Below, piece by piece: positions 1 through 64,000 of a DNA stretch of 64,000 nt. How positions within the stretch are numbered: position 1 is the stretch's first letter; each line of letters opens with the position of its first letter. The notes beneath the pieces were generated by a model. It saw nothing but the letters and a program-made list of their open reading frames with translations, had not been told where the DNA came from and ran no database searches. The DNA lies in assembly GCF_030028105.1 (NCBI RefSeq), contig NC_092398.1, positions 29,048,424 through 29,112,423 on the forward strand, given 5' to 3'. This DNA comes from Mobula birostris (lineage: Eukaryota). Both the position numbers and the translations under genes were made by a program.

Positions 1-132
1 AGGGTGTCAAAGGTTATGGGGAGAAGGCAGAAATACGGGGTTGAGTGGATAATAAATTAGCCATGAAATGCCTAAGCAGGTTCAATAGGCCAAATGGACT
101 AATTCTGCTCCTATAATTTATGATCTTATGGT
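1..132 (+). mobile_element. CR1 LINE 3' end fragment
   Basis: GGTTATGGGGAGAAGGCAG...CTAATTCTGCTCCTAT...TATGATCTTATGG, the same type of 3' end as the other CR1 copies in the window. Confidence 0.75.
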
Positions 133-257
133 GATCAGCATGGTCCACTTGGACAGAAGTGCACATATCTGTATTACTCCATGACTGATGTAGAAAGTGG
201 AGATACTGATCCTCACCAGGTTACAGCAGGATTCTGTTCCTGTGAAACAATCGTAAC
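118..257 (-). CDS. Probable exon 4 (connecting peptide/TM/cytoplasmic) of the MHC gene
   Basis: Acceptor CCCATTCAG|GT continues the frame in phase 1: GYDCFTGTESCCNLVRISISTFYISHGVIQICALLSKWTMLITIRS*. The TM-like stretch contains atypical His and Gln. The last codons and stop overlap a CR1 3' tail. Confidence 0.5.
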
Positions 258-287
258 CTGAATGGGTTGAAAATGTGAACCAGATCA

Positions 288-1594
288 CCCAATCATGTGG
301 CAGCAACTCAATGCATCAAAGCATGCAGACATGGCCAAGAGGTCCAGTTGTTGTTCAGACCAAACATCAGATTGGGGAAGAAATGTGATCTGAGTGACTT
401 TCACCATGGAACCTAGTCAAGATGGTGCCTGTGTACAACGTCCCGCTGGTCAACGTCTATCAGATAGTCAACGAATCTGTTTATTTCACTTCTTTTACGT
501 CTGCTTTTCATCTGAAATGTGTTTCTGGAACTGTTAAGAGCCTGTGATTTACAGTTTAGAGATCAATTGAGTGACCTAGTGCTTTGCTGTCTCCGGGAAG
601 ATTCCAGGAAGCTCAAACAGCCTCAAGGCGAAACAGCTTAAAGATAAGGCAGGGGCCAATGATCGACTCCATTTTGCTGAGTAAAGTGTTGAGGAAGATT
701 GAATCTGAGGCAACTGCTTGCCTTTTGATTGCAGGGATGGACTTCTCTGCTGTGTGGTGCCTTTCACTCTTTGTTGTTGGAGGGCAGGCCTCCGCGTTTG
801 AGTGTTCTCTCTCTCTCTCTCTCTCTCTCGCTCGCTGTTGGTCAGAGGATATTACCAGGTTCTGAATTTATGAATTGGACTATGGACTTCCAGTCTTATG
901 ATTTTTATATTCTATGTTTTCCCCTGTTCTTTCACCTTGTTATTGCAGAGCATGTTTTGTTAGTTTTTTTTTTACATGAGGGAGTGGGATTTAGATGGGT
1001 TGATGTTCTTGTAGCATTTTGATTTTTTTGTGCAGGGTGGGGGTTTGATGTTCCTGTTCAGTTTTGATTTTTTTGTGCAGTGGAGGGGTGGGGGTTTGAT
1101 GTTTATCTTTGAATGACTTCCATGGATTTCTTTTTTTCATGGCTATCTGGAGAAATGAATCTCAGAGTTGAATAATGAACACATAGTTTGATAATAAATG
1201 AACTTTTGAACGATGCTGATGCACGACGGGGTGGTTTGAGTATCTCAGAAATTGTTGAGCTCCCGGGATTTTCAGGGACAAGTCTCGAGAGTTTAAAGTG
1301 AACAGTGTGAAAAACAAACAAAAAAAAATCATTTACTGAGTGGCAGTTGTGGGCAAAAGTGCCTTGTTAGTGAGATTTCAGAGGAGAATGGCCAGACTGG
1401 TTCACGCTAACAGGAACACGACAGTAACTGAAAGAACCGCCTGATACAATGTTGGTGTGCGGAAGAGCGTCACTGAACGCAAACATTTCCAACCTTGAAG
1501 CGGATGAGCTACAGCAGCATAAGACCACAACCTTACACTCAATGGTCACTTTATTATGTAGAGGAGGTGCCTGATAAAGTGGCCACTGAGTGTA
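288..1594. mobile_element. Non-autonomous Tc1/mariner-like element interrupted by an ~800 bp unclassified repeat (~413-1211)
   Basis: Matches the Tc1-like family also at 2445, 15025, 15680 and 43200. The terminal hairpin CACTCAATGGTCACTTTATT...TAAAGTGGCCACTGAGTG is followed by TA. The sequence resumes in register after the inner repeat, which contains (CT)n at about 806-829. Confidence 0.7.
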
Positions 1595-1673
1595 TAATAT
1601 AGTGTTGGACAGAGTGTGAACCAGATCATCACCAGTACACTGCACCCCAAATTACTCAGACTCTGAGCCTTAC

Positions 1674-1955
1674 CCCAAACTGCATGCAGCTTGTCAGGGA
1701 CGCTCAAATGCTCGATTTCACAAGTGTAAGTGTCACCCTTCCCGGGGTCAATTTCGACCTGTAGCCGGACTTGGAACGTCCTATCCCAGTTGGGTAAAAT
1801 TCTCGTCATTAGCACTTCCTGATCGATCGCCACACCATTCCGCAGCCACGTTGCATGGATTTTCTTGGGATAAAATCCATGCACTTGGCATGTCAGGGCC
1901 AAGGTATTCTCTCTGTTCTTCATGTGTCTTGAGGTTATTGTGATAGTTGGCTTCG
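1674..1955 (-). CDS. MHC W-category-like beta chain, exon 3 (Ig C1-set beta2 / alpha3-type domain)
   Basis: Acceptor CACTGCAG|CG, donor TGGG|GTAAGG, 282 nt. Encodes KPTITI...LTCQVHGFYPKKIHATWLRNG...ILPNWDRTFQVRLQVEIDPGKGDTYTCEIEHLSVPDKLHAVW, a canonical MHC C1 domain. Confidence 0.93.
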
Positions 1956-2444
1956 CTGCAGTGGACAGAAACACATTGAAGCTGAACTTGGTTACGGGAT
2001 CAAAAAAAGTAATGAGTAACAGAACTTCAAAGTTCAAAGTATGTTTACTATTAAAGCATGTGTATATTATACAACCTTGAGAATACAGCATGACGGAATG
2101 GAGGAACAGACACAATGGGTCAAATGGTCTAATTCTGTTCCTATGTTTATTCACCTCCCTAGATGCTGCCTGGCCTGCTGAATTTGTGTGGGTGTGTGTG
2201 TGTGTGCTGCTTTGGATTGCCAACATCTGCAGAATCTTTTCTGTTTTGAAACTGTCCCCTGGTCATATGCATCCGACCAGGGGTATGGTTCTTTTAATCA
2301 CTCCCAAGTCACAGGAAAGTTCCAAGGACTGGTGGCAACCCAAAGTTTCCATAAGGTGGAAATACTTAGAAATGAAAATTTGCATGGTGCAGTTAATTAG
2401 CTGCAGGTTAGTGCAGATCAGAATCAGGTTTAATATCACTGACA

Positions 2445-5400
2445 TACACTCAGTGTCCACTTTATTATGTACACTGCTCATTAATATAAACTTCTAATCA
2501 GCCAATCATGTGCCAACAACTCAATGCATAAAAGCATGCAGACGTTGTCAAGAGGTTCAGTTGATGTTCAGACCAAACATCAGAATGGGGAAGAAATGCA
2601 ATCTAATTAACTTTGACCATGGACCAGATGGGGTGGTCTGAGTATCTCAGAAACTGCTGATCTCCTGGGATTTTCATACACAACGGTCTCTCGAGTTCAC
2701 AGAGAATGGTGCGACAAAGAAAAAACATCCAGTGAGCAGCAGTTTTGTGGGTGAAAGCACCTTGTTAATGAGAGAGGTCAGAGGAGGATGGCCAGACTGG
2801 TTCAATCTGATAGGACGGGGACGGTAACTCAAATCACCATGTGTTACAGCAGTGGTGTGCAGAAGAGCATCTCTGAACGTACAACATGTCACACCTCAAA
2901 GTGACTGAGCTGCAGCAGTGATTCCCAAGGGGAGTGCGGTATTGTATGATGTCATGGGGGAAGAGTGGCACCCCTACTTGAGGCTCGAGACCTGACCGAC
3001 CGTTAGTAGACCAGGCACTTCTGAAATAAAGGATGAGGCACTGGAACACAGGAAGAACCACAGCTCAGCAGGCGGTGAGCACCGTCATCACAACAAGTCT
3101 GAAATTTGACAATCTCATCCAACCTTACCAACCAAACAGACATTATTGAGGATGCATAAATTAGCAAACAGGGTGTCCAACAATTACCCTTGACTGGCAG
3201 CACGGAACGAGTTCGTGCAATTTAACGGTTGATAGGTCAAGTACACCCTCTCCACCTTCGTGACAGATCTATGGAAAACAGGTCGCGCAACGATACAGCG
3301 CTGGCCGGAACCAAATGGTGAAATAGAGTCAATCAGTGAACCTGTCAACCCTGAGGAATCCTCTTGAGGTGTTCAAAGTGACCTCGGCTTCATATGTGCG
3401 GTCAAGAACCATCTTTGGGGATTACGAAACTTTACGTGACTGGTTAATCGTGCTGACTGGAATAGTAAGAAGGTAGCTTCCCAAACACAAGCTCTGTCCC
3501 GACTAACATTCGATTCCAATCTGAATCCTTGTCAATGTAATTTTTGCAGTTGTGATCGTCTTCACCTTTGCCTCGCTGTTCCTTTGCGTGCCACTGCCAT
3601 CGTTCCATCCGTGTCAACTCACTGCCATCAACATCCGATAGGCATTCCCAGTGGTGTTAATTTATTATTTTAATTTAGCCCCGTTAACAATGGGTAAGTA
3701 TGTACGGTGCGATCTCTACAAGCTTGAAGGCGGTGAAGCCTTGAATTCTAATCCTGCTAAGAAACAGAAACTACACAAAGTGTGCCAATACAAAGTTACA
3801 TACCTGAAATATGGTTTTATTCCATCGCATTAGATCAGCAGCGCCCCATGTTTCCTATTTGTAATACTGTACTGTCTAATGAATCCATGAAACCATCAAG
3901 ATTGCAGGAATGCTTCTGCAAAAGACACCCTGAAAAGGCTACTTATGATATTACTCGGTTCCAGAAGATGAAAGAAGCATTGCAAAACCATTGCACATTC
4001 GAGTCATTTGCCAAGAAATGACTTTGTTTGTGGTCTCGTTGCTTCTTATATCATTTCCAAAATGATAGCAAGGTGTGGAAAATCTCATACAATTGGTGGA
4101 AGATTAATAATGCTTGCTGTATCAGAAGTGCTTCACCACTGTTCTCAAAATGGAAACCAGTATTTTAAAATAATTTCCTCTAAGCAATAGCTCATCGTAT
4201 TGATGAAATGAGTGAAGAGGTGGAATATCAACTTTGCACAGAGCCACAAAAAACAGAATTTGGGATATAACTGGATGAGTCAACTGTGCAAGGCAACGCG
4301 GCATTGCTAATGGCATCTGTACGGTTTATCTAAAAGGGAAAAGTTTAGGAAGCGATTCTCTTTTGTAAAAAGTTAAAAACATATCAACAGAGAATCAATC
4401 TATGATGACCTCAAAATGTATATTGAGGATGAAAGTATTTCAATTAGGAACATGATTTCTTGTACAACAGATGGAGCACCATATATAACAGGTTGCCATG
4501 CTAGTTTAGTGGCATTAATGAAAAAATAAATTCCAAGTTTGTTTACATCCATTGTGTAATTCATCGTCAACACCTCGCAGCCAAAAACCTCAGCTAGTGA
4601 CTTTTTTCAAGCATGACTCCTGTAATAGCTGCTATCAACAAAATTAAAGATCATCCATTAAATAGCAGAATATTTCACCATTTATGCCAAAATATCAATG
4701 CAGAGATTGAACGCTTGTTTCTTCACACTGAAGTGTGTCCGCTGTCAAAAGCTGCTCCTTAAAACACTTCTTTGATCTTTTTGCACTGGTGGAAGTCAAC
4801 GAGATTGGACTTCTATATGGAGATGTGGCAAACCAAGCCGATCAGTATGACAAACTGAATATTCTAAATATGAAACTGCTGGGTGAAAACTTAAATTTAA
4901 TCCAGACAAAAAGTTGAATGCCCACTTTTATCAGAAAATTGAAAATATGTAAGCAAAACATTGGGAGAAGAATGTTCTCAGTTTCCCTGCATGGAAAGTA
5001 TGGCACTCTCTTTCACAGATGGTGATTTGCAAGAGTGCTCCTTACACCTGCAGTCACCGAAGAAAGATTTTCAGAATTGATTCAAGGATTTGAACGCTCC
5101 AGAAATTCCGGACTGGGTTATTACCCTATTCCTTTGCAAGGTGGAAGAACAGGAAGAGAGCTTGCAAGAAAAAATTATCAAAATTCAGAATAAGGGAGAA
5201 GCAAAAATGCTTATTTAAAAACATCGACTTTTGTGCTATGTGGCTAGAGGGTCATATGAAGTTTCCTTGTCTTTGAAGATGAGCCAAACTGCTCTTCATT
5301 GTATTTCTATCCTCCTACCTTATTGAAAGTGCAGTGAACCACAACCTCACAAAAAACAGAAACCACTTGGATATTGGCATGCGTGGGGACTTAAGGCTTT

Positions 5401-5768
5401 TGCTGTCACAACTTGAACCAGATATTTCAACTCTTGCTAAAAACCTTCAAGCTTAAGGATCACATTCATGTCAAAGCTGCTGTACAGTGTGTAGGTACTT
5501 AGTAAGCTAGTTTTAAAGACCAATAACAATTTAAATCAGAATCAGTTTTCTCGTGTTAGCATATGGTAGACATGTTTTCACACCATGGGGGTGCCAGAAA
5601 GTGCGTTGTGCCTTAAAAGAGCATTAACAAGAATGAAAGTGCTTTAGGGAGGTGTTGGGCTAAAAACAGTTGAGAAACAGTAGGCTACAGCAACAGAAGA
5701 CCACGAACATACACTCAGTTTCCACTTTATTAGCTACAGGAGAAACCTAATAAAGTGGTCACTGAGTA
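2445..5768. mobile_element. Non-autonomous Tc1/mariner-like element split by the hAT insertion (2445-2915 and 5683-5768)
   Basis: TA|CACTCAGTG terminus at 2445. The host sequence stops at GAGCTGCAG (2915) and resumes at GGCTACAGCAACAGAAGACCAC (5683), ending in the same terminal hairpin. Confidence 0.8.
2916..5682 (+). mobile_element. hAT (Charlie/Buster, SCAND3/ZBED8-like) DNA transposon, decayed transposase
   Basis: Fragments include KQKLHKVCQYKVTYLKYGFI, RPMFPICNTVLSNESMKPSRLQ..F.KRHPEK, SYIISKMIARCGKSHTIG, and DGA/CVIHRQHL-type motifs, with many stops and frameshifts. Degenerate TIRs CAGTGATTCCCAA / GTTGAGAAACAGTA. 8-bp TSD AGCTGCAG / GGCTACAG (nnnTAnnn type). Confidence 0.9.
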
Positions 5769-6991
5769 TAAGGTCTTTTGCTGACAAGTTTGCTGTCTTG
5801 TGCCAGCAATATGGTGTAATACATAAAAGGAATAAGTTACAAAAACAAACATATTTAAATGAAATAAATAGTTCGAATAGAGAGCAAAAATAGTGAGGTT
5901 ATGTTCATGGGTTTTTTATGGACTGTTCATAAATCTGATGGGAGAAGGGAAGAAGCTTTTCCTGAATCCTTTAGTGTGTGCCTTCAGGCTCCTGGACCTC
6001 CTCCCTGAAGGGAGCACTGAAAGGCATGTCCTGAGTGGTGAGGGTCTTTAATGATGGATGTTGCCTTTTTGAGGCATCACTCCTTGAAGATTCCTGAATG
6101 CTAAGGAGGCTCGTGCCCATGATGGAACTAATTGAGTTCACAAATTTCTGCAGCTTCTTTCAACCCTTTGCAGTATCTACACCCCCTCCCCCCATGTGCA
6201 GCCAGTTATACCTCTCCACGGTAAATCTGTAGAAATTTGACATACCAAATCTCCTCAAACGCGTAATGAAATATAGCCGCTGTCGTGCCTTTTTGTAACT
6301 GCCTTGACATGTAGGCCCCAGGATAGATCCTCAGAGACATTGACGCCTAATAACTTGAAATTGCTCACTCCCTCCACTTCTGATCCCTCTTTGAGGACTG
6401 GTGCGTGTGTTCCCTTGTTTTGCCCTCTCTGTCAGCCTCTGCCACACAGCCTACTTGAACATCGCTTTGAAAACAAAACTTTAATTCCACTTCCCACTCC
6501 CATGCCATGGCCTCCTCTTCTGTCAGGATGAGGCCGCACACAGGTTGGAGGAGTAACATCTTATATTCCGCCTGGGTAGCCTCCAACCTGATTGCAGGAC
6601 CACCGACTTCCCGAACTTCCAGTAATGCCCCCCCCACTTCATCATTCCCCATTCCCTTTTCCCTCTCTCACCTTACCTGCACATCACCTCCCTCTGGTGC
6701 TTCCCCCCTTTCTTTCTTCCATGCCCTTCTATCCTTTCCTATCAGATTCCTCCTCCTCCAGCCCTGCACCTCTTTTCCCAATCAACTTCCCAGCTCCTTA
6801 CTTCACCCCTCTCCACCTCCTAACTCTGACTCCTCAACTTGTTTCTCCAGTCCTGATGAAGGGTCTCAGCCCGAAACGTTGTCTGTACTCTTTTCCATAG
6901 ATGCTGCCTGGCCTGCTGAGCTCCTCCAGCACTTTGTGGGTGCTGCTTGGATTTCCAGCATCTGCAGATTTTTTTGTGAAAATAAACTTAC

Positions 6992-7249
6992 CCGTCAGAG
7001 TTTGAACAGCCTGGTGAACGATCTCCATGGCAACAGGCATGCTTTCAACACAGCAGGTAACATATTTCATAACCTCCGTATTGCGGTTCAGATCGTCCAT
7101 GTAAGGCTTTACAATTGGATTGATGGCCACAAACTTTCCTGTAGTATAATTAAAGCGAACGGTCGTTTCTCCATTGTAAGCAAACTGCAGGGTAGCCATT
7201 GAAAACTGTGAACCTTTACCAGAGAAAGTCACTTGACCGATGTGCATTC
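6992..7249 (-). CDS. MHC W-category-like beta chain, exon 2 (beta1 / class I alpha2-type membrane-distal domain)
   Basis: Acceptor TTGCCAG|GA, donor ACGG|GTAAGT, 258 nt, phase 1/1. Encodes GMHIGQVTFSGKGSQFSMATLQFAYNGETTVRFNYTTGKFVAINPIVKPYMDDLNRNTEVMKYVTCCVESMPVAMEIVHQAVQTLT, matching the MHC pattern QFAYxG...F...KFVA..P...LN and CVE. Confidence 0.85.
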
Positions 7250-7329
7250 CTGGCAAGCAGATAATAATCGATCCATTAACCAATTGTGAGAGTGAAATGG
7301 CTCATTTTAAAACCTTAAAATTAATCAAC

Positions 7330-8400
7330 CTGAAACAACAAATTTGTCTCTCCCTTCTGTGGATTCCACACCATTCTGACAGCAAAAAGGTGCCACTTCT
7401 CCAGAGCCACCTCTCCCTCCCACGGTAAAACTCCAATAGTTGGGATTTGGTGGTGGTGCTGTTGACCCTTCACCCTCACTCTCTGCACCCACCTCTTCCT
7501 CAGTTCGATGCCCACGTCCCCACCCACCTCTTTGCCCAAACCCCTCCTCGCCATTGAAGTGCCCTTCCCTCAACACCTCTCCCCACAGACATCTCTCCTC
7601 ACCGTCCACACCCAACACTCCACTCACTCCCTCTCTCCCTACCCACCCTCAGTGACTACTTCCCTCCCTCCCCAAACATCCTTGGCGGTCCCTCCCCACC
7701 CGCTCAAACATGGCCCCATCCCCTCCCAGTCTCCGTGCCCTCTATCCTCCCCACTCTCTGCACCCCAACAACTCCACTCCTCAGCCTTCAGTTCCACACG
7801 TAGCACCTCTCTCCCTCCCCACACACCTTTGGCACACTATATCCTCTCCCACACACTCATCCCCAATATCCCCACCCCTTCCACCACCCCCTCAACAATA
7901 CTCAATTCACCTCCACTCCCTCCCTACCTATTCTCTCTCAGTGCCTCCTTCCCTTCCCATGCCCATTCGTTGCCCTCTCCCCTCTCCTTTGGAACGCCCT
8001 TCCCTCCCATTGTGCCCAGTCCACTACCCTCCATTGGCGCCCCCTCCTCCCCAGCTTCCCTTTGCACTCCCTCCCCACCCTCCATTGGCACCCTTCTCCT
8101 CAGCTCTCCACCCTCTTTGGTGCTCACTCTCCACCCTGCCTCAATGTCACTCCACTCTCCTCCCCACCCTCTATCGGTACTCATTCCCCTCCTCTCCCCT
8201 CTTAACCCTTCCTCAGTTCCCCTCCCCACCCTCCCCTGGTGCCGCTCCTCTCTCCACCTTCTTTCAGCGAGGTCTCCCCTTCCCTCCTGACCTTTACCCT
8301 CCCTCCCTAGTTGCCCCCTTCCCTTTCTTTCCACCCTCACTATACCTCCCTACCCTCCATCGGTGCCCCCTCCCCCGGCGCCTCCCATCCCTGGGGCGCT
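7330..8400. repeat. C-rich low-complexity tract in MHC intron 1
   Basis: The plus strand is overwhelmingly C/T with very few G. It generates the spurious Pro-rich ORFs 7508-8639. Confidence 0.9.
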
Positions 8401-8790
8401 GCGCTCCTCACCCAGGGCAATGGAGCCGTTGTGGAGGAGGAGGAGGAGGAAGGCGGCGAGCAGAGAGGGAGAGCGGCGTCGCCTCACGCCGGCCGGCGGC
8501 TCCTGAGACAGCGGGAGGAGCAGCTGGTTCACGGTTCGCGGAGACGGCATCATTCCCCACATCCCTTCCGCCGAAGGCTGAGGACCTCGTCACACAGCCG
8601 CTACGCGCGAAACCGATCGCCAGCCGGCAGGTCCCGTAACGGGAGGCGATCGATGTAGAAGTTTCCCCTGCTGCGTGGGCGGCCGCTGCCACAGACAGGC
8701 GGGGCGAGGCGGGAGGGAACGCCTTCTGTTTCAACTTAGCGCTTTATTCTCAACGAGACTCAACAACACACGACGAAAGGTGATTGGGAT
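8380..8790 (-). promoter_or_regulatory. CpG-island promoter/exon 1 region of the MHC gene
   Basis: High CpG density in a CpG-poor background, GC-box-like GGGGCGAGGCGGG at about 8700, CCAAT (plus-strand GATTGG) at about 8782, kB-like GGGGAAACTTC (minus) at about 8658-8668. Confidence 0.6.
8412..8562 (-). CDS. MHC W-category-like beta chain, exon 1 (leader peptide)
   Basis: ATG 8562 (alternative ATGs 3-4 codons in) gives MWGMMPSPRTVNQLLLPLSQEPPAGVRRRRSPSLLAAFLLLLLHNGSIAL-G. It has a hydrophobic h-region, ends at a phase-1 donor CTGG|GTGAG, and lies in the most conspicuous CpG-rich patch of the first 13 kb. Confidence 0.75.
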
Positions 8791-8829
8791 ACCAGCTGAG
8801 AGGAGCGTGGATGGGGTCGGGTAATAATA

Positions 8830-9480
8830 GGTGAGGGGGAGGTAGGTGTGTGAGTAGGACACCAGGTGAAGGGGAGGTAGGTGTGTGGGTGGGACACCAG
8901 GTGAGGGGTGGTAAGTGTGTAGGTGAGATACCAGGCGAGGGGGAGGTAGGTGTGCGGGTGGAACACCAGGTGAGGGGGAGGTAGGTGTGTGGGTGAGATA
9001 TCAGGTGAGGGGAAATTGGGTGGGTGGGACACTAGGTGAGGGGGAGGTAGGTGTGTGGGTGGGATACCAGGTGTGGGGGAGGTAGGTGTGTGGGTGGGAC
9101 ACCATGTGAGGGGGGAGGTAGGTGTTTGGGTGGGACACTAGGTGGGGGGAGGTAAGTGTGTGGGTGGGATACCAGGTGAGGGGGAGGTAAGTGGGACACG
9201 AGGTGAAGGGGAGATAGGTGTGTGGGTGGGATACCAGGTGAGGGGGGGAGGTAGGTGTTTGGGTGGGATACCAACTGGGAGGAGGTGGGTGGGTGGGTGG
9301 GTGGGTGGGATGCCAGGTGAGAACGGAGGTGTGTAGGTGTAATACCAGGTGAGGGGGAGGTGGAATGGGGTGAAAGCAGGTGAGGGGGAAGGTGGGTGGA
9401 TGGGATACCAGTTCATCAATAAGGTGGGTGATAGAAGGAGTATACCAGGTGAGAGGAACAGTGTTTGTGTGTGTGTGTGT
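8830..9480. repeat. G-rich minisatellite, ~35 bp unit
   Basis: Tandem copies of approximately GTGAGGGGGAGGTAGGTGTGTGGGTGGGA(C/T)ACCAG. Confidence 0.9.
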
Positions 9481-10353
9481 GGGGGGGGGGTGTTGTGTGG
9501 AAGGGGGCTACCAGGTAAGAGGGGATAGCAGGTGTTTAGATGGTAGACAGGTGGGTAGTGGATGGGGGTATGCCAGACAAAGGGGAAGGTGTGAGTTTCC
9601 TCCATTTTCTATTCCTATCAGATTCCTTCTTTTTCAGCCTTAACCTCCTCCACCAATCACCTTCCAACTTCTTATCTCAAAACCTCAACCCTTCCCACCC
9701 ACCTTCCCCCTCTCCTGGCCTCACCTATCACCTGCAAGCATGTACACCTTCCCCACCTCCCACCTTCTTATTCTGGCTTCTTCCCAACACCCCCCCCCCC
9801 ACCTTCCTTTCCAGTCCTGATGAAGGTTCTCAGTGTGAGACGTTGATTGTCCATTTCCCTCTCTAGACATTGCCTGACCTGATGGGTTCCTCCAGCATTT
9901 TGTGTGTCTTACATTTATGTAGCACCTTTGAAGACATTCCGTGTCAATTAAATGTGTCATCAAATGCTCAGGAGGCCGATGGCACCTAATGGCAACTCCT
10001 TCACTTGCATCTTTAGAAACAGCTCTATTTATTTCTTTTTTTTTTCCTTTTCAGGGTTCTTTTGAAGATCCTGACCTGGAGTGACACACTGACTTCGGTT
10101 CTTTGCGGGAATGGGACCCGCTGTCGGGGTCTCACGACTGGCTGCTTTTCGATATGCCACGGACGCATCCTGGAAGACTCGCGCACCTTTGGTGTGCCGG
10201 ATTCCGGTGGCTCTGGAGGCAGACGGACTCGAGGTCGGTGCTGGTGCCTGGTGTATTGTGGGAGACCAAAGGGCGCAGAGCACGGAAAAAGCAACACAGT
10301 AGACTTTTAAAAACGCAAACACGAGAGAATCTGCAGATGCTGGAATAGCAAGC

Positions 10354-10583
10354 TGTGGTAAACCATATATATTGTAACTGGGTTACCTGTCTGGACACGC
10401 CCCTCTGCTGACTGCTCCTGTGGTTCCTCCCAGAGACCCCTGAATAAAGGCGATTGTACCATTGCTCCTCCTCTCAGGCCAGGGGCAGATACTCAGCATG
10501 GTGGAGGTCACACTTTACTGCTAATAAAAGCCTTTCAGTATTTACTCTACTTCCAGTCTTTTGGAGTTATTGATGGTGCATCA
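10354..10583 (+). mobile_element. Solo LTR (Gypsy-type), 230 bp
   Basis: TG...CA termini, internal AATAAA, perfect 5-bp TSD CAAGC (10349-10353 / 10584-10588). Confidence 0.85.
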
Positions 10584-10588
10584 CAAGC

Positions 10589-12692
10589 AACACACATAAG
10601 AGTTGCTGGTGAACGCAGCGGACCAGGCAGCATCTCTAGGAAGAGGTACATTCGACATTTCGGGCCGAGATCCTTCATCAGGACTAACTGAAAAAAAGCT
10701 AGTAAGAGATTTGAGAGTGGGAGGGTGAGGGGGAGATCCGAAATGATAGGAGAAGACAGGAGGGGGTGGGACGGAATGAAGAGCTGGACAGTTGATTCGT
10801 AAAAGGGATATGAGAGAATGATGGGACAGGAGGCCTAGGGAGAAAGAAAGGTGGAGGTGGGAGGCCCAGAGGATGGGCAAGGGGTATAGTCAGAGGGAAA
10901 GAGAGAGAGAAAGGAGAGGAAGAAAAATGAATGTATATAAATAAATAACTGAGGGGGTACGACGGGGAGGTGGGGCATTAGCAGAAGTTTGAGAAGTCAA
11001 TGTTCATGTCATCAGGTTGGAGGCTACCTAGACGGAATATAAGCTGTTGTTCCTCCAACCTGAGTGTGGCTTCATCTTTACAATAGAGGAGGCCGTGGAT
11101 AGACATATCAGAATGGAAATGGGACGTGGAATTAAAATGTGTGGCCAGTGGGAGATCCTGCTTACAAGGATAAGTGCCAGGAGGGAGATCAGTGGAGAGG
11201 GATGGGGGGAGGACCAGTCGACAAGGGAACCGGGTGGGGGGGCGGGAGATGTGCTTAGTGGTGGGATCCCGTTGGAGGTGGCGGAAGTTACGGGGAATTA
11301 TATGTTGGACCCGGAGGCTAGTGGGGTGGTAGGTGAGGACAAGGTGAACGCTATTCCTAGTCGGGTAGCGGAAGGATGGAGAAAGAGCAGATATGCGTGA
11401 AATGGGGGAGATGCATTTGAGAGCAGAGTTGATGGTCGAGGAAGGGAAGCCCTTTTCTTTAAAAAAAAGGAGGACATCTCCTTGGTCCTGGAATGAAAAG
11501 CCTCATCCTGAGAGCAGATGCGGCGGAGACGGAGGAATGGGGATGGCATTTTTGGAAGAGACAGGGTGAGAAGAGGAAAAGTCCAGATAGCTGTGAGAGT
11601 CAGTAGGCTTATAGTGGACATCAGTAGATAAGCTGTCTCCAGAGATAAAGACAGAAAGATATAGAAAGTGGAAGGAGGTGTAGGAAATGGACCAGGTAAA
11701 CTTGAGGGCAGGATGAAAGTTGGAGGCAAAGTTAATGAAGTCAACGAGCTCAGCATGCGTGCAGGAAGCAGCGCCAATGCAGTCATCAATGTAGCGAAGG
11801 AAAAGTGGAGGACAGATACCAGAATAGGTTTGGGACATAGATTGTTCAACAAAGCCAACAAAAAGGCAGGCATAGCTGGGACCCATACGGGTGCCCATGG
11901 CTACACCTTTAGTTTGGAGGAAGTGGGAGGAGCCAAAGGAGAAATTATTAAGAGTAAGGACTAATTCTGCGAAACGGAGCAGAGTGGTGGTAGAGGGGAA
12001 CTGGTTAGGTCTGGAATCCAAAAAAAAAGCGGACAGCTTTGAGACCTTCCTGATTGGGGATGGAAGTATATAGGGACTGGACATCCATGGTGAAAATAAA
12101 GTGGTGGGGGCCAGGGAATTTAAAATCATCGAAGGTTTTAGAGCGTGAGAAGTGTCACGAACATAGGTAGGAAGGGATTGAACAATGGGGGATAAAACAG
12201 TGTTGAGGTATGCAGAAATGATTTCGGTGGGGAAGGAGCAAACTGAGACAATGTGTCTACCTGGACAGGTAGGTTTGTGGATCTCGGGTGGGAGGTAGAA
12301 ACGGGAAGTGCGTGGTTTTGGGAACTATAAGGTTGGTAGCAGTTGATGGGAGATCCCCTGAGCCAGTAAAGTCCCCCTCTGTCCCTCTCACTATACCCCT
12401 TGCACATCCTCTGGGCATACCCCTTCCCGTTTTCTTTCTCCCTAGGCCTCCTATCCCATGATCCTTTCATATCCCTTCTGCAAATCAACTTTAGCTCTTG
12501 GCTCCATCCCTCCCCCTCCTGTCTTCTGTTGTCATATTGGATCTCCCCCTCCCCCACCCCACTTTCAAATCTCTTACTAGCTTTTCTTTCATTTAGTCCT
12601 GACGAATGGTCTCGGCCCGAAAGGTCGACTGTACCTCTTCTTGCAGATGCTGCCTGGCCTGCTGCGTTCACCAGCAACTCTTATGTGCGTTG
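10589..12692 (-). mobile_element. Penelope-like element, internally deleted, with inverted terminal pseudo-LTR
   Basis: RT motifs FLQTKGVAMGTRMGPSYACLFVG and FLRYIDDCIG (11503-12129), plus the C-terminal tail of a GIY-YIG region near 11000-11150. 10589-10900 and 12370-12692 are inverted copies of the same ~310 bp terminal repeat. Confidence 0.85.
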
Positions 12693-13329
12693 CAGCTGGC
12701 TTTTAAGTATATTGTTTATTATATCTCTCCTCTCACTGTGAAACGGGGATACCTCTTTTTCCCTTATGAGAGAGAGAGAGAGCCCGCGGTATGTCGAATA
12801 CGGGGTGAATGAGTAGTCTTTGGGGTACTGCAAGTCCGTGTCCTTATTGATGCTTTGCTGCATGCTTGAGTTCTTCGTGGGGGTGGTAATGCTTTTTTAC
12901 TGGTGGGGGAGAGGGGTGATGTTGCCTTGCTGCTGCTTATGCGTGGGAGGGGTGAGCTGGGGGGTGGGCTTTGGGGTTCTAACATTTAACCGTCATTCAT
13001 TTTTTGGGGTACCCCTCTGTTTTCATGGATGTTTGCAAAGAAAGGGAGTTTCAGGGTGTATATTGTATACATTCCTCTGACATTCAATGCACCTTTGAAA
13101 TGTGATGTTGAGATGCCAATGGCAAAAGTTGCAAAGGTCAACAGATGTTTGAAGGAAGAGGTAACTAAGCTACTTAGAGGAGCAGAGAGGTGCAGATATT
13201 ACAGGTGATAATTCTTAAGAGCTGCCGACAATGGACTGGGTGGCGTAAGAAACCAGGGATGAGGTGACTACCTTCTCTGGAATCTCACTAGGCTGTGGCC
13301 TCAGCCTCCTTCTCTTTTTCTTGTACACT

Positions 13330-14560
13330 CACAACTGTGCGGCCACAGTCTGTGCTACTCCATCTACAGGTTTGAGGGAGACACCACTGTAGTGGGCAGA
13401 ACCTCAAAAAGCAATGAGGGGGAGGAGAGGAAGATACAAGAGAGCCTAGTGGCATGGAGTCGTGACGACGGCCTCTCCCTGACTGTCAGCAGAACAAAAG
13501 GCTTTGTCAGTAACATCAGGAAAGAGGCACATGTTCTTGTTTCCATCTTTGGTACTGAGGCTCAGAGGGTTAAGAGCTTCATATTCCTAGGTGTGAACAT
13601 CACTAATGTTCTATCCTTGTCCAACCACCTAAACGCCAAGGCCAAGAGCACTCACCAATGCCTGTGTTTCCTCAGGAGGCTAAAGAAATCTAGCATGTCC
13701 CTTTTGACCCTCTCCGAGGGTCGTCACCTTATCATGGCGGGGAGGCTCGTGAGTTCCTGAGGTCCTGAGAGTAATGCCGCCTGGAGTTTAGGCCCTGATA
13801 GGGTCACCCACGGTGGTAAGGTTAACGGAGAAGTTCCAGACAAAGAGCGATGCAACTAAGACCTCAGTTGTAGGGCTGGCGGAAGATAATGACACATCAC
13901 AATGACAGTGAGGGCCGGGGACGGCTGTAGCAGTGACGGGTCTCCAGTTGCCTTGCACTCCAGCCACTAGACCCTGTCCTGAATCTGTCAATGACCGTGC
14001 ATCAGCATCTCCACGTCGAACAATGCCACGCATAGCTGTTCTCCATTAAGGGAATAACCCCTTTGGAGAGTGTCATACCCGACTCGAGTAACCGTTCTAC
14101 CCTCGTAATCAACGGCACCGGAGAATGCCATCATGGCTTGATGGGGCAACGGCTCTTCACGTGACTGCAAGAAACTGTGGAGCTGCGGGCCACAACTCAG
14201 CACATCGCGGAAACTGGCTTCTCCTCCATATACTGCTCGCTGCTTCAGCAAAACAGCCAACATAACCAAGGACCCCACCCAGCCCAGACATTCTCTGTTC
14301 TCCCCTCTGCATTGGGCAAAAGCCTGAAAGCATGCACTACCGGGCTCACGGACAGATTCCATTCTGGTTATAAGGCCGGTGAATGGTCCTCTAGTCAGAT
14401 GAGGTGGAATCTGGACCTCATAATCTCTCTGGTTGTTGCCTGTGCTGTGCTTTCTCTGTTACTGGAAGACCCTACTCTTCATTGTGTGATTGCTTTCCCC
14501 TTGTACCATCTCAGTGCGCTGATGTGATAAATGATTTGCTGGTGTGGCAGGCAAAATGAA
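13330..14560 (+). mobile_element. LINE 3' fragment (Rex1/Babar-like) containing a 5'-UTR-type RTE/Expander-like insert (~13720-14105)
   Basis: ORF KSFIFLGVNIT...QCLCFLRRLKK. The host resumes after a duplicated ACCCTC. The insert begins GTCACCTTATCATGGCGGGGAGGCTCGTGAG, resembling RTE 5' ends. Confidence 0.55.
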
Positions 14561-15811
14561 ATTTTCCCACTGCTTTCAAGATGTTTGAGGCCATCTTCAA
14601 AAGGCAATGCCTGAAAAGGGGGGCATCCGTCATTAAGGACCCCCATCACCCAGGATGTACCCTCTTCTCATTGCTACCATCGGAGAGGAGGTACACGGAC
14701 CTGAAGGCACACACTCAATGTTTTAGAAACAGCTTCTTCTCCACCCCCCACCACATTTCCAAATGGTCCATTTCCTCATGAATACTATTTTGCTCTCTTT
14801 TCTCTCTACTTATTTATTTTAATGTATTGTCATGTATATATTGAAATCTATAGCATTTTGTATGCATTGCAATGTTCTGCTTGCAAAACAATCGATTTCA
14901 CGACACGTCAGTGATATTAAACCTGATTCTGTGCTTGGGGTCACATGACAATTTCAGTGTGGTAGAAACATGGACAAGCCACACAACATATTGCACATGT
15001 TTCCAGTGAATGCTTGATATTCACTCAGGGGCCACTTTATTGGGTACTTTAATGCAAGTATCTAATCAACCCATCATTTGACAGCAGCTCAATGCATGTG
15101 TTTTTGTTCAGACTAAACATCAGAATGGGAGAAGAAATGTGTTCTAAGTGACTTTGACTGTTGGTGCCAGATAGGGTGGTTTGAGTATCTACTGTGAGAT
15201 CGAGAATCTCCGGAGACGAAGACGAAGGCCCCAAATCCTCGGCTTTGCATATCGCCTGTTGCTGGGGCTGGGGTTGAAACGCTCGGCAGTAATGGTGCTC
15301 TGTGCTCGGTGTTGAATAGGTGGTCAGAGGCTCGGAGTTTTTCGGACGGACTCGGAGTTGGACTGTGGTCGGATGCTTCCGGGATGCTGCATCGGCAAGT
15401 TGGCAGCACTGGAGGTTTACCGTCTGTGTGAGATGATGGGACTTTCGAGAGACTCTGTGACTTTTACTGTGCCATGGTCTGTTCTTATCAAATTATGGTA
15501 TTGCTTTGCACTGTTGTAACTATATGTTATAATTATGTGGTTTTTGTTAGTTTTTAAGTCGGTTTGTCACGTGTTTTTGTGTTATCTTTCTGGAAAAACA
15601 TTTTTATCATTTCTTAATGCATGCATTACTAAATGACAGTAAAAGGGGACTGCGTGTCCTCATAATCATAATCATAAGATGTTAATGAGAGAGGTCAGAG
15701 GAGAATGGCCAGACTGGTTCATACTGACAGGAAGACAACAGTGAGTCAAATAACCACACATTAAAACAGCAGTGTGCAAAAGAGCATCTTGAATGCACAG
15801 CATGTGCACCT

Positions 15812-15968
15812 TGAAGTTTGTACGTTCTCCTTGTGACCATGTGGGTTTCCTCTGGGTGCTCTGGTTTTCTCCCACAGTCCCCAGACCTACTGGTTGGTAG
15901 GTTAATTGGTCTTTGTAAATTGTCCTGTGATTAGACTAGCATTAAAATGGGGTTTCTGGATGGCACAG
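15812..15968. mobile_element. HE1/V-SINE-type SINE fragment (similar fragments at ~23100, ~46870, ~58830, ~62000)
   Basis: GTACGTTCTCC..GTGACC..GTGGGTTTCCTC.GGGTGCTC.GGTTT.CTCCCACA core typical of V-SINE/HE1. Confidence 0.6.
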
Positions 15969-17353
15969 CTCAAAGGAGAAGGGCCTAAAATATTTGGGCA
16001 ATAAACAATAAACCTACACTTAACAATAATCAACCAATTTACCAATTTCAAAGTGGAAGAAAGACGGCAAGCCACACTATATATTACATAAATTTCCAGT
16101 TCCATCCTCCATAAATTTGCATATTTTAAATTCTGTGCATTCTTTGGGGAGATGAGGAACTTAACTCAGCTTCGGGGAAGTTTCACATGGGAGGTCCCGT
16201 GTTGGCTCTGTGCCCAAGACACAAAATTATATTCTGCAGCACACTGAAATGCACTGAATTTGAATTGGGGGATTTCTCAAGCTGTGTTCCTTTGTTCAAC
16301 CAGGAAATGGTCTCGTTTAAATATCCTTACAATCAATTACACTGGATTATCCACATAACAATAATTTTTTGAGCAGAGAGCAGCAGTTACTGAATAAGAT
16401 CTGGTTTCTTTTCTATCATATGTCCCTTGTTCAAGGTTCAAAGTAGATGTATTATTAAAGTACATATATGTCACCATACAGAACTCTGAGATTCATTTCC
16501 TTGTCGGCATACGTACATAGTAAATCCAATGTTCCGGATTCTTCTCTGAGAACCCATGAGTCCACAATTTAAGTGTAGAAAAGTAGCATCACATACTTAA
16601 TGTCCATTTTGGGAGATTAACCCCCAGCAGTTTACAAAACTGGAAAAATGGGAGCCCTATGAAGAGTCTTGGCCCAAAATATCAACTCTTATTCCTGTAG
16701 CCGCTGAGTTCTTCTGGAATTTTGTGTGTGTGTTACTCAAAAGTGGAAAATACTGGATTTTCCTCTGGTCAGGCTAAAGGATTCAGTGTGACTCTGGTCT
16801 GAAGTCCTGGGTAAAACACTAAGCAGAGAAAAGATTATGAGATGACTCATGCGTGAAGCTTCTGAATAACAGGAAGGGTGAAATGCAACAGATTTAAATA
16901 AAGTAGGAGGAACATCTACTGAACTTCATTTTGAAGAACCTTTCTGCCCCAGTGTTTCATGTGTAGATGTAGATTGATCTAGGAGCAGGTTTAAAGATCT
17001 GCACAACATCTTGCGCCAAAGGGCCCGTCTGTGCTGTAATGTTCTGTGAAGTCGTGAGGGACAGAGAGAAGGTGCATACAATCTTTTTCTCCAGGTTGGG
17101 TGGAAGAAAGAGAGTGAGAAAGAAAGACTTATAAAGGATCTGAGGAGAAACTTGTCCAACACGAAGTCATGTACTTGTGGGGAATGAGCTGGCAGAAGAA
17201 TGTTTGAAGCAGGTATAGTTATGACATTTAAAAGGTGTTTGGGCCATGAAAGATTAAATGATCTAAAGATTAGCCTCACTTGTCACATGTACATCGAAAC
17301 ACATATCGAATCATAAACCCAAGAGCTTCTTTGGATGCTGGAAATTCAGAGTA

Positions 17354-18528
17354 TGTCACAATGGAGGCGCTGGTAGCGGATCAAAATGCAAGACACGGAC
17401 ACTAAAGTACAAAGAACAGGACTTGACTAGAGTAGGGACATGACAAGATACAGACAAGGAGCCGGGACAAGAACGTAGACTAGGATTTGGACCCCGAGCA
17501 AGAGACCGGACAAGGACCCAGAACCTGGGTCTTGCCTCGGGCTCTGGCCCCAGAACCAGGCAGGGACATGACATGACTGCAGGACTGGAGGCTGGGGGCT
17601 TGATGCTTGATGCTTCAGCTTGGAGACAGGCTTGGGCTCTTGAGGCTTGAGCTTGGAGACAGGCTTCGGGTCTTCGGTCTTGAGGCCTTTAGGCTGGGGT
17701 CTTTGGTCTTGACATGCGGAGGCTTGGGTATGGACTCCGAGCCAGAGACTGGGCAAAGACCCAGAAACTAGGACTTGACTTGGGCTCGGACTCCAGAACT
17801 AAGCGAGGACAAGAGGCAGCTACAGAACTGGGCATGGCTTGGGTGAGGAACTCCTGGGTAGGGCAAGACACAAGGACAGGACTCAGATAGGACTGGACTG
17901 AGCAGAGACTGGACGAGGTCCTTCTGGAGCACGGAGCCTTGGACTAGAAGAGACAGGAGCACGGAACACAGAGCTGGGACCCCTCCTTGGGAACAGGACG
18001 TGGGGCCGGGACTCATACACAGAGCACTGAACATGAAGAGATAGGTCTTAACACAAGGTGGCGGCAAACGGCCGGACCTATCTAGCAAAGGCGTGGACAC
18101 AGAGAGACAATTCCACACAATAAAAGACAGTTCCTTATCTTGACCTAACAAGGCTCCGGTCTTGCTCCAGCAGTAAGACTTCAGTGATACAGGCAAGGTG
18201 TCCAAGCTAAGTGAGCAGGCAGAGAGTCAGGCGAGGCATCCAGGCAGAGAGTCAGGCGAGGCATCCAGGCAGAGAGTCAGGCGAGGCATCCAGGCAAGGA
18301 GTCAGGTGAGGTATCCAGGCAGAGAGTCAGGCGAGAGGGGAAAAGACAGAGAGGGGAACAGAACAGTCCAGCAGGGAATCCCTGCTTTGCAGAGGTATTT
18401 ATGTCTCAGCCTCATAACGAGAAACATGTGCCGACAACAGAAACTGGGGAAAACCAGAAACCCCAGAACAAGGAACCATGGGCCGGACCGTCAACCAGAA
18501 CACGGAATTCACGGACCGGACTATGACA
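17354..18528 (-). mobile_element. Solo LTR or non-autonomous LTR element with internal tandem repeats
   Basis: TGTCAC...TGACA termini, 5-bp TSD GAGTA/GAGCA, internal short tandem arrays (e.g. GGCGAGGCATCCAGGCAGAGAGTCA). Confidence 0.75.
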
Positions 18529-20429
18529 GAGCAACGCTTTGTGTGAACGATGATCACAGACTGAGGATTGCGCTGCAGGCCTTGCCATGCTTTTGAAGCC
18601 TTCGTAGCATTCCCACATGGATAGGAAAGATTTAGAGCAGTGGTTCCCTTCCTGGGGTTCTGAGATGCCTCTGTTAATGGTCGGGGTCCATGGCATAAAA
18701 CAATGTTGAGAACCCCTGGTACAGAGGGACATGGACCAAATGCAGGTTTCTGTCCTGCTGTTTGAAGACCATTGAATCATTCTCTAGTATGACAAGATGG
18801 GCTCTGGATCACACCGTGTGCCTCTCCATGGCCTTACAGCTTATTGTCTACCTACTTACACTCTGAAACTGTATCTCTTTGTTCTGTATTCTGTTATTGT
18901 TTTATCCTCATACTACCTCAATGCACAGTTGTAATGAAATGATCTGCATGAATGGCATGCACTGTACCTTCATTAGGCTACTCGCTCAGATTAATTCAGT
19001 TCAAGATCGAAAATTATTTATTGTCATTCTTCAGTACAGGAGTGTAAAGGCAAACAAAATAATTGTTACTCCCAGTCCAAAGCGTCACAAAACAATACAA
19101 TTAGAAGACCAGTAAATATAAAAGCAATTCTATAAAACAGAATGTACAAGTGAGAGTTTGAGTGCAGCCATATATACTCAAGATTAGCTTATACACAGGG
19201 ACTGATTGTATGTACACAAAGTGACAGTAGGTACAAGATTCTGTTATCCTCGGCTTCGTAAATCCAGGGAAGACAATCTCCAGCCCCGCCAAACATGTGA
19301 GACTAAGTCACGAGCCCACCCTGAAATCCCCTGTTCGTGTGTAATTTGTTACCCTGTTACAAATGAGTGCATGAAATTACAGACAGTACAATGCATTCAG
19401 TTAAAAGATTTAGCTTTACTATTCTTAACTTGACGAAAGGGTTAGTGAAGAAAGAACAAAAAAAAAGAAAAGGGCCCATTTTTGTGAAGCAGTCTAATGT
19501 GCACAAGTTGGACTCTCGGTTTCCCCATCGGTGATCCTCCATCGATCACCCCGGGCTTTGTCGAATCACGGTCCTGCTCTGGGTCCAATCCTACAGCCTC
19601 TTCTCTCCCGCGTGTTCTCTCTTCATCTCTCTCTGACAAGAGCCCCAAGCCCAACCTTAGTATCTCTCACCAGAGAAACCTCCCTTAATCCGACCATCCT
19701 AATTGGATGGTACACAATTCTCCCATCTCTTATCTTCAACAATAACCCAAACATAAGCTGAAAACAAGCAGCTCATACAGAACAGCACAAAATGAAATAC
19801 AAAACAGCATAACAGTAAAAAAATATATGAACCAGGGCATTACATGCACATAAGATTACTGACAGGAACAAGGCCTGTTCCCGAGCTGTGTGACTCTGAT
19901 GGACAGCATAGTCATGATGGGCCACAGGACCTGCTCCTATGCTGACTGACCTTATTGTGTCAGTGCACAGACGGTGGGGACACTGTCAGCCACACCCTCT
20001 TCAGCCTTGGTCATCCAGTACAGAGGGGCAGGGAGAAAGGCTGATGCCCCAGTTAATCTGCTCCTGGTAGCTGGGTAAGATAATTACCTGTGGGTTTTGG
20101 AGGTGGGTAGTGGAGGGTTCTGACTAAGCTGATTACCTGGCAATGTTTGAGGGAGAGGGAGATGCCTGTGCCTGGGCAGATGTGGAAAAATAACATGCAC
20201 AGTGACTATGGGTAGTACAGAGGTACTTCGAGACCTTTGGGCACTCTGGGTAGCAGGGGGCTAAATGCTATACTCGATGAGGATAGGAATGTGTTAGCTT
20301 AAACTGTATTAGTCATAATTTGCCTGTTTCTGTTTGTAATGCAGTCTGTAATGCACTGTAGTGGTTTGAATTTATAATACATGTAGTTTTGTAAATAAAC
20401 TGGTGGGGGCGCTATTGTCAGCAATTTGC

Positions 20430-20709
20430 CTTGCATTTGTAGAGTTGGCTCTGTTCCAAGTTCAACATAACTTCCATGATGTTATGATGTAGACAGCTTG
20501 GCATTCAGGATCAGAACTTCCTTGGTACGGTTGACTTCAAAGACAGGGTTTGAGGTGGTTCAGACCACTGACAAAGTCTTTCAACAGTGGAATACTGGCC
20601 AAAAATTTCCTGACAGAGAAATCAAAATAGGTGATGTCTTTGCCAACGTAACCAAATCGCAGGCCTGTTTCTGAGAACCACAGAGCTGTGTAGGAGTCGA
20701 CTGTCTTCC
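20430..20709 (-). pseudogene. Decayed MHC membrane-distal domain exon (paralogue of exon 2, or a WA alpha1)
   Basis: Acceptor TTCATCAG|GG in phase 1. GKTVDSYTALWFSETGLRFGYVGKDITYFDFSVRKFLASIPLLKDFVSGLN aligns to exon 2 (FS..L.F.Y.G....F....KF.A..P..K.....LN), followed by stops/frameshifts. The 3' boundary is uncertain. Confidence 0.7.
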
Positions 20710-22395
20710 CTGATGAACACAATTGAGAAGAAGGATAGTTGAAGAGCCGTCTCAAGGGTAGGGTGTGTTGCGAATGAATTGCATGAAACATGGTGATTTC
20801 AATCTTCTGAGTTGCAGGTTCCATCTGACTATAAGTTACAATTTCAATCCATTTGCTCCCTTGCTAGACAACACACTTGTTAGACCACACTTACGTTGAC
20901 CATGTGACTATCAGAAATGGCTGAGAGTATTGGATACAACAAAGTTTACGGGAGCAGAAGCCACCGCAGCTATAGTACTGTAGACCAGAACTAGGCATGC
21001 CTCTAATGAATAGTGGGGAGAAGCAAAGGGATCTTGGGGCTCACATCCATAGATCGCTCAATGTTTGGTAGGACAAGTTATCAGATCAGGTTTAATACCA
21101 CTGGCATATGTCATGTAAATTGTTGATTTGTTGTCTTGTGGCAATTATTGACATATAAACTATGAATCACAATAAGCAGGGCATATAGAATTAAATAAGT
21201 ACTGCAAAAAGAGAGGGAAAAATTCTGAGGTGGTGTTCATGGGTTCATTGTCTATTCAGAAATCTGATGGACGAGGGGAAGATTCTGTCCCTGAAACATT
21301 GAATGTGCCTCCTCAGGTTCCCATACCTCCTCCTTGATGGTAGCAAAAATGAAGACATGTCCTAGGTGATGGGGTCCTTTGTGATGAATGCTACCTGCCT
21401 GAGGTATCGCCTTTTGAAGATGTCCTGGATGTTGAGGAGGCTAGTGCCCATGATGCAGCTGGCTGAGTTTACAACTTTCTACAGAGTTTTCTGATCCCGT
21501 GTCATGGCCCCTCCATAACAAACTGCAATGCAACCAGTTTGAATGCTCCCCATAGTACATCTATAGAAATCTGCATGTGTCCGTAGTGACATACTAATTT
21601 TCTTCCAACTCCCAATGAAATACAGCCGCCATTGAGACTTCTTTGTAATTGCATCAATATGTTGAACCCAGGTTAGAGCTTCAGAGATGTTAATACCCAA
21701 GAGAAACCGTTCACCTTTCCACTGTTATGCTTTAAGAAAGGGTATGGTGTATTGGCCTTCAATTAGTCAGGGAATTTAATTCAAGAGTGAGGAGGTAATG
21801 TTGCAGCTCTATTAAACGCTGGTTTGACCCTATTTGGAGTATTGTGTTTAGTTCTGGTCACCTCATCGGAAGGATGTGGAAAATTTAGAGAGGGTGCAGA
21901 GGTGATTTACCAGGATTCTGCCTGGAGTGGTGAGCATGTCTTATGGGAAAAGACTGAGCGAGCTCAGGCTTTTCTTTTTGGAGCGAAGGAAGGCGAGAGA
22001 TGACTTCAGGGAGGTCTACAAGATGATATCAAGTGGATGGTCACTAAATCCATGCCGTGTTTTTCACTTGCCTATTTCAATGCTTCAAGTCTTTTGCTTC
22101 ATTCGATATGATTGGGACTGATACTCTGATTTCAACATATTCTTTCTCTTTACTTACTCATTTTGATAATTTCTACATCCAGAAATCTATCTTTCTTCTT
22201 AAAGGTAATGATAAAGATTAATTTGTCACAGGTATATTGAAAGCAAACATGCAGAGTAATATGTCGTTTGCATTAACAACCAACACAACTTAAGGTCGCC
22301 ACACATTCTGGCGCCAACGTAATATTTATCGGAACAATATGAGCAACAAAACAACAATAGAACAACAACAACAAAGCAGGCTCTATTCCTCCCGA

Positions 22396-22396
<1 letters not shown>

Positions 22397-22442
<46 letters not shown>
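22397..22442. repeat. (CA)n microsatellite
   Basis: About 22 perfect CA units. Confidence 0.97.
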
Positions 22443-22444
<2 letters not shown>

Positions 22445-23349
22445 TGGTCCTCCAACCCCAGGACAGTCTGCCTTTGAGCATCCAACCTCCGATGATCTTG
22501 GCGATATCAACCTCCAGACTTCCGTTTGACCTTCAGGCTTCGATATTTGCTATTGACCCCAGGACCTGCCAGTGAAAGGACCTTGAACTCCAGACTTGCC
22601 AACTCATGCACCAAAGGGATCACCTGTCCTCATGCCTCCTGCCCACGTGAATCCACAGACCCGGGCAGATTCAGGGGGTCAGTGCATATTGGTCCATCTT
22701 GAAGGTAACCCTCTTCATATAAGCTAGAACAGGTGGTTGGCTTTGAAGGTCTGTGAAACTCAGGAAAAAAAAACACTGCAGATACCTGATTGGAATTGCC
22801 CAAGATTTCCAGCATTTCTGTGTTATTTCACTTACACCTCAAGTCTTTTGCCTCATTCATTACGATAATGTCTAATCCCATCAAAACGTAATGCTTTTGT
22901 TCTTTCCTCACACTCTTCGATGACTTCTACTTGCAGAAATCTATCTGTCTTCTTAAAGATTAAGGTGAAGATTGGCTTTATTTGTCACATGTACCTTGAC
23001 ACATACAGTGAAATGCGATGTTTGCATCGAATCAATCAGTGAAGATTGTGCCAAGGGCAGGATGCAAGTGTCACCATGCTTCTGGCACCAGGATAGCCTG
23101 CCCCCAGCTTGCTAACCCTAACTGTACGTGGGAGGAAACGGGAGCTCCTGGAGGAAACACACACCGTCATGGGGAGAAAGTACAAACTCCTTACAGACAG
23201 CAGCAGGAATTGAACACCGATTGGTGATTGCTGGCGCTTTAATGGCATTTTGCTAACCGCTACGCTACAATGCTGCAAAATCCTAATGATGTGCCAGACT
23301 GGCTGATTTTCTAGGCTGTTGGATGTTGTCTTTTAACGCCCCTGCCTAC

Positions 23350-24050
23350 TCAGTTTTATTTTTAACGTATGAATGATAATGAAATAATTATTCCCATGAA
23401 TAAAGTGAGCCCTGATGAGTTTAAATGTGAATAATTCATTTAAGGAGGTGTCACAGACAGATGAATGTGATTCAGAAATCAGCACAGGAAAGCAAGAGTA
23501 ACACTGGTGATCATGCAAAGAGTTTAAAGCAGATTCAAAAGCTGCAGGACCAACTTTCTGCACAACGAGGAATAATATGTGCTTTTGCCTCTGAACAAGG
23601 GTAGGAAGGTGAATATGGAGATATTGATTGGCATGATTTAGCAGATGAAGCTACTAGATACGGCTACGATAACTACTAAGCACCGCTTCCCGAGGAACTG
23701 CCACCAGCTCCCTGCCCGCGGGAGCTGGTGCTACTGTCTGCACGATTGGCATCGATAGTTACTATTGGAGCGGGGGGAGCAAGGGGAGAGAATCAAAATC
23801 AGAATATAACATACACCACACTTTTCGGGCATTTTAGAGATTTTGCTCAGAATATCGGGACACTTGTGCTCAGAAACGATCCTTGAAAGCCTTTCCAAGC
23901 AACTAGTCATCAGGGTGTAATACATGGCCTAGATGATTCTGAGGAAAGGAAATTGATTATAATGTGTTTACATCCAGATATAAACTCTTCCAGCTATAAA
24001 ATGGCATGGTGAGGGAACAAGTGTGGAACTGAAGAACACAATTTTGACTG
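23350..24050 (+). mobile_element. Degraded retroviral gag-like remnant
   Basis: The frame from 23527 is ~175 codons with 4 internal stops: coiled-coil KQIQKLQDQLSAQRGII, DIDWHDLADEA, Pro-rich APLPEELPPAP, then HGLDDSEERKLIIMCLHP. Same strand as and adjacent to the env-like remnant. Confidence 0.5.
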
Positions 24051-24054
24051 TTAA

Positions 24055-24253
24055 GGCCAATTTATACTCCTAGGTCGAATCTACGCCGTGGGTGCATCAT
24101 AGCCGCGTACCCTACTTATGGGGTATACCTTATACCTGGTAGACGGGCTAGACAAATGTTACCAGAGGAGCGGTGAATATCCCACTGCATTTGCATCCCG
24201 TTTGTAGACGGTGTTCCAGGCGGTGTATGGAACAGCATTTAGGACCAGAGGCC
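24055..24253. mobile_element. Short non-autonomous DNA transposon with TTAA TSD (Kolobok-like GG..CC termini)
   Basis: TTAA|GGCCAATTTATACT ... GAGGCC|TTAA. Confidence 0.55.
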
Positions 24254-24257
24254 TTAA

Positions 24258-25706
24258 ATAGATGGTTGAGAACACCAGTGTCTCACAGTACTGATGTATC
24301 TAAAAAGGCACTGGAAATGTTTGATCCTTCCAAACCCACACATACTGGGGCATGGGCACTGAGGAAAATGAGTAGAGCATGGGAAAGGAAGATACGCAGA
24401 CCAGCTAAACTCTCTGATGGGAAATTGATGCCTATTAAAAGTCAGGCAACTATTGGAATTGCAGGTAGTGGGTTAGGTTATGTATCAGGGTCAACATCCT
24501 AGATATAACAGAATTAGAAAACCAGATACAGCAGAAAACAAGAGATATTACTGGAGAAAATTATCAAGATCAGGTATAAACTAATCAGATTGGTTGAGGT
24601 GCATCCCAGGTAACTCTGGATGTGGTTAAATTTCAATACATCTGATTATTGACCACATCGACCTCATGTCTAAGGAAATGAATAAAACTGAGATCTGTGC
24701 TACGTTTGCTAGTTGTTTGCTTACCATGATTGGCACTAATTTATCGCAACTTTATGCACATCAAGTACCTAATTGGGTCTCAGATGATTATCTAAAAGAA
24801 TGGGTCAGAGAAAGGGTTTCATTGTCTCATATACGGAGTCATACAATACCCAGCAGAGTACTGGGTACCTGTGATGATGGTAGAGGAAGGTTTTATATCA
24901 GAGTAGTATTCCACATTCTCTGACATGGAAATAATTCACCCTACCCTTTGAAAAGGGTTCACAGTATTGGTAAATATCATGAGAATAGAAGATATCCCCA
25001 ACTAACCCACCAACACATGCTATTATTATGAATAGAACTGGGAAAGGGATAGATTATCAAGATGCCATCAGGCCCATTGGTCTTGTTCAAAAGAAACTAC
25101 AAAGTAGAAGCTTACAAACTGTGGTTTCAGTACTTATGAAAATTGTTCATTGTCTATTTTACCTGTGAATAATCAGTCTATTTACAATATGACTGGTGGG
25201 ACAGACATACTATAGAGGAACAGAGGCCACAAGTTATACCAAGGGATGGAAACAATGCCCTTTGGAAAGTCACGATTTCGCCATAGGGAATGTGTCTTTA
25301 GATCAGGCCATTGGAGAATGAACTTTGCCTCAGCCAGCAGGAGACACAGTAATGAAAGAGAATTTCAAGATCCGACGCTCTGATACGAATGATTTAAGTT
25401 GTTAGTGAACTGCCACCTATTCCTCACTTGACTGCAGACTGGACATGTGTTGTGGAGAAGGCAAAGTAGATAATCCATCAATGGACTGAGCTCACTAAAG
25501 TAATTAAAACACATGCTGGTAAGGCATGTGAAATATTGAGTGACCCAGACTTTTAGTGTAAGTTTTGCAATTGGGGAACAAATGTTCAAGCACATCCGTG
25601 GGTGAGGGTAGTATCACATGGTGCTGTAATACTAATTTTATGTACCCTGATAATTGTATTGCTCAATGTATATCAACTGAGAAGATGGAAGGCTGAAATA
25701 ATGTAA
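24258..25706 (+). mobile_element. Degraded class I fusion (F-type, lokiretrovirus-like) env gene
   Basis: In order: basic RKIRR, fusion peptide ATIGIAGSGLGYVSG, heptad VNILDITELENQIQQK, helix/Cys ICATFASCLLTMIGTNLSQLYAHQVPNWVS, YPLKRVHSIG, Cys cluster RCHQAHWSC..NCGFSTYENC, TM HPWVRVVSHGAVILILCTLIIVLLNVYQLRRWK ending in TAA at 25706. Several frameshifts and stops. Confidence 0.7.
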
Positions 25707-28199
25707 CAAAGTCGAAAAAATAGAGGATAATACTTTCACGAAACAGCACAAATGATTGTCAGTATAAACTGGGTGAATTTAGTAAGTAACTGCTAATATT
25801 ATTTATAGAATGTGAGTATTGCACACCTATTGGGGTTCCATGGCAGTCCTATGGGCAGTCAACTGAATGAGAGGAGGATAATGATTCTGAGAAATATTTC
25901 TGGATCAAGAGGAGGGAGATGTTGGCCAGAAGAAACTACAATCTGCAATTAGTGGATTTAATGAATCAAGAACAGGGGAAGCAGGCAGTCTTTGGTTCTC
26001 TCAATTTTGTAGACTTTGAACTGATTCTTGCTCCGGGATACCCTAATCAGAGCAACTGAAAGTGGACACAGCAGCTTCGGGTGATAACCTGCTAAACCTA
26101 AGACCATTCTCAGACGAGTAGCTACTTATTATGGAAAGTGCCTGACCTACCAAAGAAGCAACCTATAATCTCGTTAGAGTCTATCTGGGTCACCTCATTA
26201 AACTGGTTTGGACCAGTCAGAGTTGAAAGACACATACACACAAGGGTGAGATGGGCAGAACCATGAAACAATGTTGGTTGTAGCCCTGGACTAGAACCAG
26301 TATGAAAGTGACACAGGTAGGTCAGGTGAGCTTGAGTCAATGGGATGGAGATCCACCAGTTCAATTAATGCGGAACACTATAAGAGCCAGGAGCTCTAAA
26401 TATGTCGGGGCAATAACTCTCCAGCTACCAGACACCAACCATCATGGATAAGGAGAATCCCATGGACACGTGGAAATCGGAACCACGAAGGACGCCTCGG
26501 CAGTGTAGCCCCCTTTCCCTGGGTAATATCTTTTCTTTTCATGTGCTGTTCATGGGGGGGGGCATCAGGGATTCTAGTGGGGTCCACACAGGTAGTTAGT
26601 TTGTGAATCCATGTGCTTTTAAGATGAGACATTAAAGGTTACTTGTCAGTAATTACAGGTACTCTGTGCCCCACTGATCAATATTACAAAGGGTGATTCT
26701 TGTAATAGGTTCATGGTTAAAAAAGGTGTCAAAGGTTATAGGACAAGGATGGAGAATTGGGTAGAGAAGGAAAATAGAAGAGCCACTACTGAATGGCAAA
26801 ATAGAATCGACGGACTGAAAAACGTAACACTACTCTTATGGCTTATGGTCTCTTTTGGCATATGTTAGTTGCCAGAAGAGACCATAAAACACAGGAGTAG
26901 TGTTAGGCCTTTTGACCCATCTATTATGTTCTGGCTTTCCCTCTCTGCTCCATTCTCTAGTCTTGCCCTGTAACCTTTGACATCCTTACCAACCAAGAAT
27001 CTATCAACCTCCACTTTAAAGACATCCCTTCTCTCGATCTCCACAGCTGACTGTGGCAAATTCAGGAAACTTGGACAAGCTGAGAGGGCGCCATGGTTTG
27101 CATGGATTGGCTGGGCCAAAAGGCCTGTATCCATGCTGGATTGCTCTTTGACTCTTCAAGACTCAATGATACAAGTTAGAAGCTGTCCAGGACAGTAGTA
27201 ACAGAAAGGCATGAGGAAGAAACATGGAAGGACAGGGAAGGGGCAGTGACAGAGAGAAAGACAGACAAAGGGAGATACAGAGAGGGAGGGAGATGAAGGG
27301 TGAAAGAGAGAGAGGGAGAGAGAGAAGGGGGGAGACAGAGGAGGGAAGGAGAAGAGGCAGGTCGAGGATAGGAGGAGACGGGAGAAGCAGAGATAGAAAG
27401 GTTCAGGGAAACAGAGTGGGGGTGATGGGGGATATGGTGCAGGGGGAAGACAGAAGAAGAGCAGCCGAGAAACAAAGACCATACCCCAATTTAAAACCCT
27501 AACCCCCATTACTAACCCTACACCCCTAGTCGCTGATCTAGTCCTAACTTTTACCTCATCTCCAGTCGTCATGTTACTCTTTACATGTTATAAATTTCTG
27601 GTAACGTTCAGGATTTAGTTTAGAGGCTTAGAGTTAGTTCCAGTGCATCTTTTCTGCGACAAGGGGCCCAGAAGTTCCCACAATACTCTCACCAATGCCT
27701 TAAAAAGCCTCAGCATGACATTGTTGCTTTTATATTCTAGTCCACGTGAAATGAGAGTCTCCCTCGCTGTATCTCCCTCACCTCCTGACATTTCTACTCA
27801 AGCCACTGACTTCCCTCCAGTAGGGAATGGGAGGTCTCAGCTCACCCCTACTGACTGAATTCTGCTACTCACCTAAGCCTTTGTTTGGTTCCTCTGGTAG
27901 AAGAAACCACCGTGTGAATATTGAATGCTGTTGACTAGACTGGAAAAAATGGAAGTGAATTACTTTCTTGCCCTGTAAGGTGCATTCAGAACCCAGGATG
28001 GTGCGATGGGAAGAGGTCAGAGTATTGTGAGCGGTTTTGGGCCCTTTACCTGAGAAAAGATTTGCTGGCATTGGAGGGAGTCTACCGACGTTCATGAGAC
28101 TGATTGCTGGAATGAAAGAATTAACTTATGATGAGCGTTTGATTTTTCTGGGCCTGTACATATCCGAGTTCAAAAAACATGTACGAGTTCAGAAAATAT

Positions 28200-29777
28200 A
28201 TACAACATTTCAAGGGGAAAAGAATGCCATGCCCGATTGTCTCTCACGGCGAGCCACTGAGGCCATACACAGCGGGGTTGATCATGCCTGCGTGTGACCA
28301 AGTTACTGACCAGGCTTACTGAACAGCAGTCATGGACCTGCGGTGGCTGACATTAAGTCCGGGAAGGATGGGGTTTCTCTGCTGCGTGATGTTTTAACCA
28401 GTCGCCCTCGCTCCATTGTGCCCACAAACTGAACACGGACTGATTTTGACTCCATACATGGCCTCTCGCATCCGGATCGGAAGGCCTCCTATAAATTGGT
28501 TGCACTACAGTTTGTTTGGCACCGCCTCATAAAAGACGTGTATGATAGGACCGCAGTTCGTGTGGAGTGCCAGCGGGAAAAATTAACCATCATGCTTAGG
28601 CGCGATTGACACCTTCTGAGGTCCCTGAGCGACGGTGTGACCATGTCAATGAGGACTTTGTTGGTCATCTACCCCCTCCTGCGGGTTCACGCACCTTCTT
28701 ACCATGGTGGACCACCAGGTGGCCAGAGGTCGTCCCTCTAGAACCGACAATGGCCGCGGACGTGTCCTGGACATTAATCAGCACCTAGGTTGCTTGGTTT
28801 TGCACCCCATCTGATATCTCCTTTGATCGCCATCCCCATTTCATTTCAGGGCTCAGAGCTGCGATGGCCCAAAACATCGGCTTTAGGATACATCATACCA
28901 CGGCGTATCACCCACAATCCAATGGCCTTTGTGAGTGGGTTCACCGTCCTTAAAGGGTGCTCTAAGGGTTTCCCTGGCCGATGATTGTTGGCATGATCGG
29001 TTTTCATGGGTCCTCCTGGGACTCAGAACTGCTCCAAAGGAGGAACCGCGGTCATCTGCGGCTGAGCTGGTATACGGCCAGACGTTAAGTGTGCCAGGTG
29101 ATTTCATTCCTCACGGCATGACCCTCTGGAAGGCCTCTCAACAGTAAATTCAATTCCTTTTCACCTTGTCCTAACTCCTATCAAGGCATACAGCACTCTT
29201 GGGTACCTGTTGACCTGCATTCCCCTTCGTTTGTTTTCGTCCCTCATGACGCACACCAACATCCCCTTAGGCCCCTTACAAAGGCTTCTTCCACGTTTTG
29301 GAGCCGGAAGAATATACTTTTATCATAGATAAGAGAGGTAAACCTGAAAGTTTTCGGACTTAAACCGGCCCAGCAAGGTTTGTAATATTCCCCAAGCATC
29401 GCAATATTACCATGAGCGTGTCAACACACTTCTGGACAAGCCAGATGCACCTGCTGTTCCTCCACCCATGGAACGCAGGACCTGAGCCGGGCGGTTCGTC
29501 TGACCTCCAGACAGGTTTACAATGCCGGTTTTAGCGAATACTGGGGGACTGGAGGTGGTGGTGGTTGCGGGGAGGAGTTTCTGTGCAGGGTATTGTGATT
29601 GGGAGAAATACCCAGTGAGTTGAGGTTTCACTTTAAGAGGCTGGCCTGACGTGATGGCGCTGTTAAGTAACAGGGTTTTAGTGCCGTTTTATTGTGTAGG
29701 TCTTGGAGTTCAAAAAAATGTTACGGGTTTCGTTGCATCTAAAACTCCTCACTTTGTTGTATTTGCAGAAACCTACA
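28200..29777 (+). mobile_element. Ty3/Gypsy LTR retrotransposon 3' remnant (integrase + 3' LTR)
   Basis: Decayed integrase DFVGHLP...TRWPEVVPL and WVLLGLRTAPKEE..SSAAELVYGQTLSVPGDF, a G-rich PPT region near 29545, and an LTR-like ~200 bp ending CCTACA. Confidence 0.85.
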
Positions 29778-30649
29778 AGGGAAAGGCAGTATAGGATAGG
29801 ACTTTAGTCTGTGGAGTGCAGGAGCATGAGGGAAAATTTGATAGATTTATAAATTATGAGTGGCATGTTTAAGGTAAATACAAGCCTTTTCCCATTGAAG
29901 TTGGGTGACTTAAACTAGAGGTCATGGGTCATGGGTTAGGGGTGAAAGGTGAAATGTTTAAGGGGAATTTCTTCACTCAGAGACTGGTGCCAGTGTGGAA
30001 CGAATAGACAGTGGAAATGGTGGATGTAGGTTTCAATTCAAGATTTAACAGCGTTTAATTCAATATTTGCATTGGGTACATTTACTATAAACGTAGAATT
30101 TTCAGTCCTCCGTGATATCAGGATATCACTGCCAGTTCCTCTGCTGACGAAAAACCTGGATGTGATGTTTCCTGTGAGTCTAGGGGCGAGGGGTATAGCT
30201 TCAGAATGCAGGGATGTCCCTGTAGAACAGAGATGACGATGATTTTCTTTAGCCAGCTGCTGGTGCATCTGTGAAATTCATTGCCACCTGGGTTAACATA
30301 ACATCCAGGCAAGTTTAGATTGCAAATAGAGTGCAGACGGCCCAGGCATAAAAAAAAGGTATTTGAAGAAAAGTTCCCTTTGAAAACCAGGAGTCTGGAA
30401 GTGTGATCAGTGATCCAAGACACACACCAACTAAGGGACAAATGTTTACGAGCTTGAAAGTATCATCTATTGCTAGATTGTAGTTTCTAATGACTTTTAT
30501 CACCTATATTGTTAATAGCAATTGTTCTTGCACATAGGGGGGGTTCAAACATACATAGTTTATCGAATGGTCAATATCCGTAACAGTGAGTCAATTCTGT
30601 ATAAAAACGTGAGAGAGAGAGAGAGAGAGTACATCGTCTCAATCCCAAC

Positions 30650-31200
30650 CCCTGTACTTGACACAAACCATAATCCTAAATACGCTGAATCCATTCCTAA
30701 TTAACCTTAATTCCTAAATATCAATTGCTCATAAACACAAGTTTCAACCCATAACTGTCACACCAATCCCTAAGCACTAACCTTGCTCTCCATTAAAGCC
30801 TGACTTGTAAAACTAACCATAATCCCTAACACTAAACAGTTCCTGACCTGTGGAAATAATTCATGTCTAACTCTAAATCATTACTCATACCTCAGTTTAA
30901 CAGTAAACCACATCACTAACCCTAAGCCTTTGTTCCCTGATCCAGAAGCTCAATTCCTGACCCTGATCCGGACCCTTATCTTACCTCTGGTCCAGTCGTC
31001 ATGTTACTCCTTACATCTATTATAAATTTGGGGTATTAGTTTAGGGATTAGGATTAATGTTATAACTTTAGGGTATAGTTCAGGATTTAGTTTAGTGTTT
31101 GGGGCTGGTATTGAAAATTTGAGGTATATTTGAAGATTTAGTTTCAGGATTGGGGTTAATGTTATAAATTTGGGGTATAGTTCAGGATTTCGTCGTTAGG
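30650..31200. repeat. Degenerate telomere-like inverted arms (CCTAA-rich left, TTAGGG-rich right) around a conserved core; related copies at 27480-27640 and 31690-31800
   Basis: TAACCCTAA-like words on the left and TTTAGGG/TTGGGG-like words on the right. Core TCCAGTCGTCATGTTACTC is shared with ~27560. Confidence 0.65.
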
Positions 31201-31453
31201 TCGCATCTGGAATTTCCAGTTGGCGAATGATTTCCCTCTACGCCGCTCTGACATATTGAAATCATGTTCGTGGCAGGTTACTGCAATGGTTTGTCTTTGC
31301 CTTCTGCCGGATGAGTTTAAAGAGATCACCGCCTCTTGCAGTGGATGACCAGGACGTCTAAGTGCCTTGTCGTGCTCTTAGCGCTCCACCACGCCTGCTG
31401 GCCTGCTTTCTTGACCGTTGGACTATTAATTCGTCTCTTCCGCTCAATCCGCC

Positions 31454-31604
31454 ATGGCCAGACTTCACACGCTGGGACAGGCAGATCACCTACCTCACCG
31501 AGGGTCAAAGACCCGTCGGCTACCGTCACCTGGTTTGGCCCGTCTGCCGAGACGGTTCACCGGGGTGTGGCCGCTGCGCGTGTTACAGCTACTTGGAGCC
31601 ACAG
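31454..31604 (+). other. Orphan putative first exon (CpG-rich, Kozak ATG, phase-1 donor)
   Basis: CCGCC-ATG-G, 50 open codons MARLHTLG...GVWPLRVLQLLGAT-G, then ACAG|GTGAGA. No downstream exon recognised. Confidence 0.3.
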
Positions 31605-34128
31605 GTGAGAGCTGAGCGCCAGGTGGGGACCAAAGGTGGACGAGCTGTCCTAAAAAGGGCACGGCAGCCCCCCCCCCCCCCACCAGAGCTGCTACCCCTC
31701 CCTAGACACCACATACACCCCAGTTCAGTATTTAGTTTAGGGATTGGGGTTTATGTTATATAGTTGGGATGCAGTTCAGGATTTATGATTCCAACACATC
31801 CTTTCTTCGATAAATGGCCCCAAACTCCGCATTACCCCTTTATTTTATGTTCTAGTCCTCTAGAAATGAGAGCGTCCGTCACTGGTCCTCCCTCTCTCAT
31901 TTCTACTCAAGCCACTGACTTCCCTTCAGCAGACTGGGGGCTGCCCCAGTGACAGGAATGGGCATCGCGAGGTCTCTGGTCACTCCCGCCAACTGAATGC
32001 AGCCACTGATCACAGTCTGCGTTTGGTTCATCCAGCGCAGAGGAGACCACAGAGTGAACACCGAATACAGTGGACTAGTTACTCCACCTGGGCTATATTT
32101 CAATAGGAGCTATATCACATCAGGATCTGATTTCATCAGCGGCTATATTTCATCACAAGTTTGAGGACATTTGGTCTGTCACCGAAAACACTCGGAAACC
32201 TCTACAGATGCACCGTGGAGAGCTTTCTGACTGGCTGCGCTACTGTCTGATATGGAGAAGGGGGCTACTGCACAGGATTGAAGTAAACTGCAGAGGATTA
32301 TAAAATTAGTCAGCTCCATCACGTGTACCAGCCTCTGTAGAATCCAAGGCATCTTCAAGGAGCGGTACCTCAAAAAGTGGCTTCTATCATCAAGGACCCC
32401 CACCACCCAGGACACGCCCTCTTTTCACTGTTACCGTCAGGAAGGAGATACAGGAGCCTGAAGGCACGTACTCAGCGATTCAGGGGCAGCTTCTTCCCCA
32501 CCGCCATCCGATTTCTAAATGGACATTGAACCCATGAACACTACCTCAGCTCATTTTTGTATTGCATCGTACTGCTGCCTCAAAGTTATCAGAGTTCACG
32601 ACATACGCCGGCGATATTAAACCTGATTTTGATTCTGATTCTGGAAGGAGGGTTCAGGTCCTTGGATTGTGCAATGGAGGGAGTTTGGAGTATTGTCAAC
32701 AGTTTCGGGCCCCCTTTCAAAGAAAGAATATGCTGGCATTAGAGAAGCCCCAGGAGAAGTTCACAAGAATGGTAGGGTTAATTAATGAGGAGCGTTTAAT
32801 AGCTCTGGGCCCATATTCGCTGGAGATTAAAAGAATGAGAGGTGAATCTCATTGTAATTTACCGAATACTGAAAGGGCGTAGAGAGAGTGGACGTGGAAA
32901 GGATTTTTCCTGTAGCGAGCGAGTCTAGGATCGTAGGGCACAGCTTCAGAATAGCAGGACGTCCCTTTGATGAGGAGGAATTTCCAGAGGGTGAGGACTG
33001 TGTGGAAATCATTGCCACTAGGTCTGTGGAGTCAAGTCATTGATGGATTTAGAGCGGATGCTGAGAGGTTCTTCATAAGTAAGGTCATCAAAGGTTATGG
33101 GGAGGAGTCCGGACAACGGCGCCGAGAGGGTTACCATGGAATGGCGCAGCACACTCGATTGGAGAAATGGCGGAATTCTGCTCCTCTGTCTCATGATCCC
33201 TTGGAGGATGTTGTGTTTGAAGGGAAAGTGTCGGAAGAAGGACGGCGGGAGGTGGGACTGAACCAGGGAGTCACCAGCTGATTGTTCCCTATACAACCCC
33301 ATCGTGACATTATGGTGGGAAGAGAGCAGATCGAACCGAGGGCGTCGCCGGAACTCGAGGGACTGAGCTATAGAGGGAGTTGCGCAGGTGGGGTCGTTCC
33401 TTCTTGCGGCGGAGGAGAATATGGGGTAAACTTGTAGAGGTGCATAAAAGCATTCATAAGTTGTTTTACTATTGTCACATGTACCACGGTATAAAACAAG
33501 CTCGTCTTGCATAGCATTTGTGTAGATTAAATTATTACATGATACATTGAGGTACAACAAGGTAAAACAATAAAGGAATTCAGAACAAAATGCCATAGGA
33601 ACAGAGAATGCGCAGCGCAAGTACGCAATAAGGTGCAAGATAAGTGCAGATACGAAATAGCGAGTTGGGGTTGACAGTTGTCTCTGGGAATGACGGCTAG
33701 TGACTAGTGGTGTGCCACAGGGTTGGTTACAAATGCAACAGGCCTCATCACCAAGGTTGTGGATGACAAAATGATGTATTCTGGAAAGTCAAACCAATGC
33801 AGAACTTGTACAGTGAGAGGGGACAACTTGCAAGAGATTTATTATCATTTTTACCATTGGAGTCTGCCCACACTCTCTGCCCATTTCGCTGTTTTGTCGA
33901 CACAATATGCACCCTTGGATCACACACAAAATGCTGAAAGAACTCAGCAGGCCAGGCAGCACCTATGGATAAAAAGTACAGTTGATGTTTCGGGTCTCGG
34001 ACCAAAACGTCGACTGCACTATTTTCCATTGACGCTGCCTGCCCTGCTGAGTTTCTTCAGCATTTTGTGTGTGTAGCTTGGATTTCCAGCATCTGCAAAT
34101 TTTGATTGTACCATTGGATGCTTAGCTC

Positions 34129-35060
34129 TCAGCTCTGATTTTCTTTCAGCCACGACTCCGTGATGCCCACAGTTTCATACCTGCGAATCTCTAACTGCAC
34201 TACAAGATCATCGACCTTATAACGTATACTGCGTGCATTCAGATATAACACATTCAGGCCTGTATTGGTCACCCGTATCAATTTTGACTCGATGTTACCA
34301 GAAGTTAAATTCTTATCTCTTTCTAAATGGTTTGGCCTTCTGTATGCTGACGACTTGTGTAACCGCTCCTGCACTCTCCTTCACTTTTACTTGACCCTTA
34401 CTTTGCCATGACGTTTAACGCAACCCTCTACTATTTAGTTCATAATCCTATCCACTTCCCTAGTTAGGTGATTTGCCAGGACCCTGGTCCCGGCATGATT
34501 CAGGAGAAGCCCGTCCCATCTCCACAGCCCCCACCTTCCACAATACTGGTTCCAATGCCCCAGGAATTCAGCTGAGAGCGACACATTGAACTCTCTGATC
34601 TTATCACCCCAGTGCCAATTTGTAAGTGGCTCAGGGAAGAATCTAGTGCTTATTAACTTCTGGGTTCTGCATTTTAATTTAGTCCCAAGCTGCTCAAATT
34701 CACCCATCGGAACCCCTGTCCTTGTTCGTCCTGCGCTGTAGTTATCCAGCTGGACGACAACCACGAGATCTTTCCCCTTCCACTCCAAATTACTCCATAG
34801 GTCAGATGAGATGTTGCGTTCCCGGGCACCAGGCAGACAACGTAGCCTTCAGGGCTCTCAATGCTTGCGACAGGGAGGATCCCGAGCATACATCCCTACG
34901 GCCCCCCTTCCATCTTTACAAGGAGCAGGAAGTTCAGACCTGCTGGCAAGCTCAAGAGCTGAGACTCCCCCTGCACTACCTTTTGGATCCACTTACATTC
35001 CTCACTCACAATTAAACCTCGTGTCACTCGCCACATAAACAAATATGAAGTATTTAATCT
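34129..35060 (-). mobile_element. CR1 LINE fragment (ORF1 esterase end to ORF2 APE start)
   Basis: LNVLYLNARSIRYKVDDL...VGITESWL (APE) and FLGHWNQYCGRWGLWRWDGLLLNHAGTRVLAN (SGNH esterase). Confidence 0.85.
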
Positions 35061-35069
35061 AATGGGTGC

Positions 35070-35770
35070 AACTGTCTCCTGACACAATCCCACTGCCCCC
35101 ACAGATCTGTGTTAGGCCCCAAAATATTCCGACCGCACCACACTCTCCCGACAGCCCTGTATCAGTCCCTGAACTAATCCCACTGCCCAACTGCCTCCCC
35201 ACAGCTGTGTCTGTCTCTGAACTAATCTCACGACCTACTGTCTCGACACAGCTCTGGCTTAGTCCCCAACTGCACTACACTGTCCCACTCTCACCTACAG
35301 CCATGTGTCAGACCCTGAACTAATCCCACTGCCCCACTCTCACCACAATCCTTTGTCTGTTTCCAAACTAACCATACTAACTCTTTTAACACAGCTCTCT
35401 GCTTGTTCCTCAAGTAAACCCACTTCCCCACTCTCTCGCCGCAGCCCTGTGTCAGCCCACAAACAGACCACACTGTCCTGCTCTCTTCCCACAACCTGGT
35501 GTCAGCCCATCTACCCATCCCACCGCTTCACCCCCTAACCACAGCCCCGTTTCTGTCCCTGAACGAATCACCACTATCCCACTATTGCCACAGCCCCGTA
35601 CCAGTCTCCAAACGTACCACATTGCCCTGCTCAGTCTGCACAGACCCGAGTCACTTCATAGATGAATAACACTGCCCCACCCCTCCCCACGACCCTGTCT
35701 GTCCCTAAGCTGAACCCACTGACCCGCTCTCTCCCCCACAGCCCCGTCAGACCCCAAACTAATCCCACTG
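35070..35770. repeat. Degenerate C-rich tandem repeat, ~40-45 bp unit
   Basis: Recurrent CCCACTGCCCCACAGCCC(C/T)GT..TGTCCCTGAACTAAT. Confidence 0.75.
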
Positions 35771-36270
35771 CGGAGACTGTGGATATAGAAAGGCCAAGTG
35801 GCAGCGACAGAGGCGATAACCCAAATGGATCGAAAGAATTCTAAAGCCGGAGGCGCAGAAAAAGATTTGTGCGGTGGATGGTCCGGGTGGAAAGAAAGGA
35901 CGGAAAGAATGATACATGGGGAAGAATAAAGTCATTCAAACAAGATACGGAGCGGAGGTATTGAAAACTGGTAAAGCCTCTGTCCCCGACTCGGGAGCAG
36001 GAATCTAGCAGCTCGCTTGACTCCACCACTCTGCGTCCCATCTCAGTTCTTTTCCCCCTAGTGTGAACACTTCCACAGAAAGTCGGTCCCACAGCAATGC
36101 CGAGGATCAAAGATGCTGCCTGATAGGTTTCGAGCCAAAGAACCAAAAAGGTATCCTGTTTATTTTCAGCCGTTCTGTTTAATACAGACTGCAGGTCTGT
36201 TATCTTTAATTCTCGGAGGTAAAGTCATTGCACGACTTGTACACAGTTGAACATAACTACTTTGCTCTAT

Positions 36271-36716
36271 CTAAGACTTAGTTAATTGAACAAGTATATT
36301 CAATGGATAATTTATACCGTTCTTCAGCTCCTCTCGGAATCTACTCTGTGTTAAGATATAAATACACGTGTTGGTGCATGAACTGAGAATTTGCAGCATA
36401 AATACACTTGTTTCAGCAATATAATTTGGGTCAGAATAAGAGAAATAAATTACGCCTGGCACTCGTCTGTAAATGTTGAACACAACCTTCGTCATCCACA
36501 GCAAAATGAAACTGCTGGTTATACTGAAGAGCAAAACGATAGATTTTTTTCGGTTTTCCATCTCCGGAGCTTTGTCATTCTCTCCATCCTTAGGCCGCGG
36601 AGTCCCCTGCGGACAAGACTGGCCGCTAAAATCCGCCTGACCGTCAGAACATTGAGCAGCAGTATCAGAAAGAACGGGAGGAAAGGGGTTAAAATGCGAT
36701 CAAACCAGTCAAATGC
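36271..36716 (-). pseudogene. GPR139/GPR142-like class A GPCR copy A, 3' half of main exon (TM5-TM7)
   Basis: AFDWFDRILTPFLPFFLILLLNVLTVRRILAAS..., a frameshift, then EMENRKKSIVLLFSITSSFILLW...MLQILSSCTNTCIYILTQSRFREEL. The TM1-TM4 part is absent. Confidence 0.85.
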
Positions 36717-36731
36717 GCCCCCTGGTGGCGA
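36714..36731 (-). promoter_or_regulatory. Near-consensus CTCF motif
   Basis: Minus strand TCGCCACCAGGGGGCGCA versus consensus TGGCCACCAGGGGGCGCTA. Confidence 0.4.
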
Positions 36732-36759
36732 AGATAAGAAGGTACAGTACTTGTTTACA

Positions 36760-37890
36760 AACTATATATAAAATTGTAACATCATGCGTCTTGCAACCAA
36801 TCACCACTCAGTTAGATACCCACAATATACTTACAAAAGAGAAAAAAGGATGCGGTAAGGCTGTGAAAGGATGTAAAGAACAACTGATAATAGATTCTGT
36901 AATTCTAACTCAAGCAGGGAGAAAAAGCAACACACATCAAAGTTGCTGGTGAACGCAGCAGGCCAGGCAGCATCTCTAGGAAGAGGTGCAGTCGACGTTT
37001 CAGGCCGAGACCCTTCGTCAGAAAAAGCAGATATCTTTCAAGTTGTTATATTGATTATTGGTTCTGTCCCACATTCATGGTTAACAGAAGTTCTTCATAT
37101 ACAACGAATATTTGTGAAATTCTGACGACATCTGATGAAGTATTGGCGTACTATAAACACACTATCTATTAGCAACAAAAAGTAAACCACCAGTAACAAA
37201 CTAGACCGAGACGTTTTTCTTTTCCCCTAGGGCGATTCTCTAGGCCTACTAGAGCTTCAAACCCGCGGTCTAATTTATTGATTTATTGAACTGGACGAAA
37301 GTAGGGTATAAAATCAGAGACAACCAAACGAATTCTTCATTGACATACCGTCTATACACCTTCGAGCTATTTTCGAAAGATTTAAACATGAACTTAGGAC
37401 ATGAATAGTGCAGAACATTAAACATAAAGTAATGTGCAATAGACCCACTAGAATATAAAACAGAGCAGCAGAATAAAATACAGACGACGTTTCAATATGA
37501 AACACGTAAGTATCTGGAATATCAACAAGCAAAGAATATAAACCATAGTGTGAAAAAAGAAGAAAAAACTTTGGAAAAAATAGTTTCAAGCCTTAAGAAA
37601 ATCTTCCAAACAGAGCTCAATGTAAACATATAACAAAGGCAATAAACACTTCAATTATACCTAGACTAACGTATTCTCTTGACATAATATCTTGGTCGGA
37701 AACTAATCTGGAATTGTTACAAAGAAAAGTAAGTCCTGAAATGATAAATTTTAGAAAACACTATGTACACTCGAATGCGGTTAGATTAACATCGCCTAGG
37801 AAAAAGGTGTAACCAACATATATAAAAGCATACAGAACATAGATAAAACTTCTAAGGATATATTTTCATCAATGAAAATAGGATTCAGCA
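36760..37890 (+). mobile_element. R4/Dong-clade non-LTR retrotransposon RT fragment, interrupted by a Penelope-derived repeat (~36930-37022)
   Basis: KEKKGCGKAVKGCKEQLIIDSVILTQA, GDSL, AINTSIIPRLTYSLDIISWSETNLELLQRK...SNAVRLTSPRK. Confidence 0.7.
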
Positions 37891-39059
37891 CGCTTTGCGA
37901 ACATATGCAATTCTGGTAAGAAGTGCACCGTACTACACTTAATTGAAAGCAAAGATCAAGTTTAAAGTTCAAAGATCAAAGTAAATTTATTATCAAAGTA
38001 CATACAGGTCACTACATGCAGCCCTCAGATTCATTTTCCTGAGGGCATACTCAACAAATCTATCGAATAGTAACTGTGACAGGATTAATGCAAGGTCAGC
38101 AAAAGCGCAGAAGACGACAAAATGAATGCAAATATAAAGAAATAACGATAAATATCCGGAACAGGAAATAACGAGATGAAGAGTCCTTAAACAGAGAATA
38201 TTCGTTGTAGACGCATCTCAATGGATGGGCAATTGAGTGTCGTATTTTGTTCAAGAACCTGATTTTGAACATGTTGGTCCGAATCCTGAGGCTCTTGTAC
38301 CTTCTACCTGATGGTAGCAGTGAAAAGAGATCATGGTGGTGTGGGGGCGAGAGCGGGGGTGTGGATGGTCATTGATGATGAATGTTGCTTTTCTGTAACA
38401 GCGCTCTTTGTAGATGTGCCCAGTGGGCCGGGAGGGCTTTACCCCCGATGGACTGGGCCATACCCATTACTTTCTGTAGGATACTCCATTCAAGGGTACT
38501 GGTAATTTCATATCAAGGTGTGATGCACGCAAACAGTATACTCTGCAGAAATCATCTGCAGAAGTTTGTTAAGGTTTTATATGTCACGCAGAATCTTCGA
38601 AAACTCCCAAGGAAGTAAAGCGCCTGCAGTGTTTTCTTCATAATTGATCTTACCTACTGCGCTCATAAAGTAAATGTGCAGTTGATTTGTAATAAATGAC
38701 TTAAAATTACCTAATTCCACACCGCCATCTACAACAAGCCTGCACCAATCAGATAACAACAGCGTAGCAGTCAGCGCGACGCTATTCCAGCTCAAGGCGC
38801 CGGATTTATCTGTTCAATCCCCGCGTCTTCTATAACGAGTCGTACCTTCTTCCTCGGGAATGAGTGGGTTTCCTATGGGTCTTTCTTTTGAATAAAAAAA
38901 ACATCCGACACATCTACCATCTTTAACCGATAAAATATACCGTGCGAGCAGTCTTCTCATAAGGAGATCACGAACAAGAAAAACAAAGCGGCTCGCTATA
39001 TTTGGCAAGCATAATCAACCATGACAGCCTACTCCAGACATGAACCATTCAGCAACCAA

Positions 39060-42000
39060 CTCCAGACATTAACCGGGCAACAGCCTCCTCCAGACGTTAG
39101 CCATTCCCCTAAATAATAAGTGTACCGTCCTGGATACTGTTGGTGGGGACGACCGACCAGGTGTGAGCCACGGTGACAGGGTCTCCGGCACTGAGTCTGA
39201 CCCGGTGGTGCAGAAGGATGGGACGGAGAAGAGGAGAACTGTCGTCATTGGAGACTGTATAGTCAGGGGAGCCGAAAGGAGATTTTGTGGACGTGAGAAG
39301 GACACCCGCATGGTTTGTTGCCTCCCGGGTGCCAGGGTCCGGGATGTCTCTGACAGGGTGCACGGCATCCTGGTACGAAAGGGAGAGCAACCAGAAGTCG
39401 TGATACGTGTTGGGACCAACGACATAGGCAGGAAGAGGGATGAGGTCCTGAAGTGTCAGTTTCGGTGAACTAGGCAGAAGGCTGAAGAACAGGACCTCAA
39501 GGGTGGCGTTCTCAGGATTGCTGCCAGTGCTACGTGACAGTGATGGTAAGAATTGGAGGAGATGGCAGTTGAATGTGTGGCTGAGGAGTTGGTGCAGGGG
39601 GCAGGGTTTTAGATTTTTGGATCATTGGGATCTCTTCTGGGGAAGGTGGGACCTCTACAGATTGGGTGGGTTGCACCTGAACTCGAGGGGGAGCAATATC
39701 CTTGCAGGTAGGTTTGCTAGCGTGGTTCTGGAGGGTTTAAACTAATTTGCAAGGGGGATGGGACCCTGAGCGATAGAGCAGTGAAAGAAGTGCACGGATT
39801 AAAGCCGGATCTAACGTATAGAGAGGCTTTGAGGAAAGAGAAGCAGAATAAATGGTGTAAAGACAGTAAGGTAGAAGGGCTGAAGTGTGTGTATCTCAAT
39901 ACAAGAAGCATCAGAAACAAAGGTGATGAACTGAGAGCTTGGATACATACATGGAATTATGATGTAGTGGTCATTACAGAGACTTGGTTGGCACCAGGGC
40001 AGGAATGGATTCTCAATATTCCTGGATTTCAGTGCTTAAAGAGGGATAGAGAAGGGGGGAAAAGGGGAGGAGGGGTGGCATTACTGGTCAGTGATACTAT
40101 TACAGCTACAGAAATGGTGGGTAATGTAGCAGGGTCCTCTTTTGGGTCAGTATGGGTTGAAATCAGGAACAGGAAGGGAACAGTTACTCTATTGGGGGTA
40201 TTCTATAGGCCCCCTGGTAGCAGCAGAGATACAGAGGATCAGATTGGGAGGCAGATTTTGGAAAAGTGCAAAAATAACAGGGTTGTTATCATGGGTGACT
40301 TTAACTTCCCTGATATTGACTAGCACCTGATTAGTTCCAAGGGGTTAGATTTGGGCAGATTTTGTTAAGTGTGTCCAGGACCGATTCCTGTCACAGTACG
40401 TGGACAGGCCGACCAGGGGGAATGCCATACTAGATCTGGTACTAGGTAATGAACCGCGTCATGTCACAGATCTCTCAATGGATTTGCATCTGGGGGACAG
40501 TGACCACCGCTCCCTGGCCTTTAGCATTATCATGGAAAAGGATAGAATCAGAGAGGACAGGAAAATTTTTAATTGGGGAAGGGAAAATTATGAGGCTATA
40601 AGGCTAGAACTTGCGGGTGTGAATTAGGATGATGTTTTTGCAGGGAAACGTACTATGGACATGTGGTCGATGTTTGGAGATCTCTTGAAAGTTGTTAGGG
40701 ATAAATTTGTCCCGGTGAGGAAGATAAAGAATGGTAGGGTGAAGGAACCATGGGTGACAAGTGAGGTGGAGAATCTAGTCAGGTGGAAGAAGGCAGCATA
40801 CATGGGGTTTAGGAAGCAAAGATCAAGTGGGTCTATTGTGGAACACAGGGAAGCAAGAAAGGAGCTTAAGAAACGGCTGAGAAGAGCGAGAAGGGGGCAT
40901 GAGAAGGCCTTGGAGAGTCGGGTAAAGGAAAACCCCAAGAAATTCTTCAATTATGTGAAGGAAAAAAGGATGACAGGTGTGAATATACGACCAATTAGAG
41001 ATAAAGGTGGGAAGATGTGCCTGGAGGCTGTGGAAGTCAGCGAGGTCTTCAATGAATACTTCTCTTCGGTATTCACCAATGAGAGGGAGCTTGATAATGG
41101 TAAGGACAATATGAGTGTGGTTGATGTTCTGGAGCATATTGATATTAAGGGAGAGGAGGTGTTGGAGTTGTTAAAATACCATAGGACGGATAAGTCCCCG
41201 GGGCCTGATGGAATATTCCCCAGGCTGCTCCACGAGGCGGGGGAGGAGATTACTGAGCCTCTGGTTAGGATCTTTATGTCCTAGTTGTCCACGGGAATGG
41301 TACCGGAGGATTGGAGAAAGGTGAATATTGTCCCCTTGTTCAAAAAAGGTAGTAGGGATAGTCAGGGTAATTATAGACCAGTGAGCCTTACGTCTATGGT
41401 GGGAAAGCTGTTGGAAACGATTCTTAGGGATAGGATCTATGAGCATTTAGAGAATCATGGTCTGATCAGGGACAGTCAGCATGGCTTTGTGAAGGGCAGA
41501 TCATGTCTAACAAGCCTGATAGAGTTCTTTGAGGAGATGACCAGGCATATAGATGAGGGTAGTGCAGTAGATGTGATCGATATGGATTTTAGTAAGGCAT
41601 CTCACAAGGTTCCACACGGTGGGCTTATTCAGAAAGTCAGAAGACATGGGATAAAGGGAAGTTTGGCCAGGTGGATTCAGAATTGGCTTGCCTGCAGAAG
41701 TTAGAGGGTCGTGGTGGAGGGACTACATTCAGATTGGAGGATTGTGACTAGTGGTGTCCCACAAGGATCTGTGCTGGGACCTCTACTTTTCGTGATTTTT
41801 ATTAACGACCTGGATGTGGGGGTAAAAGGTTGAGTTGGCAAGTTTGCAGACGACAGAAAGGTTGGTGGTGTTGTAGATAGTGTAGAGGAGCTAGGACTTT
41901 ACTCTTTGGAGAGAAGGCGGGTGAAAGAAGACATGATAGAAGTGTACAAGATAATAAGAGGAATAGATAGAGTGGATAGCCAGCGCCTCTTCCCCAGGGT

Positions 42001-42287
42001 ACCACTGCTCAATACAAGAGGACATGGCTTTAAGGTAAGGGGTGGGAAGTTCAAGGGGGATATTAGAGGAAGGTTTTTTACTCAGAGTGTGGTTGGTGCG
42101 TGGAATACACTGCCTGAGTCAGTGGTGGAGGCAGATACGCTACTGAAATTTAAGAGACTACTAGACAGGTATATGGAGGAATTTAAGGTGGGGGTTTATA
42201 TGAGAGGCAGGGTTTGAGGGTCGGCACAACATTGTGGGCCGAAGGGCCTGTACTGTGCTATACTATTCTATGTCAATGTTCTATGTT
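39060..42287 (+). mobile_element. CR1 LINE, near full-length, decayed
   Basis: ORF1 esterase RRTVVIGDCIVRG...CLPGARV, APE KCVYLNTRSIRNK...GDFNFPDID, RT KSPGPDGIFPR...NYRPVSLTS...DFSKA, 3' tail TATTCTATG. In-frame stops and an internal deletion near 41890. Confidence 0.95.
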
Positions 42288-42652
42288 AACCGTGCAATAG
42301 CCTACTACAGACATTAAAAAAGAGAAAACATCCCGAATGCTACAAAGGCTTAGTAAGACAAGCTGAAAAGAAAAACTATTTCAGGTTCAGGTCCCGATGC
42401 TACGTTTTCATCTCTTTACCCAAACACTTCAGGACAGTTCATCCTGTGCAAAGAACAAAACGCTTTCAATGCCAGGGTTGGATTTGAAGTAGAATATGGC
42501 ATGACATGTAACTTCTACAAGGAGCACTGTTCCGCAAGAAACCTCTGTAAGATAACAGACGATGACGACAAAAAGCCAACTCCCGGAAAGAAATCCGTTC
42601 TCCCACGTAGTTAACCCTGAGCTGTGACATGGATATCGTGTCAGCAACTTAC

Positions 42653-42716
42653 TGGGAACTCCAACCGCCGAAATCACGGTATAATAATTACTTTGGACGC
42701 GCAAAGTTATTGGCAT
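42653..42716 (-). pseudogene. Probable exon 1 of GPCR copy A
   Basis: MPITLRVQSNYYTVISAVGVP followed by the phase-1 donor CCCA|GTAAGT. This matches the YYxxIxxxGVP start of TM1 that precedes VN(V/L)L at the start of the main exon in copies B and C. Confidence 0.65.
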
Positions 42717-43924
42717 TCCCTTAACTCAGAGAAACGGTGAATTTCTAATGCGCTGTCAGCGACAGCATAGACCGGTGCTCTGACACGATGCTTTGTAAAA
42801 GATCCGGGTTTATAATGGGATTGCGATTCCCTTGATAAGGCTCTGTCGTTAATTACTAATCCTTGCTGCCGTGTCAACAAAGTCATTACTTCTGAGTACT
42901 GACCGTGGTGAAAACAACTTAGCCTGATTCTTAATGTCATACGGTCATTAAAAGAGTTTTCGAGTTTGCACACGGATTTACCAGTGCAGCTAACTTATAT
43001 ATTTAACAATAAATCGCATGGCTATCCTGGGCTTGTACAAAAATGCGGGAGAGTGAAAGCAACATGTGAGCGGCATTGAGTTCCCTGTACATTTGCTACG
43101 TCTGCACCTCCGTATTAGCTACTGTGGGGAGCGTCTGTCGTATAGTGCTTTTGGTTTAATTCTGAATTATTCCCCATCTTTCCAGTTTACAGGTTCTTCC
43201 TGTGACGCCGGGTGTTCTCCCATGGTGTCCATTAGATACTGGTGATCTGATGGGATTTTCACGCACGACAGTCTCCAGTGTGTGCAGAGAATGGTTAGAA
43301 AAGAAAAACACAAACAGTAAACATCCAATAGACGACAGCGCCTTGTTAATGAGACATGTCAGAGGAGAATTGCCAGACTGCTTCAAGCTGACAGGCTGTT
43401 GACAATAACTCCAAGAAGCACGCGTTACAACGGTGGTGTGCTCTGTCTGTACGATTTAAACATGATATAAATAGAGTAGATTCCCGTTAACGGGGACAAA
43501 TCGGAACCACTTCAATTTGACGCAGTTATGTGGTTGCCCCAGTTGCATTTTCATGGAAATAGTCTAAAAGGTATATAAAAAAAGTAAACTACCGTTTAAC
43601 TGAGTAAGAGATTATGTATTTAAATGTAATACAGAATAAATTTGTAAACTGTCAGTACTGCTACAGCACTAAAAAAACTGTGTATGAAAAAATGCTATCG
43701 AAAAATTCATTCTCCAAAGAGTCGATCAGAAACTACAGAGCAAAACCCAGCATTCAGTATCTCAGGCCAGCGTGCAGGAGAAAATTGCTCCTGCGACCCG
43801 ATAGCGGGAGACCGGCCGCTCGCTGTCCCGATATTGTAATCTTTCGCGTCGCTTCCCCATGGTCCCCAACTCGAGGTTCAACAGGCTCGAAGGCTCTCGC
43901 TCATCGTTAAAAGACGGAGTTAGA

Positions 43925-43975
43925 GAAAGAGAAAGGAGTAGGAGAGAGAGAGAGAGAGAGAGAGAAGGGGGGAGG

Positions 43976-44023
<48 letters not shown>

Positions 44024-44045
44024 GCTATCACCACCAGACTGTTGC
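43925..44045. repeat. (GA)n compound microsatellite
   Basis: Long GA runs interrupted by G tracts. Confidence 0.95.
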
Positions 44046-47000
44046 TGGTGGTGATGTTTGAGAGTACTTGGAACTGAAATGCACACTGCCGGTTTCTCAA
44101 TCCGAGTTTTATGCACGGCATTTAGTAGCTGGCTCCTGGACGAAGGTTACCCGAGAACGAAAGGAGGTCCAGAGCTAGTAATGTCAAAGGCATGTAATTA
44201 AACCTTTCGCCAAGTCACATTGTATCCCAATTATCTGACTGGGTCAGTTAATCATTCAAATTATTTGCGTCTTCAATAGAACTTTAAAAACAGTGACTGA
44301 GTTTGGTTCCTGTTCTTACTTTGTTGGGGAATTCCGAATGCGTCTCTTTCTTCCCTTATCTGCGTGAGTGGTCTCAGTTGTAAGCGGGTTTGCTGCAGTC
44401 GCAGCCTATGATGCTGAAGGGCTACTTTGAATATCTTTTTCGGGTTTCCCCGTGTCTGACCGGCTACTCAGCATACACCTCCAGCGGTTCGCTCACTGCT
44501 ACGCCCAGCGCCACCTCTGGTCTTTGACTGGTGATCCCCAGGCAGCGGCCGTACCACTGTAATTCCGTAAATATCTCCCCACTTCTACAGCGAAACGGTT
44601 TTTCTTTTTATACCTACAGCGAGGTTTTAGTTTCAGTCGCCCATAACATGGAGTGGAGACGGTGACCAGAGCACCGCCCTCTCTGGGTACAGGCGTGCGT
44701 TTATTGGGCATCATGATGAAGATGAACATGATGATGATGATTATTTTCTTTTGTCTTTGCACAGTTTGTTGTGTTTTGCACATCAGCTGTTTGTTCGTCC
44801 TGCTCGGTTGGCCATTCATTGATCCTGGTACGTTTCTTGAACTTACTTTGTATGTCCGCATGAAAACGAATATCAAGGTTGTTTATGGCGACGTATACTG
44901 CGTCTACTTTGAAAACAAATTCATCTTAGCTTTGCACTTTCCCCACGCACTTCTACTCCCAATGTCGCTATGGAATATCAGGCTTGGCTGCTGGGTCCAT
45001 GGGCGGATCTCCCCTTTACTTCTGGTTTCTCCGTCAAACGAGTTCTTCATCATTACATCGTCGTGAAGGGATTCATCACCGAACTCCTCAGCTCGATGTA
45101 TGTTTTGTTATTATTCTATAGGTGAGCTTCATTGTCTCTCGTCAGTAACGTTTCCCTAAACGAGCCATAATCGCACTTCACCAACCAATTCATGCAGTTA
45201 AAAGGAAGGCGCAACAGCGGGTAGATTTCATTTGGAGTTTCAAGCGACGTGGCATGTCATCAAAGACTTGCAAGTCTCTATACATGTACCGTGGAGACCA
45301 TTCGAACTGGTTACATCATCGTCTGGTATCTGGTATGGGACGGGGCATCACTGCAGAACTGGGAAAAAAAACTGCAGAAATGTGTGCCCTCGGCCAGCTC
45401 CAACATGGGCACAAGGCGCCCCAGCATGGAGGACAACTTCATGAAGGAGGCACACGCCATGAAAGGCCTCGATCACCCGGGAAATGAGCTCTTCTCATTG
45501 CTCCGATCAGAGATGTGTCACAGGTGCCTGACGACCCGCTCTCATTTTTATGAAAGGAATCTAACCTCCTCCATCAGATATCTGAATGGACAGTAAACCC
45601 GTGTACCCACCTCACTCCATCTTTTCTTTGTTTTAATATCTTTCTGCACTACTTATTTCATTAAATTTTACATGTACAGTACATTTCTTATTGCAATTTG
45701 CAGTCGTTTATTATTGTTATGGCTGCTGCTGCCTGCAATTATTTGACTCTTAAATGCCTCCTATCTCTTCATCGCTTCCTTCCATTGAAACAGACTTAGC
45801 AATCGACCGCTGCTAGATGCTGCCTAGTGTCACCACAGCTAGCCTCACTCAGGTTTAATGATCTAATCTATAGACCTTTCGCATCTCTTTCTAAGGATTT
45901 CGTAAATACATAGAATTATGGTCACTAGTGCCAACGTGCTGCCATTCTACCAATTCTGTAACTCGTCTTATCTCATAGGGAGGATTTGCACCATTTTTAG
46001 GAGAGTCAACCTTTTATCGTGTCAAAAAACATTCCTGGACACTATTCATAAGCCTTTAATACTCTGGGTGAGACAGTCAGATTAAATCTTCCACTCATAC
46101 AACTCTGGTATCCTTACATATAAGAGCATTTCCCAATGACTATATGGTCGTCTGCACTATATTCCACTCCAATGTCCTTCTGCTTCTTATGTCTAAGTGC
46201 CAAGCGAGCGCCGTTCGCCTCTTTTCAACGATGTTTGGTCCAGTAGAAATACCGAGAGTTATTCCTTAATTATGTTACCAGTTTCTCACGTATCGAATTC
46301 GAAGGCCTGTGTTTAGAAATCTGTTTTTTTTTATTTTATTTGGAGATACGGCGCAGAACAGACCCTTCCAGAGCAATGAGCCGTGCCGCTCAGCACCCCA
46401 ACTACTGAACGCTAGCCTAATCCAAGGACAAATGACACCGACCAATTCACCTACCAATCTTTTTTACTTTACTTTATTGTCGCCAAACAGTTGATACTAG
46501 AGCGTACAATCATCACAGCGATATTTGATTCTGCGCTTCACGCTCCCTGTAGTACAAATCGATTGTAAGTACAGTAAAATTCTAAATTATAAATCATTAA
46601 TAGAAAATAGAAAAGGGAAAATAAGGTAGTGCAGAAAAACCAAGAGGCAGGTCTAGAAATTTGGAGGGTATGGCCCAGATCTGGGTCAGGATCCGTTCAG
46701 CAATCTTATCACAGTTGGAAAGAATCTATTCCCAAATTTGCCCTACGGGTCTTCAAGGTCCTGAGCCTTCTCCCGGAGGGAAGAGGGACGAAAAGTGTGT
46801 TGGTTATCCTGGCAGCACTGCTCTGACAGCGTGCGTTGTAAATTGAGTCCAAGGACGGAAGATTGTGGTAAGAAACCAGAGCACTTAGGGAAAACCCACA
46901 GGTTCATAGCAAGAACAGGATTGAACCTCGAACTCTGACGCCTCGAGCTGTAATAGCGTCGCGCTATCCGCTATGCCATGATGGCGCCCCCGATAAGTCA

Positions 47001-47159
47001 CAGAGCATGACCCACTGACAAAGGAACTAATAGCTTGGAAGACGTGGACGGGAAAGCCCGGCTTTCACTGCGCTGGAGAGCGAAGATTTTCATGAAAGGA
47101 GGAGAATTGGGAATGGGTCTCGGAACACCATCCCGTCAAAATCTAGAGCTACTGAAACG

Positions 47160-47950
47160 CCAACAGAAGCTCCGATGATTTGTTACCATCTTTCATCGGG
47201 CCAACGATAATGGTGGCTTCGCAACATAAATATGGTATTGGAGCTACGCTTAACCTCAGAGTCACAGATATGAAATGAGTTAAGCCGTGGGCACAGCACA
47301 CAGTGTTTTGGTGCACCTGTTCTGATGGAGATTGTGGAGGAGATTTTGTTGCAAATCTGAAATGACTGGAGTGTGCATGTGAGGAAATCGAAGATCCGTT
47401 TGCGCAAGTAGGTGTTCAGATCAATGTCCTGAAGCTTATTAATTAGCGTTGAGGGGGTAATGGCATTGAATGTCGAGATGTCGTCAATAAAGGTCATCGT
47501 AATGTATGAGTACTTGCTATCCTGATGTTCCAGCTTTCAGTGCATTTCTTATCGTGGCCAGAGACTCCAAACAGGCTTTTTTGAAAAAGAAACCCTGCCC
47601 AGTTATCACCAGCATATAACCTGTAGCACCAGAGGTCCCAACATACTAGACCACTGCTACAGTAAGGTAAGGAATGCCTACCGTTCCTTGCGCAGACCGA
47701 ATTACTTTGCTGTCCACCTCCTACTTGCATACAGGCAGAACCTAAAAGGCAAGGTCCAGAGGTAAGGACAACTAAGAGGTGTTTGTAGGTGGCAGAGGAA
47801 CGATTACGGGATTGCTTTGAGTCAGTAGACTGGGCCGTGTTCAGGCTCTAAACTAGATATCTGAATGAACACACGATGGTTGTAACGGATCATTCAGTCT
47901 TCCACAAACAGAAGCCCTCGGTGGGATCCGAAATATGCTGAGAGACTGAT
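47160..47950. mobile_element. Rex1/Babar-like LINE fragments joined in opposite orientation (47160-47500 minus, 47500-47950 plus)
   Basis: TFIDDISTFNAITPSTLINKLQ (RT) and HITCSTRGPNILDHCYSKVRNAYRS (APE end). Confidence 0.6.
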
Positions 47951-49789
47951 CAGAGGCATTCAAGTTCAGATGCCAAGAAGAGTACAAGAAATGCAGGTTT
48001 GATTGCTGGGCGTCCTATCTTTGGGGTGTTTATATCTCCCTCTTAATAGCCCCTCACTTACTATTTCTCTTTTCCAATCGATCTCTGCTAGATGTCTCCT
48101 AATTCTCCGAATATTATCCCGGCTGCAGCTTCGGGTCCTTGCAGGCGGACCAGTCTTGTCCTTTTCCATCGGAAAAGGAATAATAAATCTTATCGCATCG
48201 GATTAGAAGCTGTCTTTGAGCCTGGCGTTATTATTTTCTCCCGATGGGAGAGCGGTAGAAGAGAGAATGTCTGTCCAGCAAGGTGATTTTGTTATGCTGG
48301 CCGCTTTGCCGTGACAGAGAGTTGTGTAGACAGAGTCTATGAAGCGGAAGCAATTTGGCCCGATAGCCTTGGATTAACTTACAATTGAACCTCCTCCCAC
48401 CCCATCCAGCCGCCCAACACAAAGCCTGCGTCCGTTTATAGCGCTAGGGAAATTAACGTCGGGAAACGCAAGACGGGCAGTATCGTCAGTGAATATATGG
48501 AGAGGACTGGGGAGGTCATTGTAACAAAAGATCCTTAATACTATCCGTTAAAAAAGGCCTGCATTCTTTTTCCCGCTCTCGCGCAACCCTCGCTCTTCCT
48601 CGCAGTTCCATTACTACCTATGGCTCCCTCCCCCTCTCTTTGCATCTGGTCCTACTCTGTTCTGCACTCATTGGACCCTGTCTCCCCTATTTGCGTCTGT
48701 GTTTCCTTACACACAACTCTCCACATTCTCTATCCTTAACCTCTCTTCCTTTCCCTGTCGCTCTCTCTAGCTGTGCCCCACACCTTCTTGCTGTGTCAAC
48801 ATCCATCGTGCACACACCAGACAGCAGTACAAATGGGGTGCTATGTTGAGGGATGTGTGTATACAGCAAAACTAGTGCACAGGGGCGGTGTGGAGAGGAC
48901 TGTGTACACACCGGATTCAAGCCCACTGGGGAAAGTTTTGGGAAACGCCTGTATAGACCGGAAACCAGTTAACGATGACATTTTGTTTTTGATACACCTA
49001 CCATCGGAATAAATATCTCCGTGGTTAATCCCATCCGTACATCTCATAAACGGATGTATTTCGTTCAGGTCACCTCGCAGGGAAAATATGATCAACCTGT
49101 CCAATAGATAGAGTCGTCGAGTAATTCAAAAGTACAGCACAGAAACAGACCCTTCGGCCACTCTAGTCTGTGCCGAAATCATTTAAACTGCTACTCCCCT
49201 CAACCTACACACGTACCATAGCCCTCCATAACCCTGGCATCCGCTTATCTGTCCAAACTTCTCATTAATGTTCAATTCGTGTTTGCATATAGCACTTCTT
49301 TTGGCAGCTCGTTTCAATCTCTCACGATCACGAGTGAAGAAATTTCCCTTCATGTTCCCCTTAACTAATCACCTTCCACCCGTACCCAACCCACTCCGGC
49401 TGTAATCCCACTCAGCCTCAGTGAGGAAAGCATGCTTCCACTTACCCTATCTACACCCCTCAAAATTCTGTATACGTTCCTTAGTATAAAGTCCTAGCCC
49501 AGTCAATCCTTCCTTATAACTCAGGTCTCCAGACCCGACAAATTCCTTGTAAATGTTCTCCGTACATTTTGAACTTCATTTAGATGTTTCCTCTAAGCGG
49601 GTGACCAAAACTGCGCGCAAATCTTGAAAATAGGTCTCACCGGCATCTTATCGAACTTCAACATAACACCTCAACTCCTGCCCTCAACAATTTGAGTTAT
49701 GAAGCCCAGTGTTCGAGTAGCTTTCTCTCCGGCCCTACCTACCTCTGACCACCTTCAATGGATCTGCATTCCCAGAATTCCTTGTTGTA

Positions 49790-50395
49790 CCCTTTGTCAT
49801 GCCCTTTGGGATGTAATGCTGAAATTGTACAAGGCATTGGTGAGGCCAAATTTGGAGTATGCGTACAGTTCTGGTCACCGAATTATAGGAAAGATGTCAA
49901 CAAAATTGGGAGAGTACAGAGAAGATTCACTAGAATGTTACCTGGGTTTCATCTCCTAAGTTAGAGAGAAAGGTTGAACAAGTTGGGTCTTCACACTTTG
50001 GAGCGTAGAAGGTTGAGAGGGGACTTGATAGATGTGTTTCAAATTCTGAGGAGGATAGATAATGTTGACGTGGATAGGCTTTTTCCATTGAGAGTGGACG
50101 AGATTGAAACAAGAGGACATGACTTGAGAGTTAAAGGGCAAAAGTTCAGGGGAAACATGAGGGGGAACTTCTTTACTCAGAGAGTAGTAGCTGTGTGGAA
50201 CGAGCTTCCAGCAGAAGTGGTTGGGGCAGGTTCGATGTTGTCATTTAAAGTAAAATTGGATAGATATATGGACAGGAAAGGAATGGAGGTTAATGGGGTC
50301 GGTGGGACTAGGTGAGCACAAGAGTTTGGCACGGACTAGAAGGGCCCAGGTGACCTTTTTCCGTGCTGTAATTGTTATTTGGTTATATGAACTCC
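49790..50395 (+). mobile_element. CR1 3' fragment
   Basis: MLKLYKALVRPNLEY...LERRRLRGDLI...GNFFTQRVV. Confidence 0.9.
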
Positions 50396-51573
50396 AACCC
50401 AAGCTATATTCCACAGATTCTCCTCTGCACGTAACACAACGGATTCGCATCCTCCTTTACGCTGGTGATCATAATGACACATAGGATTCTAAAGAGGGGT
50501 AAAAAATGTCATGTAATGACCCACCAAAAAGTTCACGTTCGTGAATCCATGTACGCGCCTGGGAAGGACAGCATTTGGTATCGTTCATCTCCACACTATA
50601 GTCCTGTCTGTTATTTTCACGGATCCGTGGACTAAGACTCCTGCACCCTCTGTTAACCTGTATTCATTCAATGTCCGTATATACCTGTGAACTATTCTTG
50701 TTGGAATATAATACCATTTTCGAAAATCCCGTCGACGTTTCTAAGAGATCTATGTCCTGCTGTAGCATCAGAAGCTTCACGTTCTTCACACTACTGAGAT
50801 GCACAGCATTTATTGAGTGTTTCTGCTGTCTAATTTATTTCCACCGCTGATTTACTAAAGGTCAGGTCACTCGTCTGAGTGCTCCTTGTACCATGTAACC
50901 CAGCACTACCTGTCGCATGGTCGAGTGGTCGACGACTACGGAGGCTTGCCTGATGAGGAGGGTGGTTGGACACCCTGAAGAACGAAAAACAAAACCTGTC
51001 AAAGAGCGGATGAACCCTCTCCTGGAGTCAACGGCCATCTAGCAAACACGTGCTGAAGCGCGGAAAGGGCATCCCTTACATCGAAGCTTGGTCTGGCCAT
51101 TCACCGCAACAAAACCTCCCCCAGCCGTCGTGGACCCCACCATGCCGCTGTATCAGGAGGGGATGTCGAGAGGGTGGGTCTCGACCTGTGGAACCCCCTA
51201 CTCACCTAAAATTCATTCACGCACACGCTGTTCCTTTCTGAGGAGGGAGGTCAACCCCACTAGCTGACTGAAAGGAACCTTGCCCATCCTCTGGGTCTCC
51301 CCCACCCTGTCTTTCTTCCCGGGCCTCCTGTCCCATGATCCTCTCGTATCCCTTTTTGCCAATCACCCGTCCAGCTCTTGGCTCCATCCCTCCCCCTCCT
51401 GTCTTCTCCTATCATTTTGGATCTCCCCCTCCCCCTCCAACTTTCAAATCCCTTACTCACTCTTCCTTCAGTTAGTCCTGACGAAGGGTCTCGGCCTGAA
51501 ACGTCGACTGCACCTCTTCCTACAGATGCTGCCTGGCCTGCTGCGTTCATCAGCAACTTTGATGTGTGTTGCT

Positions 51574-52322
51574 AGGAAAAGGGGAGGTGCAACGAGACCT
51601 GGGTGTCATTATACACCAGTCATTGAAAGTGGGCATGCAGGTACAGCAGGCGGTGAAAAAGGCGAATGGTATGCTGGCATTTATAGCGAGAGGATTCGAG
51701 TACAAGAGCAGGGAGGTACTACTGCAGTTGTACAAGGCCTTGGTGAGACCACACCTGGAGTATTGTGTGTAGTTTTGGTCCCCTAATCTGAGGAAAGACA
51801 TCCTTGCCATAGAGGGAGTACAAAGAAGGTTCACCAGATTGATTCCTGGGATGGCAGGACTTTCATATGAAGAAAGAATGGATGAACTGGGCTTGTACTC
51901 GTTGGAATTTAGAAGATTGAGGGGGGATCTGATTGAAACGTATAAAATCCTAAAGGGATTGGACAGGCTAGATGCAGGAAGATTGTTCCCGATGTTGGGG
52001 AAGTCCAGAACGAGGGGTCACAGTTTGAGGATAAAGGGGAAGTCTTTTAGGACCGAGATTAGGAAAAACTTCTTCACACAGAGAGTGGTGAATCTGTGGA
52101 ATTCTCTGCCACAGGAAACAGTTGAGGCCAGTTCATTGGCTATATTTAAGAGGGAGTTAGATATGGCCCTTGTGGCTACAGGGATCAGGGGGTATGGAGG
52201 GAAGGCTGGGTCAGGGTTCTGAGTTGGATGATCAGCCATGATCATAATAAATGGTGGTGCAGGCTCGAAGGGCCGAATGGCCTACTCTTGCCCCTATTTT
52301 CTATGTTTCTATGTTTCTATGT
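51574..52322 (+). mobile_element. CR1 3' fragment, young
   Basis: RDLGVIIHQSLKVG...LVRPHLEYCV...NFFTQRVVNLWNSLP, (TTTCTATG)n tail; nearly identical to 53776-54574. Confidence 0.95.
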
Positions 52323-53775
52323 ATCATCATCCTATGGGATGTATAGCCAGAGAGAGAGAGAGACTAAAGATCTATTCTGCTTAGCTTAGACAACACAATG
52401 TATGCATAATGTTTGCTCTTTAAGCATGTCCGAATAGAGTGGGCACCCCATCTTCTGTACTCGACGATTTGACTTATGAAGGCCAATGTCCCAAAAGCAT
52501 CATTTTCGTGAACCTCATATGGACTCTCACTAGTGCTTTAAAAAGTTTCAACATTGCATTGTTGCTTTTCTATTCTAGTCCTCTGGAAATAAAAGCTAAC
52601 ATCGCAGTTGCTTTCCTCACCACAGACTCAACATGCACAATAACCTTCAGGGATTCGTGCACAAGTGCTCCAAGTCCCAAAGGATCTGCTTTTAACATGT
52701 TCTTTCCATTTAGAACATAGTCAAGCCTTTCATTTCTTCTACCAAAGTGCCTGGCCATACATGTCCCGAGACTGTATTCCATTTGCCATTTATTTGCCTA
52801 TTCTCTTAATCAATCTAAGTCCATCTGTAGCCTATCTACTTCCTCAATCTACCCGACCTTCCACCTATCTTCTTATTGCTTGCAGACTTTGCAAAAATAA
52901 AACACCAATTACGTCATCCGAATCATTGTTATATAAGGCGTAAAAAAGAATCGATCTCAATACAGTCTCCCCTGGAGCAAGACTGGCTACCGGCACGTTG
53001 ACGAAACCATGCGGACTACGCCCTATTTAATCAAGTACCCTGAGACCTCATCCTTAACAAAGACCACAATTATCTCCCCAACAATGGAGGTCGGACTATC
53101 TGACCTATAGTTTCCTTTTTTCTGCTTCCAGTGACGGAGGATGTGAGGTGACCTGATAGAGGTGTATAAGATGATGAGAGGCATTGATCGTGTGGATAGC
53201 CATAGGCTTTTCCCCCACTGCTGAAATGGCTAGCACGAGAGGGCACAATTTTAGGGTGCTTGGAAGTAGGTACAGAGGAGATGTCAGGAGAACGCAGAGA
53301 TTGGTGAGTGCATGGATTAGGCTGCTGGCGACCGCGCTGGAGGCGGGTACAATAGGGTCTTTCATGAGACTCCTGGATAGGTAATGGAGCTTAGAATAAT
53401 AGAGGGCTATGGGTAACCCTAAGTAATTTCGAAGATAAGGGCATATCCGGACAGCTTTGAGGGCCGAATGGCCTGCGTTGTGCTGTAGGTTTTCTATGTT
53501 TCTCTCCTATATTGAAGAGTGGAGAGGCATTTGCAAGCTCCTAGTCTGTGTCCAGTCCTGTCCCTAACTCTAGTCCAGTCCAGTTCCCAGTACTTCAGTG
53601 TCTGTGTCTTGCATTTGCGTCCGCCACCAGCGCCCACTGCCCCCCCCCCCATTATGACAGCATACGCCGTCACCAATAGAACGTACAATATTCATAGAGA
53701 CGGCTGCGGGAACTGAAACCCCGTCTGATGCGCTGTGAAGCGATGTGTGAAAGGCTACGCTAATTTTTCAACGCG

Positions 53776-54574
53776 GTGGGCGGCTCTGATAGGAAAACAG
53801 ATTATTATCTGAATGGTGGCCGATTAGGAAAAGGGGAGGTGCAACGAGATCTGGGTGTCATTATACACCAGTCATTGAAAGTGGGCATGCAGGTACAGCA
53901 GGCGGTGAAAAAGGCGAATGGTATGCTGGCATTTATAGCGAGAGGATTTGAGTACAGGAGCAGGGAGGTACTACTGCAGTTGTACAAGGCCTTGGTGAGA
54001 CCACACCTGGAGTATTGTGTGCAGTTTTGGTCCCCTAATCTGAGGAAAGACATCCTTGCCATAGAAGGAGTACAAAGAAGGTTCACCAGATTGATTCCTG
54101 GGATGGCAGGACTTTCATATGAAGAAAGACTGGATGAACTGGGCTTGTACTCGTTGGAATTTAGAGGACTGAGGGGGGATCTGATTGAAATGTATAAAAT
54201 CCTAAAGGGATTGGACAGGCTAGATGCAGGAAGATTGTTCCCGATGTTGGGGGAAGTCCAGAACAAGGGGTCACAGTTTGAGGATAAAGGGGAAGCCTTT
54301 TAGGACCGAGATTAGGAAAAACTTCTTCACACAGAGTGTGGTGAATCTGTGGAATTCTCTGCCACAGGAAGCAGTTGAGGCCAGTACATTGGCTATATTT
54401 AAGAGGGAGTTAGATATGGCCCTTGTGGCTACGGGGATCAGGGGGTATGGAGGGAAGGCTGGGTCAGGGTTCTGAGTTGGATGATCAGCCATGATCATAA
54501 TAAATGGCGGTGCAGGCTCGAAGGGCCGAATGGCCTACTCCTGCACCTATTTTCTATGTTTCTATGTTTCTATG
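53776..54574 (+). mobile_element. CR1 3' fragment, young
   Basis: Same subfamily as 51574-52322. Its tail abuts the stop codon of GPCR copy B. Confidence 0.95.
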
Positions 54575-54586
54575 ATTTCTTAGCTT

Positions 54587-55503
54587 TTATTTCCGATGAG
54601 TCTGTCTCACAATGCGGATGAATGGGGATTTCACCACCTCCCACATCTGCTCTCTAAACTTCCTCTGGGTCAAGGCATAAAGAGCCGTGTTTGTGCAGTA
54701 GCTCAGTAGCTGCAGCATGTAGCCCAGCTCCCACATGCTCAAAGGTGGGAATTTAGTTCCAGCGTGAGATATATCAGTAGTGTTATAGTAAGATAAAACA
54801 ACCTCATCTACACAGTGTACACAAACGAAAGCATCCACAACATGATGAAATTCGCCGACACGACCAACAGTAAAGTGAGTGACTTCCTACTGTTCCCCAT
54901 TTCCAGGTCTTTGGAACTATCCCCGCTGTTGCGAGCCCGGAGTCTCTTCCGGGCTCTGCTCGCCACTAACACGTGTCTGATGGTCAAAGCATTGAACAGC
55001 AGAATGACCACAGGCGTGAGGATGTAGCTGCCGAACTCAACTACGTTCCAGGCCACTGAGATCGCGACAGCATATTTTCATTCGCAAAACCAAGGGATGT
55101 TAGAAAGCTCGTAGGGTCCTGAGAGCAAAACAATACCAGAGAATGTTCTTGAAACAGCTCAGGGCGGACACAGTCCCCAGAACCACAGCCGCCGTTCTCT
55201 CGGTGCGGTATTTAGCTTTCAGGTTCTGGCAGCGAATAGCCACAAATCGGTCAAAGGCGAACATGACGGTGAACCAGACGGAACAGTCGTTAGCTGCGTA
55301 AAGTAGGGCGGTGTGGATATTACACAGAGGGATGTTCGTCAGGAAATTAAACGCTTCCCAATAAACAATCGGAATCTGCCTCAGTACCAGGTCTATGATA
55401 GCAACTAGGAGATCCGCCATTGCCATGGCCATCAGGTAACGAGTGACGCCTTTATAAACACCGCAGGTTCCCCGCGACAGGATCGCAATCGTCAGCACGT
55501 TCA
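54587..55503 (-). pseudogene. GPR139/GPR142-like GPCR copy B, main exon
   Basis: Acceptor TTCCAATAG|TGAAC, VNVLTIAILSRGTCG...YLMAMAMADLLV...FDRFVAI. Lesions relative to copy C: a 1-nt insertion near 55130, an in-frame TGA near 55080, a 12-nt deletion, TAG replacing a Trp codon near 54810, and a further frameshift. Confidence 0.93.
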
Positions 55504-58500
55504 CTATTGGAATTGAAAGAAACACAGACAAGTTAGTGGGCAAGGAGCAAAGTCAGCACAGTCACAGACAGGAAGTCTGGACCGCACCGAGAAATGCAAC
55601 CGGAGAGAGACCAAGATAGTAGATGGGCTGAATTGTCAGGACTAAATTCCGGATCGGTCTGTCTGCTGTCATCGAAAACATATAAGCAAGCAGGGGAAAG
55701 AACCCCTTCCCGTCGCTGTAACATTCCCTGATCCTATTTCTCTGAACCATTTACCGTCAGTGTTCGCAGATCTAACCGTTCATGTAAAATCCCACTTTGA
55801 TGTTCGTAACTCCCCAATTATTGTCTTCCGCTGTCGAGCCACTGCGGTCCGTGTGTGACGTAGGGGCTGCTCTCATTAACACCGTGAACCTTCATCGAAA
55901 GCAGGAATTTTACATAGAGCTGCTAATTCCCCAGTGACACAACCAGGCTCCATGCTGGCTGACGTTTATTACTCAACATACATCTACGGTTAACCCCTTT
56001 GAATCCGGTCCGCTGGAGCAACACGTAAAACGAATTATTTAACAGGGTGGTGATGTCCAGGACGCATGTCCACCGAACCCGGCCATTCGTTCTGCCTCAT
56101 CTCGCAGGAGACAGAAAAGCCTGAAACACGGACCATCAAGCTCAAGATGAGCTTCAATCACGCCGTTATAAAAATATTCAACTCCTCACCTTGACGATTA
56201 GATGGACTTGTGATATCGCAATCTGCCTCGTTCTGACTTTGCAAATTGCTGTTCGCCTGCGCCGCTCTTGCTCTGCAACTGCAGCGCTTTATTCTGCACT
56301 CTGTCATTGTATTACCTGGAAACTCAATGCACTAAGGTAATCATTTTTTTTCTCTGAGTTAAGAGTATGTAGAACAAGATTGTTTTCTTTTTGCAGCATT
56401 GGAACATGTGTCAAAGGCCCATGTACCATCAATGTCCCATCGGGGCGGGGGCTGCGCAGCGTCCCCGCCAGGACCAGCATTCCCGAAAACAGTGACTTTC
56501 TCCAAGCAGTAAGGCTGATCAACGCTTTTAGCTACTAACAGATCCCATCATCTACCATTGCGTTCATTGTCTTATTGTGTTTTTGCGCTGCATTGAAACT
56601 GGAGTAACGACAGCTATTTCGTTCTCCTTTACACTTGTGAATGGAAATGATATTAACCAATTGTTAGTCTTGAATAATAAACAAGATTACCAATTGAGTA
56701 CTATGCAGTATGGACCAATAGGATCAGGGAATTGCCTGCAGAGCTGATGAAATCGTCGCGTGTGATAGGGACTGCTGCTAACATTGAGCAGTGTCCTCAG
56801 AGCGAAAGACTCGGATGAGATGCTTTCCATGGATGGGAGGAGGGTGATATAAACCCGGAAGCTTTAACATATCGAATCTGACGTCACTGCGTGGACCTGC
56901 TGCAGTGGATCATACTGTACCGTCTGAAGGACAATTCGGAAATTCTGTGCGGCCAAATTGCTTTCTTTATAAAAGGGAAGGGACTTGAATCAAATCCGTG
57001 TTAAAACCCTGCGTGTTAAAACTCGTTTAAACCCTATGGAAAGAGGTGATCATAAAGGGGGAGGTGATATGCACATGAGAAGATGGGGGAAGACCGGTGA
57101 CGTGTCGATAATTGAGGAACAGCGAAGGCGGAGGATGATAATTACCGGAAAACATTAAAAGAATAGCATTTTGTTTTTGCTGCATCTGCCACGGGTTTAA
57201 TCAGCGATTTATCCCGTCTATGCATATGAAAAGTTGATATATTTCGTTCAGTTCGCGTCGCAGGGAAACTAAGAGCAAAATTTCCAATCTTTCGTCATCC
57301 CCTCCAACCCAAGCAGATTGCCAGAGACTCTTCTCTGCACGCAACGCAGCTGGTTCGCATAATCCTGTCCTCTGGTGACCAGAATTAGAAACAGTAATCT
57401 AAAGCCGGCAAAATAATGTTATGTAATGAAGCACCATGAAGTTCCAGCTCATATATCCCATGTCCGCAGCTATGAGGACATCATGTCTTAAACTTCATTT
57501 TCACACGATGGACATGACTGATGCGTCTAACATATCAGGGGCCTGTGGACGAGCGCACCTGCTTCCCCCGTTAACCGGTATTCATCCCGTACCACAAGAA
57601 ACCTATACACAGTACAGTGTTTCGGTGAGCAAAACTATTGATTTCAACATCTGGTCCGATGTCGGATTCTAAGTGATATAGCTATTTACAACATCGAGAT
57701 GAAAACCAATTATTCACGGATCCTATTTTCCAGCTTATTAGCGCCACAGATTTAGGAAAGTTCAATTGTGCATAAATTAGACAATAGCATGTGTGCATGA
57801 TATGTGCTCTGAAATCATCGCTGGACAGAGTGAAGGTGGAAAGGATGTTTCCTTTGGGAGTAAAGTCCAGCGTCCGAGGCCGTCACGCGATAAAAGGACG
57901 CCCCTCTGTTCCTGAGGTGTGGAGGTGATTGTTCAACCAGAGGTTGTTTCATTGGTGGAATTCGTTGACAAAGAGGGAAAGCCATTGGTGTACTGATGGG
58001 ACAGATTCTTAGATCCGTGGCTGGTCAGGCGGTTTGTGATTACAGGAGGGCACATGTGAGTCGTGCTGAAAATAAAACCTTTCATGATGAAACGTCCTGT
58101 TGGGCAGAAAAGCGTGAGTATGATCCTATAACATGTGGGTCTAATACCTCACCTTATGTGCATTTTACCTGCCCGTTTTACCTTTTATACTACCAGGTAC
58201 GCCCTGTCCTTCGGCCGTTGATATCGCCCTCTTAATAGTCGAACAGTGGACATTTCTTCTTTCCATTCGACCTCTGCTGGATCTCACCGAAATTTCTGGA
58301 TGTTAACCCCGCTTTAGTTTATGACCTTAACATGCTGATCTGTCCTAGCCTTTTCCATCACAATCTGAAAATTCACAATTATACAGTATCAGGGGACTGC
58401 TCAACGGTCTTGTAACGCCGGGACAGAAGCTGTCTTTGAGGCTCTTTCTGTTTTCCCTCGATGGGATGGAGGAGAAAAGTGAATGTCTGCCGTTCAAAGA

Positions 58501-61500
58501 TATTTTAACGCTGCTTTACTGTGCCAGAGAGGTGTGAAGACTGAGACTATAAAGCGAAGACAAGTTGGCCTTACTGACTAACTGCTGAATGGGTGCCGCT
58601 TGCCTCTTTTAACGCAATGACTGGTCCACCGGAAACACCGACATTTCCTCCAGCATGTAGTTAACATTTTCTCACTTATCGAATTGGAAGATCCATGTGT
58701 CTGTAAATCACGGCGTTTAGACTTTTTCCTTATCATCCTTTGAGATTCAGCGTGGAAAAGGCCCTTCCGACCCATTAAACCGCGCCGTTCAGCAAACTAC
58801 CTATTTAACAATGGCTTAATCACATGACAATTTGCAACGACCAGTTAACCTACCAAGTGGTATGTATTTGGATTGCGAGAGGAAACTGAAGTACTTGGAG
58901 AAAATGCATGTGTTCCCGGGACGGATGTACAAACTCCGGTCAGAGGACGACGGAACTGAACTTCGACCTCCGACGCAACGAGCTGCAATTGAGTCGTGGA
59001 AACCGCGACGCTACTATGGCTCCGCAGGTAAATTACCGAGTAAGACCCACTGAGTAAAAGAGCAAATATATTGGGAGAGGGAGACACAGTCACCGATTTT
59101 CACTGCGTCGGAGATTCAGGGGTTTCACAGAAAATGCGGAAAATAGGCAAGCCTGCTGCTCTCGGAGTCATAACAGGTTGATAATAGGTTTGCAGAGTCA
59201 TGCTGACAGAAAGACCGGATACTCAGTTGTAAACATGGTAGTGTGCAACAGAGAATATTATCTCTGCCATGGGCGGTCCGAACCACAGCTATAAAAGAAG
59301 GAGAGTTAGGCGTGGGCCCAGCAAACCAATCACGTAAAAACACAGAGCTACAGTAACGTCAACAGAACCTCCAAAGAACATCGCTGGGAGAGGAAAGAAG
59401 ACATCCGAAGTAGTCTGGAAAAACGTAGAAGGCATGGGGTCGATTTATCTCCACTCGGCCTTGGGTTGAGGATCCGGGCAAGCTGCTGTTGGCGCCCGAT
59501 GCCACAGGAGGGGTGAGCGGCTAAAGAAGAAACGGAAGATGTAATATTAGGTCACTTTGCTGACAACATTCCAGGCCAATTTCTTCAGGAGTGTGCACAC
59601 GAGCTGATTGACATTGCAAGGACATCTTCAAAACTTCAACCATCCAGGTATAAGCAATTTGTCCCAGGGAGAATAAATTATTGTCGTAAACAACGTCATT
59701 GTGACGATTGTACTTGCATTGAATCACCTACTGATATATCTGATCTCAGCGGCCCAAAATAGGAAGTGGTTTTGAGTTTGTGAGATTCCACCAGTGGGAC
59801 ATAAAGGAATGGATGCTTGTTGTGTTGAATACCAACAGCTTCAGAGTGTTTCCGGTGACTTAGTAGGAATAGAAAGGAAAGGACAGAGCCAGTATTTCCA
59901 GTGAGTAGTATGAGCTTGGATGAACAGTGGTTGGTACCTAGGTGGGACTCTCTGTAGTCGAGAAGGAAGCAAGTACGAAACAAGTGTTGAAAGGACTTCA
60001 GGATGAGCACACGATAGAGGTACAGGAGCATTATAACCTGAATTTCCAGCATGGGTAACGACCTGAAACCTCTGGCTGTGGAACAGCTGAGGACCCTGTC
60101 ACCACCGGCTCTCGTCACCAGGACAAGAGCTGTTTACAGTTTACTATTTACAGTTTACCTCTGCTGAGCAATTCACCGATATCGAATTATACTCATAAAC
60201 TTACCTGTGGCAACATTTTGTTTCATGCGCTGTGTATCATGTATATTATGTATGTTCTCCGTGGTCCCGGGGAACAATGCTTCGTTTGATCGTATATATG
60301 CACCGCCAGATGATAACAAATGTGAACTTGAGAAGGAGAAAGGTTAATTGACGCATAGAAGTGCAATTTATCATGCACTGCGTAATTGTTGACTGAAGTG
60401 CGTTGTCAAACAGAGTCATAGATGGTGATAGAAAGGAGCATCTGAAATTATATAGACAGACACAAACGCAAGCGGAGGTAGTGGTGACAAGTGTATTTAC
60501 CTATGACAGGATTGCATTGAAAACAGAGTCAGACCACTTTTTCCTGTGTGGCAATCCTAAACACTAGAGAGTATGGAATTAGAGTGAGAAGGAGGATATT
60601 TCAAAGGCGTCTTACACAAGGGGAGGCTTTCACACAAGAGTGATGGATGCAGGAACGCGTTGATGGGGATAATCGCTGTGGGTAGTTTGTAACTGCAGCG
60701 ATTATGCGATGTTTAGATTGGTTGACATGTGAATTGTGTAATATCAACTGTACGGCGGCGCATAGGGTTAGTTTAAAATGTTTGGATAATAATTCAGAAT
60801 TGGCGATGTTGTGCATGTTGAGGAAGTTTCTCGAAAGATCCTGTCCGATGTATGCCAATTGCGGATTTGGAAAGCAACATGGCAGATGTTGGTTAATCCG
60901 GAATTAGTGGCCTTCTGCACACTGTGTGTGGGGTGAGGTTAAATGCAACGATAAAATATTTATTGAATGGACTGGAAATTTAGTAGCTTTGATGTGCAGT
61001 AGGAACTTAGGCTCCAGCTCGATTTTTCTGAACGTAACAATGCATGTAGAGATGCTGGTAAAGAAGATGTAAGCATTATTCTATTAAATGGCCGTAATTT
61101 TAGTGATAAATTCAGTAAGTCATGCAGCAGCAGCGTGAATAATTGTACGTCGATATCTCCGACTTCCATTTCATTTCCCCCCTCTATTCTCCTCTTCTTT
61201 AACTATCCACTCTGCCCCCACTTGCTTCCTCTATCTTCCCCACCGCGCATTTCCTCCGCTCACTGCCCTTTCACTTTCTTCTGTGATCCACTCGCTTTTC
61301 CGATCTGATTCCTTCTTCTGCTATCTGTTTTCCACTTACCACCACCTAATATTAGGTCACACCTCTCTCCTATTTTCCTGACTTTAACTGCCACTTTCTA
61401 GTCTGTATACTTTCCCCACCGTCCACCTTATTACTCTGATTTCTTTCCTCTTCCTTTCTAGTTTTGATGAAGGTTCCGGAAACCTCGACTGTTTGTTCAT

Positions 61501-62790
61501 TGACACAGATCCTGTCTGAGCTAATGAGTCCCGCCAGGACTTTGTATGATTTGCCGAGGATGCGTAGCATCTACAAAATCTCTTGGCTGCGGCAATAATT
61601 GTTTTAGCCACATTTAGACCATCACTTAGACAGAGTATTGATTAAGCAGGGATTGACCACGAAGATGCACATGAGGAGTTTAAATTAGCGTTACTGTTGG
61701 CATCCCAATCATGTGCCAAACGGCCTATTCCTGTGCTGCACTGATCTGTGTTCATCATCTTTACCCACGTATTTATAAAACTGAGTTTAGTTCAGATTAT
61801 TTGATTCGATTGCTGGGCCAGATAGCCCCGTTCCCCATAGTTCTTGAGAGACAGACAGAATGGTAGAACGTGGCACACATCTGCTAATAATATATTCTGC
61901 GGCTTGTCGTTTTTACTGGTTCGAGAAATTGAGGGAAGAAGTTTCATTTTAACAGTATTGTATTTTTCTTCTTTATCGATACAGCAGGGTAGCAGCGGTT
62001 TCCTCCAGAACCTTCACGTCTTTGGAATGTGAATGCCACCGAAGCATCTGGAGGAAACCTCCGCCGGCACCGATAGAACGTACAAAATTCATCGAGACTT
62101 CTGCGGGGACTGAAAGCGCGTCTCAGGCGCTGTGAAGCATTGTGCGAACTGCTGCGCTACGATCAACCGGTAGGCTACATCCACACCAAACTGGATGATT
62201 TTGAAAACGCCGGTTTCGCGTAAAAACGATAGGCGTCCACACCAGGCGTTTTTGAGAACTCCTCCGTCCACATTAAAACGGGTATTTGGTGGAATCTCCT
62301 CCTACTGGGCATGGGCAGGACAGCCCCAGGGAAAACAGGCGAAGAGGAAACGGTGTCCTATTTCCGTTTCCGCGGCGGCTTTGTGCAACTTTCATTAGTC
62401 AAAAGGTAGCGCACCTACAACAACAGCGAAAGAAAGTTTTCAACAACGTCTTCGAGGAATACAAAGAAAACCTCCGCTGGAAAAAGCAGCTATTAACGTA
62501 GACAATAAAGTAAACAACACACGCAAGAAGCTGTCCGCCATTATTGTTGTGGTGTTGGAGGCTGCGGTCAAGGAAACAATGAAATGCCGCGCTGCCGCCG
62601 CCATCTGTTCCTGATGACGTTTTTTAAAAAGCTCTGGTTACCCCGTACACACCACATCGCCCGACCGGCGTTTTCAGATTTGCACAGTCTGGAGGGTGTT
62701 TTTTCAGGGGAGGAAGACGCCGTTTCAGTGTGTACGGAGGGCCAAAAGGAAGAGAAAAGGCTTTGGTTATGGATTTATCCGGTCAAGAGT

Positions 62791-63691
62791 TCATCTCACA
62801 ATGCGGATGAATGGAGATTTCAACACCTCCCGCATCTGCTCCCTGAAATTCTTCTGGGTCACGGCGTAAAGATCCGTGTTTGTGCAGCAGCTCAGGAGCT
62901 GCAGCATGTAGCCCAGCTCCTCGTGGTCGAAGGTGGGAACGAGGCATGCATCGAATATGATAAACGAAAAAGAAATGATCGCATCCACACAGTGTGCACA
63001 ACAAAAACCACCCACAACACGATGAAATTCGCCGACACGACCAACAGTAAAGTGAGCGACTTCTTCCGGCTCTGCATCTCCGGGTCTTTGGAACTATCCC
63101 CATTGCTGTGATTCCGGAGTCTCCTCCGGGCTCTGCTCGCCACTAACACGTGTCTGATGGTCAAAGCATTGAGAAGCAGAATGACCACAAACGGGATCAC
63201 AGGCGTCAGGATGTAGCTGCTGGACTCGATTACTGTCCAGGCAACTGAGAACAGAACACCGCTTCTTCCTTGGCAAAACCAAGGGACGTTAATAAGCTGG
63301 TAGTGTCCTGGGAGCAAAAAATACCAAAAAATGTTCCTTAAACAGCTCAGGGCGGCCACAGTCCCCACAACAACAGCGGCCGTTCTCTCAGTGCAGTATT
63401 TAGCTTTCAGATTATGGTAGCGAATCGCCACAAATCGGTCAAAGGTGAACATGACGGTGAACCAGACGGAACAGTCGTTCGCTGTGTAACGTAGGGCAGC
63501 GTGGATATTACACACAGGGATGTTCGTCAGGAAAATAAACACTTCCCAATAAACAATCGGATTCTGCCTCAGTACCAGGTCAAAGATAACAACCAGGAGA
63601 TCCGCTGCTGCCATGGCCATTAGATAACGAGTGACTCCTTTAGAAAGACCGCACTTTCCCCGGGACAGGACCACAATCGTCAGCACGTTCA
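62791..63691 (-). pseudogene. GPR139/GPR142-like GPCR copy C, main exon (one frameshift)
   Basis: Acceptor TCCCAATAG|TGAAC. Open through TM1-TM6 (FDRFVAI, LTPVIPFVVILLLNALT, SLTLLLVVSANFIVLW), then a single frameshift near 62945 before TM7 (ELGYMLQLLSCCTNTDLYAVTQKNFREQ). Exon 1 is probably beyond the window. Confidence 0.88.
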
Positions 63692-64000
63692 CTATTGGGA
63701 TTGAAAGAAACACAGGCATGTCAGTGGGCAAGGAGCAAGGTCAGCAAATCACAGACAGGAAATATGGAATCATGTTTTTGAACCCAGACTGGAAAACTGC
63801 AGTTTTCCAGCATCGGCGATGTCTGCTGGGTATGAGGATTATAGCTCAGTGAAGTCAACAGCGAACTGGAAAATAACGTCGCCACGCCAAATAACGAACA
63901 GCTGCGAAGAAGTGTCCTCGGAATTCGGTGAAGATAAATTTGGAATAGGGCTCGGAATTGGTCATTGAATTGGAATTGCTTTACTATTACCAAACTCGTA

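What the first reader, a model, noticed from the sequence alone, without database searches (positions are those of the whole stretch)
118..8562. Apparently intact MHC gene with class II architecture and class I interface residues (W-category beta chain candidate)
Seen: leader + one membrane-distal exon + one Ig-C1 exon + CP/TM exon, all phase 1 with GT-AG sites and no stops, about 277 aa. This is the layout of a class II beta chain. The residues are class I heavy-chain-like (HLA-A2 numbering): GMHIGQ matches GSHTIQ (Q96), QFAYNG matches QYAYDG (A117, G120), and ILPNWDRTFQ matches class I RPAGD(G/R)TFQ with P235 present and the class II beta NGDW tryptophan absent. Known: this combination defines the W-category described by Okamura et al. 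2021 (PNAS) as a link between class II and class I. Inference: this is a ray/shark WB gene that automated annotation would likely label 'class II beta-like'.
Basis: partly seen in the sequence, partly recalled or inferred. Interest (0 to 1): 0.8.

Follow-up and report, generated by a model that had tools for sequence, protein, structure and literature searches.

The report
Manta ray W-category MHC beta gene

Summary
The window is Mobula birostris DNA. On the minus strand it holds the leader (8562-8412), beta1 (7249-6992) and Ig-C1 (1955-1674) exons of a gene that NCBI already models as "H-2 class II E-S beta chain-like" (P0001, 293 aa). The match is 100% over residues 1-230.

There is no alpha1 exon.

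It is absent from the NCBI model and its orthologues, has no GxxxG, and is held only by DNA-sized runs. The true CP/TM/CY exons lie off-window.

Both domains group with published shark WB_DS1 sequences (support 97/95 and 98/93). AU tests reject grouping with class II beta (p 0.0008) or class I (p 0.0025).

Q6, A32, G35 and P57 are present and the class II Trp61 is absent. Position 37 is T and 61 is R. The beta1 disulfide cysteine is missing.

No WA partner gene lies in the 55 kb upstream, unlike in sharks. A cross-species WA/WB model passes its controls.

Verdict: interpretation supported; new member of a known kind; modest interest. The scan had noted this same stretch and its beta2 loop before, and WA remnants on neighbouring DNA.

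The parts
8563..8777 (-). 5' untranslated region / transcription start zone
   Evidence: RNA contigs run upstream of the ATG to 8587 (X5), 8635 (X2) and 8777 (X4). The exact start was not determined.
8412..8562 (-). Exon 1: ATG and a 50-residue leader (long Arg-rich N-region, then the hydrophobic core LLAAFLLLLL), ending in phase 1
   Evidence: Identical to P0001 residues 1-50. Donor is GTGAGG. It joins exon 2 directly in contigs of four runs.
7250..8411 (-). Intron 1: G-rich low-complexity sequence with no MHC-like exon
   Evidence: Contig depth is zero across 7307-8377 apart from a trace in one bin of X1. Only low-complexity ORFs are present.
6992..7249 (-). Exon 2: membrane-distal beta1 domain (86 codons). 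It has Q6, A32 and G35 but T at 37, lacks the N-terminal disulfide Cys, and has CC in the helix.
   Evidence: Pfam MHC_II_beta 27.6 bits and MHC_I 12.7 bits. It groups with shark WB_DS1 at 97/95. Residue table.
1956..6991 (-). Intron 2 (5,036 nt), full of interspersed repeats
   Evidence: Skipped by contigs of all four runs; ends read CT..AC on the + strand, which is GT..AG on the gene strand.
1674..1955 (-). Exon 3: membrane-proximal Ig C1-set beta2 domain (94 codons) with the loop P57-N-W59-D-R61
   Evidence: Pfam C1-set 62.2 bits. Identical to P0001 residues 137-230. It groups with shark WB_DS1 at 98/93. Contig pieces stop exactly at 1674.
1..1673 (-). First part of intron 3; the gene runs off the window here
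   Evidence: The P0001 C-terminus has no match in the window. The NCBI gene spans 18,426 bp.
118..257 (-).
   Evidence: Not in P0001 or any orthologue. No GxxxG and weak hydropathy. It lies next to a repeat copy at 284-410. It is held only by DNA-sized runs.

Best explanation
The stretch is the promoter-proximal part (leader, beta1 and beta2 exons) of an expressed W-category MHC beta-chain gene of the WB_DS1 lineage in the giant manta ray. It is one of several WB_DS1-like copies in mobulid and stingray genomes.

Shown: the exon structure, the splicing, the intact reading frame through exon 3, and the family placement.

Inferred: the product is a type I membrane glycoprotein whose CP/TM/CY exons lie off-window. 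It pairs through its beta1 sheet, beta2 domain and GxxxG transmembrane helix with a WA alpha chain, whose Ig domain resembles beta2-microglobulin. The result is a class II-shaped heterodimer held together by class I-type contacts: the WA Trp61 equivalent against beta1 A32/G35, and the WA Tyr8 equivalent against beta2 Pro57.

The missing beta1 disulfide and the lack of classical peptide-anchoring features make a non-classical role most likely. The ligand is unknown.
For: Gene model and species. The translation is 100% identical to NCBI's M. birostris model P0001 over residues 1-230.

Transcription. Spliced contigs in four RNA-like runs of one study carry both junctions and no extra exon. One contig is 1,843 nt, with 872 nt beyond exon 3.

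Nearest relatives. Among 1.84 billion representative proteins, the best non-batoid matches are shark proteins that carry the published great white shark WB_DS1L and whale shark WB_DS1-like motifs, followed by WB_DS3.

Trees. Batoid plus shark WB_DS1 form a clade at 97/94 (both domains), 97/95 (beta1) and 98/93 (beta2). AU tests reject a batoid + class II beta clade (p 0.0008) and a batoid + class I clade (p 0.0025).

Residues. Q6, A32, G35 and P57 are present. Trp61 is absent here but present in 13 of 13 class II beta rows. The alignment rows of Okamura 2021 (PMC8713811, Datasets S1-S3) line up with WB_DS1 in beta1, beta2 and TM.

Fold. The AF2 model has pLDDT of about 79-96 across most of beta1 and beta2 (about 56 at the N-terminal end of beta1) and matches class II beta chains over about 180 columns, TM-score 0.72-0.80 by target.

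Pairing. The complex test with zebra shark WA_DS10-like (P0179) scored 0.71 against a best control of 0.02. The runs agree in at least 53% of contacts and the partner's pLDDT is at least 78. The mark was reached by 51 of 78 solved complexes and 2 of 108 mismatched pairs. WA W168 touches I54/A74/G77/E78/T79, and WA Y117 touches L190 (next to P191 = P57); P191 itself is touched by WA 131/133/173.
Against: No WA gene lies head-to-head. tblastn with zebra shark WA exons finds nothing in the 55 kb upstream, whereas in the zebra shark WA sits 671 bp away.

Three residues depart from the pattern. Position 37 is T, not D/E. Position 61 is R, not the usual G. The N-terminal beta1 cysteine is missing, so the domain disulfide cannot form.

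Completeness therefore rests on NCBI's model and on contig lengths.

The reference class I and class II beta rows come from bony vertebrates only; none is chondrichthyan.

The complex pass may reflect the model's memory of solved MHC structures, and it used a shark alpha chain rather than a manta one.

All RNA evidence comes from one study, stored as contigs. Tissue and expression level are unknown.
Confidence: 0.85

Rival explanations
1. It is a conventional class II beta-chain gene, either non-classical (DO/DM-like) or a divergent DAB, and the class I-like residues are convergent noise.
For: Pfam's MHC_II_beta model passes its threshold on exon 2 (27.6 bits against 20.9). Foldseek's top PDB matches are all class II beta chains. 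NCBI names it class II beta-like.
Against: Trp61 is present in 13 of 13 class II beta rows and absent here, while P57 is present. The AU test rejects a clade with class II beta (p 0.0008). Both domains sit with published WB_DS1. By sequence, class I-related MR1 scores about the same as DQ beta in the PDB (77 against 79 bits).
Confidence: 0.04
2. It is a class I heavy-chain gene or fragment whose alpha1 exon was missed or lost.
For: There is a weak Pfam MHC_I match to the alpha2 region (12.7 bits). It has class I-type residues (Q6, A32, G35, P57). Many class I proteins appear among the top 150 hits.
Against: Contigs of four runs join the leader directly to this domain. Intron 1 holds no alpha1-like ORF. 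The off-window TM in P0001 is of the class II beta / WB type, with GxxxG. The AU test rejects a clade with class I (p 0.0025).
Confidence: 0.02
3. It is a genuine WB_DS1-lineage gene, but this copy is a transcribed duplicate that is decaying or changing function. It has been separated from its WA partner and no longer forms the ancestral heterodimer.
For: There is no WA within 55 kb upstream. Partial WB-like models lie on the same chromosome: P0002 (144 aa) and P0005 (no beta1). Earlier scan notes report broken WA and fossil beta1 exons nearby (unchecked). The beta1 disulfide cysteine is lost and positions 37, 59 and 61 are unusual. The variant contigs carry 5 non-synonymous against 3 synonymous differences.
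Against: The frame is intact over 230 codons, and over 293 in NCBI's model. The M. hypostoma orthologue is 93% identical with the same architecture. Splicing is clean in four runs. The interface residues A32, G35 and P57 are kept. Houndshark and great white shark WB_DS1 also lack the cysteine. The modelled complex with a WA chain passes its controls.
Confidence: 0.09

Closest known systems
Shark WB_DS1 / WB_DS1-like (banded houndshark; great white shark XP_041035565.1 = P0161; Okamura et al. 2021, PMC8713811)
   Same: It has the same chain layout: leader, beta1, beta2, CP/TM/CY. It shares the beta1 pattern GxHxxQ...FAY(D/N)G...FNYT and the beta2 pattern AKPxxxIT...GFYP...TWL...LPNxDxTFQ. The TM reads YGYVxGIxxGxxGI. 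Both have P57 and lack Trp61. Clade support is 97/94.
   Different: Identity is only 42%. The ray genes have a 50-residue Arg-rich leader, against about 17 residues in sharks. This gene has R61 and W59 where sharks have G61 and T/A59. The cytoplasmic tail is shorter. The copy number is higher in rays. No head-to-head WA is present here.
[quoted passage not shown]
   Same: This is the closest previously published batoid sequence. It is 65% identical over the 100 residues covered and has the same beta2 and TM motifs.
   Different: The skate sequence was known only as fragments. The manta gene gives a full coding model with transcript support. The skate has F59/G61.
Conventional MHC class II beta chains (HLA-DRB/DQB; Andrias class II beta)
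   Same: Two-domain beta-chain architecture, exon phases, a 282-nt beta2 exon, a GxxxG TM, and the best structural superposition.
   Different: Class II beta has an invariant Trp61, usually lacks P57, and has F/T/I at 32 and R/K at 35. It forms a separate clade.
MHC class I heavy chains, alpha2-alpha3 (HLA-A, MR1)
   Same: Q6, A32, G35 and P57 match, and Trp is absent at 61. PDB sequence scores equal those of class II beta.
   Different: Class I has an alpha1 exon, pairs with free beta2-microglobulin, keeps the alpha2 disulfide and D37, and has a different TM.

Membership tests
W-category beta chain (WB) | Class II beta-type architecture: signal peptide, one membrane-distal domain, one Ig C1 domain, then CP/TM/CY; no alpha1 domain | tested here: met
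   Exons 1-3 are spliced directly in RNA contigs. CP/TM/CY is seen only in NCBI's model P0001, off-window.
W-category beta chain (WB) | Pro57 in the beta2 domain (the class I alpha3 P235 equivalent) | tested here: met
   In the loop LPNWDRTFQ, P191 = P57. P is found at this column in 9/9 batoid, 3/3 shark WB_DS1, 46/48 class I and 3/13 class II beta rows.
W-category beta chain (WB) | No Trp at beta2 position 61 (mostly Gly, as in class I) | tested here: met
   Position 61 is Arg. Trp is found in 13/13 class II beta rows and Gly in 7/9 batoid rows. The usual Gly is not kept in this gene or in its M. hypostoma orthologue.
W-category beta chain (WB) | Class I-type beta1 floor residues Q6, A32, G35 | tested here: met
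   GMHIGQ and QFAYNG are present; the column table shows the contrast between class I/W and class II beta.
W-category beta chain (WB) | Acidic residue at beta1 position 37 (D in class I, D/E in many WB) | tested here: not met
   T in this gene. D is found in 4/9 batoid rows and E/D in shark WB_DS1. WB_DS3 also lacks it, so the feature is not universal in the family.
W-category beta chain (WB) | Groups with published WB sequences in domain-wise phylogeny | tested here: met
   With shark WB_DS1: 97/95 for beta1 and 98/93 for beta2. With WB_DS3 as well: 96/80 combined. The anchor proteins were identified by exact published motifs.
W-category beta chain (WB) | Beta-chain type TM with a GxxxG motif | tested here: met
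   P0001 has YGYVIGIIAGIIGILTAVSGG, which aligns with the published WB_DS1 TM rows. This part is encoded off-window. The GxxxG criterion is from PMC13399432.
W-category beta chain (WB) | Genomic pairing with a WA gene (head-to-head in sharks, teleosts and coelacanth) | tested here: inconclusive
   No WA exon is found in window 8600-64000. The zebra shark control locus shows WA 671 bp upstream. WA-like exons reported downstream by earlier notes were not checkable.
W-category beta chain (WB) | Forms a heterodimer with a WA chain | tested here: inconclusive
   In silico only and cross-species. Score 0.71 against a best control of 0.02, with class I-type contacts. No manta WA sequence was in hand.
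Conventional MHC class II beta | Invariant Trp61 in beta2 (NGDW) | tested here: not met
   PNWDRT: R at 61, with a Trp two residues earlier.
Conventional MHC class II beta | Falls inside the class II beta clade | tested here: not met
   AU test p 0.0008 against batoid + class II beta.
MHC class I heavy chain | An alpha1 exon between the leader and the alpha2-like domain | tested here: not met
   The leader is joined directly to the domain in four runs.

The most novel reading that the evidence does not exclude
In myliobatiform rays the WB_DS1 lineage has multiplied and at least this copy has been uncoupled from the ancestral head-to-head WA partner. At the same time it lost the beta1 disulfide and remodelled the beta2 interface loop: W59/R61 in M. 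birostris and R59/R61 in M. hypostoma. This could mark a W-category chain that pairs promiscuously with a distant WA gene, or has taken on a new function. If so, rays would be a natural experiment on how MHC chain pairing and interdomain contacts evolve.
Probability: 0.15. Interest if true: 0.55.

Novelty: new member of a known kind. Interest (0 to 1): 0.35.

Why it matters
The W-category is the proposed link between MHC class II and class I. From batoids, only fragments (little skate) were published.

A full, transcribed manta ray WB_DS1-type gene, with several paralogues, extends the family to Myliobatiformes. It gives complete beta1, beta2 and TM sequences for comparative and structural work. 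It also shows that automatic annotation hides these genes under class II, MR1 or zinc-alpha-2-glycoprotein names.

It does not change the concept. Its value is as material for testing WA/WB pairing and the class I-type interfaces.

Tried and rejected
Rejected, for the reasons given under the observation check.
- **WA or other C1-set exons elsewhere in the window.** Motif scans and tblastn with zebra shark WA exons found none.
- **Reading the off-window exons.** The look-up of encoding contigs returned the gene span but no DNA because the file is too large.
- **Neighbour genes of the paralogues and orthologues.** Nothing useful came back. P0002 has only an SRCR neighbour. P0005, P0006, P0010 and P0175 are not on record because they are isoforms.
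- **Finding a manta WA protein.** A search with the zebra shark WA alpha2 domain returned shark WA proteins only.
- **Chondrichthyan class I or class II beta among the 150 best representatives.** Thirty were looked up by name and none was chondrichthyan.
- **P0096 and P0081 (coelacanth) as possible coelacanth WB.** Their N-termini do not match the published coelacanth WB row.
- **Promoter S-X-Y motifs.** Not pursued, because the paper found none in the zebrafish WA/WB promoter.
- **The X4 contig's extra 5' piece (10053-10117).** Left unexplained, because its splice signals read on the wrong strand.
Full report
**What is there.** The window is giant manta ray (Mobula birostris) DNA. A word-based protein search with the Ig exon returns NCBI's model P0001, [quoted passage not shown], 293 aa, on a 40.55-Mb contig of GCA_030028105.1.

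- Exon 1: 8562-8412.
- Exon 2: 7249-6992 (258 nt).
- Exon 3: 1955-1674 (282 nt).

All three are phase 1 with AG/GT borders and no stops. Their translation equals P0001 residues 1-230. Pfam scores exon 2 as MHC_II_beta (27.6 bits, threshold 20.9) with a weak MHC_I alpha2 match (12.7 bits). It scores exon 3 as C1-set (62.2 bits).

**Transcripts.** Four small runs of one study (coded organism A) hold exon 3. Their contigs skip 1956-6991, with GT..AG on the gene strand, in all four runs, which shows they are RNA. Each contig also carries exactly 51 letters between the piece ending at 7250 and the piece starting at 8464. That equals 8413-8463, a CTC repeat the tool masks, so the leader exon is joined directly to the beta1 exon.

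Contig pieces end precisely at 1674 and continue with 391-872 further letters that do not lie on 1500-1673. The donor at 1674 is therefore used.

Run X1 differs from the window only by one synonymous change. X4 and X5 carry N12S, N107Y, Q182R, L185P and G208E plus three silent changes. Three of those states (S12, Y107, E208) are those of the M. hypostoma orthologue P0006.

**The fourth exon is wrong.** P0001 and all ray orthologues continue after ...HAVW with VPKNTYPVYGYVIGIIAGIIGILTAVSGGMIRWK.... That peptide has no match in the window. NCBI's gene spans 18,426 bp, roughly 10 kb more than the window holds.

- It has no GxxxG.
- Its best 19-residue hydropathy is 1.57, against 2.22 for the real TM.
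- It abuts an interspersed repeat; 284-410 is an 87% copy of 2497-2623.
- Its 31-mers are held only by DNA-sized runs, not by the RNA-like runs that hold exon 3.

The gene is therefore cut by the window edge. The protein is 293 aa, not 277.

**Family placement.** HMMER searched 1.84 billion representative proteins. After ray paralogues and orthologues, the best matches were:
- P0015 (basking shark) and its cluster mate P0161 (great white shark XP_041035565.1).
- P0020/P0164 (zebra shark).
- P0026 (catshark).

P0161 contains, letter for letter, the beta1 and beta2 strings printed for "great white shark WB DS1L" in Datasets S1 and S2 of Okamura et al. 2021 (PMC8713811). P0020 holds the whale shark WB_DS1-like beta2 string.

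A profile search added four anchors:
- P0174: Triakis scyllium "MHC class II beta chain like protein", identical over 92 checked residues to the published WB_DS3.
- P0176: great white shark WB_DS3L.
- P0175: sawfish.
- Two cyprinid proteins that match the carp WB beta1 string in 35-36 of 36 residues.

Read against the published alignments, the manta beta1 (GMHIGQVT-FSGKG-SQ...LQFAYNGETTVRFNYT), beta2 (AKPTITITSRHMKNR-ENTLALTCQVHGFYPKKIHATWL) and TM line up with the WB_DS1 rows. They are closest to spiny dogfish and little skate.

**Trees.** I used 78 rows: 9 batoid, 3 shark WB_DS1, 3 WB_DS3, 2 cyprinid WB, 13 class II beta, and 48 class I or class I-like. I left out near-identical cluster mates and repeated domains of fused gene models. 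The trees were built with IQ-TREE under LG+C20+F+G4.

| Data | Clade | Support |
|---|---|---|
| Both domains | batoid + shark WB_DS1 | 97/94 |
| Both domains | the above + WB_DS3 | 96/80 |
| beta1 only | batoid + shark WB_DS1 | 97/95 |
| beta2 only | batoid + shark WB_DS1 | 98/93 |
| beta2 only | all 17 W-category rows | 85/68 |

AU tests reject holding the batoid genes with class II beta (p 0.0008) or with class I (p 0.0025).

There is one limitation. The named class I and class II beta references are from lungfish, coelacanth, amphibians, reptiles, teleosts and mammals. None is chondrichthyan.

**Diagnostic residues.**

| Position | This gene | Class I rows | Class II beta rows |
|---|---|---|---|
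| beta1 6 | Q | Q (42 of 48) | Q (9 of 13) |
| beta1 32 | A | G/A/S | F/T/I |
| beta1 35 | G | G in 47 of 48 | R/K/Q |
| beta2 57 | P | P in 46 of 48 | P in 3 of 13 |
| beta2 61 | R | mostly G | W in 13 of 13 |

The departures from the W/class I pattern are:
- Position 37 is T, not D/E.
- Position 61 is R, where 7 of 9 batoid rows have G.
- Position 59 is W, unique to this gene. The M. hypostoma orthologue has R59 and R61.
- The N-terminal disulfide cysteine is absent and the helix carries an odd CC pair. Houndshark and great white shark WB_DS1 also lack that cysteine.

By sequence, solved MR1 (class I-related, about 77 bits) and HLA-DQ beta (about 79 bits) are equidistant. This fits an intermediate family.

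**Fold and pairing.** An AF2 model built from a 27-row alignment has a mean pLDDT of 74.7. Most of beta1 and beta2 scores about 79-96, falling to about 56 at the N-terminal end of beta1. The secondary structure is the expected MHC pattern of strands, two helices, an Ig sandwich and a TM helix. Foldseek's best PDB matches are class II beta chains over about 180 columns, with TM-score 0.72-0.80 by target.

I then looked for a partner. In the zebra shark locus L001, a 268-aa gene sits head-to-head 671 bp from the WB_DS1-like gene. Its exons match the published WA_DS10-like rows: it has L in place of the Ig core Trp and the loop FSKGWRFQ. tblastn of those exons finds nothing in the manta window apart from a cross-hit on the WB Ig exon. 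A motif scan finds no other C1 exon.

The 55 kb upstream holds LINE fragments and rhodopsin-type GPCR genes instead. Earlier notes of this scan place WA-like exons 18 kb and 61 kb beyond the window start, plus a fossil beta1 exon. I could not check them.

I ran a complex test with the zebra shark WA ectodomain and the manta WB ectodomain:
- Score 0.71, against a best control of 0.02.
- The runs agree in at least 53% of contacts, and the partner's pLDDT is at least 78.
- The mark was reached by 51 of 78 solved complexes and 2 of 108 mismatched pairs.
- WA W168 (the beta2-microglobulin Trp equivalent) touches WB I54, A74 (A32), G77 (G35), E78 and T79 (37).
- WA Y117 (Y8) touches L190, the residue before P191 (P57); P191 itself is touched by WA residues 131, 133 and 173.

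These are the class I-type interfaces the 2021 paper describes. The pass may partly be the model's memory of solved MHC structures, and it used a shark alpha chain. It shows likeness, not binding of a manta pair.

**Conclusion.** The interpretation, a ray WB gene hidden under a class II beta-like label, is supported and can be sharpened to the WB_DS1 lineage.

The mechanism is inferred from the family and from the model, not shown. It comprises a membrane-anchored beta chain, a heterodimer with a WA chain, class I-style interdomain contacts and a non-classical role.

The family has been known since 2021, batoids were already represented by skate fragments, and the gene is already modelled by NCBI. 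This is therefore a new member of a known kind, of modest interest. The open points are the missing adjacent WA gene, the multiplication of WB_DS1-like copies in rays, and the remodelled 59/61 loop.

Noticed in passing
window 62892-63731 (-) and 55100-55543 (-): There is an intact 279-aa ORF for a rhodopsin-type GPCR (Pfam 7tm_1, 59.8 bits), with a truncated paralogue 7 kb away (33.4 bits). Together they look like a small receptor gene cluster upstream of the MHC-like gene.
   Followed up: partly
window 39781-41704 (+): LINE-type retroelement ORFs: endonuclease (Exo_endo_phos, 53 bits) followed by reverse transcriptase (RVT_1, 56 bits). Further RT-tail-like ORFs lie at 49974-54303.
   Followed up: partly
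window 2485-2878, 6425-7015, 9687-10500: Interspersed repeats inside introns 2 and upstream reach summed RNA-contig depths of 10^4 or more. Window 284-410 is an 87% copy of 2497-2623.
   Followed up: partly
window 8777 / 10053-10117: One 1,843-nt contig (run X4) joins 8777 to 10053-10117. The GT..AG signals read on the + strand, the wrong strand for this gene. It may be a chimeric contig or a repeat-mediated join rather than a 5' exon.
   Followed up: no
window 8412-8562 (-): The leader is 50 residues, with a 30-residue N-region containing RRRR before the hydrophobic core. It is conserved in Mobula, Hemitrygon and Hypanus copies. Shark WB_DS1 leaders are about 17 residues.
   Followed up: partly
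window 1674-1955 and 6992-7249 (variants at 1742, 1811, 1820, 7082, 8528): RNA contigs of runs X4 and X5 carry five amino-acid changes. Three of them (S12, Y107, E208) are the states of the M. hypostoma orthologue. This could be allelic or trans-species variation, or the runs may come from another Mobula.
   Followed up: partly
L001 3846-9330 (-) and 10001-18538 (+) (zebra shark JAUUDQ010000214.1): This is a textbook head-to-head WA_DS10-like / WB_DS1-like pair, 671 bp apart. NCBI names the WA chain 'RLA class II DP alpha-1 chain-like'.
   Followed up: yes
database names: W-category chains are named erratically by automatic annotation. The little skate WB fragment is 'MHC class I-related gene protein-like'. 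Cyprinid WB is 'zinc-alpha-2-glycoprotein'. Ray and shark WB carry assorted class II beta names.
   Followed up: partly
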